This document shows, piece by piece, positions 1-64,000 of a stretch of DNA of 64,000 bases (positions are counted from its first letter, which is position 1; every line of letters starts with the position of its first letter). Both the position numbers and the translations under genes were made by a program. The stretch covers positions 864,001-928,000 of the forward strand of contig OY764216.1 in the NCBI GenBank assembly GCA_963668315.1. The letters run 5' to 3'. The notes under the pieces were generated by a model. That model did no database searches, was not told the origin of the DNA, and saw nothing but the letters and a program-made list of their open reading frames with translations. The DNA is from Spirochaetia bacterium. Its GTDB lineage: Bacteria > Spirochaetota > Spirochaetia > DSM-2461.

Positions 1-3
1 AAA

Positions 4-810
4 ATGGTTCTGATCTCCGACTTCCAAAAGGAGTGCCTTCAATTTATCAAAAGCTGGGAAGGGCGCACAAGGCTGGGGGAAGGAACGGAAATCGTCGCGC
101 CCCAGTCGATTATCTATAACCCGCTGAAGATAGAAAACCGGATTATCGGGGTTATTACGATTCAGAGTTACAGCAAAAACTGTTTTTCCGGGAAAGACGT
201 GGAAGCCTTTGAAATGATCTCTTCCTATACGGCCATCGCCCTGAATAACGCCATCCGGGCGGAGGAGATAAGAAAGCAGAATGAAGTCCTCTCCAAAATG
301 GCCACAACGGATAGTCTGACCGGGCTTTATAACCGGAGATACTTCTTCGATACCCTTGAGCGTTTCTACTCTCTGGCGAAGAGGAGAGAACTTCCCTTTT
401 CCCTGATCATGATGGATCTGGATTATTTTAAAAAGATTAATGACAACTTCGGTCACCCCGCGGGAGATCATATCCTCAGGGAAGTCGCCGAACTTCTCAG
501 CAAGCATATCAGGAGATCCCATGACTCCGCCGCCAGGTTGGGTGGAGAGGAATTCGGTCTGTTCCTGGGGGATTCCGATTTTGAAGGGGCTCTTTCTGTT
601 GCCGAGGAGATAAGGGGTGAGATCGCATCGCGCGTCTTTCTTTATGAAGGTTCCTCCATCCCCCTGACGGCCAGCCTGGGGGTGGTGACAAGGATCATTA
701 CCCGTGATTCAGAGGCCGGTTATGACGAGGTTTTCCGTATGGCGGACAAGCTGCTTTATGACGCAAAGCATAACGGGCGGAACTGCGTTAAAGGTAAAGA
801 GTATACCTGA
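4..810 (+). CDS. GAF-GGDEF diguanylate cyclase, probably 5'-truncated by the window edge
   Basis: GAF-like tail (IIGVITIQSY...YTAIALNNA), DSLTGLYNRR, DLDYFKKINDNFGHPAGD and GGEEF active site. The RxxD I-site (RSHD) lies five residues upstream of GGEEF. Confidence 0.9.
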   Translation: MVLISDFQKECLQFIKSWEGRTRLGEGTEIVAPQSIIYNPLKIENRIIGVITIQSYSKNCFSGKDVEAFEMISSYTAIALNNAIRAEEIRKQNEVLSKMATTDSLTGLYNRRYFFDTLERFYSLAKRRELPFSLIMMDLDYFKKINDNFGHPAGDHILREVAELLSKHIRRSHDSAARLGGEEFGLFLGDSDFEGALSVAEEIRGEIASRVFLYEGSSIPLTASLGVVTRIITRDSEAGYDEVFRMADKLLYDAKHNGRNCVKGKEYT

Positions 811-843
811 CCTTAATTCTTTTGAAAGGGTCCGATAAGCGGA

Positions 844-1572
844 TCAGTTCTCTGTATTGTAAATGACGGGCATTTTTCCGGACCATTTATTCCAAAGCGC
901 ATCGTCTGTGATCAGGTCGGCCATGAAACTCGCCACATTGATCCGGCTTGTTTTCCCCGCGTTGAAAACGGGGCTGCGCTCGGGAGAATCATGGATGGTA
1001 TAGGGTGAAACCTCTGTTTCGTCAATGAGCGTATCCGGTCTGACGGCGCACCATGAGACGGGGCTTTCCTTTCCGTTGAAATTCTTCTGCAGGTACAGCG
1101 CCGCTTGTACGTTATCCGCCTGAGGAGGAAGAAGCAGGGTGAAGAATCCCAGAACGAAGCGGTCAATCGGCTTGTAGGCTTTTTCCCGTACCCGTCTGTC
1201 CCTGTTGCCTGTTGTGTTCATAAGGAGAAACCGCGGCGGCCTTTCCCCGGGGGTGATCTGAAAGGACGAGCAGACAAGCCTGGCCGCATCGGCGACGAGT
1301 CGTCGCGGAGGACCGAAAAGCCCTTTGAATGTGATGTTGTGACCCAGGCAGGAAACCGCGGCGTCACACTCCTTGATAAAAACGGCCACTTCTTCCTTTG
1401 TCATGGATGTGATCTCTTTTTCTATCAGGGTCAGTTTCTCTTCGTACTGAGCAAGATGGGCTAATTTTTCCGGAGTTCGGACAACGGCTGTAACCGAATG
1501 TCCCCTTCTGAGGAGTTCTCCGGCCAGCAGTCTGCCCGTGGCCCCTGTGGCTCCGGTAATAAAAATACGCAT
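844..1572 (-). CDS. NAD(P)H-binding Rossmann oxidoreductase (flavin reductase/NmrA-like atypical SDR)
   Basis: N-terminal IFITGATGATG glycine motif, WCAVRP, and TSRINVASFM resembling the ISRADVA motif of this family. Confidence 0.8.
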   Translation of the reverse strand: MRIFITGATGATGRLLAGELLRRGHSVTAVVRTPEKLAHLAQYEEKLTLIEKEITSMTKEEVAVFIKECDAAVSCLGHNITFKGLFGPPRRLVADAARLVCSSFQITPGERPPRFLLMNTTGNRDRRVREKAYKPIDRFVLGFFTLLLPPQADNVQAALYLQKNFNGKESPVSWCAVRPDTLIDETEVSPYTIHDSPERSPVFNAGKTSRINVASFMADLITDDALWNKWSGKMPVIYNTEN

Positions 1573-1696
1573 ATCAATCTCCCGGCGGTCCGTATATAGT
1601 AAACATATCCGTTATAATGGGAAAATCCCGGGAATTCGGGAAATTCTTTTCAGGCGTTTTACTAATCGGTGCGGAAGACAGATGTACAGGAAGGAA

Positions 1697-1739
1697 ATCC
1701 GGGCGGTCAGCTCTGGGAATGAGCTGTCCCGCCCGGGAT
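1697..1739 (-). terminator. Stem-loop directly after the cimA stop, likely end of the leu/cim transcript
   Basis: Interrupted inverted repeat CCGGGCGG-T-CAGCTC...GAGCTG-TC-CCGCCCGG, followed on the minus strand by a pyrimidine-rich tract. Confidence 0.55.
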
Positions 1740-1741
1740 AA

Positions 1742-5224
<3,483 letters not shown>

Positions 5225-5244
<20 letters not shown>

Positions 5245-5761
5245 ATTCCAGCCAGCCGCCGGCCATGACCAGGTCCTTGTCGTAGGCGCTCAGGGTAAAG
5301 GAGTAGGTCTTCTCTCCCTTGGCGCTTTTGACCGTGATGGTCTGGGTTTCCACATTCACATCGGCTGTCACACCTGTGGTTTCCGGGCCGGAGGAGAGGG
5401 CGAAGATCTCGTCCACTTCCTCTTCCTTGAGCTCGATGGCCATGCAGCCGTTGTTGTACATGTTTCCCCGGAAGATACGGGCGAAGTTGGGGGCGATGAC
5501 CACGGTGTATCCGTTCTCTTCCAGAGCCCAGGGAGCGTGCTCACGGCTGGATCCGCATCCGAAATTGTCCCGGGAGACAATGACGGTGGAGTCTTTCATG
5601 GGCTGGCTCATATGAACGAAGCCGTCCATTTTCAGGTCTTCGAGAAGGTGAGGGCCCATGGCGGCTCTTTCCACTTCGGTCAGGTATTTGGCGGGAATGA
5701 TCTCGTCCGTATTGATATCGCTTCTATCCAGAAAAAGAATCTGTCCTCCGAACTGCTTCAT
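5225..5761 (-). CDS. leuD: 3-isopropylmalate dehydratase small subunit
   Basis: DINTDEIIPAKYL, NFGCGSSREHAPWAL and FARIFRGNMYNNG. The start at 5761 is coupled to the leuC stop (TAATG). Confidence 0.95.
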
Positions 5762-7044
5762 TACATGTACCTCCTGGGATCGGTCAGTTTGCCTTCGATG
5801 GCCGAAGCGGCCGCTGTGGCAGGGCTGCAGAGATGGACCATACCGCCCTTGCCCATGCGCCCGTTGAAGTTTCTGTTGGTCGTGGCGGCCGCGGCTTCCC
5901 CTTCGGCCAGAACGCCGTTGGACATTCCCAGACAAGCACCGCAGGTCGGGTTGGTCAGGCAGGCGCCGGCGTCCATGAAGATCTTCACATAACCCGCTTC
6001 CAGGGCCTCGGAGTAGATCTTGGGAGTGGCGGGGGAGACGATCATTCTCACGTCGTCGGAGATCTTTTTGCCTTCGAGGATCTTCGCGGCAATCGCCAGA
6101 TCTTCCAGGCGGCCGTTGGTACAGGAACCCAGATAGATCTGGTTAAGTGGCTTACCCTCCATCTCGGTGATATCCTTAACCACATCGGGGCGGTATTCGT
6201 CGGTTACCTGGGGAACAAGCCGGGAAATGTCGATGGTCCGCTCGTCGGCGTAGACCGCATCGTCATCGCTCCGCCACTTGCTGAAGTCGGCCAGGGCCTC
6301 TTCCTTGCCGGCGTAATCCCCGGCGATAAAGGGCCAGAGGTACTCCACGGTGGTCATGTCGGGGAGACAGACGCCGCTGGTGGCGCCCATTTCCACGGCC
6401 ATGTTGCAGAGGGTAAGCCTGCCGTCCATTCCCAGATTGTCAACGAAGTCGCCGCGGAATTCGGCTACCCGGTTGGTCACGCCGTTGGTGGTCATCATCT
6501 TGATAACCGCCAGGATCACGTCCTTGGCGTAAACGCCCTTCGCGGGAGTGCCGGTTATGGTGATCTTCGTCGTCTCGGGAGACTTGAAAGCGCAGATGCC
6601 CTTGAGGATACCCACTTCCAGGTCGGTCGTTCCCACGCCGGCGGCGAAGGCGCCGAAGGCTCCGTGGGTACAGGTATGGGAGTCGCCCATGATGACCGTA
6701 AAGCCGGGGCGGACGAATCCTTTCTCGGGGAATATGGCGTGGCAGACACCGTTGCGGCCGATATCGAAATAATCCTTGATACCCATGTCTTTCGCCCAGT
6801 CCCTGAGGATCTTGCCCTGTGTGGCGGTGAGAGAGTCCTTGGCGGGAGTTACGTGGTCGATAACGGCTTTGATCTTATCCGGATCGAATACACGGTATTT
6901 GTCTCTTCTTTTAAGATCCAGAATGGCCGGAGGGGTGGTTATCTCATGACAAAACACCCTATCCAGATTCAGAACGTGAACGCCCTCGCAGGGGTTGTCC
7001 ACCAGATGGGATTCGAAAATCTTTTCTACTAAGGTTTTTCCCAT
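5761..7044 (-). CDS. leuC: 3-isopropylmalate dehydratase large subunit (short 427-aa type)
   Basis: DSHTCTHGAFG, [4Fe-4S] ligands in GSCTNGR and CGACLG, and TTNRNFNGRMG. Confidence 0.95.
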   Translation of the reverse strand: MGKTLVEKIFESHLVDNPCEGVHVLNLDRVFCHEITTPPAILDLKRRDKYRVFDPDKIKAVIDHVTPAKDSLTATQGKILRDWAKDMGIKDYFDIGRNGVCHAIFPEKGFVRPGFTVIMGDSHTCTHGAFGAFAAGVGTTDLEVGILKGICAFKSPETTKITITGTPAKGVYAKDVILAVIKMMTTNGVTNRVAEFRGDFVDNLGMDGRLTLCNMAVEMGATSGVCLPDMTTVEYLWPFIAGDYAGKEEALADFSKWRSDDDAVYADERTIDISRLVPQVTDEYRPDVVKDITEMEGKPLNQIYLGSCTNGRLEDLAIAAKILEGKKISDDVRMIVSPATPKIYSEALEAGYVKIFMDAGACLTNPTCGACLGMSNGVLAEGEAAAATTNRNFNGRMGKGGMVHLCSPATAAASAIEGKLTDPRRYM

Positions 7045-8588
7045 TACGCTCTATTCTCCTTTAACTTTTCTATGCCCTCCATACGGGCTACCTTATTAAT
7101 TACGTTGATATAGGCCAGGGCGGAGGCTTCGACGATGTCGGTGCTGCTGCCCGATCCGTGGTAACGGCGGTCCTTGTGCTCCGCGATAATCTTCACTTCG
7201 CCCAGGGCGTTACGTCCTCCGGTCATACCGGCCAGAGAGTAGTCTATCATTTTGACGGATATGCCGACAGCTCTGTCTATCGCCTTGCAGGCGGCGTCCA
7301 CCGGCCCGTCCCCCGTGGCGGCTTCCTGAATCGGCTCGGAGCCCTCATCATGGGTGTTCTGGATTTTAACCGTGGCGGAGGGGATGGAGCCCGTACCGGA
7401 GGTGGTGTTCAGATAGATCATCCTGTATTTATCCGCGGCGTCGCCGTCTATCTCCATCATCGCTTCCAGGTCGTCATCGTATACGGTTCCCTTCTTGTCG
7501 GCCAGGGACAGGAACTTCTGGTAGAACTGGTCCAGATCGTAGGAGTCCTCGGCATAACCGAGAAGGGCCAGGCGGTGCTTGATGATGTGCCGTCCGGAGC
7601 GGCTGGTCAGGTGAAACTGATTGGCCGACAATCCGACCGATTCGGGGGTCATGATTTCGTAGTTGCTCCGGTTCTTGAGAACGCCGTCCTGATGGATTCC
7701 GGAGGAGTGGGCGAACGCGGTGGCTCCGACGATGGCCTTGTTGGGCTGGACGGGCACGTTGCAGATCCGGCTTATGAGGCGGCTGGTGGGCACGATCTCT
7801 TCCGTGACGATTCCCGTCTCCACATTGAAAATATCCTTTCTGGTTTTCATGGACATGACCACTTCTTCCAGAGAGCAGTTGCCCGCCCTTTCTCCCAGAC
7901 CGTTTACGGTACACTCTATCTGCCGTGCTCCGTTGAGCACCGCCATGAGGGAGTTGGCCGAGGCCAGGCCCAGGTCGTTGTGGCAGTGGACGGAAATGAT
8001 CGCCTGGTCGATATTGGGGACCCTGTTGAAGACATCCTTGATAATATCGCCGAACTCGTATCCCACGGTATATCCGACCGTATCGGGGATATTGACCGTG
8101 CGGGCTCCCGCTTTGATCGCCTCTTCCACGATGCGGCAGAGCACATCCCTGTCGGTTCTTCCCGCGTCTTCGCAGGAGAACTCCACATCGTCGCAGAAGT
8201 TGCGGGCATGCTTGACCGCGTCGACGGCCATGCTGATGACTTCGTCATATCCCTTTTTCAGTTTGCTTTCCACGTGCATGCTCGATGTGGCGATAAATGT
8301 ATGAATACGGGGGCGGGGACAATCCCTGAGAGCTTCCCCGCAGGCGTCTATGTCGGCCTTCACCGCTCTTGCCAGCCCGGCGATGATCGGCCCCTTAACC
8401 GTATTGGCAATCTGCCTGACGCTCTCCAGGTCGCCCGGGGAACTGACGGGAAAACCGGCCTCAATGATATCAACATTGAGTTTGGCTAGGGCATGGGCAA
8501 TGACCATTTTCTCTTTAGCGGACAGACTGGAGGACAATGCCTGTTCCCCGTCCCTCAAGGTCGTGTCAAAAATCAATACCTTATCCAT
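7044..8588 (-). CDS. leuA: 2-isopropylmalate synthase
   Basis: FDTTLRDGEQA, HCHNDLG, GLGERAGN, AFAHSSGIHQDG and regulatory domain GDGPVDA...DIVEAS. SD AAGGAG upstream. Confidence 0.96.
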   Translation of the reverse strand: MDKVLIFDTTLRDGEQALSSSLSAKEKMVIAHALAKLNVDIIEAGFPVSSPGDLESVRQIANTVKGPIIAGLARAVKADIDACGEALRDCPRPRIHTFIATSSMHVESKLKKGYDEVISMAVDAVKHARNFCDDVEFSCEDAGRTDRDVLCRIVEEAIKAGARTVNIPDTVGYTVGYEFGDIIKDVFNRVPNIDQAIISVHCHNDLGLASANSLMAVLNGARQIECTVNGLGERAGNCSLEEVVMSMKTRKDIFNVETGIVTEEIVPTSRLISRICNVPVQPNKAIVGATAFAHSSGIHQDGVLKNRSNYEIMTPESVGLSANQFHLTSRSGRHIIKHRLALLGYAEDSYDLDQFYQKFLSLADKKGTVYDDDLEAMMEIDGDAADKYRMIYLNTTSGTGSIPSATVKIQNTHDEGSEPIQEAATGDGPVDAACKAIDRAVGISVKMIDYSLAGMTGGRNALGEVKIIAEHKDRRYHGSGSSTDIVEASALAYINVINKVARMEGIEKLKENRA

Positions 8589-8655
8589 TCCTTACTCCTT
8601 TTCATTCTCCGGGGCTCCATGGCCACGGCTTATTGTTTTCACTGTTGCAATTTGT

Positions 8656-8689
8656 AAAAAAAAGACCCGTCCTCTGGGAGAACGGGTCT
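8656..8689 (-). terminator. Attenuator intrinsic terminator upstream of leuA
   Basis: Minus-strand RNA AGACCCGUUCUC-CCA-GAGGACGGGUCU followed by a U run (A8 at 8656-8663 on +). The single DNA mismatch is a U-G wobble only on the minus strand. Confidence 0.92.
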
Positions 8690-8710
8690 GCAATTTCTGC
8701 TAAACGCTTT

Positions 8711-8797
8711 TTACAGCGACCGTTCTCCATCCACTTCTATCCCTAGTAGAATAATTAGGGAGATGATAATAATGGATAAAACGGATTTATTGTTCAT
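8711..8797 (-). CDS. Ile/Leu-rich attenuator leader peptide, 28 aa (MNNKSVLSIIIISLIILLGIEVDGERSL)
   Basis: 7 Ile, 5 Leu (three are CTA) and 2 Val codons. It ends 21 nt before the terminator hairpin and contains a segment complementary to the terminator 5' arm. Confidence 0.88.
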   Translation of the reverse strand: MNNKSVLSIIIISLIILLGIEVDGERSL

Positions 8798-8807
8798 TTC
8801 GAATATT

Positions 8808-8836
8808 ACCGTACGGCTTTGTTGCAAAAGAGTCAA
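8808..8836 (-). promoter_or_regulatory. Sigma70-type promoter of the leu/cim leader
   Basis: TTGACT (8836-8831), 17 nt, TACGGT (8813-8808), ending 10 nt before the leader ATG. Confidence 0.6.
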
Positions 8837-9143
8837 GGGAAAATCAAGAATGAGAATAAAAAACTGAAAAAGTGATACTAAGATGGTACTATATCTTGAA
8901 CTGTTGAGATCCTCTCTCCTGCCCCTGTGCGGTTTCAATTCTCACTCCCGGGGGCAAAACGCTCCCTCCCATTCCATGGGAAGGCATTAGGATTCCCACG
9001 GGGGGTAAACGCTGTCCCGAAGAGGGGGAGAAGAAAGATTTTTCTATATAATGAACAGGAAATTATATTTTCATTTACCCGGATGCTGGTAGAATTATTT
9101 CAGTCAAGTCTTGAACAAATTCTATATCAAGGAGAATTCAACA

Positions 9144-10496
9144 ATGGCAGGAAAAAAAGTTTTTTTGTATCTGCTTACGGTACTGCTTATCCTTTCGTTT
9201 GCAGTAGGATGCTCGAAGAAAAGTACCGGCGGCAGTGAAGCGGCGGTCAGCTCGGGAAACGGAGAAGAGAGCACCGGGTTCGGTGTCAGCTCCAAAAAAC
9301 TGACAATATCCCTCTGGGACATTGCCACGGAAAATCCCGCGAATACCATTCAGGGAGGAGCTGTTGACCGGTTTATGGCGGCCTATCCCAACATAACCGT
9401 GGAAAACACCCATATCCAGAATGATACCTACAAGCAGAAGCTGATTATTTCCATGAGTTCCGGACAGTGCCCGGACATGTATATTCACTGGGGCGGCGGG
9501 CCGATGAATGAGTATATAGAATCCGGTTTCGCCGTACCTATCACCGACTTGATAAATGAGCATTGCGACGTACCTTTTCTTGAAGCCGCTATCGCGCAGA
9601 GTATGTACAAAGGTGAAGTTTACGCCGTGCCCTTCGGGGGAATCGGCGGAAGCGGAATCTTTTACAACAAGACGATCTTCAACAAGCTGGGCCTGGGCGT
9701 GCCGGAAACCATCGCCGAACTCGAAGATACCTGCAAAACACTCAAGAGCGCCGGCTACATCCCCTTTTCCCTTGCCAACCAGAACAAATGGACCGGTTCC
9801 ATGTATTTCATGTACCTGGCAACCCGCTACGGCGGCGTGGATGAGTTCAATGCGGCCGTGGACGGCACTGGTTCCTTTGAATCTCCTGCTTTCCAGTATG
9901 CGGGCGAAAAGATCCAGCAGTGGGTCAGGGCCGGCTACTTCCCCGACGGCGTCAACAGCCTGAACACGGACGACGGACAGGACAGGCAGCTGATTTACAC
10001 TGAAGAAGCGGCTATGATGCTGCATGGCTCCTGGCAGGCCTCATCCATGAGGAATGATAACGAGGAGTGGTACGAGGCCAATATGGATTTCTTCCGGTTC
10101 CCCGACCTGGCCAGCAGCAATAAACCCCAGAACATTGTGGTGGGAACCTCCATCGGAAACGGCTTCTCCTTCAATATCCATGACGATCAGGATAAGTTGA
10201 ACACCGCCTTCATTCTGGCGACACAGTTCTACAACGACGATACGTATAACAGCCAGCAGCTCGAAGCGGGAACAATCCCCTCCATAGAGGGCATGGGCGA
10301 TACCATTGAAGACCACTGCATGCAGAAAATCTGGGCCGCTTTCTCCAGCGCCAGCAACGTACAGCTCTGGTACGACCAGTATCTTCCCCCGGCCGTGGGC
10401 GAGACCCATAAGAACACATGCCAGGAGATCTTCGGTTTGACCAAGACTCCCGCCGAGGCGAATGCCGAACTTAACAAGGCTATGAGAGAAAACTAG
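9144..10496 (+). CDS. Carbohydrate ABC transporter substrate-binding lipoprotein (family 1)
   Basis: SD AGGAG before ATG 9144, lipobox FAVG-C, and GEVYAVP, IFYNKTIF, AAMMLHGSW motifs. Confidence 0.9.
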   Translation: MAGKKVFLYLLTVLLILSFAVGCSKKSTGGSEAAVSSGNGEESTGFGVSSKKLTISLWDIATENPANTIQGGAVDRFMAAYPNITVENTHIQNDTYKQKLIISMSSGQCPDMYIHWGGGPMNEYIESGFAVPITDLINEHCDVPFLEAAIAQSMYKGEVYAVPFGGIGGSGIFYNKTIFNKLGLGVPETIAELEDTCKTLKSAGYIPFSLANQNKWTGSMYFMYLATRYGGVDEFNAAVDGTGSFESPAFQYAGEKIQQWVRAGYFPDGVNSLNTDDGQDRQLIYTEEAAMMLHGSWQASSMRNDNEEWYEANMDFFRFPDLASSNKPQNIVVGTSIGNGFSFNIHDDQDKLNTAFILATQFYNDDTYNSQQLEAGTIPSIEGMGDTIEDHCMQKIWAAFSSASNVQLWYDQYLPPAVGETHKNTCQEIFGLTKTPAEANAELNKAMREN

Positions 10497-10510
10497 AGAA
10501 GGAAATCGCC

Positions 10511-10574
10511 TTCCCGGTAATCACCGGAAAGCCCGGGGAGCCTGAAGTCTGTCCTGTTGAGATGAGGGCTCCCC
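10511..10574 (+). other. Intercistronic stem-loops after the SBP gene (mRNA stabiliser or partial terminator)
   Basis: CCGGT..ACCGG and GGGGAGCC..GGCTCCCC inverted repeats between the SBP and permease genes, a common arrangement in ABC operons. Confidence 0.5.
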
Positions 10575-10619
10575 CATTTAAAATCGGTAATTTCATTACA
10601 TGAGACGAAGGAAGTTAAC

Positions 10620-11528
10620 ATGAAAAAGAACGCATCGCTCGTGCAAAGCCGTCAGAGAAGCGTGCGCATCGCCGCGACTGTTTTTCTGGCTCCCGTTATC
10701 ATAATAATGGCGATCTTCATTATTTACCCCATCATATCAACATTCAGCATCAGTATGTTTGATTGGAACGGAATTTCGAAGAACAGGGATTTCGTCGGGC
10801 TGGAGAACTGGAAAGAGCTGATCCGTGACAGGGTTTTCTGGTTCGCCTTTAAAAACAACCTGACCCTGATGATCTGTTCCATCGCTATCCAGATCCCGAT
10901 TGCCATCGCCCTGGCTACTTTTCTCGATGCGGCCGGCAGGAAGGTCAATCTTTTCAAAGTGATCTGGTTCCTTCCCCTTCTGATGTCCTCCGTAGCCATA
11001 GGATTCCTCTTCTCCTACGCCCTTGCCACCACGGGCGGGATCGTGACAACGATCTCCCAGGCCCTGGGAGGGGGCAAGGTGGATCTGCTCGGCCGGGCAC
11101 CGCAGGCTCTGTACGCTGTCATAAGCGTTGTAGCCTGGCAATATATTCCTTTCTACATGGTGTACTTCCTGGCGGGATACGGAAATATCGATATCAATAT
11201 TTACGAAGCCTGCATTATAGACGGCGCTACCCGGGGACAGTATTTCTTCCATATAGGTCTGCCCCTCCTGAGTCCCATGATAAAATCGGCCTGCATCCTG
11301 TCCCTGATTGGGTCGCTTAAGTACTTTGACCTCATTTACGCCATGACCGGTGGCGGCCCGGGAACGGCGACGGAACTCATGGCCACCTATATGTACAAAC
11401 TCTCCTTTTCACACTTCAAGATGGGATACGGTTCGACAACGGCGGCGGGCATGTTCATCCTGGTAACGGGATTTGCCCTTATGATGCAAACCATACTAAA
11501 AGGGAACGGGTCTTCGAACAATGGATAA
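10620..11528 (+). CDS. Carbohydrate ABC permease 1
   Basis: FVGLENW, several TM segments, EAA loop YEACIIDGA, and MTGGGPG. Confidence 0.92.
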   Translation: MKKNASLVQSRQRSVRIAATVFLAPVIIIMAIFIIYPIISTFSISMFDWNGISKNRDFVGLENWKELIRDRVFWFAFKNNLTLMICSIAIQIPIAIALATFLDAAGRKVNLFKVIWFLPLLMSSVAIGFLFSYALATTGGIVTTISQALGGGKVDLLGRAPQALYAVISVVAWQYIPFYMVYFLAGYGNIDINIYEACIIDGATRGQYFFHIGLPLLSPMIKSACILSLIGSLKYFDLIYAMTGGGPGTATELMATYMYKLSFSHFKMGYGSTTAAGMFILVTGFALMMQTILKGNGSSNNG

Positions 11529-12360
11529 CAGCAGATTAAAAAGTAACATAGCGTGGACGGTGGCGGCAGTGCTGGCCGTTTGCTGGCTGATGGTGACTTC
11601 CGTCCCCTTTCTGTTTATGGTGATAAACGCCTTTAAAGGTCAATTCGAGATGCTCCAGAAGGGCGTTTTCGAGCTGCCCGACTCCTGGTTTCCCACAAAC
11701 TTCATAGGAGTTCTGAAAAACGGATTTCTGAACTATTTTTTCAACAGCGTCGTACTGCTGGCAATCTGTCTGACCATACTGCTCTTTATTACGGCCTGTG
11801 CTTCCTATCCCCTTTCGAGGATGAAGTTCAAACTAAGAGGGCCCACCTACGCCCTGATTGTCGCCTGTATGTCCATTCCCATTCACGTGACGCTCATTCC
11901 CATTTTTAAGATGTCCACGGTAATAAGAACATACGATTCGATTACCGCTCTGATCGGTCCCTACGTGGCCTTCGCCATTCCCATTTCCTGCTATATCCTT
12001 ACGACCTTCATGGGGTCCATACCTGCGTCGCTCGAAGAATCGGCGGAAATAGACGGATGCGGGAAGTTCAGGTCCTTCTTTCATATCATCCTTCCCCTTT
12101 CCAAGCCGGGGCTCTCAACTCTCGCCATTTACAACGGCGTCGCCATCTGGAACGAATTCGCCTTTGCCAACACCCTGACCCAGTCGAAGAAAGCCCAGAC
12201 CCTGCCCCTCGCCATTTCGGCGTTCAAAGGGGAGCACTCCATGAATATTCCCGTCATCATGTCCGTTCTCGTCTTAACGGTTCTTCCGATGATTGTTCTC
12301 TTTATTATTCTGCAGGAAAAGCTGGTGAAGGGTCTGATGGCCGGAGCGGTAAAAGGATAG
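11521..12360 (+). CDS. Carbohydrate ABC permease 2
   Basis: EAA loop LEESAEIDGC, WNEF and C-terminal GLMAGAVKG. Overlaps permease 1. Confidence 0.92.
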   Translation: MDNSRLKSNIAWTVAAVLAVCWLMVTSVPFLFMVINAFKGQFEMLQKGVFELPDSWFPTNFIGVLKNGFLNYFFNSVVLLAICLTILLFITACASYPLSRMKFKLRGPTYALIVACMSIPIHVTLIPIFKMSTVIRTYDSITALIGPYVAFAIPISCYILTTFMGSIPASLEESAEIDGCGKFRSFFHIILPLSKPGLSTLAIYNGVAIWNEFAFANTLTQSKKAQTLPLAISAFKGEHSMNIPVIMSVLVLTVLPMIVLFIILQEKLVKGLMAGAVKG

Positions 12361-12466
12361 CCGGTGCTTATACTGGAATACGCGGAGAAGGAGAGCTTAC
12401 CCGAAGAAGGCCCGGGGGCCTAGGCGGGAAAAAAGAGAAAAATCCTCTCCCGTGGATAAAATGAGA

Positions 12467-12475
12467 TGGTATAAT
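12467..12475 (+). promoter_or_regulatory. Extended -10 promoter for the two-component pair
   Basis: TGgTATAAT upstream of the kinase gene. Confidence 0.5.
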
Positions 12476-12592
12476 TCAGGAACGTCGGAATGATTTTTGA
12501 AAAAAGGGACCGTCCCGGGACACGGGGCGGCTCAGGGCATAGGCTTGATAAATGTCCGGTCATTGCTTTACTCCATGATGAAAGGTGATAGG

Positions 12593-14374
12593 GTGGGTAG
12601 AGGTTTTTTCAGAAGTTTTAACAAATGGAACCTCAATAAGAAAATCTCCGTACTGGTGACAAGTCTGATAGCCGGGATTTCGATAATCATACTGGCCATA
12701 TTCTCCACGTTTTATATCTCGTCCTATATCAATCAGTCAAACCAGATCACCGAGAGTCAGCTCTCCCGCATAGCCGCCAACTACAAGTACAACCTGGATA
12801 ACTACAAGGAACTGGCCGAGGCCCTCCTTCTGGACAAGTTCATTCAAAGCTATATTCAGCTGAAGAACTCCGAAATGGACCTCTCCAATGAGGATTATTA
12901 TGAGCTCGTGGAAAATACGAAGAGCACCCTGCGCAACACTCTTTACATGTATACCAATCTGGATTTTATCGCCGTAGTGAAAAACGATTGCAACGATATA
13001 CTTTTTAAAGCCCCCCTTTCGAGTATCCAGCAGACCTTCAATCAGGTTTATCCAGCTGATTACGCGGACAGCTTTCTCGCCTGTGAAAGGGGGACCCTGC
13101 GTATGAGCCTGAATGACTCCTATCAGAAAGACGCCTACAAGATAAACATCTATATGCCCATCTACTCGGTAACGAAAATCAATGTGGAGTACGGAATGCT
13201 CTGCATGCTCTTTGACCCCAGCGCATTCTTTGACAAATCCAAGGGACGCGCCATTGATGTCGACTCGGATATCCTGCTTATTGACAGCAGCTACAATGTT
13301 TTCTACAGCGAGAATTCCGACATGATCGGAACATTCTTTACCCCCTCGGAGAAAATTACCGGTGACAAAGGTTTTTTCAATACCAACAAGACGTTGTACA
13401 GCTATCAGAGGATTGAGGGCTGGAATTACTATGTGGTCAGCTGCATTCCCCTGTTGCGGATGTACAGGAACATCCTGATCATTATTTTTACCATAATATT
13501 CACCCTCCTTCTGCTTTCCCTCATAGGGATAACGATTTCCAAAAAGGTTCTGAATAAAACATATAAACCCATTGAAACCATGCTGCGGGGATTTAACGCC
13601 GTGGCCGAGGGCGATTTCAAAATGCGGATCAGCTCCGATAATATGGGGGTCGATTTCGTCAGCCTGGTCAACGGTTTCAACTATATGGTGGAGAAGATCG
13701 ACACCTTGATGAACCAGGTCATTCTGGAGCAGCAGCAGCTCAATCAGATTCAGTTCAACGAGCTCCAGTCCAAAATCCAGCCTCATTTTCTCTACAACAC
13801 CCTGGAGTGCATCCACTGGCAGGCCATCGCCGACGGCAATAATAAAGCATCCGTTCTGGTACAGGCCTTGTCGAACTATTACAGGAACTGTCTCAGCAAG
13901 GGGGAGGATATCATCTCCCTGGAGAACGAACTGGAGCAAATCGACAGTTACCTCACCATCCAGAACATGCGCTACGATGACATTATCCACCTCGTGACTG
14001 ACATCCCCTACCAGATCCAGCAGATCCTCATCCCCAAAATGACTCTCCAGCCCATAATCGAGAATGCCCTCTATCACGGGATACGGGTTAAGGAGGGCGA
14101 GACCGGCAGGGTGACCATGAAAGGGATTCACGCGGGCCGCTTCATTTATCTGGAGATAGCCGACGACGGCATCGGCATGGAAGAGGAAAAGATTAGGGAA
14201 CTGAATGGCCACATCAACGATTTCAGTGAAAATTTCGGATACGGCATAAGGAATGTGAACCGGCGCATAAAGATTCTTTTCGGAGAAATATACGGGCTTG
14301 AGTATTTCAGGAATGATGAGACCGGTATTACCGTCCGTATCAAATTGCCGAATACCATGGGGCAGGGATACTAG
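12593..14374 (+). CDS. YesM-like sensor histidine kinase (2 TM, HAMP, His_kinase, HATPase)
   Basis: H-box LQSKIQPHFLYNTLE, LQPIIENALYHG, DDGIGM and GYGIRNV. The start is uncertain (TTG 12497, ATG 12575, or GTG 12593 with SD AAGGTGAT). Confidence 0.88.
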   Translation: MGRGFFRSFNKWNLNKKISVLVTSLIAGISIIILAIFSTFYISSYINQSNQITESQLSRIAANYKYNLDNYKELAEALLLDKFIQSYIQLKNSEMDLSNEDYYELVENTKSTLRNTLYMYTNLDFIAVVKNDCNDILFKAPLSSIQQTFNQVYPADYADSFLACERGTLRMSLNDSYQKDAYKINIYMPIYSVTKINVEYGMLCMLFDPSAFFDKSKGRAIDVDSDILLIDSSYNVFYSENSDMIGTFFTPSEKITGDKGFFNTNKTLYSYQRIEGWNYYVVSCIPLLRMYRNILIIIFTIIFTLLLLSLIGITISKKVLNKTYKPIETMLRGFNAVAEGDFKMRISSDNMGVDFVSLVNGFNYMVEKIDTLMNQVILEQQQLNQIQFNELQSKIQPHFLYNTLECIHWQAIADGNNKASVLVQALSNYYRNCLSKGEDIISLENELEQIDSYLTIQNMRYDDIIHLVTDIPYQIQQILIPKMTLQPIIENALYHGIRVKEGETGRVTMKGIHAGRFIYLEIADDGIGMEEEKIRELNGHINDFSENFGYGIRNVNRRIKILFGEIYGLEYFRNDETGITVRIKLPNTMGQGY

Positions 14375-14375
14375 C

Positions 14376-15935
14376 ATGTATAATGTTTTAATTGTTGACG
14401 ATGAAAAAATGATCAGAGACGGCATCAAATCCGCCTTGCCCTGGAGCAATATTAACATTTCGAAGGTATTCACGGCCGTATCCGCCGAAAAGGCTCTGGA
14501 TGTTATCAGGAGCGAAGAGATCCACATTCTTCTAACCGATATCAATATGCCCAAGCTGTCCGGTCTGGAACTCATTGATGAGATCAAGAAATTCAATTCC
14601 GATATCGACATAATCGTTTTCACCGGCTACGACAATTTTGAATATGCCCAGAAAGCTCTCCGAATGAAAGTGGAGGACTTTTTCCTGAAGCCTGTGAACG
14701 AAAACACCCTGGCCCAATCGATTTTCAAATTGACGAAAATCCGTGAATGCCGCATGGACGAGCAGAAGCACCAGAAGCTCCTCAGGAGAAAGATCGGCGT
14801 GGAAGAGCAGCTCAAACTGGAAATAACCATGGGCAAGCTCATTCACGGCATCGCCTCGGAGAGGGAGTATCACTCCTTTATGGAGGAGTACAAATATCCT
14901 GCGGGAACCCCCATGCAGGTCGTGGTGCTCATTCCCGTTCTGTATACGGATATAAGTGATGACGACAAATCCTTCAGGCTCCTCTCCATCAAGAATATCT
15001 GCATGGGGATGTTCGACGCCAGGGGAACGGGCATCACCTTCATCGATAATAATGACCGGATTGTTCTTGTTGTTTTTCAGGACAAAGAGTCGGGGGAAAT
15101 TCTGGAGAGGGTGGAGAGCCTGAACAGCATCCTTGTGGACGAATATAAATTCCATCCGAAAATTGTGATGGGGAGCCTTATCTGCGGCTTTAAGAATCTG
15201 AATGTTTCCTATAATGACGCCATGTATCTCATAGAAAACGGGAACCACGGGGAGAGACGGATTCTGCAGGAGCGGAATTCCAAAAAGCGCCTTGATATGT
15301 TCAACCGGATTTTAAGCGAACAGAAAGAGATCATGGTGACAAATACGGCTAATCTGGAAATCCTGATGAAAGCCTTCGACACCTTTGAGGAAGCGTGCGA
15401 ATCCTTCAATCTGGCCAACGGGTTTGTCAGGAAATGCTGCTTTGAAATTGCCTCCTCCATCTATTTCGGTTATGCCGTCGATTCGGGCATCAAAACGGAT
15501 AAGCTTCTCGAATCCCTGCTGCTCTCCATCGCGGATTCGACGAGGGAGGAGGCCTTTACCTTCACAAGAACCTTTATCAGCGACCTGATCGACAGCAGGG
15601 AGGTCCGCAGCCATGAACTGATAGAGGCGGCAAAGCAGTATATAGGCAGTAATCTGGACAAGGACCTTTCCGTTTCCCTTATCGCCGAGGAGATGTTTCT
15701 TTCGGAAAACTATTTTTCCAGGCTTTTCAAGAAGGTCTGTGGGAAAGGGTGCAACAAATACATAACGGAAAAGAGAATAGAGAAAGCGAAGGCCCTTCTT
15801 GAAACGACCAATCTACAGAGCGGGATGATCGCCGCCCTCGTGGGGTACCGGGACTGCAACTACTTTTCCCTGGCATTTAAAAAATATACCGGTCAGTCTC
15901 CCACGTCCTTCAGACGTGTAAAGAGGCAGCTCTGA
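14376..15935 (+). CDS. YesN-like response regulator (REC plus AraC HTH)
   Basis: MYNVLIVDDE, LLTDINMP, FLKP, and C-terminal YFSRLFKK...VGYRDCNYFSLAFKKYTGQSP. The ATG is 1 nt after the kinase stop. Confidence 0.92.
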   Translation: MYNVLIVDDEKMIRDGIKSALPWSNINISKVFTAVSAEKALDVIRSEEIHILLTDINMPKLSGLELIDEIKKFNSDIDIIVFTGYDNFEYAQKALRMKVEDFFLKPVNENTLAQSIFKLTKIRECRMDEQKHQKLLRRKIGVEEQLKLEITMGKLIHGIASEREYHSFMEEYKYPAGTPMQVVVLIPVLYTDISDDDKSFRLLSIKNICMGMFDARGTGITFIDNNDRIVLVVFQDKESGEILERVESLNSILVDEYKFHPKIVMGSLICGFKNLNVSYNDAMYLIENGNHGERRILQERNSKKRLDMFNRILSEQKEIMVTNTANLEILMKAFDTFEEACESFNLANGFVRKCCFEIASSIYFGYAVDSGIKTDKLLESLLLSIADSTREEAFTFTRTFISDLIDSREVRSHELIEAAKQYIGSNLDKDLSVSLIAEEMFLSENYFSRLFKKVCGKGCNKYITEKRIEKAKALLETTNLQSGMIAALVGYRDCNYFSLAFKKYTGQSPTSFRRVKRQL

Positions 15936-16038
15936 GCTTGGACCAGAACCCTTTTTAGGGGGAATGGCGACGGATAAAAATTAAATCAAATAGAGAATGA
16001 TGGCATGAGTCATATCATCTTCATTCAAGGAGGTTCAC

Positions 16039-18021
16039 ATAAAATATTACGTTAATGCAAACGCCGCGAAAGACGGCAGCGGTTCCAGCGAAAGCCCGTT
16101 CAAAAGAATCAACGAGGCCGCGAAACTGGCTCTTCCCGGCGATGAAGTCCTGGTCGCCCCGGGGATCTACCGGGAATATGTCGATCCGGTCCACGGCGGT
16201 ACGGAGGAGGCCCCTGTCACCTATACGAGCACGACGCCTCTCGGGGCCGTGATTACCGGTGCGGAGCAGGTGAAATCATGGCAGCCTTACAGGGATAACG
16301 TCTGGGTCTGCCGGATTGCCAACAGCGTGTTCGGAGATTACAATCCCTACGCCACATTGGTCTACGGGGACTGGTATTTCGCCGCCCCCAACAAACACAC
16401 CGGCTGTGTCTATCTGAACGACAGGGCCCTGTACGAAACGGTAACTCTGGAGGAATGCCTCAAAGGCGAGATTTATGAATGCAGCTGGGTGCCGGAGGAA
16501 TCGGTGTACAAGTGGTATACCGAGCAGGATGAAAATGCGGATGAAACGATTATCTACGCCAATTTCCAGGGGCAGAACCCGAATAAGGAGAACGTGGAGA
16601 TCAATGTCCGCCGGCGATGTTTCATGCCTTCCGTAACGGGCATCGGCTACCATATCGTCAGGGGATTCAACATCAACAAGGCGGCCACCAACTGGGCTCC
16701 CCCTGCGGCCTTTCAGGACGGCATGATCGGGCCCCACTGGAGCAAGGGGTGGATCATTGAGGATTGCGAGATTTCCAACAGCCGCTGCGCCGGCATCTCC
16801 CTGGGAAAATACCTTGACCCGGAGAACGAGCATTATTTCACCTATAAGCAGGTGAAGAGCCCGACCCAGATGGAAAGGGACGCGGTCTGCCGGGGGCAGT
16901 ATCACGGCTGGATGAAAGAGACCGTCGGAAGCCATACGGTCCGCCGCTGCAACATCCACCACTGCGAGCAGGGGGGAATCATCGGACGCATGGGCGCCGT
17001 CTTCAGTGTTATCGAGGACAACCATATACACCATATCAACAATATGATGGAACTGGGAGGTGCGGAAATCGCCGGCATCAAGATCCATGCCGCCATCGAC
17101 GTGCTCTTCCGGCGCAACCATATCCATCACTGCACCATGGGCATCTGGTGCGACTGGGAAGCGCAGGGGACGCGCATTACCCGGAATCTTCTCCATGACA
17201 ACCAGAGACCGCCTTTCGCCAAAAACCTTCCGGGAAGCATGATGTCCATGGACCTGTTCGTGGAAGTCAGCCACGGCCCGACCCTGATCGACAACAATGT
17301 CCTTCTCTCCGACGTGAGTCTCCGTTTCGCGACTCAGGGGGTAGCGATGGTCCATAACCTTATCTGCGGGGCGTATACCGCCGTGGGAGAGGGAACCACC
17401 TGGCGGTACACGCCCTACCATATCCCCCACCGTACGGAAGTCATGGGCTTTATGACCTTTCTTCACGGGGATGACCGCTTCTACAACAATATCTTTGTTC
17501 AGAAAGGACCTTCCGAGGATTATGTGACCTACCATGATCAGGATATGAAGGAAATGCGGGAGAACAGGCTCGTGGGGACCTGCGTTTTCGACGAATACCC
17601 CACCTATGAAGAGTGGGTAAGCCAGTTTGATTTTACAAAGCGTCCGAACATGCAGGCCCTGGAGCCGGCCCATTTCGGCCATCTGCCCGTATGGAGCGAA
17701 GGCAATGCCTACCTGAACGGGGCCAGGGCGTGGAAGAAGGAAACGGATGGTCTTGAAAGTAATGACGGCAAAGTCAAAGTGGAGCTGGTGGAAAAGGACG
17801 GTCAGTATTATCTGGATACCAATGTCTACGATTACCTCAAGGACTTCAAGGACAGGATGATCCATTCCGAAATACTCGGCAAAGCCTTCGAGCCCGAAGC
17901 CCGTTATGAAAACGCCGACGGTACGGCGATACGCTTTGACGAGGACTACTTCGACAGCCATCGCGGTGTGGATGTCATACCCGGGCCCTTTGCATCTCCC
18001 TCCGGCAGGATCAAGCTGTAG
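16039..18021 (+). CDS. Right-handed beta-helix glycoside hydrolase, GH120 beta-xylosidase-like, apparent ATA start
   Basis: The frame extends 70 codons upstream of the GTG call: KYYVNANAAKDGSGSSESPFKRINEAAKLALPGDEVLVAPGIYRE. Family-like motifs WAPPAAFQDGMIGPHWSKGWIIE, AEIAGIKIHAAID and FVEVSHGP. SD AAGGAGG lies 5 nt before ATA. Confidence 0.8.
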   Translation: MKYYVNANAAKDGSGSSESPFKRINEAAKLALPGDEVLVAPGIYREYVDPVHGGTEEAPVTYTSTTPLGAVITGAEQVKSWQPYRDNVWVCRIANSVFGDYNPYATLVYGDWYFAAPNKHTGCVYLNDRALYETVTLEECLKGEIYECSWVPEESVYKWYTEQDENADETIIYANFQGQNPNKENVEINVRRRCFMPSVTGIGYHIVRGFNINKAATNWAPPAAFQDGMIGPHWSKGWIIEDCEISNSRCAGISLGKYLDPENEHYFTYKQVKSPTQMERDAVCRGQYHGWMKETVGSHTVRRCNIHHCEQGGIIGRMGAVFSVIEDNHIHHINNMMELGGAEIAGIKIHAAIDVLFRRNHIHHCTMGIWCDWEAQGTRITRNLLHDNQRPPFAKNLPGSMMSMDLFVEVSHGPTLIDNNVLLSDVSLRFATQGVAMVHNLICGAYTAVGEGTTWRYTPYHIPHRTEVMGFMTFLHGDDRFYNNIFVQKGPSEDYVTYHDQDMKEMRENRLVGTCVFDEYPTYEEWVSQFDFTKRPNMQALEPAHFGHLPVWSEGNAYLNGARAWKKETDGLESNDGKVKVELVEKDGQYYLDTNVYDYLKDFKDRMIHSEILGKAFEPEARYENADGTAIRFDEDYFDSHRGVDVIPGPFASPSGRIKL

Positions 18022-18030
18022 CTTTCTAGG

Positions 18031-18069
18031 AAAAAGGCGGGTTCATCCGAATAACCGGAAGAACCCGCC
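18031..18069 (-). terminator. Intrinsic terminator between convergent genes
   Basis: GGCGGGTTC...GAACCCGCC stem preceded by A5 on +, which is a U tail on the minus strand. Confidence 0.7.
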
Positions 18070-18115
18070 CGTGTGATGCTGTCGTACCGAATCATAGGCA
18101 CGGCAGAGGCTAATC

Positions 18116-18946
18116 TCAGTAACCCAGTTTCTTTAATGTCTCCCGGCTGATGGAAATCGCCTCCATGGGAGGGCGTTCGGTCGATCGGTCCTGCTCGACA
18201 ACAATCCATTCGCTTCCTATTTCATCGACCGCTTTGAGAATCTCTTCCAGAGCCAGCTGCCCCAGTCCCAGGGGGCGGAAGTCAAAGGAGGATCGGTCGG
18301 CGACGGCATCGCTGTCGTCCTTGCCTTTCTCATTGATCAGGGCGTACATGTTGTCCGCCTGGCCCGTTTTTATATAATCCTTCAGATGAACCACGGGAGA
18401 ACGGTCGGCGTATTTTCTCAGGTAGGCGGCGGGATCTTCCCCGGCGACGCTTACCCAGCAGGTATCCAGTTCCGTGGCCAGATATTCCGGAGGAATCTCG
18501 GCGTATAGCCTGTCCAGGGCGTATTTGCCGTCAATTTTCACGAACTCGAAATCATGGTTATGATAAAGCAGCTGTAATCCGGCTGCCCGGGCGGCCTTTC
18601 CGATTATTTTAATCTGGGAAACCACATCATTCCATTTATCCCGTCCCGGTCTTCTTTCTTCATCCAGCCAGGGGATGGCGAAGTAACCGCTTCCCAGGGT
18701 TTTATGGAAGGAGATCATCTCGTCGAGTTTCTCATTGAGCGTATCCAGGGGGACATGGCTGGACAGGGCCTCGAGGCCCAGGTCATCCAGGGCCTTTTTG
18801 ATCTTTTCGGCCGGCTGATCGTAAAATCCGGCGAACTCCACACCGGAGTAACCCATCTCCCTGACCTTTTTCAGCGTTCCGTAAAAATCTTTCTCCAGGT
18901 CATCCCTCACCGAATAGAGCTGTACCGCTACCTTTGCTTTTTTCAT
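18116..18946 (-). CDS. Sugar phosphate isomerase/epimerase-like TIM barrel (IolE/xylose-isomerase-like)
   Basis: VQLYSVRD, GYSGVEFAG, LYHNHDFEF, ELDTCW, VHLKD and VVEQD. SD AGGAG before ATG 18946. Confidence 0.88.
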   Translation of the reverse strand: MKKAKVAVQLYSVRDDLEKDFYGTLKKVREMGYSGVEFAGFYDQPAEKIKKALDDLGLEALSSHVPLDTLNEKLDEMISFHKTLGSGYFAIPWLDEERRPGRDKWNDVVSQIKIIGKAARAAGLQLLYHNHDFEFVKIDGKYALDRLYAEIPPEYLATELDTCWVSVAGEDPAAYLRKYADRSPVVHLKDYIKTGQADNMYALINEKGKDDSDAVADRSSFDFRPLGLGQLALEEILKAVDEIGSEWIVVEQDRSTERPPMEAISISRETLKKLGY

Positions 18947-18948
18947 TA

Positions 18949-20067
18949 TTACTCTCCTGTTTCCGTTGAATTTTTCGGCAGAACCCGGGGCAGGGGCTCC
19001 GGTCTCTGACATTCGCTCTCCACGCTGACATGGATTCCCTTTTCGGCGGAATCATAAAAGCTCAGCATGGTATCCAGGGCGTGGTAGGCCAGTTCCGCAC
19101 TGACCCGGGCCTTTCTTCCGGCCCGTATGGACGCGGCCATATCGGAAAGACCGATTCCCCGGCTGTTTTCGGTAAAACCGTGGGTCAGGGGGATCTCCTG
19201 GAAGGGGCCGTCGAAGCGGCGGAGCCTGACCGGGCCTCCGAAGGTATTGGGGTCGGGTACGAGCAGGGTGCCCTCCGTCCCGAAAACCTGAAGGTAGGGA
19301 AGGCCCGAATGGGGATATCCCCCGTGGGATTCGAAGCTTGTCAGAAGGTTGGCGCAGACGCCGTTTTTAAATTCGATAAGACCGCTGATATGGGTCGGGG
19401 TTTCCACTTTGATCTTCTCTCCGTATCTGACAGGCCCCAGGATGGTTTTCTCTTCGTTGGGGTTCTGGGCGAAGGCGCTGACCTTTCCCGCCGGGCCGAA
19501 CAGATTGATCATGGCCGTAACGAAGTAGGGGCCCATATCCAGCAGGGGGCCTCCGCCGTATTTATAGAAGAAATCCGGATTGGGATGGAACTCGGCTGGA
19601 CCTCCGCCGATCATGAAGGCCGTCGCCCCGAAGGGTTTTCCGATCCAGCCGTCATCGATCAACTTGCGGCATGTCTGAATTCCCCCTCCCAGGAAGGTAT
19701 CGGGGGCACAGCCCAGATAGAGCCCTTTCTCCCGGGCCGTGTCGAAAAGCTGCTTCCCCTCTTCCCGGCTGATACCCAGGGGCTTTTCGCTGTAGACATG
19801 CTTCCCCTTATTCAGCGCCTTAAGGGAAATCTCCCTGTGAGTCATCGGGGGCGTCAGGTTCAGGACGATTTCGATATCCTTTCTGTCCAGAAGCTCATCC
19901 GTTGTCAGAGCTTCTATGCCGTAGACCTCCGATTTGGCTTTGGATCTTTCGGGGATCAGATCCGAACAGGCGACAACATCCAGATTGGCAAATAGTCCGG
20001 TGGTGTTTTTCAGGTAGATCTCGCTGATATCACCGCAGCCTATGATGCCTATTTTGGTTTTTTTCAT
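18949..20067 (-). CDS. Gfo/Idh/MocA family NAD-dependent oxidoreductase
   Basis: IGIIGCGDIS, KHVYSEKP, GCAPDTFLG and GGGPLLDMGPY. Confidence 0.92.
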   Translation of the reverse strand: MKKTKIGIIGCGDISEIYLKNTTGLFANLDVVACSDLIPERSKAKSEVYGIEALTTDELLDRKDIEIVLNLTPPMTHREISLKALNKGKHVYSEKPLGISREEGKQLFDTAREKGLYLGCAPDTFLGGGIQTCRKLIDDGWIGKPFGATAFMIGGGPAEFHPNPDFFYKYGGGPLLDMGPYFVTAMINLFGPAGKVSAFAQNPNEEKTILGPVRYGEKIKVETPTHISGLIEFKNGVCANLLTSFESHGGYPHSGLPYLQVFGTEGTLLVPDPNTFGGPVRLRRFDGPFQEIPLTHGFTENSRGIGLSDMAASIRAGRKARVSAELAYHALDTMLSFYDSAEKGIHVSVESECQRPEPLPRVLPKNSTETGE

Positions 20068-20180
20068 AATTTCCTCCGCAGATGTTATAGGATATCATGG
20101 GGCCATAACCGGAATTCCCGCTATAATCAAATTGCTGAAAAATATCGCTATATTGCTCTTTGTCTGTTAAAATGGAAGGG

Positions 20181-21080
20181 ATGCACAAGAATGATTACAT
20201 TCGGGATTCCCATGGGGTCGTCAGGGAAGTCGTTCACTATGAAGGGGCGGTTTACCATCTTATCCAGAATAGTTTTCTCAATGAATGGGGACCGGAGCAG
20301 CCCTGGAAATTTTACCCCCACTATCATGAGGCCATGGAGATCATGGCCTACCGGGGGGATTATGCCGAGCTGCTCTGTGACGGAAAAACCTATGAAGTCA
20401 GAAACAAAGAGATTATGGTCGTGCCGCCGGGGAGCATTCATGATGTGACGTTCTGGACAAGGGATCTCTTTGAATGGGTGACCATTCAGATCGATTTCAA
20501 GCATATCTCCGACCTTATCGGTAATAAGCCTCTCTTTGTACCTCAGAGGATTAATGGAGAACATGTTCAGGAGATATACGGATTGATAAAGGAGTTGTAT
20601 TTTTATAATTCCAGGGAGGAGGCATACCATTCTCCGGCGGAAAAGTTTCAGGATCTGCATATACTTTCCCGATTGCTTTCTCTTCTGCTCAAGCAGGGCA
20701 GTGAGGAGTATCTGAGGCCCGGCGCCGCCATAGTCAGCGTTCAGAAAATCATAGACTATTGCTATGACAATTTTCATAAGGGGATCAATCTGGACGAGCT
20801 CTCTTCTGTCTGCCACTTGTCAAAATACCATATGTGCCGCATTTTCAAAAAAACGACGGGCCTAACCATAACGAATTATATGAATATTATAAAAGTGGAG
20901 GAGGCGGGGAAAATGCTTAGAGATCAGGGGAAGAACATCACGGAGACCTGTTTTGACTGCGGATTTTCAAGCGTCTCCTATTTTATTGAAATATTTAAAA
21001 GAAATACGGGGTATACACCTAAGCAGTGGCTAAGCAACGTGTCGGGAATGACGAAGGTAAATCATGAAGAAGAGCGATAA
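20181..21080 (+). CDS. AraC family regulator with cupin sensor domain, divergent from the oxidoreductase pair
   Basis: PHYHEAME cupin motif and C-terminal CGFSSVSYFIEIFKRNTGYTP. The start is 20172 or 20181; an extended -10 TGtTAAAAT lies 7 nt before 20181. Confidence 0.88.
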   Translation: MHKNDYIRDSHGVVREVVHYEGAVYHLIQNSFLNEWGPEQPWKFYPHYHEAMEIMAYRGDYAELLCDGKTYEVRNKEIMVVPPGSIHDVTFWTRDLFEWVTIQIDFKHISDLIGNKPLFVPQRINGEHVQEIYGLIKELYFYNSREEAYHSPAEKFQDLHILSRLLSLLLKQGSEEYLRPGAAIVSVQKIIDYCYDNFHKGINLDELSSVCHLSKYHMCRIFKKTTGLTITNYMNIIKVEEAGKMLRDQGKNITETCFDCGFSSVSYFIEIFKRNTGYTPKQWLSNVSGMTKVNHEEER

Positions 21081-21411
21081 ATATCTCAAGATCGTGGAGT
21101 GGTCCGAGGAGCATCAGTGCTATGTGGGCTCCTGCCCCGGATTACTGACGGGGGGAGGAGTCTACGGCGATGATGAGACCGCGGTATACAGAGACCTCTG
21201 CCGTTATGCCGAGGAGTGGATAGAAATTATGGAGAGGGACGGAATTCCCCTTCCCGAGGAAACGGCCCAGAAAACCTATTCGGGGAAATTTGTCCTAAGG
21301 ACGGGAAAGACACTTCACAAGGAGCTGGCTCTGAAAGCCCTGGTAAAAGGAGTCAGCCTTAATGCTTTCTGTCTGGATATCCTGAAAAAAGGGTTAGTGG
21401 ACGAAATGTGA
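21064..21411 (+). CDS. hicB: HicB-family antitoxin-like protein
   Basis: VEWSEEHQCYVGSCPGL, GIPLPE and an RHH-like tail YSGKFVLR...LHKELALKA...SLN. Confidence 0.78.
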   Translation: MKKSDKYLKIVEWSEEHQCYVGSCPGLLTGGGVYGDDETAVYRDLCRYAEEWIEIMERDGIPLPEETAQKTYSGKFVLRTGKTLHKELALKALVKGVSLNAFCLDILKKGLVDEM

Positions 21412-21785
21412 AGAAACTTCACAAAAAACACAAAATACAGGAAAAAAGAGTAGATTTCCCGGCAGGTATATAGTATAAACGGGAGTAGAATATTTAGCCC
21501 AGCTAAGGATTTAAAAAAATACGGCAGAAAAAAAAGCGGTTCTTTGCCGCTGCTTCTCCGGGGGGGGCGGTTCCCGATCTGGGCCGGGCGGCTTTTCTTT
21601 CTGAAAATGATCGGGCCGGAATGGCAACACAGATCCGCGACTATCTATCCCGCCCCTAGTTCGTTTCCTCCTGCTTTGCTCTCCCCGTTGATAGAGGAGC
21701 GAGAATCCCCCCAAACTAAATAAATTCATCTTTATTCTATGCCCCTCCGATAATTAAAGAGAAGTACTCTCTCAGGAGCGGACCT

Positions 21786-24700
21786 TTGACTATTCGATCT
21801 GTGATATATCTAATCCTCATTCTAAGCTTTCCGGCTGTGATTTTTACCCAGGAAGGGGAGAGCCGAGAGCCCGGCGATGCCTCCTATTACGAGGCGGAAG
21901 GTCTGGAAGCCTGGCAGTATGAGTTCAATCTTTCCGGATACGAACCGGGGACCTATAATATTATCATCGAAGGGCTGGACAAAGCGGGAAACACCGCCAC
22001 TGCCGGTCCGTATAACCTGTATATTGATCCCGATTCGGATAAACCCATCGTGCATATCATCAATCCCGAACCCGGTATGGGAGTGAACGGGAATGTAAAT
22101 ATCATAGGGACCTGCACCGATGACGACGGGGTCGCCTACGTTGAATTGAAAATTAATGACGGAGCCTACAGCCGGGCGGAAGGGACGGATTTCTGGTCTC
22201 ATTTTCTCAACACGGACAGCCTGGGGGACGGCCCCGTTTCTCTCTCCGCCCGGGGAGTGGATATAAACGGGGTTACCGGTGATGAGACGCTTCTCTCTTT
22301 TACTCTGGACAGCCGCGCCCCCGTAACGCGTGTGACATCCCATGGGAACGGTGTCCTTGTCAACGGGAAAATCTCCCTGGAAGGCAGTGTTTCCGATTCG
22401 AACGGAGTACGGAGTCTCGAATACAGCCGGGACGGAGGGACGACCTATGTGCCCCTGTCTCTCAAGGGTAAGAAGAGCAGCCCGGAAAAAACCTACCGGA
22501 TTTCCGTGAATACAAAAGAGCTGGAGGACGGTCCCCAGATCTACTGGTTCCGTGCTGTGGATAACTCCGGTTCAGAAGGGTTGTCCTCCTTTCTGTTCTT
22601 TGTGGATAACAGCCCCCCCGAAATCTCCCTGATCTATCCCGCGGCCGATGAGAAGGTCAACGGAAAAGTGGTCGTCGCCGGATACGCGGTGGATGAAATC
22701 GGCCTTTCAAATCTGACCTGCCGATCGGGAAAGGATGACCCGGAAGAGATTCTTCTCAAGGAGGGAGATCCTTACTGGGTGAAGGAATTTGATTTTACCG
22801 GCAGGGACAAAGGGGATATCCGTTTTGAGCTGACTGACCGGGCGGGCAATGTCTCCGAAGCCCGTCTGGAGCTGCAGTTGGACAGGGAAGGGGACAAACC
22901 GCTTGTTACACTGGTATCTCCCCTTCCGGGAGAGATTCCTGCCCGGACTGCGCTTGCCGGATTCGTGAGCGACGATGACGGGGTGGAGAAGATTCTCTAT
23001 TCCCTGGACGGCGGCGATCCCATGGAAATTCCCGCCCGTTACTCCTTTTATGAGTCTCTGGAGGGCCTGAGGGCGGGTTTCCACAGGCTTGAGATCTCGG
23101 CGGTGGATATTAACGGAGTAAGCAGTGATACTCAAAAAGTGGATTTTACGATTGCCGGGGCTAAGCCGCAAATTCGAATGGACCGCTATATCCCCCTCCA
23201 GGGAGAAGGTTCCGTGTCCTTTGTTCAGGGGGGAGAAATTGAGGAAGGTCTGTATAAAAGCCTGGAGGGGGCGGTCTTTTTCGCCAACCCGGCCGCAGAA
23301 GTTTTCGGTGCCTGGGATGGGGGGGGAGAGCTGAAAATCTCTCCGAAGAAACAGAGCGATTCGGAGTGGCAGTATTTTTCCCTCAGTCTGAAGGATATTC
23401 TTCCCGGCTATCATACTCTCCATATCCGGCTGGCTGACCAGGCGGGGCTGACGGAAGAGAAAACCTATTTTTTCTTTCTGAAAGGAGAAACGGCTCCCGG
23501 GGCGGAAAAGATGCTATATACGGGAGATGAACGGTTTAGAAGCGGTGGAAAACCTGTGGATAATCCTGTGGATATCCGGGAGGATAACCCACTGGTCTTC
23601 TATCTGGGAGAGCAGGCGGTAAGGGCCGAATTATCGGCAGAAGCGGATTTTCTCTCGGTCAAGAGGGAAGATCACCGGGTCATTGTTTCTGCCGATTCAC
23701 CGGGCTATGCCGGGGATCTCACCCTGGAGATTGAGACCTCTTCGGGGAAAACCTATCAGGTCGGGCCGTTTTCTGTGATCCGGGATGATCAGGTCCCTTC
23801 CATCGCTCTGGACGAGGAGAGGAGTGATCGGGTCTACCGTGACGGGTTTCTGCTGTCCGGAACCGTTGCTGATGACACGGAGGTCACGGACTTGTCTCTG
23901 AGTGTGAACGGAGGAGCTTTTTCCTCCGTGGAAAGGGAGGAAGGTCGCTTCAATCGTCAGGTCGATTTTCAAGCCCTCGGTGAGGGGGATCTTCATTTTG
24001 TTCTGAAAGCCGAAGACAGGGCGGGATGCGTCGATTATCAAGAGATCCTTGTCAGGAAGGACAGCACTCCTCCTGCCCTGAAACAGCTGACTCCCGTCCC
24101 GGGGAGAAGCATCAACGGGGTTATCTCTTATACCGGTCTCATAGGGGGAGAGAGCGGAGGTTCCGTGCTGACCGAATACTCCCCCGATGGTGAGAACTAT
24201 CTCCCCCTGGAAGGGGAAAATTTTCCCCGATGCCCCATCGATCTCACTCCCGGAGCCGAGGCTTTTGCCGGAAGTTTCCGCCTGACCGATGAGGCGGGAA
24301 ACACGGAGGTGTTCATGCCGGACCTGACCATTGATGAAGAGGGGGATCTTCCTCTGGTACAGATTCAGATTCCGTCCGATGATTATCTGGCCGAAAGAGA
24401 CTTCCTTGTGTCCGGCATGGCTTTTGATGACGACAGGGTCAAGTCGATTAAATACAGGATAGACGAAGGTGAGTTTGTCCTGCTGGAGGGGGGAAACAAT
24501 TTTGAGATACCCCTGGCCTTACAGAATTTGACGGATAATTCCCATCTTCTGGAAGTAATCGCCGTTGATCTGAATGATGTGGAGAGTAAACCGGCCTTTC
24601 TTAACTTTCATGTTTCACGGGACAAACCCGTCTCCGAACTGACGGCGCCCGCGCTCGGGGAAATTGTCCGGGGGGATGTTCTCCTGACCGGCATGTCACG

Positions 24701-26456
24701 GGATAACAACGGGATCGGCAGCGTTTATCTCTCCTATGACAACGGAAATACCTTTAACCGGATTCCCGTGGAGGAAGGGGGTGAACAATCGGACGAGTCG
24801 GTCAGCTGGCACTATCTCTTTAACACGGAAATGCTCAGGGACGGCCGCCATTCTCTTCTTGTCAGGGCGGTGGATAAATACGGCGCATCCAGCCTTTATA
24901 CGACCATGATCAATGTGGATAATACTCCGCCTGTCCTCTCTCTCTCCGAACCGGCAGAGGGCGCGAGGATAAGCGGCGAGACGGTGTTCAAGGGGCTGGC
25001 GTCGGACAATCGGGGCCTGAGTGATATAGGGATCGAGTTCAAATCCCTTTCGGGTGCCTCTCCCGGGCAGAGTCTGGAGTTAAATTCATCGGGAACGATT
25101 TTTGAAGAACTGGATATGTCCTCCTTTGAACCGGGATGGGTGAATATGAGACTGACCGCCACGGATATTACGGGAAACGAATCGATTATCAGCCGCAACC
25201 TGTTTCTGACGGAGAGGGAGGATCTGGAAAGAGTCCTGCTTCTTTCGCCCGCCTCGGGATCGGATGTCACGGACAGACTGATCGTGCAGGGGAGGGTGGA
25301 GAATATGGCCCATCCGGGAAAAACGACTATCCTTTTTGACGGCGTTTCCCGGACAGATCTGGAACTTTCCGAAAGGGGATACTTTCATTACGCCCTGGGA
25401 AAGGATGACGTGACCGAAGGAGTACATACCCTGCGGATTTCCCAGAAAACGGAAGAGGGGAACGAGGTCCTGTCGGAACCGGTGGAGGTTACCTATTCTT
25501 CAAGGGGCCCCTGGATAAGTATCGATAGTTTTCAGGCGGGCGACTTCATTACACAGAGGCCGTGGCTAAGCGGCACAACAGGATATAACTTCTCTCCTCC
25601 CGCCCTGGAGGGGAAAGAACTGGAGAAGTACAACAGAACGAAAGAGGCCGAACTGATCGAGATCAGCCTGGATAACGGCCGATCATTCCGCCCCGCCTCC
25701 GGCTCAGCCACATGGAAATTCCGGCTGGAGACACAGGAGCTGGAAGCAGGGGAGTTGTGGATTCTGGCCCGTGCCCGTTTCGCCGACGGAACGACGGCCG
25801 TGACGAAGACTCTGGTTCTAGTCGATGAGAATCCTCCTTCCCTTGACCTGATAACACCGGCCCAGGAGGGCATGCGGTTCAACGGGATACTGGCTCTCTC
25901 CGGTACGGGGGAAGATGAGAACGGCCTCGATTCCGTCAACGTCGCCCTTAGAAAGGGAGATAAGAACCGCTACGAAGTCCCCGCCTTTATTCAGGGTCTC
26001 TACATTGATATGCACTTTATGGGCTCGTCCTTTTTTGAGCTGGGTGCGGGACTGACCTTTTTTGACGACAATGTCAAACTTCAGGGGCAGCTGGGCTATG
26101 CTCCCCCCGGGCGGTTCTCCGGTTTTGTTTCCGGAGTCAAGCTGCTGGCCAATATCGCCGTTATCCCCTGGAATTACTATCTGGGTTACGACTTCAAGGA
26201 TTTTTCCTCCTCCGTGACGATGGGGACGGTATTCAACTATTTCTCCATGAGCGACAGTTCCCCCTTCGGTTCGGACGGGGTAATTCTGGGAGCCTTCCTG
26301 ACGCAGATTGAACTGGTGAAGTGGAAAAATCCGGACTGGAAATATTTCAGTGCCTTCGGTTTCTATACGGAGGCGGAGTTCTGGTTTATTTCGTCAGACA
26401 TTAACGCCGGCATAGAGCCGCGCCTTACATTCGGGCTTAGAACAGATGTTTTTTGA
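21786..26456 (+). CDS. Large exported Ig-like (Big) repeat protein with a probable C-terminal outer-membrane beta-barrel, 1556 aa
   Basis: TTG start with SD AGGAG and a cleavable-type signal peptide. Recurring ~90-100 aa units (xDxxxP..I..P...G...D..G...V). The last ~150 aa are amphipathic strands ending RLTFGLRTDVF. Confidence 0.75.
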   Translation: MTIRSVIYLILILSFPAVIFTQEGESREPGDASYYEAEGLEAWQYEFNLSGYEPGTYNIIIEGLDKAGNTATAGPYNLYIDPDSDKPIVHIINPEPGMGVNGNVNIIGTCTDDDGVAYVELKINDGAYSRAEGTDFWSHFLNTDSLGDGPVSLSARGVDINGVTGDETLLSFTLDSRAPVTRVTSHGNGVLVNGKISLEGSVSDSNGVRSLEYSRDGGTTYVPLSLKGKKSSPEKTYRISVNTKELEDGPQIYWFRAVDNSGSEGLSSFLFFVDNSPPEISLIYPAADEKVNGKVVVAGYAVDEIGLSNLTCRSGKDDPEEILLKEGDPYWVKEFDFTGRDKGDIRFELTDRAGNVSEARLELQLDREGDKPLVTLVSPLPGEIPARTALAGFVSDDDGVEKILYSLDGGDPMEIPARYSFYESLEGLRAGFHRLEISAVDINGVSSDTQKVDFTIAGAKPQIRMDRYIPLQGEGSVSFVQGGEIEEGLYKSLEGAVFFANPAAEVFGAWDGGGELKISPKKQSDSEWQYFSLSLKDILPGYHTLHIRLADQAGLTEEKTYFFFLKGETAPGAEKMLYTGDERFRSGGKPVDNPVDIREDNPLVFYLGEQAVRAELSAEADFLSVKREDHRVIVSADSPGYAGDLTLEIETSSGKTYQVGPFSVIRDDQVPSIALDEERSDRVYRDGFLLSGTVADDTEVTDLSLSVNGGAFSSVEREEGRFNRQVDFQALGEGDLHFVLKAEDRAGCVDYQEILVRKDSTPPALKQLTPVPGRSINGVISYTGLIGGESGGSVLTEYSPDGENYLPLEGENFPRCPIDLTPGAEAFAGSFRLTDEAGNTEVFMPDLTIDEEGDLPLVQIQIPSDDYLAERDFLVSGMAFDDDRVKSIKYRIDEGEFVLLEGGNNFEIPLALQNLTDNSHLLEVIAVDLNDVESKPAFLNFHVSRDKPVSELTAPALGEIVRGDVLLTGMSRDNNGIGSVYLSYDNGNTFNRIPVEEGGEQSDESVSWHYLFNTEMLRDGRHSLLVRAVDKYGASSLYTTMINVDNTPPVLSLSEPAEGARISGETVFKGLASDNRGLSDIGIEFKSLSGASPGQSLELNSSGTIFEELDMSSFEPGWVNMRLTATDITGNESIISRNLFLTEREDLERVLLLSPASGSDVTDRLIVQGRVENMAHPGKTTILFDGVSRTDLELSERGYFHYALGKDDVTEGVHTLRISQKTEEGNEVLSEPVEVTYSSRGPWISIDSFQAGDFITQRPWLSGTTGYNFSPPALEGKELEKYNRTKEAELIEISLDNGRSFRPASGSATWKFRLETQELEAGELWILARARFADGTTAVTKTLVLVDENPPSLDLITPAQEGMRFNGILALSGTGEDENGLDSVNVALRKGDKNRYEVPAFIQGLYIDMHFMGSSFFELGAGLTFFDDNVKLQGQLGYAPPGRFSGFVSGVKLLANIAVIPWNYYLGYDFKDFSSSVTMGTVFNYFSMSDSSPFGSDGVILGAFLTQIELVKWKNPDWKYFSAFGFYTEAEFWFISSDINAGIEPRLTFGLRTDVF

Positions 26457-26560
26457 GGGGAAAATGGCAAGAATCAGAAAAATAGACTATATTATAAGTC
26501 CATCTGCAAAAGAATTGAGACAAAATCAGGTCATTAATAATGTAAAAAAACGGAGGCACT

Positions 26561-29500
26561 ATGTTTAAGAAGATGCATCCGACAGCAGTTATTCGTCATA
26601 TTATCCTTTTTCCCCTGTTCCTTTTTTTACTTACCACATGTGATTTGTTTTCTCCCAGCCTGGGTGATAAGATTGATACGGATTCTCCTGTTATCGGAAT
26701 TGAAAGTCACGGAAACGGAACCTATGTCGGGGGCACCATTACTCTGTCCGGCTATGCTGCCGATGACTTGGAAGTGAAATCGGTTACGGTCTCTTCCGGA
26801 TCGGTAACCTTCAATGCCCGTCTCTCCGGTGACAGCTGGTCTCTGGATCTGGATACGACGCAATTCACCGATGGTGATCTGGAGCTGACCATTAAAGCCG
26901 TAGACAGCTCCGGTAAAACCGTATCCACCACGGTTCTGCTGATTGTAGATAACAATCCCCCGGCTGTGCTTATTACGTCTCCTACCGAATACGGGAGTTC
27001 ATCCGATTCCGACTTTCCCGAATTCAATAAGGGTTTTACCCTGAAAGGCGAGACCGCCGATGCCACACGTGTGAAAAAAGTCTATGTCTCCTTGTATGAA
27101 GCTGATGGAACGGCTGTTTTCGAAAATGGTGAAGCGAGCGGTACTTCCAGCTGGTATTACACTTTCAATTCGGAGTTGTACTCCCTCAGCGGCGATTACT
27201 TCTTCTTTGTGGAAGCCGAAGATTATTCAGGAAACAGAAACAGTTATTATTACCACATTGAAGACATTATCGATTATGCGGTTGATGCGGGATCCCTTCC
27301 TTCTATAGAGGAGATCAATACCGCCGATCTGAATGGAACAGACCTTTCCTCGTCTCTCCTTACGACGTCCCAGGAAAATCTCCGGCTTGGTTCTGATCCT
27401 GCCGGAACCGTCATGGCCGTCGTATTCAATCCCGATTCCGATCTTCCCCAGTTTGATTTTGTCAGCCCCCCTATTGTCGAGAGCCCCGATAATCCTCTGG
27501 AGGAGAATCGTTTCTCCGTTCCCCAGAGATTTACCGGATATGTGGAAGATGATGATGCCAGCGGCATCGCCTTGGTGGAATTGGCTATTTTTGATTACGA
27601 GACGGATACCCCTCTTGATATATACGGTGAAGAAGTTGCTGATTCCTGGATCTCCCAGGAAGGGAGCGGCCTGGGTAACGAAAGCAGCGATCTGACTTTT
27701 TCGGGGACCCAGTGGATTCTTGATGCGGAGCTGCCGGAAGGAACTTTTTACATAGTCCTCCGCGCCGAAGATGCGTCCGGTGCATCAGCCACGTCCATAG
27801 AAGTGCCCTTCACGGTAAGCGCCAGCGCTCCGAGCATCGTCGTCAACAGTCCCGATCCGGGTACCTATATTGGTATTGGCCGGACGCTATCACTCGACAT
27901 AAATGTGAATAAAAGTGATGGAACTCCCTGGGAGGGAAGCGACGTTTATGTAGATCCCGACGGGGATCTTTCCTGGACGGACGGCAATGCCATTTTGATG
28001 ACGCCCGATGTAAGCGAAGTCGGCCACTTCACTCTGGAGCTTACAGAAGGAACGACGTCCGGCTTTAATTTTACCGGCGACGGTTCTTACACCATAAGAA
28101 TGAGAACGGGAACCGCGACGAATGCAGGTAATGCCACCCTCGGAATCACTGCCGATATTACGGCTCCCACCATGGCGATCACATCTCCCGGTGACGGGGA
28201 TACTCTGAACGGAACCGTTACGATTCGCGGCACCGCCGATGATGTTGCCATCGCGGCTGTCTACGGGAAAATAGAAGCGGGAGATATACCGGAATACACG
28301 TCATACCCTACCGATCCCCTGGCTGACGGCTGGGATTCGATAACCGACAGCGTTTACAACTGGTCTAAAATCCTGGACACGACGGACTACTATACCGCGT
28401 CTCCCGGGACATTGACCCTGCACTATTTCGCCGAAGACGTGGCGGGAAACCGGGGAAGCAGCGGTCTTGTCGATCATCCCTCCCGAATTACGGTTACCGT
28501 GGATCAGGACGGGGATCTGCCGGTGATTAATATCTCCCAGCCCTCCGAAGGCGGACGGCTCGGAATCGATTCCAGTATTATCGGAAATATAACGGACGAT
28601 GACCTTGTCGATGTCTCCTCCCTGACGATCTCCCTTGATGGAAATGATCCTGTTGCCGTCTCTTCGGCGCCCCTTTCCGATTCTACCAATGTCAGCTGGA
28701 GCCACAGCCTGGTTGGCGTGGCCGAAGGCGTCCATACCTTTGAACTTTCCGTGGACGATGTAAAAACCAACGGCGATTCGGTGGCCGGTTCTTCCCTTTC
28801 CTACTCTTTTGTTGTCGATGCGGGACCTCCCTCTCTTAATATCACAGCGCCGGCGGCCAACAGTCTCTGGAATGAAGATGTGGTGATAAGCGGAACGGCG
28901 GTAGATGTGAACGGAGTCAAATCCATGGCTCTCTCCCTTGACGGGACAACCTGGTATCCCATTTCCATTACTCCGACGACCGACTCGACCCTGATAAACT
29001 GGAGCTACACGTTACCTGTCGATCCCGATGGCTCCGACGATATGCAGTATACCGTACAGATTCGCGCGGTGGATCAGGCCGATGCAACAAGTACCGAGTA
29101 TCTTCCCTTTGAAGTGGATACCACTTCTCCCGTGCTGAAGATCACCCAACCTCCCGAATCGGTAACGGTTAACGGCGATGCCGTAACGGTGGGCGGCACG
29201 GTCAGTGATGTCAATGACGTAACCGGTCTGTATTACTATATTGATACGGATGATGTAACGCCCCCTGCCGATTCGGCATCGTGGACTTCAATTCCCATTG
29301 CCTATTCCTGGTCCTTTACGTTTAATACGCTGGATTACAACTCCACTTCCACCGCAGATGATTTTAAAATCTGGGTACGGGCTGTGGATCATGGGGATCT
29401 TCTGAATGAGACCGATGATACGGCGGTCGGACACAGTCTTGTTATTACCATAGATCAGGAGACGGACAGACCGGATATCTCTTTTAATGATCTTGATAAG

Positions 29501-32500
29501 AGTTCCACGGTTGCCTCGGAAAATGTGCTCGTGGGCGCGACATCTCTTTCCGGTTTGATCGAAGATGACGATTCCATTAATCCGGGAACCGATATTCCCA
29601 TTGAGATAAGCATTGACGGAGGAGCCTGGACCGATGTGGATCTGGCTCCGGCTCTGGGCGGTGCCGCCAAACAGACTATCGTCTGGAAACACGATATCTC
29701 AGGGCTTCTGGAAGGGGTCCATCATGTGAAGCTGAGGGCTCGGGATAGTGAATCTTCCGATGACTCCGTCTTTGGCAACTACAGTAATTTTAACTGGAAT
29801 CTGGTAGAAAATGCCGATCTGACGGGAGCCAATACGGACGCCGACAAAGATCTGGGGGTTCCTTTTATCGTTAACAGGGGAGCACCGACGATCGTTATCA
29901 GCAGTCCCGCCAATTACAGTTATCATAATGACGATGTGATCATAAGCGGAACGGCGGAAGACAGCAATGGTGTCAACAAAGTGGAAATCAGCTTTGACAA
30001 CGGAGCCAACTTCGATTTGTTTACGGATTACTCTCCTGCGGTAAGTACCGCATCCTGGTCCTTTACCTATGATTACTCTGTATTGGGAAGCGGCGTTGTC
30101 AGTTATATCGTTCAGGCAACAGACGGGTACAACTCCACCAGTATAGCCCACGGGCAATTCAGTGTGGATGTTGCTCCTCCTTCTCTTATCGTAGGGGAGC
30201 CGGATGCCTCTGATACCGTCAACGGTACGGTGTCCTTTTATGGCACCGCCGGAGATGATATTACCTTGAATAAGGTGTACTACAGCATCCTTCCTTCCGG
30301 GGCGGCTGCCCCGGCAGTTCCCGTTCCGGGTTCAAACGGAGCTATTACTAGCGAGGGGGGCTACACCGAGGCCACGGGGAACTACAGTTGGAGCGATAGT
30401 TTTGATACCGTCTCTGACCCCGTTTTCTCTTCCGGTGACGGCTCTTATGTCTTCAGAGCCCTTGCGATTGATTATGCGGGAAACATGAGCGGAGTCACCG
30501 CCGTCGCTTTTACCGTTTCTCAGGAGTCCGACAGGCCGGAAATTGACCTTTCCACATTCGATAACAGCGGTACATTCCTCACAAATGTCATGCCGACCTC
30601 TCAGCAGATCATCGGAACAATCGTCGATGACGACAGTGTTCAATCGGGTCTGCTTTATATTAAAGTCACGAATACAGCCGACGATACCGTCGTCCGTGAT
30701 TATACGGCTGTCACTGGTCCGCCGACGACCAGCGAGACCTGGAAGCATACGTTTACGGCAAAGCTGCCCAACGGACGTTACAATCTCTATGTGCGGGGAG
30801 CCGATGAGAACTTCATCGATGGAACCCATACCTATACTTCGGACAATTTTTACTGGAATGAGATCGGTCCCATCCCTTTTACCGTCGACGAGGATCTCCC
30901 CGTGACGACACAGACGATTCTCGATGGCGAACGGCTTAACGGATCCTTCAGTCTGTCCGGTACGGCAAGCGATTCCAACGGTATCAAGAGCGTGGATCTC
31001 GTTGTAAAACACAACAATGTCGTTGTCATAGATAATAATCTGGTGACCAATGCCGATCCGTTCTCCTTCCCCAGTCCGTTCTGGTCCCAATCTTATCCCG
31101 TTAACAGCGATGGTTCGGACGACGGGGCTCTGGAATGGACCGTCACCGTTACCGATGCCTTTGACAAGACGCAGTCATATACCAGGGAAGCCTATATCGA
31201 TACCCAGGCTCCCCATGTCACCATTACCAGCCCGAATAGCGGTTCTACCTTGAACGGTTCGATTCTCGTCGAAGGATACAGTAATGACGGGGATACATCG
31301 GCAAGCGAAGTGGACGGCGTCTGGGTCTGGATAGGTAAAGCCGCAGATCTTCCCTCTACAGATCCCTCCAGTGCTGATTTTGCCTCCTGGACCCTTCTCT
31401 CGGGAACGGATGACTGGGAGTACCGTTTCGCCGCCGCTCCCTATGACGGCGATACCTGGGGCGTATATATACTTACCCGGGACAATTTCGGCAATTATTC
31501 CGATCCTTCTGCTGCGGGCAACAACATATCCATAACAATCGATGAATCGGAAAATCTGCCCGTTATTACCCTTTCGACGGCGGCAAATAGCGTTCTGGGT
31601 GCTTCCTCTCTGGTCGAAGGAACCGTTGAAGACGACGATTATGTCGATGTTTCTTCTCTCCAGATAAGTTTTGACGGGGGAACAACCTGGACGGAAATCG
31701 CGAATAAACCGACATCCGACAGCAGCTATGTGAGTTTTTCCCACCCCGTTACCGCTCTTTCCGCCGGAACGGCGGTCTATCCGGTTCGGGTGAAGGCCAG
31801 CGATGTCGGGGAAAACTTTTCAGACGATACGCAGGATATTGATCCGGTAACCACGACCTTTCCTGCTGAGTCGGAGACTCCTCTCCCTGTCTATGTGGAT
31901 AAGGCTCTTCCGGATTTTTCAATAACCCAGGTTGGCAACGGGTTGACCACAGCTGCGGTAACGACAAGCCTTTATATAAATGATTATATCACGTTGACCG
32001 GTACTGCATCGGATGACGTACAGGTTCAGTCTGTTCAGGTCAAGATCGGAGACGGTAATTATACGGCCTATTCCCCTGCCGTCGATGAAGATACGGGCCC
32101 TGAGGACAGTACGAATTTCAATACCTTGTCATGGACCGTCGCAAGCGGACTTGGCCTTAGCGATGATACGACAATCAGTGTCCTCGTGACGGATTATCAT
32201 AATAAAACCAATGAGGAATCCTATCAGCTTCGTGTGGATACCACAGATCCTACGGTGACTTTTACGACAGAAGCAACCAATCCCGATACGGATTATGGGG
32301 AGTACGGAAGCTTCCGGGGAGCCTATAACGGGACCTATACCTTCAAGGGCGAATCCAACGATAATATCAAAATCAGCAAGGTGTACTATCTGTTTGATGA
32401 CACGGCCGGTTCAACCACTTCGGATCCCGCGGCCAGTTGGGCGGAAGCGACAGGCACATACAGCTGGACAGCTGCCTTTGATACGACGGGAGTTGCCGAT

Positions 32501-35500
32501 TCAGCCGATGGGACCGACTACTATTACCTCCATGTCATCGCGACTGACGGTGCGGGAAACTTCTCGACGACTCAGCATTTGCCCTTTATCGTCTATCAGG
32601 ACACGGATAAGCCCATTGTTTCCCTTTCCCAGCCGACAGCCGGCGAAGTTATGGAGTCGAATCCCAGAGTGCTCGGGACGGTCCGGGACGATGACGGCCT
32701 GACTTCCGTTCAGATTTCCCTGAACGGGGGAGCCTATGAGAATGTCGATTCTCCCTCGTCCGTTTCGGGGAAAAGCATCAGCTTTGAACACTCTCTGCTG
32801 GATCAGTCGGACGGAGATTATACCATTCAGATTCGGGCAACCGATTCCGGGTCGGTCATGACGGAATCGAATTCCCTTTCCTTCGGAATTAATAAGCTGG
32901 CCCCCGATCTTGTTCTGGAACAGATAGAGGTCGTGGATATTTACGGCGGAGCTCCCAAAGTTTACTCTTCCTCCAGCGGGACCGTCTCCCTTAATACGAC
33001 CTATATCAACGGGGATTTCACTCTTGTTTTCAGCGCCGGCGACGATAACGGAATCGGTTCGGTTCAAGTCGATACGGGAAGCGGATTCAACGATGCTGTC
33101 AACGAAGGCGATGACGGCTCCGGCGCAGGCGGCATTGCCGACAACGGGATTCAGGATGGAGATGAAGTCTGGACCGATACCTGGTTGTACACTGTCGCTT
33201 CCGACGGTTTGGGAGAGGGCGCCTGTAATATATCCTATCAGGCGTCCGATAGTCTGGGCAAAACGACGGAAGGTCTTGTTACGGTAATTCTGGATACGGT
33301 CAGACCGGTCGTCAGCTTTACCTCGCCCGCCTCGATACCCATGTCCGATTCTCTTGTGAGCCCTCCCTATGACTCCGTGAACAGCGTTTATTACGATGCG
33401 CCCCATGTCAACGGCGATGTCACCATACAGGGGACAGTTTCCGACGACAGTTCTATTCATGATTTGGTCATAACCGGCGGAATTCATGGAAATATGCCTC
33501 TTACCAACGAAAACTCATCCCCCATCAACTGGAAAGTGATCCTTGATACGGCAGCGATAGCCGGCAATGAGACGGCAAACTATCAAAGCGCTCTTGCCCC
33601 TGATTACACTTTTAACACCGGCGATGATGGCGCTTCACCGTGGGATGGTGTCGAGGATGGTGATGAAACCTGGACTCATATCTGGCGCTTTCCCCTCTCT
33701 GTCGTGGCGACCGATGCGGCGGGAAACAAGTCCCAATCCTATACGGATCTGGATTCCAGTTACGTTCCGGTCAGTTATATAGGGTATATTGATATCGATC
33801 CGGACGGAGATCTGCCCAAACTGGCCGTCGTCACGCCCGCTAATGATGCCAGCGTGTCCGGTTCCTTCCTGGTGAACGGAACCATTACCGATGATGACGG
33901 AACAGATTATGTCACCCTTGAATTCGATCTTGATGATGATGGAGCCTGGAATGATTCCGGGGACAGTGAAGGGGGCGTTGATCTGACTCTGACCAATGAT
34001 CTGACCGCTTATAACGGGATAGCCGCCGGAATCACCTTTACCGGCAGCGACATCAATGAATCGACGAAGATTCCTCTCGACGCACCAAGCGGTTCCTGGT
34101 CTATCTCCCTTGCCGCCAGTGATTTCACTACGGCCAAGCTGGCATCGGCCGGATATACAAACAGCGGTTTTATTCGCATGAGGTTCACGCCCTACGACAG
34201 CAATGGTCTTCCGGGAGACGTTCAGATTGTACGGATCTATCTCGATACGGTCTCTCCGTCTTTCTCGGTCCTTTCTCCTGCGACGGGAACACTGCAGAAA
34301 GGCACGGTCACCCTGACCACGACGATTTCCGACGACAAGCAGCTTGATGAATCGAATATGCTGATCAGTTATGACGGGGGAGCCAACTTCTCTTCCATCG
34401 ATTCGGGTGATATCGCCGGACCTTCCGGAACCGGGCCTTATACCTATGACATCTCCATCGATATTGATACGACCGATACGGGGATTGTCTCCGGGGGAAA
34501 CGGACTGCTCGATATTCAGATCAGCGTAACCGATCGTACCAATAAACAGAGTTCGACCAGTGTTTCCTACAGCGTGGACAATACCCTGCCGACGGTTGCC
34601 TGGAATGAGGACGGAGACGGAACCCTGCTGGATCTGCCCTTTATCACGGGACCTGTCTATACCTTCAAGGGGAATGAAAATACCGGAGAAAGTGATGATG
34701 CCTATAAAGTCCTGGGAGCCGCTGAGGACAGCGGTACCATCTCAGGTATAGAAAAGGTGAATGTATACTTTGTTAAAGATGTTTCCGGCACTCTGTATTT
34801 TATGAGTCCCGTTGACAGTGAAACATATACAGATCTGGCTGTTGGTTCCTCCTATGCCGTGATTGATGATGACGGTGATTCCGGTACCGCCGGCGTCAGT
34901 ATTCCCTTCACGGAAAACAGCAACTATGTCATCACGATTGATAACCGGATTGAACAGGGAACTTTTGACGATCAGGCTTTATATCCCGGGATTGGTGACG
35001 GTGACGGTTTTAACGAAAGCCTGAAGACCAAGGAAGGCTATGATGAGTGGTACTCCTTCTTTGATACCAAAGAGCTTCTTGACGGTCCTTTGAATATCTA
35101 TGCGGTGGTTTATGATGAAGCGGGAAATATGAGCTATACCGTTGTCGATGCCCAGGTCATGAATGAACCGCCTCGTGTGACTTCGGTTGAAATCGATAGT
35201 GCTGCTCTTAATGCCGATACCATGAGAACAAAAGTTCTTGGTACTATAGCTCTCGATCTTAATTTGCAGGATGCAACTGGAATAGATGAAAGTACCCTGA
35301 CAATGGAAATTCCCAATCGGTATAATATTGTCAGCGGGGCACCCGATTCTATTGATTCGACATGGGCCGTAGGCTCGGAAAAAATAAGCTGGACCAGTTC
35401 GGATTTCACCTTGACCACACCCGGGACGGATAGTACTTCGGAAACGGCCACCTACAGTATGGATACCACCGATTACGCCAGTGGGTATTATTACCAATTT

Positions 35501-37906
35501 TTCGTAGAGGCAAATGATGTAGACGGGAATCTGGTTACCGAGACATTCTACCTCTGGGTAAATAATGATGATGCTGCGGCTCCCTCTATCTACATGGATG
35601 CTTTTACTCATGACAGTGTTGCTGCTACAGCCGGTCATGTGGAACTTGCCCCATTGAGTACCTTTGACGGCGCTGATGCCGATTTATCAGGTACCGTCAG
35701 GGCAAAGGGAACTACCAATGATGATTCTGTCGTTTCAAGTGTCAGCTTCCAGTACTCCCTGGATTATACCAACGACGGCAATGACGCCAATGATACATGG
35801 GTTACCTCAACATCGGGAACAATGGTACTAACACTTACCGAGGAAGATGAAGCTGCCGGAAAGACCTATGACTGGTCCTATGACTGGGATACATCGGAAA
35901 TTACCGGAAATGCTCAGGCTAATGTCTTTGTCCGTGTCACTTCTTTTGACGGCTCAAATACGGGTATGCTGGCAGCACCTGTTCCCGTCGATATCGTTCC
36001 CTATATTACCGGGATCACCGGAGCCGGTTTTGATTCCGGTCTCCTGACCTATGTCAGGCGGTCTGTAAAGGGAAATTATACGGTACCCATAGGCTCCACC
36101 ATAACGATAACCGGCTACAACCTGCCTGGAACAACCGCAAATGGCGTAACAATCGGGGACCACAGCGGAGTCGTAAATACCGATTATGTCCAACTGACAG
36201 CCGAAGCCGGAGGTACGACGACATCTATTTCTGTCGATCTTGCTGCCACTAGTACCTCGGGAGAGATCCGTGTAACCACCAACGGAGTCAGCAGCATTAA
36301 TAACTCAAATAATGATGACGATGATTCCGAGGCCAATGCGTATAATCCCACCCTGGTCGATGACAGAAAGATTGTCTTCTGGAATGTTTCGTCATTGACA
36401 GGAACGTCCACAGTTACCGATCCCTATATGGCTCCCAATTCAGGAAATTCTGATTTTGACTGGATGTACGTGAAGAGCGGAAAGGAATTGTGGCTGCAGC
36501 CCGGGAGCGGCACAGCTGAAGTGCTGACAAAGAGTATAGGTCTCAGCGGCGGAGCTTTTAACTATAACACCAGCGGCAACCTGATATACCTGTTCAATCA
36601 TGACACGGAATGGAGTTTTTATGACGGATCTTTCTCGTTTTCCGGGTCTGTTCAGTTCGGCCAGGTAGCAAGTCTGGGAGCCTATGATTTTATTACTGCA
36701 GGAGAGAATAAGGATGAGGCTTACAATTGGAATCAGAATACCAACTTCGGGAAGCTTGGCCTTGGAAATATAAATTTCTATGCGGCGGGCGAGAATAATG
36801 TCAGTGAGAACCCTATTCCCTATACGGGATACTCTGCGCTTGACTTGAACAGGTACGAGAATCTGCAGATAAGGAGCGTAGGGAACAGTTCGCTGACCAG
36901 GAATTATGTCGCGTACTTTGATACCGGTGCGGATGAAAGCAGAAGTATTGTCTTCTATTCGTTCCAGACGTCCGATACTTCCGGCGGGACGACAGCCAGC
37001 CAGAATGTCTATTCCAATACGGCTCTATCGACAGAGGCCGTTGCCGGGGGAGGCTTCTTTGCCAATCTCGATAAATTTACCAATGCCGGAGCGGGTGAAT
37101 CGGTATCTCTGACCGGTACTCAGAAAAGTAACAATATGGGAATCGCAACCCCCCGCGGTCGACAGGAAGTCACTACCGCAACAGCCGGCGCAGACAGTAA
37201 TCAGTTTGACCTGGAAGTATTTGATACGGGGGCTACCGATCCCACGGACGGTTATCCCATTGTCTATGCCTATATTGCCTACTTTGATGATGCCAGTCAG
37301 AGTCTGAAAATCGCCGTGAATGAAAACGCGGGATTAGCCGATCCCACAAGTAATCTGGCAGCCTCAAATAAGAGTGCCGATACCTGGTTCACTTCAGGCG
37401 CTATAGACAGCAGTGCCGGTGCATATGTAGACATGGCTATCGATGATAATGGCGGTATCCATCTGGCCTATCAGGATGTCGCCTCGGGTTATTTAAAATA
37501 CGCACGGCTTACATATAATGCCTCAGATCATACTTTCACAACCCGGGAATCGGTCTATGTGGATGCCCTTTTCGGAGCGGGATCACAAAACAGTATTGTG
37601 GTTAAGCAGTTTGGAACAGATGACTACCGACCGGTTATTCTTTCATATTCCAGTGCATATACGGGAACCAAAGCGCCTTTGAGGCTTAGTTATCCCACAA
37701 CAGTTTCAACTGGTGTGACAACAAATTTCGGAGCTGGCGCGAACAGTTCGACCGGCGCATTTACAGGAGCCTGGGAAACCGTTGCCCTGCCTGCCATTTC
37801 CAACCCGGTCAATTCCAAGAGCTTTCTGTACCTGGATGCTTCCGGGAATCCCCAGATAGGTTATACCGGGTCCAATCTTGAAGAGTCGACATATTTAGGC
37901 TTTTAA
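26561..37906 (+). CDS. Giant acidic Ig-like repeat lipoprotein, 3781 aa, with an IPT-like domain and a beta-propeller-like C terminus
   Basis: SD GGAGG and spirochaete-type lipobox FLLTT-C. More than 20 tandem beta-sandwich units, very D/S/T/G rich, with no C-terminal anchor. Confidence 0.8.
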   Translation: MFKKMHPTAVIRHIILFPLFLFLLTTCDLFSPSLGDKIDTDSPVIGIESHGNGTYVGGTITLSGYAADDLEVKSVTVSSGSVTFNARLSGDSWSLDLDTTQFTDGDLELTIKAVDSSGKTVSTTVLLIVDNNPPAVLITSPTEYGSSSDSDFPEFNKGFTLKGETADATRVKKVYVSLYEADGTAVFENGEASGTSSWYYTFNSELYSLSGDYFFFVEAEDYSGNRNSYYYHIEDIIDYAVDAGSLPSIEEINTADLNGTDLSSSLLTTSQENLRLGSDPAGTVMAVVFNPDSDLPQFDFVSPPIVESPDNPLEENRFSVPQRFTGYVEDDDASGIALVELAIFDYETDTPLDIYGEEVADSWISQEGSGLGNESSDLTFSGTQWILDAELPEGTFYIVLRAEDASGASATSIEVPFTVSASAPSIVVNSPDPGTYIGIGRTLSLDINVNKSDGTPWEGSDVYVDPDGDLSWTDGNAILMTPDVSEVGHFTLELTEGTTSGFNFTGDGSYTIRMRTGTATNAGNATLGITADITAPTMAITSPGDGDTLNGTVTIRGTADDVAIAAVYGKIEAGDIPEYTSYPTDPLADGWDSITDSVYNWSKILDTTDYYTASPGTLTLHYFAEDVAGNRGSSGLVDHPSRITVTVDQDGDLPVINISQPSEGGRLGIDSSIIGNITDDDLVDVSSLTISLDGNDPVAVSSAPLSDSTNVSWSHSLVGVAEGVHTFELSVDDVKTNGDSVAGSSLSYSFVVDAGPPSLNITAPAANSLWNEDVVISGTAVDVNGVKSMALSLDGTTWYPISITPTTDSTLINWSYTLPVDPDGSDDMQYTVQIRAVDQADATSTEYLPFEVDTTSPVLKITQPPESVTVNGDAVTVGGTVSDVNDVTGLYYYIDTDDVTPPADSASWTSIPIAYSWSFTFNTLDYNSTSTADDFKIWVRAVDHGDLLNETDDTAVGHSLVITIDQETDRPDISFNDLDKSSTVASENVLVGATSLSGLIEDDDSINPGTDIPIEISIDGGAWTDVDLAPALGGAAKQTIVWKHDISGLLEGVHHVKLRARDSESSDDSVFGNYSNFNWNLVENADLTGANTDADKDLGVPFIVNRGAPTIVISSPANYSYHNDDVIISGTAEDSNGVNKVEISFDNGANFDLFTDYSPAVSTASWSFTYDYSVLGSGVVSYIVQATDGYNSTSIAHGQFSVDVAPPSLIVGEPDASDTVNGTVSFYGTAGDDITLNKVYYSILPSGAAAPAVPVPGSNGAITSEGGYTEATGNYSWSDSFDTVSDPVFSSGDGSYVFRALAIDYAGNMSGVTAVAFTVSQESDRPEIDLSTFDNSGTFLTNVMPTSQQIIGTIVDDDSVQSGLLYIKVTNTADDTVVRDYTAVTGPPTTSETWKHTFTAKLPNGRYNLYVRGADENFIDGTHTYTSDNFYWNEIGPIPFTVDEDLPVTTQTILDGERLNGSFSLSGTASDSNGIKSVDLVVKHNNVVVIDNNLVTNADPFSFPSPFWSQSYPVNSDGSDDGALEWTVTVTDAFDKTQSYTREAYIDTQAPHVTITSPNSGSTLNGSILVEGYSNDGDTSASEVDGVWVWIGKAADLPSTDPSSADFASWTLLSGTDDWEYRFAAAPYDGDTWGVYILTRDNFGNYSDPSAAGNNISITIDESENLPVITLSTAANSVLGASSLVEGTVEDDDYVDVSSLQISFDGGTTWTEIANKPTSDSSYVSFSHPVTALSAGTAVYPVRVKASDVGENFSDDTQDIDPVTTTFPAESETPLPVYVDKALPDFSITQVGNGLTTAAVTTSLYINDYITLTGTASDDVQVQSVQVKIGDGNYTAYSPAVDEDTGPEDSTNFNTLSWTVASGLGLSDDTTISVLVTDYHNKTNEESYQLRVDTTDPTVTFTTEATNPDTDYGEYGSFRGAYNGTYTFKGESNDNIKISKVYYLFDDTAGSTTSDPAASWAEATGTYSWTAAFDTTGVADSADGTDYYYLHVIATDGAGNFSTTQHLPFIVYQDTDKPIVSLSQPTAGEVMESNPRVLGTVRDDDGLTSVQISLNGGAYENVDSPSSVSGKSISFEHSLLDQSDGDYTIQIRATDSGSVMTESNSLSFGINKLAPDLVLEQIEVVDIYGGAPKVYSSSSGTVSLNTTYINGDFTLVFSAGDDNGIGSVQVDTGSGFNDAVNEGDDGSGAGGIADNGIQDGDEVWTDTWLYTVASDGLGEGACNISYQASDSLGKTTEGLVTVILDTVRPVVSFTSPASIPMSDSLVSPPYDSVNSVYYDAPHVNGDVTIQGTVSDDSSIHDLVITGGIHGNMPLTNENSSPINWKVILDTAAIAGNETANYQSALAPDYTFNTGDDGASPWDGVEDGDETWTHIWRFPLSVVATDAAGNKSQSYTDLDSSYVPVSYIGYIDIDPDGDLPKLAVVTPANDASVSGSFLVNGTITDDDGTDYVTLEFDLDDDGAWNDSGDSEGGVDLTLTNDLTAYNGIAAGITFTGSDINESTKIPLDAPSGSWSISLAASDFTTAKLASAGYTNSGFIRMRFTPYDSNGLPGDVQIVRIYLDTVSPSFSVLSPATGTLQKGTVTLTTTISDDKQLDESNMLISYDGGANFSSIDSGDIAGPSGTGPYTYDISIDIDTTDTGIVSGGNGLLDIQISVTDRTNKQSSTSVSYSVDNTLPTVAWNEDGDGTLLDLPFITGPVYTFKGNENTGESDDAYKVLGAAEDSGTISGIEKVNVYFVKDVSGTLYFMSPVDSETYTDLAVGSSYAVIDDDGDSGTAGVSIPFTENSNYVITIDNRIEQGTFDDQALYPGIGDGDGFNESLKTKEGYDEWYSFFDTKELLDGPLNIYAVVYDEAGNMSYTVVDAQVMNEPPRVTSVEIDSAALNADTMRTKVLGTIALDLNLQDATGIDESTLTMEIPNRYNIVSGAPDSIDSTWAVGSEKISWTSSDFTLTTPGTDSTSETATYSMDTTDYASGYYYQFFVEANDVDGNLVTETFYLWVNNDDAAAPSIYMDAFTHDSVAATAGHVELAPLSTFDGADADLSGTVRAKGTTNDDSVVSSVSFQYSLDYTNDGNDANDTWVTSTSGTMVLTLTEEDEAAGKTYDWSYDWDTSEITGNAQANVFVRVTSFDGSNTGMLAAPVPVDIVPYITGITGAGFDSGLLTYVRRSVKGNYTVPIGSTITITGYNLPGTTANGVTIGDHSGVVNTDYVQLTAEAGGTTTSISVDLAATSTSGEIRVTTNGVSSINNSNNDDDDSEANAYNPTLVDDRKIVFWNVSSLTGTSTVTDPYMAPNSGNSDFDWMYVKSGKELWLQPGSGTAEVLTKSIGLSGGAFNYNTSGNLIYLFNHDTEWSFYDGSFSFSGSVQFGQVASLGAYDFITAGENKDEAYNWNQNTNFGKLGLGNINFYAAGENNVSENPIPYTGYSALDLNRYENLQIRSVGNSSLTRNYVAYFDTGADESRSIVFYSFQTSDTSGGTTASQNVYSNTALSTEAVAGGGFFANLDKFTNAGAGESVSLTGTQKSNNMGIATPRGRQEVTTATAGADSNQFDLEVFDTGATDPTDGYPIVYAYIAYFDDASQSLKIAVNENAGLADPTSNLAASNKSADTWFTSGAIDSSAGAYVDMAIDDNGGIHLAYQDVASGYLKYARLTYNASDHTFTTRESVYVDALFGAGSQNSIVVKQFGTDDYRPVILSYSSAYTGTKAPLRLSYPTTVSTGVTTNFGAGANSSTGAFTGAWETVALPAISNPVNSKSFLYLDASGNPQIGYTGSNLEESTYLGF

Positions 37907-37918
37907 GGAATATGAGTG

Positions 37919-37946
37919 ATAGGACCTCCGGAGAGGGAGGTCCTAT
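37919..37946. terminator. Perfect 11-bp hairpin between the convergent giant lipoprotein and SBP-like genes
   Basis: ATAGGACCTCC (37919-37929) pairs with GGAGGTCCTAT (37936-37946). Confidence 0.7.
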
Positions 37947-38989
37947 TCTTCCACAAACCGCCTCAGTTCCATCCCGTACTCCCGCATTTCCCGGGTATTC
38001 GATAATTCCTGCCAGCTCGCTATATGCTGTGCGAAGGCGTCATCATCCTGGGAGTAAAAAAAACGCTGGAGCCGATAGGTCAGATATTCGCACGTTGCCG
38101 GATTTTTCAGAAAATTCCTGAATTCGGCCGCTTCCGAAGCGGCGGGACTGTCCTGATTGACGACAAGGGAAACTCCGGCTCCGATAAGCCAGGATTTCCG
38201 GTTCCCCTGGGGAAACTTGATGAATTCGATATCGCTTCGGACTTCGGGGGGGATGGGCGTGAGCATCTTATCGTAAAGGAGAGTCATGGCCGCCTTTCCC
38301 TGAGCCATGGCAGCCACTCCTCTGGGCCATCCTTCGTTCCATGTTTCCTCAAGAAAGAACCCCTTTCTCTTCCACCGCTGCAGTATTTCCCAGCTGTTTA
38401 CATAGGGGATATTATCTGTATCGGATCCGGGGATGTAGTCGGTATCGCCGTCATTTAAGGAGATCATGATGTGCTGCGACCATAAGATCAAAGGCCAGAG
38501 ATGGCTGTTCCCCACAGAAAGGGGAGTCATGCCCTGCTCTTTTAATAAATCCAGGGATTTCTCCAGCTCATCCATCGTTTCAGCCGATTCGATGGAGGCA
38601 AGAATCTCATCCGGGATGAGGGACCGATTGACGGCAAGGGTCCATCCTGTGCCCATCCATCTTTTCGGTTCGGAGTATCTAAAGGGAAACTCCTGTTCCA
38701 CGGGCCCCGGCCAGAGGAAAATATCCGGCACGATATCCCCTTCGTAGATCTTCTGCCTTATCTCCCTGGAGTTCAGGGCGGTTAGTCTTACCTGCGTTTT
38801 TCCGTTTTGCGTTTCAAATTGATCTATCAGCGGAGCCAACAGGGCTGACTCGCTTTCGGAAAAATTGTGGACAAAGTTTATTTCGACGGGTTCGGCCGCT
38901 TTACGAATCTGTACTGCTGAGATGATTATCAGAAACAGGGCTATGAGGGCAGTGAGGGAAATAACAGTTTTTTTGTTATTTCTCATCAT
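37943..38989 (-). CDS. Extracellular solute-binding protein-like (family 1), N-terminal membrane anchor
   Basis: Hydrophobic N terminus, FETQN...V, PDIF, GMTPLSVGNSHLWP and QGKAAM. The start is coupled to the tldE stop (TGATG). Confidence 0.65.
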   Translation of the reverse strand: MMRNNKKTVISLTALIALFLIIISAVQIRKAAEPVEINFVHNFSESESALLAPLIDQFETQNGKTQVRLTALNSREIRQKIYEGDIVPDIFLWPGPVEQEFPFRYSEPKRWMGTGWTLAVNRSLIPDEILASIESAETMDELEKSLDLLKEQGMTPLSVGNSHLWPLILWSQHIMISLNDGDTDYIPGSDTDNIPYVNSWEILQRWKRKGFFLEETWNEGWPRGVAAMAQGKAAMTLLYDKMLTPIPPEVRSDIEFIKFPQGNRKSWLIGAGVSLVVNQDSPAASEAAEFRNFLKNPATCEYLTYRLQRFFYSQDDDAFAQHIASWQELSNTREMREYGMELRRFVEE

Positions 38990-40287
38990 CAGCTTAACCG
39001 GCCCCCCGGATACATCAGATAGGCGGGGCCATGGTAATTCTCTTTACGCACCAGTTCCCTGGACAGGTAAAACTCTTTCTGAACATCAAAAATACAAGCC
39101 GAGAGGGAGGCTCCCGTAAGGGGAACGGTCTCTTTGCCGTTAAACCAGAGGGCCAGACGGATCTCGCCTCCGAAATCACCCGTCATGGGATCCATCTGGA
39201 AGTCGGAAAAACTGCGGATTTCCACATGGGGCTCCTTTTTCCACTCTTCCACGCTGCTCTTTCCCCCGGCCACCACGCGGTTCCCTATGACACCGGTCGC
39301 CGGAACGTTCAGGTAATGGGAATACTGCTGGTTCCCGTGGTATCGGAGCAGTTTCCCGTCCCGGAAGATTTCCACTCTCTCCAGAGCCGTGCCGTCCCCG
39401 TCGTAGGGTACAGAGCGGGGCGAGCCTTCCAGGGAGGGATCAAGGGTTATGGACACGAGATCGCCCTTTGCCTCGTTCCCCTGGAATATTTCACCCGCCT
39501 TTCCCCGGGCGATTTCCTCGTAAACGCCTTTGGCGCTGCTCTGGGTCAGGTAGAAGTTCATCATATCCCTGACGGCTTCCCCGGTGAGTATGATATTGAT
39601 ATCCTTGAGTTCGGATGCTTTGCGGGCCCGGCTTCTCAGGCGGCAGTTTTCAATCTGGTTCCGGCACTCCTCTTCTACCATGGTTCCGTCGGCATCGGCA
39701 AAGGAGAACATATTGTAGATCTCCACATCTTCGCCGTTTTCCTTCCAGTCGCATATGAGCTCTATGTCTCCCTGGCAGCGGGTCCAGGATTCGTCTATGC
39801 CCGTGGAAGTAACAAGGCGGCAGGTAAAACGGTTAAGGAAAATCTCCGCCGAATTAACGCCCCCTTCCCGGTGGATATCATTTTTATAGAGACTTTCCCG
39901 CAGCTCTTCCATCACGGGGTTCATGTCCTCCTCAGCCAGGCGGCTGCGGAGAGGGGGAACGGTTCTCTCCTTCGGAAGGGCCATAGGGTAGGGAGGGTTT
40001 TTCACGAAGGACGCGGCGTACCAGGCTTTTTCCAGCCGTGTGATAATCTCTTCCCGGCTGATCCGGGAAGGCAGCCGGAGGGAGGCTGAGCCCTTATACG
40101 CCTGTCCCGCCTCCTCGAAAAGGCGGTAGAGGGTGACATCGTAATGCTTTACATCCTTGGCCCGGTTCATATCCAGATCTTTTCTGATGTAGAAGCTCTC
40201 CTGGGATGTCACTTCCTCCTCTCTGATGATCCACTCGTCGATCCCCAGCTCCTTCATGACTTTCCTGATGATATCGATGGTATTCAT
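38989..40287 (-). CDS. tldE: TldE/PmbA-like metallopeptidase subunit
   Basis: PYDGDG and DPMTGDFGGEIRL motifs, no HExxxH. Coupled to tldD by TAATG. Confidence 0.78.
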   Translation of the reverse strand: MNTIDIIRKVMKELGIDEWIIREEEVTSQESFYIRKDLDMNRAKDVKHYDVTLYRLFEEAGQAYKGSASLRLPSRISREEIITRLEKAWYAASFVKNPPYPMALPKERTVPPLRSRLAEEDMNPVMEELRESLYKNDIHREGGVNSAEIFLNRFTCRLVTSTGIDESWTRCQGDIELICDWKENGEDVEIYNMFSFADADGTMVEEECRNQIENCRLRSRARKASELKDINIILTGEAVRDMMNFYLTQSSAKGVYEEIARGKAGEIFQGNEAKGDLVSITLDPSLEGSPRSVPYDGDGTALERVEIFRDGKLLRYHGNQQYSHYLNVPATGVIGNRVVAGGKSSVEEWKKEPHVEIRSFSDFQMDPMTGDFGGEIRLALWFNGKETVPLTGASLSACIFDVQKEFYLSRELVRKENYHGPAYLMYPGGRLS

Positions 40288-41705
40288 TATGCCAGCCTTC
40301 CTTTCGTTTTGATGTAGGGCCCGCCGGTGGAAGTCTTGACGAATTCCTTATATCCCTTGCCGCAGGCCCCCGATCCGGACAGTTCAAAATCGGGACTGAC
40401 CATGTCTATCGCTCCCAGAAGATCGGGTACATAGCCCGTCAGATAGACCGGAGCCACCACTTTCCCGGTGAGTTTCCCGTCGATGATCTCCCGGCCCAGG
40501 GTGGATACGCACTGAATGCCCCAGTTTTTGGGATCTTCCATCCCGCTGGAAAAGCTCTCCAGGAGGTAACCATGGTCAATGGACCGGATCATATCCTCAA
40601 GGGAATCCTCTCCCGGTTCGAAAAAGGTATTCGTCATACGGGCATAGGCTTTTCTTTCGAAGGATTCCCTTTTGCCGTTGCCCGTGGGGGTATTGCCCAG
40701 TTTCAGCGAGGAGAGAAGGTCGGATATTCCCGATTTGAGTATGCCGTCCTCGATAATGAGCGTATCCGTTCCCAGGGTTCCTTCGTCATCGAAGAGATAG
40801 GAAGAAACCTCCCGGGCCGAGGCGGCGCCGTCGTGCATGCGAACCTTGGCGGAAGCGACCGGTTTGTTCATATAAGCCATGGCCCTGGCCCTGTTTTTCA
40901 CGAACATATCCGTCTCCACGCCGTGGCCGAAGGCTTCGTGGGCGATCAGACCGGCCATGGCGGGGTCGCAGATGATGTCATATTCCCCGGGAACAAGTCT
41001 TTCCGCGGTCAGAAGGTCGGCGGTTTCCTTCACGGCGGCGGGAATGGCGGCCCTTATCTCTTCCAGAAGTTCCGACCCCTTGAGACCGGAGCAGGACCGG
41101 AAGCCGTACTGGATGCCCTTCTCCCCCTTTCCGATAGCGAAAACGTATCCCTGGGACCACATATAAGCCTGTTCCAGGTCTTTTTTGGCCGAGAGAAAAA
41201 GCTTGGATATTTTGACATGTTCGTAGCGGATGCGGACATCGACCAGAAAATCGGCCCGACTCAGAGCTTCTCCCATGGAGGAATTCAGGGACGTCATAAT
41301 GTCTCCCGGTGATTGCGCCTCGGGATCCTCTTCCACCGTATCGTAGAAGCTTCTGGTCAACTCCGCCTCCGCGGCGACAGGATACTCCACCGTATGGAGC
41401 GGACTGTTCTCCGAGGAGCTCTGGAGGGCCGTTTTGCGGACGGCCGCGGCAATGGCATCCGGGTCTTCCAGGCTGTTGAAGGAGTACTCCGAATAGCCCT
41501 TCCCGTTATGAACCCGGCAGACGAATCCCCGCTCCCCCCAGGAGGAATCGGTGATGGATGAACCGGATTTCGCCACCATATAGGCGGTGCCCGCCACATC
41601 CGTTCCCAGGATGGAGACATAGGGAAAATCCGAGGAGAGGGTTGAGATAAGGTCCTTAAGTACCGCTTTGTTTTTTCTGAGAAAATCCGAAAAGATAACT
41701 TCCAT
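40287..41705 (-). CDS. tldD: TldD metalloprotease
   Basis: IAHEAFGHGVE zinc motif, FDDEG, TGNGKRES, ARMTNTF and GACGKG. I moved the start to ATG 41705. Confidence 0.92.
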   Translation of the reverse strand: MEVIFSDFLRKNKAVLKDLISTLSSDFPYVSILGTDVAGTAYMVAKSGSSITDSSWGERGFVCRVHNGKGYSEYSFNSLEDPDAIAAAVRKTALQSSSENSPLHTVEYPVAAEAELTRSFYDTVEEDPEAQSPGDIMTSLNSSMGEALSRADFLVDVRIRYEHVKISKLFLSAKKDLEQAYMWSQGYVFAIGKGEKGIQYGFRSCSGLKGSELLEEIRAAIPAAVKETADLLTAERLVPGEYDIICDPAMAGLIAHEAFGHGVETDMFVKNRARAMAYMNKPVASAKVRMHDGAASAREVSSYLFDDEGTLGTDTLIIEDGILKSGISDLLSSLKLGNTPTGNGKRESFERKAYARMTNTFFEPGEDSLEDMIRSIDHGYLLESFSSGMEDPKNWGIQCVSTLGREIIDGKLTGKVVAPVYLTGYVPDLLGAIDMVSPDFELSGSGACGKGYKEFVKTSTGGPYIKTKGRLA

Positions 41706-41826
41706 GGTGATCCGTCCTCGACAGTTTACTATTTTCAAGATAACACGGCCTTTACGGTCATGGCAATGGAAAAAGGTTTCTAATTGATTTCTCCCGGACT
41801 TCATGAATGAAAGATTCGTAATATTA

Positions 41827-41855
41827 TTGATATGCTATATAAATGGTAGTATATT
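41827..41855 (+). promoter_or_regulatory. Sigma70-type promoter, leaderless geometry
   Basis: TTGATA-17-TATATT, 6 nt before ATG 41862. Confidence 0.55.
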
Positions 41856-41861
41856 GAAAAT

Positions 41862-42857
41862 ATGAATACTTTACCCAGAAAAAGGTTGATCTATGCCCTG
41901 ACGGGCATGACATTGTTAACGGGATTCCTCCTTGCCCAGGGCGGAGGAGATAGTTCAGATGAAAGGACAAAAGAGGACTCTATGAGCAAAATACCGGAAG
42001 AAACAAAAAGTCTGCTCAACAGCAGGCTGACCGAGGAGCAATATAACGTCATTGAGCTGAAGGGTACCGAAAGGGCCTTCACCGGTGAGTATTACGATAA
42101 TCACGAAGAGGGTACCTATTTCTGCCGGCGCTGCCATGCGCCCCTTTACCGGTCGGCAGATAAATTCGATTCGGGATGCGGCTGGCCCAGCTTTGACGAC
42201 GAAATCGAGGGAGCCGTAACCAGGCGGACCGACGCGGACGGAAGGCGCACGGAGATCCTGTGCAGTACCTGCGGCGCCCACTTGGGGCACGTCTTCCTGG
42301 GCGAGGGTTTTACCGATAAGGACACGCGCCACTGCGTGAATTCCCTCTCCATGCGTTTTGTTCCCGCCGAAGGCGAAACGGGACGGGCCGTTTTTGCCGG
42401 GGGCTGCTTTTGGGGCGTGGAGTACTTCTTTCAGAACAAAGAAGGGGTGAAGGAGACCACCGTAGGTTATACGGGAGGGCATAAAGCCTATCCCACCTAT
42501 CAGGAAGTCTGCTATACCGACACGGGTCATGTGGAAGCCATGGAAGTGATCTACGATCCGAAAGTCGTTTCTTACAGGGAGCTGGCCATGCTGTTTTTTG
42601 AGATTCACGATCCTACCCAGACGAACGGGCAGGGCCCGGATCTGGGAGAGCAGTACCTTTCCAGGATATTCTACGAGAACCGCTCCCAGAAGGAGACCGC
42701 CGAGGAGCTGATAACCCTATTGGAGCAGAAGGGCTACGATGTGGCCACCGAAGTGGAAGAGGCGGCAGCTTTCTGGCCGGCGGAGGATTACCATCAGGAA
42801 TATTACGCCGGCAACGGGAAAGCCCCCTATTGCCACGGCTACACCAAGCGGTTCTAG
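41862..42857 (+). CDS. msrAB: Bifunctional methionine sulfoxide reductase (MsrB-MsrA order) with N-terminal signal peptide
   Basis: MsrB motifs GTERAF, CRRC, SGCGWPSF, CSTC and RHCVNS. MsrA motifs FAGGCFWG and AEDYHQEY. Confidence 0.95.
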   Translation: MNTLPRKRLIYALTGMTLLTGFLLAQGGGDSSDERTKEDSMSKIPEETKSLLNSRLTEEQYNVIELKGTERAFTGEYYDNHEEGTYFCRRCHAPLYRSADKFDSGCGWPSFDDEIEGAVTRRTDADGRRTEILCSTCGAHLGHVFLGEGFTDKDTRHCVNSLSMRFVPAEGETGRAVFAGGCFWGVEYFFQNKEGVKETTVGYTGGHKAYPTYQEVCYTDTGHVEAMEVIYDPKVVSYRELAMLFFEIHDPTQTNGQGPDLGEQYLSRIFYENRSQKETAEELITLLEQKGYDVATEVEEAAAFWPAEDYHQEYYAGNGKAPYCHGYTKRF

Positions 42858-42879
42858 GGGACCTTTCCTAAGAGAGAGG

Positions 42880-45189
42880 TTACTTCCTCTCTGATATCAT
42901 TCCCTTTTTTATCCTGATCCGGCGAGCGATACTCTCCTTAAGGCTCAGGATAGTGGGAAGATAAATCAGGCAGCCAATGGTCGTGTTGAACAGGGCAATG
43001 CTGATAAGAACGCCGAAGTAGCCGATGGGGCGGAAGGTGGAGAAGATCAGCAGGATAAGCCCCGCCATGATGGAGAGGCTCGTCAGAAAAATCGGTCTTC
43101 CCGTCAAAACCATGGTCCGGTGCAGGTTGCCGTCGTGCTTGTAGTGCAGGAGAAAGTGGATCGAGTCGTCCACGCCTATTCCTATGGAAACGCAGGAGAC
43201 CATGATCGTGGTCAGGTCCAGGGGAATGTTGAACAGTACCATGAGAACGAAATTCAAAAGGACTCCGGCGAACATGGGCACCAGTGAGAAAAATCCGTAC
43301 AGCAAGGATCTGAACGTATAGCTGGCCACGATAAAAATCAGGATAAAAGCCGTGAAGGTGGACAGGGCCAGATCCTTGGTCAGCTGATTGTAAAGGTCCT
43401 GGAAGAACATCCGGGGGCCCATGATGCGGTAGGTGACGCCTTCGGGGGTATATTCGTCCAGAACCGTTTCAATCTGCCCCAGAAGCTGGGGAACCCGGTC
43501 CTCGCCCATGGCCATTCCCGTTTCATGGTTGTAATAGCGGAACGTGATATTGAACCGCGTGTAATTCTCATCCACAAAGGAGTTGATCAGGTCGGCCGAT
43601 TCGGCGTCCCTCTGCCTGTAGGCGTTAAGGGCGCGGGAGAGGAAGAGAATCGGTCCCTTCGAGGAGGGAAAATCGGTGGTGCCCCGAGTTACCCGCTGGG
43701 CTTCCCGGACGAAGGTGTTGAAGGAGCGGGTACTGGAGATATCGCCCAGCTCGTTGAGTTTCAACTCTGCGTTATTGAGGGCTTCCAGGATGTCCCTGTC
43801 CAGAAAGGCGTTCTCCCTGTCCGATTCGAATACCACGACCAGCTCGCTGAAACCCTTCATCTTCTCCACAAGGTGATTCAGGTCCTTGATAACCACATCC
43901 TCCTGGGGAAAATAGGTGGCGTAGTCCGTGTTAACCTTCAGTTTGGGGTAGGAGATGACAAAGAGCACGGGAATGAGAAAGAACGTGAAAAGGATGATGA
44001 AACGGTGCTTTATGATGCGTCCCGTGAGGAATTTGATAATTCTGGTGATGATGCCTTCCTTGATTCCCGCCGTCTGATGAATCTGGGGATTTTTCATCAG
44101 GGAGAGGGCGCAGGGGAGCACCGTCATGGAAAGGAGGCTGCAGGAGAGGATCCCGAAGCTGGAGGCCAGGGCAAATTCCCTGAGCTGGGTAAGGGAGGTG
44201 ACCAGCAAGCTCAGAAAGCCGACGACCGTGGTAAGGGAGGCCAGGATGATCGTGGAGCTGACCGACGATACGGCGCCGGAGATCCACAGCTTATCATCGG
44301 TATCTACCGGGGCAAGGCGGAAGTAGCTGTTCAGGATATGGATGGTATAGGAACTTCCCAGGGTCAGAACCAGGGGGGGCACGACGATGCTGACTATCGA
44401 GATGGCGAATCCCAGGAGGGACATCAGGCCTATGGTCCACACCGTGCCGCAGATGATCACAACCACGGGGAGAAAAATCGACCTCTTGGAGCTGAATCCG
44501 AAGTAGTACACCACGAGAATCAGGATGATGCCCAGGGAGAGGAAGATCGATATATCCCGGGCCAGGTATTTTCCCGCCGACACTTCAAAGGGGGGATTTC
44601 CCGAGATGTAGACCGTGCTCATGGACTGGAGCGGTTCGAGGCAAGCCCTTATCTCCGTCATAAAGGCGGTGAAGTCGTTTACCTCGGCATATTCCAGCAG
44701 AATGAGGAACATGGTCCCGTCGCTGCTGATGAAGAGACCGTTCGTCAGAGCTCCCGAGGTGATCCTCTCCTTGAAGAGGCGCAGTTCCTCTTCGTCGGCC
44801 GGGGCCTTTCCCGAGTCGGTGGTATTGACGATATTGAAGAAGGCACCCTTTTTCTCAAAGGCGGCCTGGGTAAAGGGGGAGACAAGAGAGTCCACGCCCT
44901 CCACCCGAAGAAGGTTCCCGATCGATGTATCCAGGGTCTGCAGAAAGTTCAGCTCAAAGAGATTATCCCGCTCTATGCCCAGCACAAGATACTCGTTCTG
45001 GGGGATTCCCATTTCTATGAATTCCTCGACCAGGGCGTCCCTGTTGGGAAGAAGGCTGTCCGCATCGGCCCGGATCTGCACATGTACGGCATGCCAGCCC
45101 ATGAAAAGGGTAAAGAGGAGAGTCAGGGAAAGTACGACAAAACGGTGTTTTATAAGAATCGTTATTAATTTTTCAATTTTATTAATCAT
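42880..45189 (-). CDS. MMPL/RND-family transporter
   Basis: Two repeats of TM, large loop and 5 TM. Motifs LGSSYTIH, ASLTTVVGFLSL and IGIGVDDSIH. Confidence 0.85.
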   Translation of the reverse strand: MINKIEKLITILIKHRFVVLSLTLLFTLFMGWHAVHVQIRADADSLLPNRDALVEEFIEMGIPQNEYLVLGIERDNLFELNFLQTLDTSIGNLLRVEGVDSLVSPFTQAAFEKKGAFFNIVNTTDSGKAPADEEELRLFKERITSGALTNGLFISSDGTMFLILLEYAEVNDFTAFMTEIRACLEPLQSMSTVYISGNPPFEVSAGKYLARDISIFLSLGIILILVVYYFGFSSKRSIFLPVVVIICGTVWTIGLMSLLGFAISIVSIVVPPLVLTLGSSYTIHILNSYFRLAPVDTDDKLWISGAVSSVSSTIILASLTTVVGFLSLLVTSLTQLREFALASSFGILSCSLLSMTVLPCALSLMKNPQIHQTAGIKEGIITRIIKFLTGRIIKHRFIILFTFFLIPVLFVISYPKLKVNTDYATYFPQEDVVIKDLNHLVEKMKGFSELVVVFESDRENAFLDRDILEALNNAELKLNELGDISSTRSFNTFVREAQRVTRGTTDFPSSKGPILFLSRALNAYRQRDAESADLINSFVDENYTRFNITFRYYNHETGMAMGEDRVPQLLGQIETVLDEYTPEGVTYRIMGPRMFFQDLYNQLTKDLALSTFTAFILIFIVASYTFRSLLYGFFSLVPMFAGVLLNFVLMVLFNIPLDLTTIMVSCVSIGIGVDDSIHFLLHYKHDGNLHRTMVLTGRPIFLTSLSIMAGLILLIFSTFRPIGYFGVLISIALFNTTIGCLIYLPTILSLKESIARRIRIKKGMISERK

Positions 45190-45353
45190 GAATAGAGGTC
45201 TCCGTCTCTATTCTTCGAATAGAAATTTTATCAGACATTGTGCTGCTATGATAATACAAAAAAATATTAAATACAATTCTACGGGCCCCGCCTTTCTTCA
45301 AGAGGGAGAGAACCTGCCGCCGCCGGTTTTTACGCCCGGGCTTCCTTCCGGGA

Positions 45354-46151
45354 CTACTTGTTTATCTCTTCCATGATGGTTGGGTAGAGGGACTTTGCGC
45401 AGCTGTCGCAGAGTCCGTGGCTGATTTCCGTGTTGGAGTGATTCCGGATGTACTCTTCCAGACCGATCCAGCTGCCGTCCTTTTCTCTGACCCTTTTGCA
45501 GGAGGCGCAGACAGGAAGATAACCGCTGAGGGTTTTCACTTCGCTCAGGGCTTTCTGCAGCTCCTCTGTCCTGGCAATCAGTCTGTTCCGATAGGTTTCG
45601 CGGTAGAAATCGAAAAGATGGGTGAAAAAACTGATGCTCATATAGGTCGTGAGGAATCGGATCATCGTTCCTGTTGAATAGGAGTAAATGAAGGGGAAGT
45701 CTGCAGGGTTAACGAAGAGGACAAGGAAGAAGAGCAGGACCAGTATATTCCAGATCCCTCCCTCCCTGCGGCCCAGGACAAAGTAGACGGCCAGGGGGTA
45801 GATATGCATCCACTGCATCTTGGAACCCGATTCTCCCCCTGTGGCGAACAAGTAAAGGAGGAGTATTCCGAAAAGTAAGGCGTTGACGCGAAAGAGGATT
45901 TTCAGATATTCCGTTTTGTCCAGCAGAGCCAGGCTTACGATCAGGGAAAGACAGAAAGGAAGATTGAATCCCGCCTGCCGGAACTGGCCCGAGACGATAA
46001 TGTCTCCTGCGCCGAACAGGATTAAAAGAGGGATACCGGACAGGGCCAGTATGACAAAATGCTGTTTGTTGATGTCATTGGTGGAGCTCAGATGCTCATG
46101 GAAAAATTTTTTAATACTTGTAATCATTTTTTTTAAATTCCGTCGGGACAT
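45354..46151 (-). CDS. Multi-TM membrane protein with coiled coil and C-terminal Cys motif (CxxCK...SHGxCxxC)
   Basis: Five to six hydrophobic helices, then ELQKALSEVKTLSGYLPVCASCKRVR...ISHGLCDSC. Confidence 0.7.
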   Translation of the reverse strand: MSRRNLKKMITSIKKFFHEHLSSTNDINKQHFVILALSGIPLLILFGAGDIIVSGQFRQAGFNLPFCLSLIVSLALLDKTEYLKILFRVNALLFGILLLYLFATGGESGSKMQWMHIYPLAVYFVLGRREGGIWNILVLLFFLVLFVNPADFPFIYSYSTGTMIRFLTTYMSISFFTHLFDFYRETYRNRLIARTEELQKALSEVKTLSGYLPVCASCKRVREKDGSWIGLEEYIRNHSNTEISHGLCDSCAKSLYPTIMEEINK

Positions 46152-46257
46152 TGAGTCCTTACAAAGAAGTATAACCCGATATAACCGTGAAAGCCAGAGT
46201 GAATATTCCGTTTCAGTTCTTTTTGTGGAATGGGGAAAATTGTATTATACTGAGAAC

Positions 46258-47163
46258 ATGAAGGCGGAAATTTACTACTTTTCCTCGACGGGCAATACTC
46301 TTCTTCTGGCCAGGGACGGGGCGGAGCGGCTGGGGGGAAGGCTCATCCCCATACCTTCATTCAAGTCCCATAGTTTTGTAAACAGCAGCGCCGATATCGT
46401 CGGCTTCTATTTCCCCGTGTATTATGCTTCCTATAACGAGCAGGGGATGCCCTATTTTGTCAGGGACTTCATCAAATCCTTCCACGGGCTTAAGAAGAAA
46501 TATGTCTTTGCCGTATGCACGCACAGCGGAAGTCCCGGGTTCACTCTGAAAAACCTTGATAACCTGCTCAAGAGCCAGGGGGCCCGTCTCTCGGCGGGGC
46601 TGAATGTGAAAATGGGGACTCCCTACCCTCTGGGCAGCCGGCTGGGGTACCGCTTTTTACAAACCCCCCTGGTTTTTTCGGAACAGCAGGAAAACGCCCG
46701 GCGATGGGAACTCCTGAGGCGTTACCGGGAAAGGGTCGCCGCAAAGCATTTTTTTGAGAAAATAGGACGTCTGGAAAAATGCCGGCTCCCCTATGAAAGC
46801 CCCGCGGCGGCTCTGGCCCGGGAAGGGGTCTTGAAACTGCGCCGGAAAGCCGCCCTGAAAAGATACCGTCTGCTCTCCCATTTCGGCGGGGATGACTTCA
46901 AGGAGATGACCCGCTTCTCTGACAGAAGCTTTACCGTCTCCGGCGATTGCACGGGATGCGGCCTCTGCGCCCAGATATGCCCGGTGGGGAATATCGAAAT
47001 GAAAGGGGGAAGGCCGGAGTGGCGCCATCAGTGCGAAAACTGTTTCGCCTGCTTTCAGTGGTGTCCCGTTAAGGCCATAGGCGGGGAAAATGTCGCTTTT
47101 GAGAAGCGGTATCACCAGCCGTCGGTTGATTTGAAGGATATACTTCTGGACGATTCGGTTTAG
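46258..47163 (+). CDS. EFR1-type flavodoxin plus 2[4Fe-4S] ferredoxin protein
   Basis: YYFSSTGNT, GFYFPVY, CTGCGLCAQICP and CENCFACFQWCP. TTGTGG-17-TATACT lies 6 nt before the ATG. Confidence 0.88.
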   Translation: MKAEIYYFSSTGNTLLLARDGAERLGGRLIPIPSFKSHSFVNSSADIVGFYFPVYYASYNEQGMPYFVRDFIKSFHGLKKKYVFAVCTHSGSPGFTLKNLDNLLKSQGARLSAGLNVKMGTPYPLGSRLGYRFLQTPLVFSEQQENARRWELLRRYRERVAAKHFFEKIGRLEKCRLPYESPAAALAREGVLKLRRKAALKRYRLLSHFGGDDFKEMTRFSDRSFTVSGDCTGCGLCAQICPVGNIEMKGGRPEWRHQCENCFACFQWCPVKAIGGENVAFEKRYHQPSVDLKDILLDDSV

Positions 47164-47245
47164 CCCTGTGATAGACCGGGAGAACTCGACGTACGGAAGG
47201 AAAAGAGGATAGAATTATGCCATTGATGAGGACAGGAGAGAGATC

Positions 47246-47842
47246 ATGACGGAGAAGGCCTACCGCCTGTTGCCCGAGCAGTTTTATTTGAATGATGCGG
47301 ATACCCTGGCCCGGGAACTTCTGGGAAAGATTTTAAAGCGGACTTTTCCCGACGGATCGGTGGTTTCCGGCAGAATCTGCGAGACCGAAGCCTACAGCCA
47401 GGATGACCCGGCCTCCCACTCCTACGGGGGTATTACCGAGAGGAACCAGTCCATGTTCGGTCCGGGAGGCAGGGCTTACGTCTATGTGAGCTACGGGATA
47501 CACTGCTGTGTGAACTGTGTCGCCGGACCGGAAGGGGAGGGAAGCGCCGTCCTTATTCGCGGATTGTTTCCCCTGATCGGCCGGGAAAAGATGATTGCCC
47601 TGCGGGGCAGCGAGTGCTGGCCGGAGGAGAGGATCAAGCGGAGCCTTCTGAACGGTCCCGGCAAGATCGGCCAGGCCTTCGATCTGGATCTCTCCCTGAA
47701 CGGCCACTCCTTCTCCGAGGCGCCCCTGCAGATTCTGGATGACGGATGCGTCGTTTCCGAAGAGGAGCTGGGAATTACCCCGCGCATCGGCATAACCAAG
47801 GGAGCGGACCTTCTGAGGAGATATGTATGGGAGAGGAGATAG
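47246..47842 (+). CDS. mpg: 3-methyladenine DNA glycosylase (AAG/MPG family)
   Basis: LARELLGK, ICETEAY, DPASHS, YVYVSYGIH, AVLIRG, NGPGK and PRIGI. Confidence 0.93.
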   Translation: MTEKAYRLLPEQFYLNDADTLARELLGKILKRTFPDGSVVSGRICETEAYSQDDPASHSYGGITERNQSMFGPGGRAYVYVSYGIHCCVNCVAGPEGEGSAVLIRGLFPLIGREKMIALRGSECWPEERIKRSLLNGPGKIGQAFDLDLSLNGHSFSEAPLQILDDGCVVSEEELGITPRIGITKGADLLRRYVWERR

Positions 47843-48564
47843 GATCAAGCCTGGAGGGATTGACCGTTCTGGTGACGGGAGCTTCCCGGGGCATAGGAAG
47901 GGCCGTGGTCCTGATGCTGGCCCGGGAGGGGGCGCGCCTGATTCTGACCAGCCGGCCCGGTTCCCGGCTGGATGAGGCCGCCGCCGAAGCCCGGGCCCTG
48001 GGGGCGGATGTGACCGTGCTGCCCGCCGATTTTGCCGATATGGATAGCGTTTTCGCCCTGGCCGGTGAGGTGAAGGAGACCTTCGCCGCTCTGGATGTGC
48101 TCGTTAATAACGCCGGGCAGGCCCTGTCCGCCCCGATCGGGGAAACGGAAGTGGCCGACTGGGACCGGATTATGACGGTGAACGCCAAGGCTCCCTATTT
48201 TTTAACCCGGGAACTGCTCCCCCTTCTGGAGAAATCTTCGAAGAAGACGGTTGTGAATATCGCGTCGGTGGTGGGCCACGAGGGGTATCCCCTCCAGTCG
48301 GCCTACACGGCGAGCAAGCACGCCCTGACCGGGTTCAGCAAGTCCCTGGCCCGGGAGTTGCAGGACCGGGGCTACCGGATACACGTGCTCAGTCCCGGAG
48401 GCGTGGCGACCGAGATGGTGACCGGCGTGCGCCCCGATATCGATACCTCCGAGCTGATCCGGCCGGAGGAGATTGCCGAGTGGGTTCTCTTTCTCCTGAC
48501 CCGCAAGGGGAAGGGCATGGTGGACCATGTGAACATTCGCAGGGAGAGCCGCCAGCCCTGGTAG
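47827..48564 (+). CDS. Short-chain dehydrogenase/reductase
   Basis: VTGASRGIG, LVNNAG and catalytic YTASKHA. SD GAGGAG before ATG 47827, overlapping the mpg end. Confidence 0.92.
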   Translation: MGEEIGSSLEGLTVLVTGASRGIGRAVVLMLAREGARLILTSRPGSRLDEAAAEARALGADVTVLPADFADMDSVFALAGEVKETFAALDVLVNNAGQALSAPIGETEVADWDRIMTVNAKAPYFLTRELLPLLEKSSKKTVVNIASVVGHEGYPLQSAYTASKHALTGFSKSLARELQDRGYRIHVLSPGGVATEMVTGVRPDIDTSELIRPEEIAEWVLFLLTRKGKGMVDHVNIRRESRQPW

Positions 48565-48575
48565 GCCGCGGGAGG

Positions 48576-48664
48576 GATTGGAGGGGTGCCGCAGGCAGAC
48601 CCCGCAGGGCGGAGCCCGAGGAGGCCGTCAGCCCCGCAAAGCCCGGCCCCGGAGGGGCCCGCCC
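48576..48664 (+). other. GC-rich structured intergenic element, Flavo-1-motif-like, with several C-GNA-G triloop hairpins
   Basis: GATTGGA-GGGG...CCCC-GCAAAGCCCG frame. Hairpins TGCC-GCA-GGCA, CCC-GCA-GGG, GGGC-GGA-GCCC and GCCCC-GGA-GGGGC. Confidence 0.5.
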
Positions 48665-48685
48665 GGGTTTTAAACCGGCATGGGG

Positions 48686-49216
48686 CTACTGTTTTGCATA
48701 GAGGGAGAGAGGGTTTGATCGGATGCCTTTTCGGGAGATTTTTATCTTGGCAAGGGGGAGGGCGGTTTCTTCCGTTCCGGCGGTCAGGCAAATCAGTTTT
48801 TCCCCTTTTGAGGATGTGAAGAGGAAGCGCTCTCCTTCGGCGATCGATATTGTCTTTTGGCCGTCAATGGCCTCTTCTAGTGAGGCGAAAAGGGATAGTT
48901 TCCTTATGGCATAGGGGTAAAGGTCTTCTTCTATTCTGTTTTCGAGAGGCAAACGGCCGAATCTCATTCTCTGAATTTTCATATAATCCGTGATGAATCG
49001 AAGCTCTTCGCCAACACTGACAAAGGGACGTCCGTCGTTTACATAGTAGATGACCCGGCTTAGGCCGATCAGCAGCTCCTCGAAGTCTTTATGACCGCCG
49101 CCGGATTTGAGTATCCTCCGGTAGTATCCCTGGATAAATGAAAGACATCCGTTTTCGAAGGAGGACACGGACAGGTCGAGCTTTTTTGCCCTTTTGTCGT
49201 TGACTATTCTTACCAT
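48686..49216 (-). CDS. Small degenerate LytS/YesM-type histidine-kinase-like protein lacking catalytic boxes
   Basis: LSRVIYY...VSVGEELRFITDYMKIQRMRF...IRKLSLFASLEEAIDG aligns by eye with the kinase at 12593-14374. No H-box His and no G boxes. Confidence 0.6.
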   Translation of the reverse strand: MVRIVNDKRAKKLDLSVSSFENGCLSFIQGYYRRILKSGGGHKDFEELLIGLSRVIYYVNDGRPFVSVGEELRFITDYMKIQRMRFGRLPLENRIEEDLYPYAIRKLSLFASLEEAIDGQKTISIAEGERFLFTSSKGEKLICLTAGTEETALPLAKIKISRKGIRSNPLSLYAKQ

Positions 49217-49287
49217 ATAAAGAAATTATCCGGCTGATTCCTGAGTTTGTCATTGAGGATAATGCCATCGGTTATTATAATAAGGAC

Positions 49288-50190
49288 ATGAAAGCGGATA
49301 TTTCCCCGGCGAAGAAGTACTATAGGCATGACTTTTTTATCAATAGGGAGCTTCCTCTGAGCATCCTGCATATGGACAGGACCATCGAGTATCCCCTTCA
49401 TTCCCATGAATTTTGCGAGCTGGTTTTGATATATTCGGGCGTTGGAACCCATTTCTGCGACGAAAAGGTTTCTGAGGTTCGGCCGGGAGATGTTCTGTTT
49501 ATTCCGATTGGAAAGGAGCACTCCTACTCGAATATAGACAGCCTGTCCTATGTGAACATTGTTTTTGATGAGAGTCTGGTTGAACGGGACCTATTATGTA
49601 CGGATGTTTTCCTGCATATTCATCTGTCCGAATTTGAAATGTCCGGCCTCCTTGATATGGTTAAGCGGATGGACAAGGAGATTTACAGGAAAATGCCCCG
49701 GTTTGATCTATACTGCCGGTCTTTGTTTACAATCTTTTTAATCGGCATAAACAGGGCGGTCGGCCAATCCGTACAACCCGGGGATACCGATGCCGGCTCA
49801 AGGGTAAAAAACGTCACCCGTATCGTCACGGATAATTTGTCAAATGGCTATACTTTGATAAAACTGGCGGAAATGGCCCATATGAGCCCTAGGCATTTTT
49901 CCCGGGTTTTCAGAAATTTGTACGGAACAACCGTCTTCCACTACATTAATCAATCCAGGATAAAGGAGTCTCTTGAACTATTGGCGGGAACGGAGATGAC
50001 CGTGACGCAGATCGCTTTTCTTGTCGGCTTTGACGATTCCAGCTACTATTCGGTCATGTTCAGAAAGATCATGGGCATGTCTCCCTCCGAGTTCAGGAGT
50101 AAGGGCGGCGACCCGCCCGAGGACTGGAAAAAAAACCGGCAATATTCTATAATTCATAACTCGCAAGAAATCAATTTAACCAAGAATTAA
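49288..50190 (+). CDS. AraC family regulator (RhaR/RhaS-like cupin plus HTH)
   Basis: PLHSHEFCELV, HMSPRHFSRVFR and VGFDDSSYYSVMFRK. TTGAGG-17-TATAAT lies 6 nt before the ATG. Confidence 0.9.
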   Translation: MKADISPAKKYYRHDFFINRELPLSILHMDRTIEYPLHSHEFCELVLIYSGVGTHFCDEKVSEVRPGDVLFIPIGKEHSYSNIDSLSYVNIVFDESLVERDLLCTDVFLHIHLSEFEMSGLLDMVKRMDKEIYRKMPRFDLYCRSLFTIFLIGINRAVGQSVQPGDTDAGSRVKNVTRIVTDNLSNGYTLIKLAEMAHMSPRHFSRVFRNLYGTTVFHYINQSRIKESLELLAGTEMTVTQIAFLVGFDDSSYYSVMFRKIMGMSPSEFRSKGGDPPEDWKKNRQYSIIHNSQEINLTKN

Positions 50191-50199
50191 GAGGTTACC

Positions 50200-51693
50200 A
50201 TGGCTAAGAAAGAGAAAACGGCAATCACCCCCACCAGGGCGGAAGACTATCCCGAGTGGTATCAGCAGGTCGTCAGGGCGGCCGATATGGCGGAGCCTTC
50301 CGCTGTCAGAGGGTGTATGGTCATTAAGCCATGGGGCTATGCCATATGGGAGAACATCCAGAAGAACCTGGACCGCATGTTCAAGGAAACGGGCCACGTG
50401 AACGCCTACTTTCCCCTTTTCATTCCCAAGAGTTTCCTGGAGAAGGAAGCGGAGCATGTGGAGGGATTCGCCAAGGAGTGCGCCGTCGTTACCCATCACC
50501 GGCTGGAAGAGGGACCCGACGGCGGTCTGATTCCCGCGGGCGAACTGGACGAGCCCCTTATCGTGCGGCCCACGTCTGAGACCATTATCGGTGCCACCTT
50601 CGCCAAATGGGTGCAGTCCTACCGGGATTTGCCCCTGCTGATCAACCAGTGGGCCAACGTGGTGCGCTGGGAGATGCGTACACGTCTTTTCCTGCGCACG
50701 TCGGAGTTTTTGTGGCAGGAGGGCCATACGGTTCACGCCACCAGCGAAGAGGCCGTTGAAGAGACGGAGAAGATGCTGAACGTTTACGCCGCCTTCGCCC
50801 GGGATTACATGGCCATGCCCGTACTGACCGGTATGAAGACGGAGAGCGAGAAGTTCCCCGGCGCCGAGAAGACTTACTGCATCGAAGCGATGATGCAGGA
50901 TATGAAGGCCCTGCAGGCCGGTACGAGCCACTTCCTGGGACAGAACTTCTCCAAGGCGTCGGATATCAAATATCTGGACGACAAGGGCGAGCTGCAGTAC
51001 GGCTGGACCACCAGCTGGGGAGTTTCCACCCGTCTGATCGGCGGTCTGATCATGACCCACTCCGACGATAACGGCCTGGTGCTTCCCCCCATGCTGGCGC
51101 CTACCCACATCGTGATTCTGCCCGTGCTGCATAAGGACGGGGATCACGGCGAGGTTCTGGAGTACTGCGAGAAACTGGCTTACGATCTGAAGCATACCTT
51201 CTACGGGGATGAACCGATCCGCGTGGAAGTGGATAAGCGGGACATCCGCGGCGGCGAGAAGAACTGGGGCTGGGTGAAGAAGGGCGTTCCCCTTCGCATC
51301 GAGGTCGGTCCCCGGGATATCGCCGAGAACAAGGTTTTCGGCGCCAGGCGCGATGAGGACGGCAAGTTCTCCCTGGACCGGGACGAGTTCGTGGCCAAGG
51401 CCGCGTCCATTCTGGAAGAGATACAGGCAGGGCTTCTGGCCCGGGCGACCGCTTTGAGAGACGAGAATACCTTTGAAGTCGATTCGGAAGAGGCTTTTTA
51501 CGACTTTTTCAAGAATAAAGCCGGTTTCGTGAAGGCCCACTGGAACGGGGACCCCAAGATCGAAGAGAAGATCAAGGACGACCTGAATGTGACGATCCGG
51601 TGCATTCCCCTGGACGATACGGACGGAGAAGGGGTTTGTATCTTCTCCGGAGAGAAGAGCGCCCAGAAGGTTATCTTCGGTAAATCCTACTAG
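50200..51693 (+). CDS. proS: Proline--tRNA ligase, eukaryote/archaea-like type
   Basis: [53 protein letters not shown] and C-terminal TIRCIP...FGKSY. Confidence 0.97.
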
Positions 51694-51717
51694 GCGTCAG
51701 ATTCTCGATTATTGAGG

Positions 51718-51745
51718 AAGGGGCCCCCCGGGGGCCTCTTTTTTT
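51718..51745 (+). terminator. Intrinsic terminator of proS
   Basis: AAGGGGCCC...GGGCCTCTT stem running into T7. Confidence 0.85.
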
Positions 51746-51753
51746 GTTCCCGG

Positions 51754-53679
51754 TTATCTGAGAAAGCGCCCGGCCTCTTTGCTGTCCACCGGCTTGCTGA
51801 AGTAGTAACCCTGGATGTATTCGCAGCCCATGGTTTTGACAAGGTTCAGCTGCTCCGCCGTCTCGATGCCCTCGGCTACGACTTCCATGTTCAGGCTGTG
51901 GGCCAGATTGATGATGGTGTAGACGATATTCTCCTTCTTTCCGGAGAGCTTGTTGATGAAGGAACGGTCGATTTTCAGGATATCGATGGGGAGGGAGTGG
52001 AGATAGCTGAGTGAAGAGTAGCCCGTTCCGAAATCGTCTATGAGAATCTGGCAGCCCAGTTCCCTCAGCCGGGAAAGCTGATCTCCCGTCTCCTGGTACT
52101 TCTCTACAATAAGGCTTTCGGTCAGCTCAAATTTCAGATAAACCGGGTCGATCCGGTTCTTTTCTATGATCTCCCTGATTTTCTCGATGAAGTCGGGAGC
52201 TTCAAACTGCCTGTTAGACAGATTGATGCTTACGGTGAACTTCCGTCCCGGATGGGCGGTCTGCCACTCTTTGATCTGCCGGCAGACCTGGTCTATCACA
52301 TCGTAGCCGATAGGTATGATCAGCCCCGTTTCTTCGGCGATAGGGATGAAGTCGGCGGGGGATACCATTTTCCCGCGGGAATCTTTCCAGCGGATCAGGG
52401 CTTCGTATCCTGCGGTGATCTGTGTCTGCGTGTTGATGATGGGCTGGTACAGGATGATGAACTCTCTGTTCTCCACCCCCTTTCGCAGGCGGGATTCCAG
52501 TTCCAGCTTGGACTTTATGCTGTTCAGCATGGTGCTGTCGTAGAATTCATAGCTGAACCCGGAGCGCTTCTTCGCCCGGTACATGGCGATATCGGCATTC
52601 CCGATGATGATATCCGGATTGGTTTCGTCATGGTTTCCCATGACGATTCCCAGGCTGGCAGAGACATGGACGACTTCGTTCTCCAGGAGGACCGGCTCTT
52701 TCAAATCTTCCCTCAGGCGGTCAAGGATATGGATAATTTCCTCTATGCTGCATATATCTTCCAAAAGGATGACGAATTCATCTCCTCCCAGGCGGGTGAC
52801 CGTATCCTGTTCGCGCAGGGAATCCTTGAGCCTTTTTCCCACCTCTATGAGAAGCTTGTCTCCCACGTTATGACCCAGGGTGTCGTTTATCGTCTTGAAC
52901 CGGTCCAGATCCATGAACATGACCGCAAATCCCAGGTCCTCATGCCTTTTGTAGTAGTGGATGAGGTGATCAATTCTGTCGCGCATTACCGCCCGGTTCG
53001 GCAGTTTTGTCAGGACGTCGTGGGTGGCGTTATATATCAGCTTTTCTTCCATTTCTGTTTTGATGGTAAGCTCATTTTCCAGTCTGGCGTTTATTTCCAG
53101 TATCTCATCCACCCTTCTTCGTTCGATCCTCTTCTCATAGGAGGAGAATATGATAAGGGCCAGGGGAAGAATTGTATTGAATATCAGGGGCAGGATAATC
53201 TTTTCTATGGTGACATCGGAAAGATACAGGGGAAAGGACAGGATAATGAGGATGTTCAGGAAAAAGAAAATCAGCAGCTGGCGAAAGGAGAGAAGGGAAG
53301 TGGCGAATATGATATTCAGCGTATTCCAGATGAGAAGAAGCAGTATCGTATACGCGTCCCTTTCCGTGCTGAAAAGGAGTTCGAAAATAGGCAGCAGGGC
53401 GAATGCCGCGATGACCAGAAGGGCCGCCGTCTTATAGTAACGGGTGCGGGAGATCAGATAGGAGATAAAGAACACCCCTTCTGCTGCCAGAAGAACAAGG
53501 CCGACCTTTGGGTTGGGGCTGAAAAAGCCCATGTAGAAGACACCGGAATTAACGGCGACAGTCAGGAAAAGAGAGAGCTGAATTGTCAGGGAGGCTTTAT
53601 GGATTTTCAGTGTGTCCGTTATAGCGGGAGAGGGCTTTATGAATAGGTTATATAACACTCCGGCAAGATTTCTAAGCAT
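51754..53679 (-). CDS. Membrane-bound GGDEF-EAL c-di-GMP enzyme
   Basis: About six N-terminal TM helices, HDVLTKLPNR, RLGGDEF, YEALIRW, DDFGTGYSS and VVAEGIE. Confidence 0.93.
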   Translation of the reverse strand: MLRNLAGVLYNLFIKPSPAITDTLKIHKASLTIQLSLFLTVAVNSGVFYMGFFSPNPKVGLVLLAAEGVFFISYLISRTRYYKTAALLVIAAFALLPIFELLFSTERDAYTILLLLIWNTLNIIFATSLLSFRQLLIFFFLNILIILSFPLYLSDVTIEKIILPLIFNTILPLALIIFSSYEKRIERRRVDEILEINARLENELTIKTEMEEKLIYNATHDVLTKLPNRAVMRDRIDHLIHYYKRHEDLGFAVMFMDLDRFKTINDTLGHNVGDKLLIEVGKRLKDSLREQDTVTRLGGDEFVILLEDICSIEEIIHILDRLREDLKEPVLLENEVVHVSASLGIVMGNHDETNPDIIIGNADIAMYRAKKRSGFSYEFYDSTMLNSIKSKLELESRLRKGVENREFIILYQPIINTQTQITAGYEALIRWKDSRGKMVSPADFIPIAEETGLIIPIGYDVIDQVCRQIKEWQTAHPGRKFTVSINLSNRQFEAPDFIEKIREIIEKNRIDPVYLKFELTESLIVEKYQETGDQLSRLRELGCQILIDDFGTGYSSLSYLHSLPIDILKIDRSFINKLSGKKENIVYTIINLAHSLNMEVVAEGIETAEQLNLVKTMGCEYIQGYYFSKPVDSKEAGRFLR

Positions 53680-53762
53680 TGTATTTCCATTATTAATATT
53701 TTGAACTAATAATAATTTTATGCTCAGATAGCGGGGAAATCAAGGGAAAAGAATCGAGAGGG

Positions 53763-54251
53763 TCAGATTTCTTCGAATATGCCCTTTTCTTTGTTTTTCC
53801 GGACTTTCCCGGCGCTGAAGAGCCGGCCGTTCATGGCGATATACACGCCGGGGGAGGTCATCTGAACGGCGGTGAAGGCCGATCCGAAATTGAAAAGGGC
53901 ATCGGATTTGCTTATGGAATAGGGTATCATGGCACCGGTGAGTACAATCGTCTTGCCCGGTATTTCCCTGGCCAGAAGTTCGGCTGTCAGGGTCATCGTA
54001 TCGGTGCCGTGAATGATTATGATCCTGTCTTCCGGACATTCTCGGCAGGAGTCCACGATCCTGAGCCGGTCGTCCTCTCCCATATCCAGGCTGTCCTTCA
54101 ACTGATTTATCTCCAGCTCCACCGGCAGGGTACAGCGGCTGTAGGTTAGTATTTCCTGCAGATGGGAGTCCTTGAAAGTAAGGGCTCCCGCCAGTTCGTC
54201 GTAGTGTTTGTCAAAGGTTCCGCCGGTAATGATAATCCGGATCTTGCTCAT
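53763..54251 (-). CDS. Short single-domain L-asparaginase-like protein, 162 aa
   Basis: ITGGTFDK, IHGTDTM, VLTGAMIP and SDALFN. No C-terminal asparaginase domain. Confidence 0.82.
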   Translation of the reverse strand: MSKIRIIITGGTFDKHYDELAGALTFKDSHLQEILTYSRCTLPVELEINQLKDSLDMGEDDRLRIVDSCRECPEDRIIIIHGTDTMTLTAELLAREIPGKTIVLTGAMIPYSISKSDALFNFGSAFTAVQMTSPGVYIAMNGRLFSAGKVRKNKEKGIFEEI

Positions 54252-54319
54252 GATTATTCCCTGCTAAAGATTTTTCCTCTTTTTATCATATTTTCCGGGT
54301 GAATGCAAAGGCCGCAGAT

Positions 54320-54814
54320 CTAGTACCAGCTGTATTTGTTGTATTCTCCCATTTCGTCGCCGAGGCCGAACATATAGCGTGTCTGATTGACGGCGTTGTC
54401 GCGGGCCAGTTCTTCGTTTTTGACTTTATTCTTAAGGCCCCAGGTTCCCCGGCAATAGGCAACTTCGGAATGGCTCTGGGAGTCGGAATAGAAGATGTTC
54501 ACAACCGTTTCGAGGGAGCCTTCTTCCATATCGTACTCGGCGAGGAGCACTTTCTGCCGGGCCACTTCGGGGAGGGTGGACACTTCTTCCTGCGCCAGAA
54601 CTTCCAGTCCCGCATCGGCATATACCGCGGCCAGTTCCTTCTCAAAGGCGGTGTTTTTTTCGGTCCCGTCTGAAAGGGGAGCAATGGTAATATAGCCGTA
54701 CTGGGACAGCTCTTCCGGTGTAGAAATCTCGTATGCACTTTTCGTGATACATCCGCTGAAAACGAGGGTACTTGCTAAAAGTACCAGGACTTGTATTTGT
54801 ATTTTGTTTTTCAT
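54320..54814 (-). CDS. Hypothetical lipoprotein
   Basis: ATG 54814 gives MKNKIQIQVLVLLASTLVFSG-C with a lipobox. TTGCCT-17-TATCTT lies 7 nt before the ATG. Confidence 0.7.
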   Translation of the reverse strand: MKNKIQIQVLVLLASTLVFSGCITKSAYEISTPEELSQYGYITIAPLSDGTEKNTAFEKELAAVYADAGLEVLAQEEVSTLPEVARQKVLLAEYDMEEGSLETVVNIFYSDSQSHSEVAYCRGTWGLKNKVKNEELARDNAVNQTRYMFGLGDEMGEYNKYSWY

Positions 54815-54938
54815 ATTAGGGAAGATACACAATATTCCGGGAAAAGGCAAACATAAAGTGTAGAAAATACACACAATGTGCAATTAATTGCCGAAAAAAA
54901 CCTTTCCCCCGGGGGAAAGGCTCGGAAAACAGGGAAAA

Positions 54939-56354
54939 TTACTCCCGGCCGCCCAGAAAGTGAGCTGCTTCGCCCACTTCAAGGAAATTTGTGACATAGG
55001 AGTTTTTCGGGGAGGAGCCGACCATCATGATAAGGTCGGTGCTGCGGATGGCCTCTTCCTTGAGAAGGACTTCTACGGAGGCCGAAACCATTTCGTCCAG
55101 CGTATCCTTCTGCTCAAGGGTGTAGGCTTCCACGCCGAAACTCAGGGCCAGCTGTCTCACTACCGTGGGGCTGGGGGACAGGGCCAGTACGGGGATGGTA
55201 CCCCTGAAGGCCGAAATGAGTCTTGCCGAACGTCCCGTGTCGGTCTGGATGACGATGGCCTGGGTATGAAGTTTCTTCGCCATTTTTACGGCGGATTTGA
55301 TCATCTGAAAACGGACGGGGTGCATTTTGACTACCTTGCCCTTTTTCTGCCTGGTTTTGATGTTGTTTTCCATCTGTCTGACAATGGCTGCCATGGTCTG
55401 GACGGCTTCAAGGGCGTAATCGCCATAGGCTGTCTCGCCCGAAAGCATTACCGCGTCCGTTCCGTCCATGACCGCATTGGCCACGTCGCTGACTTCGGCT
55501 CTGGTGGGCCTGGGGTTGTGGATCATGGTGTGGAGCATCTGGGTGGCCGTAATAACGACCCGGCGCCTCTGAACGCACTTTCTGATCATCTCCTTCTGCA
55601 CGATGGGGACATCTTCGGCGGGAAGCTCGATCCCCAGGTCTCCCCGGGCCACCATGACGCCGTGGCAGTGATCAAGAATCTCGTCGAGGTTGTCGATTCC
55701 TTCCTTGTTCTCTATTTTGGCAATGATCTTGATGGGGCTGTCGTACTTATCCAGTATTTTCTGGACGGCCATGAGATCTTCCTTGTTCCTTACGAAGGAG
55801 TGGGCGATAAAATCGATTCCCTTGCGGGCGGCAAAATGTATGTACTGCTCGTCTTTCTCGGAAAGGGAGGGAAGGGAGATGGGCATATTGGGGACATTGA
55901 CGCTTTTTTTGTTCTTGATTTCCCCGTCGTTATTTACGATACAGCGAAGCCGGTGGTCCTTCTTGTCTATGATGACCATGGAAATTTCCCCGTCGTCTAT
56001 GAGGATTTCCGTTCCCCGTTTCATGTCGTCGCAGAATCGGTCGTAGGATACGGAGAAATGGGGCTCTTCCATCGTTTCGCCCCGGGGGATCACATAAATC
56101 TCATCCCCTTCCTTTATCTGCAGGGGGGATTCCAGATCAATAGTTCTGATTTCCGGTCCCTTGGTATCGATCAGTATAGCCGCTTTCTCCGAAACCTCTC
56201 TGATTCTGTCAATCATACCTTCCGTTTCGTCAGGCGTCTGGTGAGCCGTATTCAAACGGAACGTTCCCGCTCCGGCCCTGTAGAGGCTGCGGATGAATTC
56301 CACATCATTCTGTCTTCCGATAGTCGCGACGATTTTCGTCCTGGTCTTATTCAT
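54939..56354 (-). CDS. pyk: Pyruvate kinase
   Basis: RTKIVATIG, DTKGPEIRT, IIAKIEN, MVARGDLG, TATQML, PRPTRAE and DAVMLSGETA. Confidence 0.97.
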   Translation of the reverse strand: MNKTRTKIVATIGRQNDVEFIRSLYRAGAGTFRLNTAHQTPDETEGMIDRIREVSEKAAILIDTKGPEIRTIDLESPLQIKEGDEIYVIPRGETMEEPHFSVSYDRFCDDMKRGTEILIDDGEISMVIIDKKDHRLRCIVNNDGEIKNKKSVNVPNMPISLPSLSEKDEQYIHFAARKGIDFIAHSFVRNKEDLMAVQKILDKYDSPIKIIAKIENKEGIDNLDEILDHCHGVMVARGDLGIELPAEDVPIVQKEMIRKCVQRRRVVITATQMLHTMIHNPRPTRAEVSDVANAVMDGTDAVMLSGETAYGDYALEAVQTMAAIVRQMENNIKTRQKKGKVVKMHPVRFQMIKSAVKMAKKLHTQAIVIQTDTGRSARLISAFRGTIPVLALSPSPTVVRQLALSFGVEAYTLEQKDTLDEMVSASVEVLLKEEAIRSTDLIMMVGSSPKNSYVTNFLEVGEAAHFLGGRE

Positions 56355-56504
56355 TTCTATCCTTGTCAATTATTTTTTTTATTTCTTTAAGGATAATCGG
56401 CCACAGTGAAAAATGCAAGAATCCCGGAGCATTGTTGGTCATCATTTCCCTAAGAATTGCTCTTTACAAGGGTTCCTACGGACTGATCCTGCTGGTATAA
56501 TGGC

Positions 56505-57479
56505 ATGGTTATGATAGTTGAGAATAATGAGGACAATATACGCCGCGGCGCGGATATAATAAAACAGGGCGGCCTTGTCGCTTTTCCGACCGAAACGGTC
56601 TACGGCCTGGGGGGGAATTCTCTGGATCCCCGATCGGTGGCAAAAATCTTCGAAGCGAAGAAACGGCCCAGTTTTGATCCCCTCATTACCCATATCGCCG
56701 ATCTGGAGACTCTGGAGAAAATCGCCCGGATTACCGACAGGAAGATCTTCCGTGTGATTGAGGAGCTCTGGCCCGGCGCATTGACCCTTATTGTCCCCAA
56801 GGGGGATATCATTCCCGAGCTCGTCACTTCCGGCCTGGATACCATGGCGGTGCGCATGCCCGATCATCCCACCGCCCTTGAACTGATACGCCTTTCCACG
56901 GGAGCCGTGGCCGCTCCCAGCGCCAATCCCTTCGGATATCTGAGCCCCACCACGGCGCAGCATGTGGAGGACGGCCTGGGCGACAGGATCGATATGGTCA
57001 TAGACGGAGGTACCTGCCGAGTCGGTGTGGAATCCACCGTACTGGACATGACGCGCGACGTTCCCACCGTTTTGCGTCCCGGCGGGATAGGCGTGGAAAC
57101 GCTTCGGGAAGTCCTGGGCGATGTGGAGGTGCTGGACCGCACCAGCAAGACCCCCAAGGCGCCGGGCCAGCTTCCCATGCACTATTCGCCCCGCAAGCCG
57201 CTCCATATTGTCGCGTCCGCCGAAGAGGCCCTGGCCGCGGCCGGTCCGGGGAGGAGCGCCGGATTCCTTTCCTTCAACGGGCAGGGGGATCTGAACCGCT
57301 TCGCCGCCGTGGAAGTCCTGTCTCCCCGGGGGGATACCCTGGAAGCGGCGTCCCGTCTGTTCGTCGCCCTTCACAGGCTGGATGAATCCGGTGTCGATGT
57401 GATCTTTGCCGAGGAAGTGCCCCGGGAGGGAGTAGGCGCCGCCGTTATGGACAGGATTTACAAAGCTTCTGAGAAATAG
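56505..57479 (+). CDS. sua5: Threonylcarbamoyl-AMP synthase, Sua5 type (YrdC plus SUA5 domain)
   Basis: VAFPTETVYGLG, KKRPSFDPLI, AAPSAN, GVESTV and APGQLPMHYSP. Alternative start at 56511. Confidence 0.94.
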   Translation: MVMIVENNEDNIRRGADIIKQGGLVAFPTETVYGLGGNSLDPRSVAKIFEAKKRPSFDPLITHIADLETLEKIARITDRKIFRVIEELWPGALTLIVPKGDIIPELVTSGLDTMAVRMPDHPTALELIRLSTGAVAAPSANPFGYLSPTTAQHVEDGLGDRIDMVIDGGTCRVGVESTVLDMTRDVPTVLRPGGIGVETLREVLGDVEVLDRTSKTPKAPGQLPMHYSPRKPLHIVASAEEALAAAGPGRSAGFLSFNGQGDLNRFAAVEVLSPRGDTLEAASRLFVALHRLDESGVDVIFAEEVPREGVGAAVMDRIYKASEK

Positions 57480-57481
57480 AA

Positions 57482-59605
57482 TCAGCTGTCCAGGGTCTCC
57501 CTGACGGTCCGGGCGAGCTTTTTCTGGGACAGGGGCTTGATAAGGATATTTTTCACCCCCATTTTTTCCGCCTCCTGAGACTTGAGAACGGAGCTGTATC
57601 CCGTGGCGATGATGATGGGAAAGTCCTTTCTTGTTTTCAGAATTTCCTCGGCAAGCATAATTCCGGATATGCCCGGCATGGACTGGTCGGTGATGAGGAG
57701 ATCGTAACGTTCCGGTTGGTTCAGAAGGGCCTCCCGGGCCATAAGCGCATCGGTATACATGCTTATTTCGTACCCGAGGGAGCTGAGCATGAATTTTTCC
57801 ATCTGGGCGATGGATTCTTCGTCGTCCAGAATCATAATGCGTTCCGTTCCCCCGGGCAGGTCTTCTTCCCGGGTGTCCTTCCTGTCGGGGGAGCCATCCC
57901 CCTCTTCCCCGCTGAGAGGAAGGAGAATCGTAAAAGTCGTGCCCTTGCCCACTTCGCTCTCAAAACTGATCTCTCCCTCGTGCTTCCTGATTATCCCGTG
58001 AACGACGGATAGGCCCAGGCCCGTTCCTTTGCCCCTCTCCTTTGTCGTAAAGAAAGGATCGAATATATAGGGGCGGTCCTTCTCGGCTATTCCTTTCCCG
58101 TTATCCCCGATCGAGAAGAGCAGATACTCTCCCGCCTTGAGTCCTCGACGGATTCCCTCCTCTTCGGACAGAACCGTTTTGTCCAGTGACAGGGTGATTT
58201 CTCCCTGTTCTTCGGGGAGGGCATGGAAGGCGTTTGTGGCCAGATTCAGAATAACCTGATGCAGCTGGTTGGAGTCGGCCCGGACGGAGAGTTTTTCACG
58301 GTAGTTGATGAAATTGATTTTTACTGTCTTAGGGATAGTCTGATTAAGCAAATTGGCCACTTCCCCGATAAGTGAGTCGATTTCCAGCCTCTCCATTTTA
58401 GAGGTGGTTTCCCGACTGAAAAGAAGGATCTGACGTATCAGCCCTGTCGCCCGGTCCGCCGCCTGGAGGATCTGATCGGCGAACTCTCTGACAGATTCCC
58501 CGTTATCTGCATTATTGCGGATGAGTTCGGCGAATCCCAGCACGGCGGCGAGGATATTGTTGAAGTCATGGGCCACCCCTCCCGCGAGGGTTCCCAGAGC
58601 CTCCATTTTCTGGGTCTGGTAGACAATCTTCTCCAGGCTGTCCTTCTCTTTCCGGGCCTGGAAGAGTTCTGTTATGTCCCTGATTATGCCGTGATAGCCG
58701 CTTCTCCGGCCGCTGCCGTCATAATCCAGGACGGCATTGATGGATACCCGGGCTATTTCTCCGTTCCTTTTGTAGAGGAAAACTTCGTAATCCTTCAGTA
58801 TTCCGTCCCTTTCCAGAGTTTCGTAGAGATTCCGCCTGTCCTCCTTGTCGACATACAGCTCGATTGTATGGGAATTGATGATGTTTTCCGGTTCGTAGCC
58901 CAGTACTGTTTTAACGGAGGGGGATATTTCCTTTATATATCCCTCCCTGTCTACGGAGTAGCTGATATCCAGCAGATTTTCGTAGAGGCTGCGGTATTTA
59001 TTCTCCGATTCCTTGAGTCTGGCCGCGGTGGTCAGCCGGTTTTCCTCGTGCTGCAGCAGAAACCCGACAAAGATAATCCCCGTATACAGGGCGGTCCCGT
59101 AGGGGATCGCCATTCTCTTGAGAAGGTTCCATCCGTTTGCCAGATCTCCGACAAAGAGAAATCCGGGCAGGATGATTATCACGGCGATGAGGCTTCCCAG
59201 GAAAAAGAAGGGGATGTGTCTCTCTCTCTTCCAGCGGCGCAGGAGCAGCCCGGCGGAAAGGGACAGCCCCATGCCGATGATTCCCGCGAGAACTCCGCTT
59301 CCTCCCAGAATCATTCTCATGATAATCCCGGCGGTCATGGTAATAAGGCCGGAGAGGGGGCCGGCGAAGAGGGTGCTCAGCACGATGATGCCGTTTCTCT
59401 GGTCGACCAGAACACCGGGAGCCACGGGGATACGGACGAGCATGCATACGAGGAGGGTTAGGGCAAAGAGAAGTCCGAGGGACAGGGATTTCCGGTAATG
59501 CCCCATATTTCTCGGTTTTATCAAGCCGTAGAGAAACATGAAAACAATGAATACAGCCAGGTTATTGAACATACCTACAAACAGACTGGTCCCCTCTATC
59601 ATCAA
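57482..59605 (-). CDS. Hybrid sensor kinase (5TM-LYT-like membrane domain, PAS, HisKA, HATPase, REC)
   Basis: VDQRNGII..FAGP membrane motif, GGVAHDFNNIL, LNLATNA, DNGKGI, FDPFFTTK, GTGLGL and REC LDDE...TDQSMP...KP. Confidence 0.92.
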   Translation of the reverse strand: MMIEGTSLFVGMFNNLAVFIVFMFLYGLIKPRNMGHYRKSLSLGLLFALTLLVCMLVRIPVAPGVLVDQRNGIIVLSTLFAGPLSGLITMTAGIIMRMILGGSGVLAGIIGMGLSLSAGLLLRRWKRERHIPFFFLGSLIAVIIILPGFLFVGDLANGWNLLKRMAIPYGTALYTGIIFVGFLLQHEENRLTTAARLKESENKYRSLYENLLDISYSVDREGYIKEISPSVKTVLGYEPENIINSHTIELYVDKEDRRNLYETLERDGILKDYEVFLYKRNGEIARVSINAVLDYDGSGRRSGYHGIIRDITELFQARKEKDSLEKIVYQTQKMEALGTLAGGVAHDFNNILAAVLGFAELIRNNADNGESVREFADQILQAADRATGLIRQILLFSRETTSKMERLEIDSLIGEVANLLNQTIPKTVKINFINYREKLSVRADSNQLHQVILNLATNAFHALPEEQGEITLSLDKTVLSEEEGIRRGLKAGEYLLFSIGDNGKGIAEKDRPYIFDPFFTTKERGKGTGLGLSVVHGIIRKHEGEISFESEVGKGTTFTILLPLSGEEGDGSPDRKDTREEDLPGGTERIMILDDEESIAQMEKFMLSSLGYEISMYTDALMAREALLNQPERYDLLITDQSMPGISGIMLAEEILKTRKDFPIIIATGYSSVLKSQEAEKMGVKNILIKPLSQKKLARTVRETLDS

Positions 59606-59705
59606 ATGCAGTCCTCCCGGGCAGAAAGTCTCGAACTTTTCTTAATTATAAGTCAGTTTTCACCGGGATGAAAGGAAAACAGGGGAGATTGGGAGGAATA
59701 TACAT

Positions 59706-59786
59706 TTGACAGATCATGATATGCGATATATGATGTTATGAGTATCGTATATTATGATACATGAATGTGAATCACGTTACGTGATT
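59706..59786 (+). promoter_or_regulatory. Near-consensus sigma70 promoter with downstream palindromic operator candidates
   Basis: TTGACA (59706-11), 17 nt, TATGAT (59729-34). Palindromes GTATCGTA-TAT-TATGATAC (59742-60) and AATCACGT-T-ACGTGATT (59770-86). Confidence 0.7.
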
Positions 59787-59811
59787 TATTTATCAAAAAG
59801 GAGTTTACAAT

Positions 59812-61779
59812 ATGAGAAAAGGAAGGTTGTTAACAGTATCGCTGCTGGTAATATCCAGTGTGTTTCTTTGCTTCCCCCTGACGGCTCAGGGAGACAAGGA
59901 CGGCGGGACCGATTCGGTCAACCCCAATGAGGAAGTCTATCCCGGAGTGAAAAGGGGAGACACCCTTATCGTGGAAGATCCCTCCGGTACGTTGATCAAT
60001 CCGGACAGCTTCAATGTCTGGAACGTATGGGCCGGCGGTCAGGGTGGTGTTTCCAACGGCCTGCAGCAGCTGGCCATGGATACCCTGTGGTTCCTGGATC
60101 CCGATGCCGGTCTCGACGGCCCCTGGCACAACAGCCTCGCCGCTTCCGAGCCTATTTACAATGATGACTTTACCCAGATGACCGCCAAACTGAAAAAGGG
60201 CATCATGTGGAGCGACGGCGTGGAGTTTACTTCCGCCGACGTGAAATACACCGTGGAACTGCTTAAGCAGAATCCCACCCTGCTGTTCGGTTCCACCTTC
60301 GAGGTATTTATCAAGAGCGTGGATACCCCCGACGATTATACGGTTGTCTTTAATCTGACCAAGCCGAACAGCCGGTTTCACAGAAACTTCACCGTCCGCT
60401 GGAACGCCTGCTGGATTATGCCCAAGCACGTTATGGAGAAGGACATCAAGCAGCCTTCTGACGCCCTTGCTTATAAATTTAACCCTCCCGTTTCCATAGG
60501 AGCCTATGTCCTCAAAGACTATGACAAACAGGGAACATGGACCCTCTGGGAGAAAAGGAAAGACTGGGACAAGACTTCCATCGCCGATTTCGGCGAGCCC
60601 GTTCCCCCCTATGTTATGTATGTGGACGCCGGTCCCAGCGACAAGAGAGTTATCACCCAGGCCAACCATGAGCTGGATATGATCCACTCCATAGCGCCCG
60701 AGGGCATTATCAAGCTTTCCGAAAATGAATGGGAAAGCAACTGGTTCAACGGTTTCCCCTGGGGACATCCGGACCCCACCCTCGTGGCTATTCTCCCCAA
60801 CAATGCCAAGGCTCCCTTCGATAACGTAGATGTAAGATGGGCCCTCGCCCTCTCTCTGGACATGAAGAAACTCGCTCTGGCCAGCTACAAGGGCGCCGTT
60901 ACCATGTCCCCCATCCATTACCCCCCCACGGGAGGATCCAGGGAGTGGTACTTCGATCCCATGCAGGATTTTCTCAAGGATTTCACCATCGATGCCGGTA
61001 AAGCCGGAACGATTCATCCCTATGACACGACGATCGCCGAGCAGATCGCCGATGCGGCCAGAAAGAATTTCGGCGATGCCGTTCCTTCCGATCCGGAAAG
61101 AATAAAAGATGTTATCGGACAGGGATGGTGGGGCTACAATCCCGAAGCCGCCGCCGCCCTTCTCGAGAAGAACGGTTTCACCAAACAGGGAGGCAAGTGG
61201 TATAAGCCCAACGGCGAACAGTTCACCATTACCCTTCTGAACTGGGGACCGGGCAACCCCGTACTGGCCCGTCTGGGTTCCATGGTCGCCGAACTCTGGA
61301 CCAACTTCGGTATCGATACGGTCGCTTCCTACAGCCAGGACAACGGCACCATGTACAACCTGGGCGAATACGACGTGAACATGGGCTGGAACATTGAGAC
61401 CTGGGGAGGACATCCCGACCTGAGTTACTTTGTCGACACCTGGCATTCCGATTTCTATAAGGGGATCGGAGAAGTTGTCAACGGCAGAAACGGCGTACGC
61501 TACAAGAGTGCCGAGCTGGACAAAATCGTGGACGAGGTTAACGTGACGGATTTCGATTCCGAAAGAAATGTAGAGCTTGGACTGGAATTCCTGAAGCTGA
61601 CCACAAAGGATATGCCTACGATCCCCCTTATGTCCTACAATGTATTCTCCTCTCAGGACAGTACTTTCTGGAGCGGTTATCCCACTTTCGATAATCCCTA
61701 TGCCAACCCGGTAACCAACTGGGCCAACAGCCGCTATATCATGACGCAGCTTAAGCAGGAGAAGCCTCCTACCGAATAA
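59812..61779 (+). CDS. ABC transporter substrate-binding protein, family 5 (Opp/Dpp-like, probably oligosaccharide-binding)
   Basis: LKKGIMWSDGVEFTSADVKYT, PFDNVDVRWAL and DMPTIPL. Trp-rich, with a signal peptide and no clear lipobox. Confidence 0.88.
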   Translation: MRKGRLLTVSLLVISSVFLCFPLTAQGDKDGGTDSVNPNEEVYPGVKRGDTLIVEDPSGTLINPDSFNVWNVWAGGQGGVSNGLQQLAMDTLWFLDPDAGLDGPWHNSLAASEPIYNDDFTQMTAKLKKGIMWSDGVEFTSADVKYTVELLKQNPTLLFGSTFEVFIKSVDTPDDYTVVFNLTKPNSRFHRNFTVRWNACWIMPKHVMEKDIKQPSDALAYKFNPPVSIGAYVLKDYDKQGTWTLWEKRKDWDKTSIADFGEPVPPYVMYVDAGPSDKRVITQANHELDMIHSIAPEGIIKLSENEWESNWFNGFPWGHPDPTLVAILPNNAKAPFDNVDVRWALALSLDMKKLALASYKGAVTMSPIHYPPTGGSREWYFDPMQDFLKDFTIDAGKAGTIHPYDTTIAEQIADAARKNFGDAVPSDPERIKDVIGQGWWGYNPEAAAALLEKNGFTKQGGKWYKPNGEQFTITLLNWGPGNPVLARLGSMVAELWTNFGIDTVASYSQDNGTMYNLGEYDVNMGWNIETWGGHPDLSYFVDTWHSDFYKGIGEVVNGRNGVRYKSAELDKIVDEVNVTDFDSERNVELGLEFLKLTTKDMPTIPLMSYNVFSSQDSTFWSGYPTFDNPYANPVTNWANSRYIMTQLKQEKPPTE

Positions 61780-61805
61780 CGCCATTATTCGCAGCACAAA
61801 GCTTG

Positions 61806-61830
61806 CCCGGCGGGTGGACAGCCCGCCGGG
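61806..61830 (+). other. Intercistronic 9-bp stem-loop after the SBP gene
   Basis: CCCGGCGGG pairs with CCCGCCGGG, with no long U tail. Confidence 0.6.
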
Positions 61831-61861
61831 TTATTTAAGGTAGAATCACTATGAGGCAACA

Positions 61862-62890
61862 ATGAAAAGGAAAAACATATTCAAGAGTCCCTTTTTCAAA
61901 TATCTTGTTCAGAGGCTCGGACAGTTCCTCCTCGTCGTCTTTGTCGGTATTACGGTTACTTTTATCGTACCCCGCCTCTCTCCGACGAATCCGGTGGAAC
62001 AGAAAATTAATCAGATGATGGTTTCCGGGGCGAATATTTATCCCGATGCTCTGGAAAGTTTCCGATCGGCCATGACGGAAATGTACGGTCTGGAAGGCAG
62101 CGCGTGGGACCAATACTGGGCTTTCTGGGGGCGGTTTCTCAAGGGAGATCTGGGCCCTTCCCTGTCTTCCTATCCGATGCCTGTCATCGATCTGATAAAG
62201 AAGGCTCTTCCCTGGACCATCGGGCTTATGCTGACCACCACTCTAATCTCCTGGGTTATCGGTAATATCCTGGGGGGACTGGCGGGATATTTCCCCGATA
62301 AGAAATGGGTCAAATGGGCCGAGCTCGGGGCGACCTGCATACGGCCGATCCCCTACTATATCACCGCTTTTATCCTTCTGATCATATTCTGTTTTATCTT
62401 TCCCATCTTTCCCACTTCCGGAGCCTACGCCAGAGGGGCAATAGAAGGATTCAATTTGAAATTTATAGGCAGCGTCCTTTACCATACATTCCTGCCGGCC
62501 CTTTCGCTTATCCTCGTCGGTCTGGGGGGGTGGCTCCTGGGAATGAGAAGTCTTGTTTCCAATATCGTGGCCGACGACTTCGTCCTTTATGCGGAAGCCG
62601 GCGGCGTCGACCAGAACACCATTCTGAACAAGTACGTGATCCGAAACGCCCTGCTTCCCCAAATCACCGGTCTGGGCATGAGCCTGGGTGCCGTGTTCTC
62701 GGGAGCCCTGATAACAGAGATCGTCTTCGGAATCCCCGGCCTGGGGCTTCTGACCTACCGGGCGGTCATGAATTTCGACTACAGCCTCATAATGGGAGTC
62801 TCCATATTTTCCATCATGGGCGTTTCCGTGTCGGTGCTCATCGTGGATCTGCTGTATCCCCTGTTTGATCCCCGGATCAGGTTAGGTTAG
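61862..62890 (+). CDS. DppB/OppB-like ABC permease
   Basis: GDLGPS, LPWTIGL, RNALLPQIT, EIVFGIPGLG and LFDPRIR. Confidence 0.92.
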   Translation: MKRKNIFKSPFFKYLVQRLGQFLLVVFVGITVTFIVPRLSPTNPVEQKINQMMVSGANIYPDALESFRSAMTEMYGLEGSAWDQYWAFWGRFLKGDLGPSLSSYPMPVIDLIKKALPWTIGLMLTTTLISWVIGNILGGLAGYFPDKKWVKWAELGATCIRPIPYYITAFILLIIFCFIFPIFPTSGAYARGAIEGFNLKFIGSVLYHTFLPALSLILVGLGGWLLGMRSLVSNIVADDFVLYAEAGGVDQNTILNKYVIRNALLPQITGLGMSLGAVFSGALITEIVFGIPGLGLLTYRAVMNFDYSLIMGVSIFSIMGVSVSVLIVDLLYPLFDPRIRLG

Positions 62891-62900
62891 GGAGGACGTA

Positions 62901-63761
62901 ATGAAAAGAGTATTTATTGACATGCTTAAGAACTCGCGGCCCTTCCGGTTCGGAGTGGCGGCGGCCCTTTTTCTGATTATTATGATCATCCTCTCCTTTT
63001 TTTCCCCCTATCCGTCCAACGAATCCTTTCTGGTGATGGATGACGCCCCGCCCTCCTTCGAGCATATTTTCGGAACGAACAGCCGGGGGCAGGACCTTTT
63101 CTGGCAGATGACCTTTGCCTTGAGAAACTCCTTTTTCTTCGGTGTCATCACTGCGGTGATCAGCCGTATCATCTCCCTTGTCGTCGGGTTGTATTCGGGC
63201 TACAAGCAGGGGGTTATCGACCGCGTCCTTATGGCGGTTAACGACAGTTTCGTGATTATGCCCGTCCTCCCGATTCTCATCCTGCTGAACTTCCTGTTAA
63301 AGGAAAAGATGAACTGGGTAATCATGGCGGCGATTCTCTCTCTGTTCGGCTGGGCCTTCGACGCGCGGCTTATCCGCTCCAAGGCCATGTCCCTCCGTTT
63401 TCAGCTGTTTACCGATACGGCGGTATTCTCGGGCTTCGGCACCAGGAAAATCATTTTCAGAGAGCATTTCCCCTATGTGCTTCCCATCGTTTTTTCCACC
63501 ACCATCAACAACATGCTGTGGGCCATCGGTATGGAAGTGACCCTGGCTATTCTGGGCCTGACCAATGTCAACGACCCCACCATAGGAGTGACCATCTACT
63601 GGGCCAACCAGCATCAGGCTCTCATTTCCGGCGTCTGGTGGTGGATCGCCATTCCCGTCGTCATCACCGTATTTGTCTTTACCGGATTGTACATGCTTTC
63701 CATAAGCATCAATAAGTATATCGATCCCCGGACGCGGCTGCAGAGAAAAGGAAGTAATTGA
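62901..63761 (+). CDS. DppC/OppC-like ABC permease
   Basis: PPSFEHIFGTNSRGQDLF, ARLIRS, WWWIAIP and DPR. Confidence 0.92.
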   Translation: MKRVFIDMLKNSRPFRFGVAAALFLIIMIILSFFSPYPSNESFLVMDDAPPSFEHIFGTNSRGQDLFWQMTFALRNSFFFGVITAVISRIISLVVGLYSGYKQGVIDRVLMAVNDSFVIMPVLPILILLNFLLKEKMNWVIMAAILSLFGWAFDARLIRSKAMSLRFQLFTDTAVFSGFGTRKIIFREHFPYVLPIVFSTTINNMLWAIGMEVTLAILGLTNVNDPTIGVTIYWANQHQALISGVWWWIAIPVVITVFVFTGLYMLSISINKYIDPRTRLQRKGSN

Positions 63762-63763
63762 TC

Positions 63764-64000
63764 ATGAGTCAGAATGTATTGAATGTTGAGCAGCTGAACG
63801 CCGTATACAAGACGGAATTGTACGGCATACAGAGGGAAGTGAAAGTCATCAACGATATCTCCCTGACTTTAAAAAAGGACGAGGTTTTCGGGATCGCCGG
63901 AGAGTCGGGAAGCGGTAAAACCACGCTGATCAAGCTTCTTTCCGGGACCCACCGGGCCCCCCTGACGGTTCTGGGGGGAAAGGTCAGTTATGACTTCGAA
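63764..64000 (+). CDS. DppD/OppD-like ABC ATPase, 3'-truncated by the window edge
   Basis: My translation: MSQNVLNVEQLNAVY...FGIAGESGSGKTT, containing Walker A. Confidence 0.9.
   Translation, partial: MSQNVLNVEQLNAVYKTELYGIQREVKVINDISLTLKKDEVFGIAGESGSGKTTLIKLLSGTHRAPLTVLGGKVSYDFE

Follow-up and report, generated by a model that had tools for sequence, protein, structure and literature searches.

A putative Ile/Leu leader-peptide attenuator upstream of a joint leucine and citramalate operon in Spirochaetia

The window examined here is a 64,000-nucleotide stretch of DNA from a Spirochaetia bacterium. Its minus strand carries an operon in the order leuA-leuC-leuD-tam-like-leuB-cimA, in which neighboring genes touch or overlap, the one exception being a 79-nt gap ahead of leuB. 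The first gene, leuA (7044..8588), encodes 2-isopropylmalate synthase (NCBIfam NF002084, 782.8 bits versus a cut-off of 748) and is followed by a gene for a leuC-type dehydratase large subunit (5761..7044; NF001614, 548.4 bits versus a cut-off of 385). The frame listed for the small subunit, leuD (5225..5935; TIGR00171, 129.1 bits versus a cut-off of 116.25), probably has its true start downstream of the listed start, as the family match begins at residue 59. Inside the operon there is also a gene for a tam-like SAM methyltransferase (4471..5244), whose score against NF002463 (233.6 bits) is below the cut-off of 297. The last two genes are leuB (3312..4391), for 3-isopropylmalate dehydrogenase (TIGR00169, 525.5 bits versus a cut-off of 353.2), and cimA (1742..3385), for citramalate synthase (TIGR00977, 711.3 bits versus a cut-off of 450). 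No terminator above chance level was called within the operon.

The presence of cimA raised the idea that citramalate is the sole route to isoleucine in this organism, on the grounds that a threonine dehydratase is missing. We rejected this idea. A search with PF00585 found nothing, but the same genome encodes a TIGR01127-type threonine dehydratase whose score of 426 bits exceeds the cut-off, and citramalate therefore cannot be taken as the only route to isoleucine.

The leuA start lies 67 nt past the U tract of an intrinsic terminator, and a compact set of features precedes this U tract on the same strand. The most distal is a −35-like hexamer (8831..8836), recognized by sequence inspection and by its conserved position in relatives. 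A 17-nt spacer separates it from a weak −10-like hexamer (8808..8813) that agrees with the consensus at three of six positions. Together the two boxes match at 8 of 12 positions, and this site, with its poor −10, is absent from the calls of a consensus promoter scan. Its conserved position in relatives nevertheless argues for a promoter here.

A leader reading frame of 28 sense codons plus a stop codon follows (8711..8797). Its start codon (8797-8795) is located 10 nt downstream of the −10-like hexamer and is not preceded by a Shine-Dalgarno sequence; the stop codon is at 8713-8711. The frame contains seven Ile, five Leu, and two Val codons. Most of these are concentrated in a control run at codons 6-20 (8738..8782), which reads Val, Leu, Ser, four Ile, Ser, Leu, two Ile, two Leu (CUA CUA), Gly, and Ile. 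The encoded peptide resembles a small membrane helix, in which a hydrophobic core of about 15 residues is flanked by a basic N-terminus and an acidic C-terminus.

The leader also has four segments with competing partners. Segment 1 (8771..8784, codons 5-9) is the 5′ strand of a predicted anti-antiterminator helix. Segment 2 (8720..8735, codons 21-26) can pair either with segment 1 or, through its nine 3′ nucleotides (8728-8720), with the terminator 5′ arm. Segment 3 (8677..8689) comprises that arm (8689-8678), and the part of it that serves as antiterminator partner is 8685-8677. Segment 4 (8656..8674) consists of the terminator 3′ arm (8674-8663) and the U tract (8662-8656). The terminator stem has 12 pairs, seven of them G-C, with a 3-nt loop and seven U residues behind it, and the hairpin has a calculated energy of −19.3 kcal/mol. 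The nine nucleotides at 8728-8720, which belong to the last codons of the frame, are 100% complementary to 8685-8677. Folding also reveals a small hairpin (8705..8717) whose loop contains the stop codon.

A first-pass annotation of this DNA had reported the promoter-like site, the 28-codon Ile/Leu-rich frame, the 12-bp terminator with its U tail, and the exact 9-nt complement, and all of these are present. Its description of the alternative structures needs revision in two respects. For the anti-antiterminator, it had pointed to short pairings within the control region. The small 6-bp hairpin among them (8740..8761; 8761-8756 with 8745-8740) is recovered both by complement search and by folding, but the main helix in the minimum-energy fold is a different one. 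In the minimum-energy and centroid folds, 8784-8771 pairs with 8735-8720 to form a 14-bp helix with a 2-nt bulge, and this helix encloses the small inner hairpin. The antiterminator, in turn, does include the 9-nt helix but is larger than had been described. The 5′ strand of the small hairpin together with the stop codon (8716-8711) can alternatively pair with 8693-8688, which extends the structure by six more pairs. The extended antiterminator is calculated at −21.6 kcal/mol, compared with −19.3 kcal/mol for the terminator.

The folding potential of this region exceeds what chance would give. The 161-nt leader folds at −49.5 kcal/mol versus −31.2 ± 3.7 kcal/mol for 200 shuffled sequences (z = −4.97), none of which folds as well. 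When the frame was shuffled 5000 times with dinucleotides preserved, a stretch of at least 8 nt complementary to the 12-nt terminator arm appeared in only 16 cases, which corresponds to a chance probability of 0.0032. Comparable structures can be drawn for all four genomes of the genus that we compared (this one and three others). Their antiterminators fold at −16.7 to −23.9 kcal/mol and their terminators at −16.9 to −19.3 kcal/mol. Helices of the same shape between segments 1 and 2 are found in all four with partly different sequence, and that of genome G003 is weak.

The consequences of a stalled ribosome were simulated with a footprint reaching from −15 to +13 nt relative to the A site, on a transcript ending before the terminator 3′ arm. 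This truncated-transcript simulation was used in place of an equilibrium version with the full-length leader, which did not discriminate in this genome. For every A-site position up to and including codon 20, the probability of the antiterminator is at least 0.63 in all four genomes, and from codon 21 onward (22 in genome G001) it is at most 0.23, again in all four. In the simulation, the antiterminator segment stays accessible with the A site as far as codon 20 and no further. The fall from codon 21 thus indicates that the Ile/Leu run of codons 6-20 ends just where the ribosome begins to cover segment 2. On the truncated transcript without a ribosome, the antiterminator still wins, with a probability of 0.86. 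By the geometry of the footprint, a stalled ribosome would prevent formation of the helix between segments 1 and 2.

A different picture is obtained with the full-length leader at equilibrium. The terminator is favored (probability of at least 0.79) at every stall position but one, codon 12, where the value is 0.32. Clean switching is seen only in G001, at codons 3-13. The first-pass annotation had suggested folding the minus strand for mutually exclusive structures, and such structures are indeed present, but the equilibrium fold of the full-length leader favors the terminator at nearly all stalls. Since the terminator stays favored at equilibrium, a decision to attenuate must be kinetic, as it is in textbook attenuators, and kinetics is something that folding calculations cannot prove.

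Comparison within the genus shows which parts of the leader are kept. The genomes compared have leuA genes that are 87% identical; the relatives are MAGs that carry the label Spirochaetaceae or Spirochaetales. All four genomes retain the frame with its Ile/Leu run and CUA CUA Gly codons, as well as the antiterminator segment and the terminator. The frame remains open over 28 or 29 codons in each, and the sole indel is one in-frame extra CUA. In each genome, a −35 box of the same type precedes the leader start codon by 36-39 nt, and the distance from the −10 box to the start codon is 10, 8, 7, and 8 nt. The flanks upstream of the −35 box and the 44-127 nt between terminator and leuA are not conserved.

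Within the frame, the pattern of change is not that expected for a conserved peptide. Variable columns fall at the three codon positions 11, 9, and 14 times, respectively, and the peptide changes freely outside the Ile and Leu positions. This spread over codon positions indicates that the peptide is not conserved as such and that the Ile and Leu codons are. Toward the 3′ end, conservation extends to the nucleotide level. The four genomes show no difference in the final 17 nt of the frame, synonymous sites included, and from codon 17 onward all seven codons that are invariant for amino acid are also codon-identical, compared with 150 of 407 in leuA of the same genomes.

The terminator of the four genomes differs by one A-U to G-C exchange at the base and by shifted wobble pairs. 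An RNAalifold analysis gave a covariation term of only −0.38, with three pairs changed on both sides, all in the terminator; the alignment has too little divergence for covariation, and MAFFT shifts the G003 terminator by one column. Three leader helices, and no others, are retained in the consensus structure: the inner hairpin, the terminator, and a short one at the 3′ end of the frame (alignment columns 74-91). The antiterminator is without compensatory support because it is invariant in the four genomes. It had been proposed that aligning the regions upstream of leuA in relatives would reveal both conserved Ile/Leu runs and covariation. The runs, and the leader as a whole, are kept in all four genomes of the genus, but covariation is almost absent. 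Exact-pattern scans for the leader core found no matches beyond the three congeners in the genome collection and a single match in the metagenome collection, a chance match without a leader.

The codons used in the leader may bear on what it senses. Among 3,123 long ORFs of the genome, CUA is the rarest Leu codon (2.2%), and UUA accounts for 3.4%. The five Leu codons of the leader include CUA three times and UUA once, and its Ile codons are the common AUU and AUC. The genome has a single tRNA-Leu(UAG) gene and two tRNA-Ile(GAU) genes. An argument from rare codons is weakened because CUA would be more frequent in an AT-rich leader than in genes.

Custom scripts were used to look across the genome for short frames that carry a run of a single residue and lie upstream of a terminator and a gene. 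Besides the leu leader, four cognate cases were found, each with a terminator: a Val run before valS, a Tyr run before tyrS, a Phe run before pheS, and a Thr run before asd. The Tyr run is kept in all four genomes of the genus, the Val run in three of four (the frame is lost in G001), and the Phe and Thr runs in each of the three genomes in which pheS and asd, respectively, were found. All four of these leader frames begin 7-11 nt past a −10 box. An additional ORF, this one with a Shine-Dalgarno sequence, precedes ilvN-ilvB in each of the three genomes with upstream sequence; Val and Leu are abundant toward its conserved C-terminus. Only a weak terminator is found behind it.

The background of the screen consists of non-cognate matches that include GGDEF proteins, flagellin, sugar-related genes, and others. 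A relaxed genome-wide version returned 37 rows, and nine further downstream genes taken from it were not cognate, with the possible exception of an aminotransferase after an Ala-rich frame. The agreement between leader composition and gene function at five loci argues strongly for a sensor role of the Ile/Leu frame and against a membrane peptide. Given the cognate leaders before valS, tyrS, pheS, and asd, leader-peptide attenuation looks like a general strategy of the lineage.

Related elements also occur outside the genus. We took 5-7.5 kb upstream of leuA from 13 other Spirochaetia genomes, and in eight of them an Ile/Leu-rich short frame and a strong terminator precede the first gene of a branched-chain amino acid operon. 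That gene is ilvB in G039, G037, G027, and G025 and cimA in G009, G013, G017, and G004. A second LeuA-family match directly downstream of leuA in G039, G027, and G025 is read as cimA. The other five genomes (G031, G030, G036, G032, and G023) have no leader in the sequence that was taken upstream of leuA. In the four ilvB-type leaders, the terminator 5′ arm has the same core as in the leader at 8656-8836.

A class-wide census was made with a degenerate terminator pattern, which matched in 93 of 401 Spirochaetia genomes and 48 of 155 genera; a reversed-pattern control also matched in some genomes. Twenty-nine loci were analyzed of the 30 matches listed. Eleven, representing the four genomes of the leader's own genus and seven new ones, combine an Ile/Leu-rich frame with a position ahead of leuA, cimA, or ilvB. 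For the remaining 18, blastx with five query proteins detected no leuA, cimA, or ilvB within 1.4 kb, and these look like unrelated or chance matches. Overall, an Ile/Leu-rich frame and terminator precede ilvB, leuA, or cimA in at least 15 Spirochaetia genomes beyond the genus, and at least 11 of these have the same terminator 5′ arm core.

Several structural details recur as well, among them the pyrimidine-rich character of the shared terminator 5′ arm. Among 11 other members with an ATG-started frame that were analyzed, the distance from the stop codon to the terminator arm, 21 nt in the present leader, is 20-22 nt in the three congeners and 20-39 nt in the eight members from outside the genus. 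Where the frame starts with ATG, the terminator arm pairs best with a purine-rich segment that lies at the leader stop codon or spans it. A −35-type box, read by eye, is located 36-39 nt before the leader start in most members of the family, and the short spacing between the −10 box and the leader start codon is similar in relatives. By these sequence comparisons, the element at 8656-8836 is a predicted member of a family that extends across the class and precedes the first branched-chain gene of the operon, whichever gene that is.

The wider comparison does not support one earlier explanation of the leader's composition. The first-pass annotation had attributed the excess of Ile over Leu codons to the presence of cimA in the operon. 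The Ile:Leu codon counts in the four genomes of the genus are 7:5, 5:6, 5:4, and 5:5. Ile-dominated leaders are also found before ilvB-first operons.

The region has the structural elements of a classical leader-peptide attenuator: a frame rich in cognate codons, a terminator before leuA, an antiterminator, and an anti-antiterminator. In silico, a ribosome that reaches the stop codon would occlude segment 2. We propose that 8836-8656 acts as a ribosome-mediated transcription attenuator that controls leuA-leuCD-tam-leuB-cimA in response to a shortage of charged tRNA-Ile or tRNA-Leu, and we estimate the probability of this reading at roughly 0.65 from the sequence comparisons and the modeling. 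The same core reading, a ribosome-mediated attenuator before a joint leu and cimA operon, had been put forward from the sequence at the outset; it gains support from the anatomy, the stall geometry, the conservation, and the parallels in the genome and the class.

In the proposed mechanism, transcription would start at or a few nucleotides before the start codon, a position predicted from the distance of 7-10 nt between the −10 box and the start codon. The leader peptide would then be made from a leaderless or near-leaderless mRNA, which fits the earlier remark that the frame has no Shine-Dalgarno sequence and begins near the transcript start predicted from promoter spacing. When Ile and Leu are ample, the ribosome would reach the stop codon and cover segment 2 (8735-8720). 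Segments 3 and 4 would consequently form the terminator, and transcription would end at about 8656. A ribosome stalled in codons 6-20 would instead cover or separate segment 1 and leave segment 2 free. Once segment 3 is made, the free segment 2 would pair with it, no terminator would form, and the operon would be transcribed. This choice would be kinetic and not set by equilibrium. Leucine would probably be sensed mainly at the two invariant CUA codons, read by the single tRNA-Leu(UAG), and isoleucine through the number of Ile codons. Dual sensing of Ile and Leu is the most likely reading.

Other explanations have to be weighed against this proposal. The attenuator could be real but effectively monovalent, responding to Leu alone through rare CUA codons or to Ile alone through codon number, with the other residues serving as filler of a hydrophobic leader. 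Sensing of Leu alone would suit the invariance of CUA CUA in all four genomes of the genus, the third CUA in G001, and the use of the rarest Leu codon next to common AUU and AUC codons served by two tRNA-Ile(GAU) genes. Conversely, the six Ile against only one to three Leu codons in the leaders of the cimA-first relatives G083 and G106 would suit sensing of Ile alone. We consider a monovalent element unlikely, since Ile and Leu runs are both kept in the four genomes and in every branched-chain family leader examined. Moreover, the Ile and Leu codons of the control run lie within codons 6-20, where a stall would free segment 2, and the operon makes both amino acids.

The two further alternatives dispense with the ribosome as sensor. 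In one, the terminator and antiterminator are real but are set by a trans-acting factor such as an RNA-binding protein, a tRNA, or a small molecule, and the frame is incidental. This explanation appears highly improbable: no T-box or riboswitch model matched at E values up to 10, the frame stays open in all four genomes with an indel that is in frame, and leader composition fits the downstream gene at five loci here and across the class. What speaks for it is that the antiterminator is strong enough to form unaided. In the other, the frame encodes a functional small hydrophobic membrane peptide, the hairpin ends a short transcript, and leuA has a separate promoter. The basic N-terminus, the hydrophobic stretch of about 15 residues, and the charged C-terminus would be in keeping with such a peptide, as would the lack of conservation in the 44-127 nt between terminator and leuA. 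No promoter-like site was called in that interval, however, and the peptide has no Pfam match. Amino acid changes are frequent outside the Ile and Leu positions, variable columns are not concentrated at third positions, and conservation at the 3′ end acts on nucleotides, synonymous sites included. In addition, the frames before valS, tyrS, pheS, and asd are equally placed and are rich in the cognate, partly non-hydrophobic, residue. For these reasons we regard the membrane peptide as the least probable of the explanations considered.

Database comparisons place the proposed attenuator outside catalogued families. With E values up to 10, an Rfam search of 8300-9300 gave no family at threshold and no T-box match. 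The best of the 12 matches, with gathering values in brackets, were Thr_leader at 18.9 bits (55), His_leader at 18.9 bits (49), and Phe_leader at 17.1 bits (55), all below gathering, and Leu_leader (RF00512) was not among them. Nine related loci gave no Rfam match at gathering, and the four leader peptides of the genus gave none in Pfam.

The general mechanism is a familiar one. Attenuation by leu and ilv leader peptides, multivalent leaders, and the pheST attenuator are textbook examples of gene control. In E. coli and Salmonella, leuA is preceded by leuL, which encodes a leader peptide of about 28 codons with a Leu run that includes rare CUA codons, and the leader RNA follows 1:2, 2:3, and 3:4 hairpin logic, with an intrinsic terminator as the last element. 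The spirochaete leader is similar in its length of about 28 codons, its position before leuA, its use of CUA among the Leu codons, and the same pairing logic. In contrast, it has no sequence or structure match to RF00512, its Ile codons are as numerous as its Leu codons, it lacks a Shine-Dalgarno sequence, and its start codon is 7-10 nt past a −10 box. The operon also differs in carrying cimA and a methyltransferase gene. A second relevant comparison is the leader of E. coli ilvGMEDA (ilvL), a multivalent attenuator that senses Ile, Leu, and Val. Both leaders mix branched-chain codons in one peptide ahead of an operon that serves more than one amino acid. Unlike ilvL, the spirochaete leaders are nearly without Val (one or two codons) and precede leu genes and a citramalate synthase gene instead of ilv genes, and the sequences are unrelated.

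Some features of the proposed attenuator have counterparts in other phyla. Leaderless leader peptides are predicted before tRNA synthetase and biosynthesis genes in Deinococcus deserti (PMC4007540), and leaderless polycysteine short ORFs are described in mycobacteria (bioRxiv 10.1101/834739). As in these cases, the frame of the spirochaete leader lacks a Shine-Dalgarno sequence and is predicted to begin at the transcript 5′ end or beside it. It belongs to another phylum, and its transcription start is predicted from promoter spacing, whereas transcription start sites in those organisms were mapped. Leaderless mRNAs are also described as common in the spirochaete Leptospira interrogans (PMC5243855).

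Leader peptides with terminators likewise occur before branched-chain and aminoacyl-tRNA synthetase genes outside Proteobacteria. Leader-peptide attenuators are predicted before ilvB, trpS, and leuS of Actinobacteria, in which leuA is instead preceded by a pseudoknot called the LEU element (PMC1262725), and an ilvBNC attenuator is described in Corynebacterium glutamicum (PMC11857589). The spirochaete leader shares this general arrangement with the actinobacterial leaders described there but differs from them in sequence family and phylum. A search of the full-text literature, in which most subscription journals fall outside the scope, found no publication on leader-peptide attenuation in spirochaetes or on cimA. 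The mechanism proposed here is ordinary, and the novelty is in the lineage, the uncatalogued family, and the predicted leaderless start.

Taken together, these comparisons suggest a broader reading, which we hold with about equal measures of belief and doubt. Spirochaetia may carry a class-wide, uncatalogued set of leaderless leader-peptide attenuators in the place that T-boxes occupy in Firmicutes. One ancestral branched-chain module, with a conserved terminator arm and an antiterminator segment spanning the stop codon, would have kept its place in front of the operon as the first gene switched among ilvB, leuA, and cimA. Sister leaders would control valS, tyrS, pheS, and asd in the same genomes.

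If the attenuator operates as proposed, it would provide a concrete and testable mechanism by which free-living spirochaetes, in which gene control has received little attention, link the synthesis of leucine, and of isoleucine by the citramalate route, to tRNA charging. Short frames and premature terminators of this kind go unannotated in spirochaete genomes and MAGs. The family is missing from Rfam, and a model of it would improve the annotation of many such genomes. The set of cognate leaders, which includes those before the leu-cimA operon, valS, tyrS, pheS, and asd and the ilvNB candidate, would also offer a natural system for examining how leaderless initiation is coupled to transcription in attenuation.

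Predicted leader peptides followed by terminators also precede aminoacyl-tRNA synthetase genes of the same genome (G000). Outside the window, valS is preceded by a 30-codon frame in which five Val codons fall within eight, and a terminator follows with valS immediately after it (C1 positions 2931215-2931379, + strand; positions 201-365 of locus L031). The start codon of this leader lies 7 nt past the -10 box. Comparison with other genomes of the genus reveals that the frame is kept in G002 and G003; at the valS locus of G001 the frame has been lost, and the promoter and terminator are retained. Upstream of tyrS, a 23-codon frame carrying five consecutive Tyr codons is followed by a terminator (C1 2988800-2989000, + strand; positions 201-401 of locus L032), and the Tyr run is conserved in all three congeners.

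The pheS leader (C1 197796-197650, - strand, locus L039) consists of a frame with 9-10 Phe and a terminator located between the frame and the gene, and both G001 and G003 retain it. This arrangement ahead of pheS resembles the E. coli pheST attenuator. Because the first start codon in frame shares nucleotides with the -10 box, translation of the leader likely begins at the second. A Lys-rich frame of 28 codons, with four Lys codons within seven, also precedes a terminator upstream of a lysS-like gene (C1 3906515-3906662, + strand, locus L033), for which the extracted open frame spans only 289 amino acids.

Genes of amino acid metabolism are preceded by frames of this kind as well. The asd gene, coding for aspartate-semialdehyde dehydrogenase, lies behind a 24-codon frame with five Thr codons in a row and a terminator (C1 466043-465878, - strand, locus L038), and a run of four Thr is retained in G002 and G003. 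Upstream of ilvN-ilvB (C1 2138080-2135732, - strand) is a 62-codon ORF (2138342-2138154) that has a Shine-Dalgarno sequence and is abundant in Val and Leu in its C-terminal third. Its N terminus and Val/Leu-rich end are conserved in G001 and G002, its length varies through the middle from 36 to 62 codons among the three genomes, and the only terminator-like hairpin seen downstream is weak. We consider this ORF a candidate Val/Leu leader of acetolactate synthase. At locus L103 (C1 255819-255644, - strand), a 27-codon frame with five Ala codons within seven is followed by a strong terminator (-21.3 kcal/mol). The next gene encodes a PRK06855-type PLP-dependent aminotransferase, with weaker matches to alanine aminotransferases, and the frame may be an Ala-sensing leader.

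Within the window, the leu-cimA leader holds a further exact complement of 8 nt, in which the U tract of the terminator and the next 3 nt (8653-8660) match an A-rich stretch starting at the leader stop codon (8708-8715), with a separation of 47 nt. This complement could extend alternative pairings or could arise by chance. In another genus of the same family, the cimA-leuA operons of four genomes (G009, G013, G017, and G004; loci L054-L057) have longer, Leu-rich leader frames of 31-37 codons, and those of G004 and G017 have a Shine-Dalgarno sequence. The frame is followed by a long folded spacer, the terminator is different and weaker, and no obvious antiterminator was found in RNA folds of these leaders.

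The leu operon of the window also includes, between leuD and leuB, a gene for a SAM methyltransferase resembling trans-aconitate 2-methyltransferase (5244-4471, - strand; its score of 233.6 bits falls short of the 297 cut-off). The relative from yeast methylates 3-isopropylmalate. By analogy, it is conceivable that the operon methyltransferase handles by-products of the leu pathway.

Follow-up and report, generated by a model that had tools for sequence, protein, structure and literature searches.

A predicted outer-membrane barrel protein with a split-ended Ig chain and its giant lipoprotein partner: an apparently undescribed envelope system of spirochaetes

Intimin, invasin and the classical autotransporters each combine immunoglobulin-like (Ig) domains and an outer-membrane barrel in one polypeptide, the inverse autotransporters (type Ve) carrying an N-terminal 12-stranded barrel and the classical ones (type Va) a 12-stranded translocator. 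Two-partner secretion (type Vb) relies on TpsB, a 16-stranded POTRA barrel, and on a dedicated TpsA domain, while Slam (type XI) is a 14-stranded barrel with a periplasmic TPR domain. In the much smaller OmpA-type barrels, the N-terminal chain is periplasmic and the eight strands leave no channel for protein. Among spirochaetes, the Leptospira proteins LigA and LigB are lipoproteins with tandem bacterial Ig domains, in their case Big_2-type repeats. The RTX adhesin AhLap has a long Ig stalk, a distal ligand-binding region and Ig domains built from two separated pieces, with an insert between the first and the second half, according to the part of PMC12077191 that deals with it. The nearest published arrangement found to the one reported here is again from Leptospira, where the Ig lipoprotein LIC12259, which has an integrin-like end, is encoded downstream of a noNterm Omp85 gene (PMC11358297, which also mentions Slam).

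Here, we describe a pair of genes from a 64,000-nucleotide window, the whole stretch of DNA analysed, of a Spirochaetia bacterium. Gene 1 (21786..26456, + strand; 1,556 aa, with a TTG start and AGGAG 7 nt upstream) and gene 2 (26561..37906, +; a 3,781-aa lipoprotein ORF) share one orientation and are separated by 104 nt, just as an earlier note on this DNA had read them from the sequence and the ORF list. The pair is not an assembly artefact, since single contigs span it in one piece: run X1, possibly the source, has a contig that contains the entire stretch, and in another study (X5) a contig of ~95% identity covers 21536-39500 unbroken, with the same layout. A second pair, with the gene order reversed, lies elsewhere in the source genome (C1:775826-785386). 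Upstream of the pair, the genes scanned code for AraC and HicB proteins; on the downstream side they code for SBP-fold, PmbA/TldD, MsrAB and MMPL proteins. None of these flanking genes is a type I, type V or TPS transporter gene, in line with the earlier reading. The hairpin said to close the module (37919..37946, unstranded, 11 bp) is real and stable on both strands (z -3.75 and -4.85, with 0 of 200 shuffles equally stable), but it has no clear U-run, is absent from the terminator scan listing and lies in the interval between gene 2 and a convergent third gene; it is likely to be a bidirectional terminator common to both.

The N-terminus of gene 1 has one hydrophobic segment and its C-terminus is a predicted barrel, which bears out the N-terminal signal and the terminal barrel signature noticed previously. 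Between them, Pfam finds Big_7 (E 3e-45) and related Ig families, with nothing else of weight, and NCBIfam gives weak Ig-type matches alone, with no stretch passing; a repeat profile of 92 positions built from the family itself resolves the layout into a signal peptide, 14 Ig-repeat hits and the barrel. The last 161 residues (25971..26453, +), which match no Pfam family and end in Phe, are predicted from a 10-sequence alignment to form eight antiparallel strands (pLDDT 83.5, pTM 0.74), and the terminal Phe recurs in 73 of 85 ORFs. Foldseek returned no match to the barrel under E 0.001, and a wider structure search gave OprF (Z 14.3, rmsd 3.0, 127 residues aligned), NspA (13.5) and OmpA (12.7) as best matches, Legionella porin III among them, at 5-14% identity. 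At a 50% identity threshold, this small and distinct family comprises 256 clusters. The outer loops predicted for the barrel are short, and their conservation does not exceed that of the strands. The likeness to OmpA, OprF and NspA concerns fold and terminal Phe; the gene-1 barrel differs in lying C-terminal to ~1,350 residues of Ig domains, and no OmpA-C peptidoglycan-binding domain was found in gene 1, where Pfam reports Big families only.

The earlier note had treated gene 1 as an Ig rod, a description that is wrong in detail, as the two ends of the chain are complementary halves of a domain. The first repeat hit (residues 33-82) spans model positions 40-89 of the 92, so that the N-terminal unit (residues ~33-84; 21882..22037, +) is the second half only, while the last hit (residues 1360-1395), after which the barrel starts directly, belongs to a unit (residues ~1345-1395; 25818..25970, +) that covers model positions 8-43, the first half only. 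Neither end leaves room for the missing strands: in many homologues, some twelve residues separate the half-domain from the signal peptide. Both halves are present in 237 of 260 distinct barrel proteins longer than 1,150 aa, with the second half at the start in 239 and the first half at the end in 258; most of the 23 exceptions lack a signal peptide and seem to be truncated at the N-terminus, and four fall narrowly below threshold. Among 3,287 internal repeat hits, 103 and 26 resemble such halves.

Folded as separate chains, the two halves reached a complex score of 0.52 against 0.00 for the best of three controls, with at least 96% of contacts agreeing between runs and a partner pLDDT of at least 78. 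Of 157 solved complexes, 116 reach the tool's mark, as do 2 of 215 mismatched pairs, although scores of 0.60 or below include only 18 of those 157 complexes along with both mismatched pairs. Since two halves of a single domain may also pass because they resemble solved folds, the prediction lends weak support to the halves complementing each other. As the second half precedes the first, complementation would either close the chain on itself or join neighbours head to tail, and the gene-1 chain is likely to form either a closed loop of ~13 domains whose joint is at the barrel or a head-to-tail link between copies. AhLap shares the splitting of Ig domains, but gene 1 has the halves in reversed order with the whole chain between them, and it is this that would force a loop or a link. 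The Ig chain can also be absent altogether, as at one locus (L157), where a 257-aa barrel without any Ig domain stands directly before a capped lipoprotein gene.

Gene 2 is built from the same repeat type, with 23 or more Ig-repeat hits arranged in a super-repeat of roughly three domains and followed by a conserved cap, and Pfam again has no noteworthy match beyond Big_7 and related Ig families (the families matched across the pair are Big_7, Big_13 and Gmad2). The two proteins had been said to alternate two linker types; all the quoted motifs are present, but they do not alternate. The long linker occurs three times in gene 1 and seven times in gene 2, where it recurs every 317-401 residues, at about every third domain, and it appears in none of 300 shuffles of either protein. 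The G-x-x-x-D-[DN] turns also stand up, with 7 in gene 1 and 14 in gene 2 against shuffle maxima of 5 and 11, whereas the Asp-box turns, present three times in each protein (singly within Ig domains in gene 1), do not exceed the shuffle maximum of 5 in gene 2.

Both the lipobox and the distinct tip domain attributed to gene 2 were found. Its single hydrophobic N-terminal segment is followed by Cys27 after LTT and by a family tag, Cys-x(1-9)-[G/S]LG-x(2-3)-[V/I]D (signal, cysteine and tag at 26561..26677, +), which is a sequence motif found in 44 of 52 lipoprotein ORFs with an intact 5' end, several of the misses being cut ORFs or variants. The cap, the last 760 residues (35618..37903, +), is predicted from 62 sequences as an Ig domain, an IPT/TIG-like domain and a beta-propeller (~36368-37903) with variable inserts (pLDDT 79.6, pTM 0.84). 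By a crude motif, an insert-bearing conserved Ig domain precedes the cap in 21 of 62 lipoproteins, and complete ORFs range from ~1,560 to 4,330 aa. Structural matches of the propeller are numerous, none of them above 11% identity, and include CylK (Z 27.9), the lectins PLL (26.7; rmsd 3.0, 304 aligned) and BP39L (25.7), and integrin heads (25.4). An atlas search with the cap gave leads under 0.9 only, to BNR_4 (16% of members) and TIG, and profiles of barrel and cap compared with the sequences of solved structures gave nothing significant, with none under E 0.06 for the cap. The propeller shares its fold with the PLL/PHL lectins (9-10% identity) but resembles enzymes, WD40 proteins and integrins equally well, so that sugar binding by the predicted cap is just a guess and the fold alone says nothing on its function.

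The partnership of the two genes extends across Spirochaetota. In a sample of 300 other genomes of the phylum (at least 90% complete), the barrel occurs in 52, and 51 of these match the cap profile, two of them weakly; the exception is a genome in 160 contigs (G280), which has the barrel and no cap match by profile. Conversely, the cap is matched at E<1e-24 in 49 genomes, all 49 with the barrel, and 25 other genomes give weaker cap matches which, among the matches listed, cover the propeller part only. These counts come from profile searches, used instead of a single-sequence cap search that had missed 6 of 16 barrel-positive relatives, and barrel profiles found none in several whole families of the sample. 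Coordinates read by hand place barrel and cap within 20 kb on one contig in 30 of the 52 genomes, including 15 of 17 single-contig genomes, the genes lying far apart in the other 2. A survey of neighbours kept 80 of the 323 loci found in a species collection and found an Ig or cap ORF within 2 kb of the barrel gene in 41 of the 80, of which 24 were upstream, 15 downstream and 2 divergent; one of these 41 (L089) has a broken barrel gene and was left out of the count. Once 24 loci with short flanks and 5 without a called ORF are left out, the lipoprotein gene adjoins the barrel gene, in either order, in 40 of 50 assessable loci. The search with the barrel that the earlier note had proposed thus found homologues to be both syntenic (40/50) and co-distributed (51/52), and the adjacency it read as a two-gene module largely holds, except that a third gene often joins and that 10 of the 50 barrel genes have no lipoprotein neighbour despite long flanks. 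According to a quick tree built from 69 barrel proteins, each gene order requires three or more changes on strongly supported branches, and several lipoproteins accompany a single barrel gene in three genomes (G334, G328 and G307). As a conserved Spirochaetota-wide system, the pair is well supported in its anatomy and its genomic partnership.

The two partners do not vary alike. At four oral Treponema loci, which are related and make a small sample, identity to the first locus is 94, 80 and 84% for the barrel proteins, compared with 41, 35 and 28% for the adjacent lipoproteins, which are best kept in their first 200 residues (54-57% identity). This contrast would fit an exposed fibre and a shielded partner, and, judged from conservation, the lipoprotein N-terminus may be the site of contact with the barrel protein.

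Set against the systems outlined above, the pair fits no named secretion or adhesin class, a supported conclusion that sustains the earlier description of a dedicated pair outside such classes; it rests on co-occurrence, on adjacency that persists through swaps of gene order and on failed tests of membership. Intimin, invasin and the classical autotransporters share the combination of Ig domains and barrel in one polypeptide, but the gene-1 barrel is C-terminal, unlike that of type Ve, and has eight strands, not the twelve of types Va and Ve; neither Pfam nor NCBIfam finds an autotransporter family in gene 1, and its chain probably stays in the periplasm. Neither a TpsB barrel nor a TpsA domain was found, gene 2 having a lipobox instead. 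Slam is alike in pairing a barrel gene with a lipoprotein gene and unlike in that this locus has neither the 14-stranded barrel nor the TPR domain. AhLap resembles the pair in its long stalk and distal ligand-binding region, but Pfam finds no RTX repeats here, an N-terminal signal is present and type I genes are missing from the flanking genes scanned. LIC12259, as far as its source describes it, has a barrel gene as neighbour and an integrin-like end, as gene 2 does in outline, but its partner is an Omp85 protein in place of an 8-stranded barrel with its own Ig chain. Only the general plan is common to the Lig proteins, since Big_2 has no match in the pair at E 0.01 and the repeats here are Big_7-type. 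A search of the open full-text literature, with subscription papers outside its scope, found no paper describing the pair, and 'BNR domain' with Treponema and locus tags gave zero matches there. The pair thus consists of known folds in an arrangement for which no precedent was found, and is apparently an undescribed spirochaetal envelope system.

The convergent third gene (37943..38989, -) encodes a 348-aa protein with an N-terminal membrane anchor and an SBP_bac_1 fold like that of the sugar-binding proteins of ABC importers, from which its setting differs, as it adjoins gene 2 and pmbA/tldD with no ABC permease gene beside it. Its counterparts in relatives are very divergent, only 3 of 24 candidates passing the Pfam SBP cut-off, but they merge into one family by iterated profiles, to which a comparison free of shared members assigns the window's own subgroup with 96.9% probability. 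A profile of the 24 sequences matches 28 of the 300 genomes at E<1e-24, of which 27 are barrel-positive and 10 were themselves sources of the profile. Among 20 matches outside the profile, some picked for their position, 8 lie within ~2 kb of a giant lipoprotein gene, 3 at contig ends and 7 apart; of the remaining 2, one has no passing ORF and one (L178), alone among the 20 in standing in an ABC operon, is an ordinary ABC binding protein. The gene is duplicated along with the lipoprotein in G334, and a profile search did not find it in 8 of 9 genomes of the genus that holds the Treponema denticola proteins discussed below. It is a frequent accessory of the pair and not a core part.

Several observations suggest a link between the pair and flagella. 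A candidate sigma-28 (FliA)-type promoter (21726..21753, +) precedes gene 1, with a degenerate -35, a 15-nt spacer and the -10 box TCCGATAA 40 nt before the start codon; FliA is encoded in the source genome, where 16 of 1,869 genes have such a -10 box in that range. A strict sigma-28 pattern missed the genome's own flagellins, which carry similar variant sites. In relatives, the -10 box precedes 17 of 52 barrel, 6 of 25 lipoprotein, 0 of 10 third and 11 of 269 other genes, and a sigma-54 motif precedes 2 barrel, 4 lipoprotein and no third or other genes of the same sets. Either gene of the pair can have a promoter box of its own; 35 of the 52 barrel genes, like the second pair of the source genome, have none. 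Four oral Treponema loci carry a full match to the sigma-28 regulon site, TAAAG-15-GCCGATAA, 47 nt upstream, which by its sequence resembles the mapped promoter of T. denticola flaB2, whose -10 is CCGATAA (PMC9481697, in the section on that promoter). Among 251 genomes of the class, all 71 barrel-positive ones have a flagellin and none of the 46 flagellin-less ones has the barrel, although these 46 fall in few families and are not independent, and the barrel is absent from 134 of 205 flagellated genomes. At one locus (L145), the barrel gene stands 165 nt after a motA-motB-fliL-fliM cluster. In the T. denticola proteome, the hypothetical protein TDE2708 and the BNR domain protein TDE2709 have iBAQ values of 1.16e7 and 9.42e6, and both are among 326 proteins changed in a motB mutant, falling to 0.45 and 0.55 (PMC6930189, in its protein tables); we infer, from label and adjacency only, that these two are the pair of this organism, a gum pathogen.

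How the two proteins bind, where they lie and what they do we infer as follows. In the reading we favour, if tentatively, gene 2 would be a surface-displayed, lipid-anchored fibre and gene 1 its dedicated outer-membrane partner with a closed loop in the periplasm. Gene 1 would be exported by Sec, its barrel inserted in the outer membrane and its N-terminal chain left in the periplasm as for OmpA-type barrels; the halves could fold together only once the whole chain is exported, giving the ~13-domain loop, which, as an Ig domain is ~4 nm long, would have a contour of ~50 nm and might support the membrane from beneath as a foot or brace. Eight strands make a barrel too narrow for the lipoprotein to pass through, so it would reach the surface by the general spirochaetal route and dock on the barrel by way of the conserved tag at its N-terminus and its first domain, while the propeller tip would bind glycans or surfaces and pass load through the barrel into the loop. 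Expression with the late flagellar genes would tie such a device to motile cells, for example in surface crawling or attachment, and the third protein may be an optional inner-membrane helper or sensor. The earlier note had offered an anchor with a displayed filament or an envelope-spanning strut; the former fits better, because the lipoprotein varies in length, comes in several copies per barrel gene and is hypervariable, which suits a fixed strut less well. A more ambitious version, on which we are slightly more reserved, is an envelope machine of a new class in flagellated spirochaetes, in which the barrel-borne Ig chain would, once exported, join its two ends into a ring able to close around periplasmic structures (the cell wall, flagellar filaments or the partner) or against them, or would form a head-to-tail mesh under the outer membrane. 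It would also be a docking site for giant lipoproteins with propeller tips, which would be interchangeable and produced along with the flagellar filament.

The same facts can be read with the lipoprotein facing inwards. Combined with the third protein in the inner membrane and with the barrel-anchored loop, or a polymer joined head to tail, it would then serve as a tether or guide, placed either between the two membranes or around the periplasmic flagella, and the common repeat type, the sigma-28-type promoter, the restriction of the barrel to flagellated genomes and the position of the L145 barrel gene behind motor genes all lean that way, as do a membrane-anchored third protein duplicated with the lipoprotein in G334 and a loop that would be of periplasmic size. 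We nevertheless consider such a scaffold rather unlikely, as an approximately threefold range of lipoprotein length and 28-41% identity between strains are not those of a fitted structural part, most flagellated spirochaetes do without the pair and, in the genus that holds the T. denticola proteins, the search for the third gene drew a blank in 8 of 9 genomes.

Gene 1 might instead act during export, as a Slam-like chaperone or display factor for giant tagged lipoproteins, its loop being a periplasmic holder and not a lasting anchor. Single barrel genes with several lipoproteins (G334, G328, G307), a conserved tag beside the lipid anchor and the barrel-only form that still adjoins a lipoprotein gene would suit this role, in which Leptospira pairs of barrel and Ig-lipoprotein genes have also been discussed (PMC11358297); the eight strands, however, leave no channel for protein, and the near-equal abundance of TDE2708 and TDE2709, if these are the pair, suits a stoichiometric partner, so that we regard it as improbable. 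Slightly less probable again is that the proteins have no physical partnership at all. They would then be Ig paralogues belonging to a single regulon, one an adhesin and the other a separate tether in the outer membrane, whose genes have stayed near each other through common descent and common control. The common repeat does suggest an origin by duplication, 10 of 50 loci are unlinked and either gene may have its own promoter box, but co-occurrence is near-exact, adjacency survives changes of order and strand, and both genes are duplicated together in the source genome. The favoured fibre-and-anchor reading is directly testable, because relatives of the pair occur in T. denticola, which is genetically tractable.

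Such a system bears on how spirochaetes hold a loose outer membrane and anchor very large surface lipoproteins, and the pair occurs in about a third of the flagellated Spirochaetia genomes sampled (71 of 205). If true, closing a chain through a circularly permuted domain that sits on a membrane barrel would amount to a new design of tether or clamp. Database names of gene-1 homologues ('Ig-like', 'hypothetical', 'BNR domain', 'neuraminidase') are partly misleading, the last two in particular. Their source is the GH33 enzyme NanH, with which gene 1 shares Asp-box turns and the gene-2 cap a propeller; gene 1 itself is ruled out as a sialidase, as it parses into Ig repeats and a barrel with no propeller, and the set of GH33 traits (six-bladed propeller, F/YRIP motif, Asp-boxes) was not found in it. 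TDE0471 was likewise rejected as the T. denticola homologue, being the GH33 sialidase NanH, a separate six-bladed enzyme (PMC13717605, in the part describing it).

The association of an Ig-chain barrel protein with a giant capped lipoprotein takes several forms. At locus L157, the barrel protein measures 257 aa (14440-15213, minus strand) and is without Ig domains, its N-terminal part being charged and helical-looking, and a capped lipoprotein of 1,647 aa starts 10 nt after its gene. At L145 (92-10742), the barrel gene lies 165 nt downstream of a flagellar motA-motB-fliL-fliM cluster (names taken from translations), with its lipoproteins ~130 kb distant. The window's own genome also holds another pair, outside the window (G000:C1:775826-785386), consisting of a 1,841-aa lipoprotein followed by a 1,339-aa barrel protein, with identities to the window pair of 53% for the barrel and 27% for the cap.

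Lipoproteins vary in both number and composition. In the relative G334, a single barrel is accompanied by four or more capped lipoproteins, along with four copies of the third gene. At locus L167, a short lipoprotein of 771 aa (5352-7667, minus strand), bearing the family tag with the cap absent, is flanked by a third-gene copy and a further giant Ig ORF. In gene 2, the pre-cap Ig domain (residues 2700-2870; window ~34650-35170) is apparently split by an acidic insert of ~70-100 residues, resembling RTX split domains; the paralogue looks the same at this point, and a crude motif for the interrupted domain matches 21 of 62 lipoproteins.

Around the pair, the third gene is probably transcribed together with the pmbA/tldD pair (jointly 38989-41804, minus strand), since its start overlaps their stop, a linkage seen in none of the relatives viewed. 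In X5, a ~95% identical contig from another study, the two flanks of positions 21517-21536 lie ~17.7 kb apart, which places a site of insertion or deletion, surrounded by GC-rich inverted repeats, a short way before the candidate promoter of gene 1. A HicB-family antitoxin-like gene (21064-21411, plus strand) has no adjoining HicA-sized ORF among ORFs of at least 100 aa.

Elsewhere in the genome, giant secreted-looking ORFs of 4,944 aa (G000:C1:2309686-2324520) and in pairs of 2,703 and 3,440 aa (3358232-3376643) and 2,845 and 3,472 aa (3411607-3430568) showed no kinship to the pair's family by tblastn. At 5.43-5.62 Mb (G000:C1), large ORFs cluster together that carry repeated CHAT-like ends and differ in style from the remaining genome; this terminal part of the single contig could be foreign or joined on.
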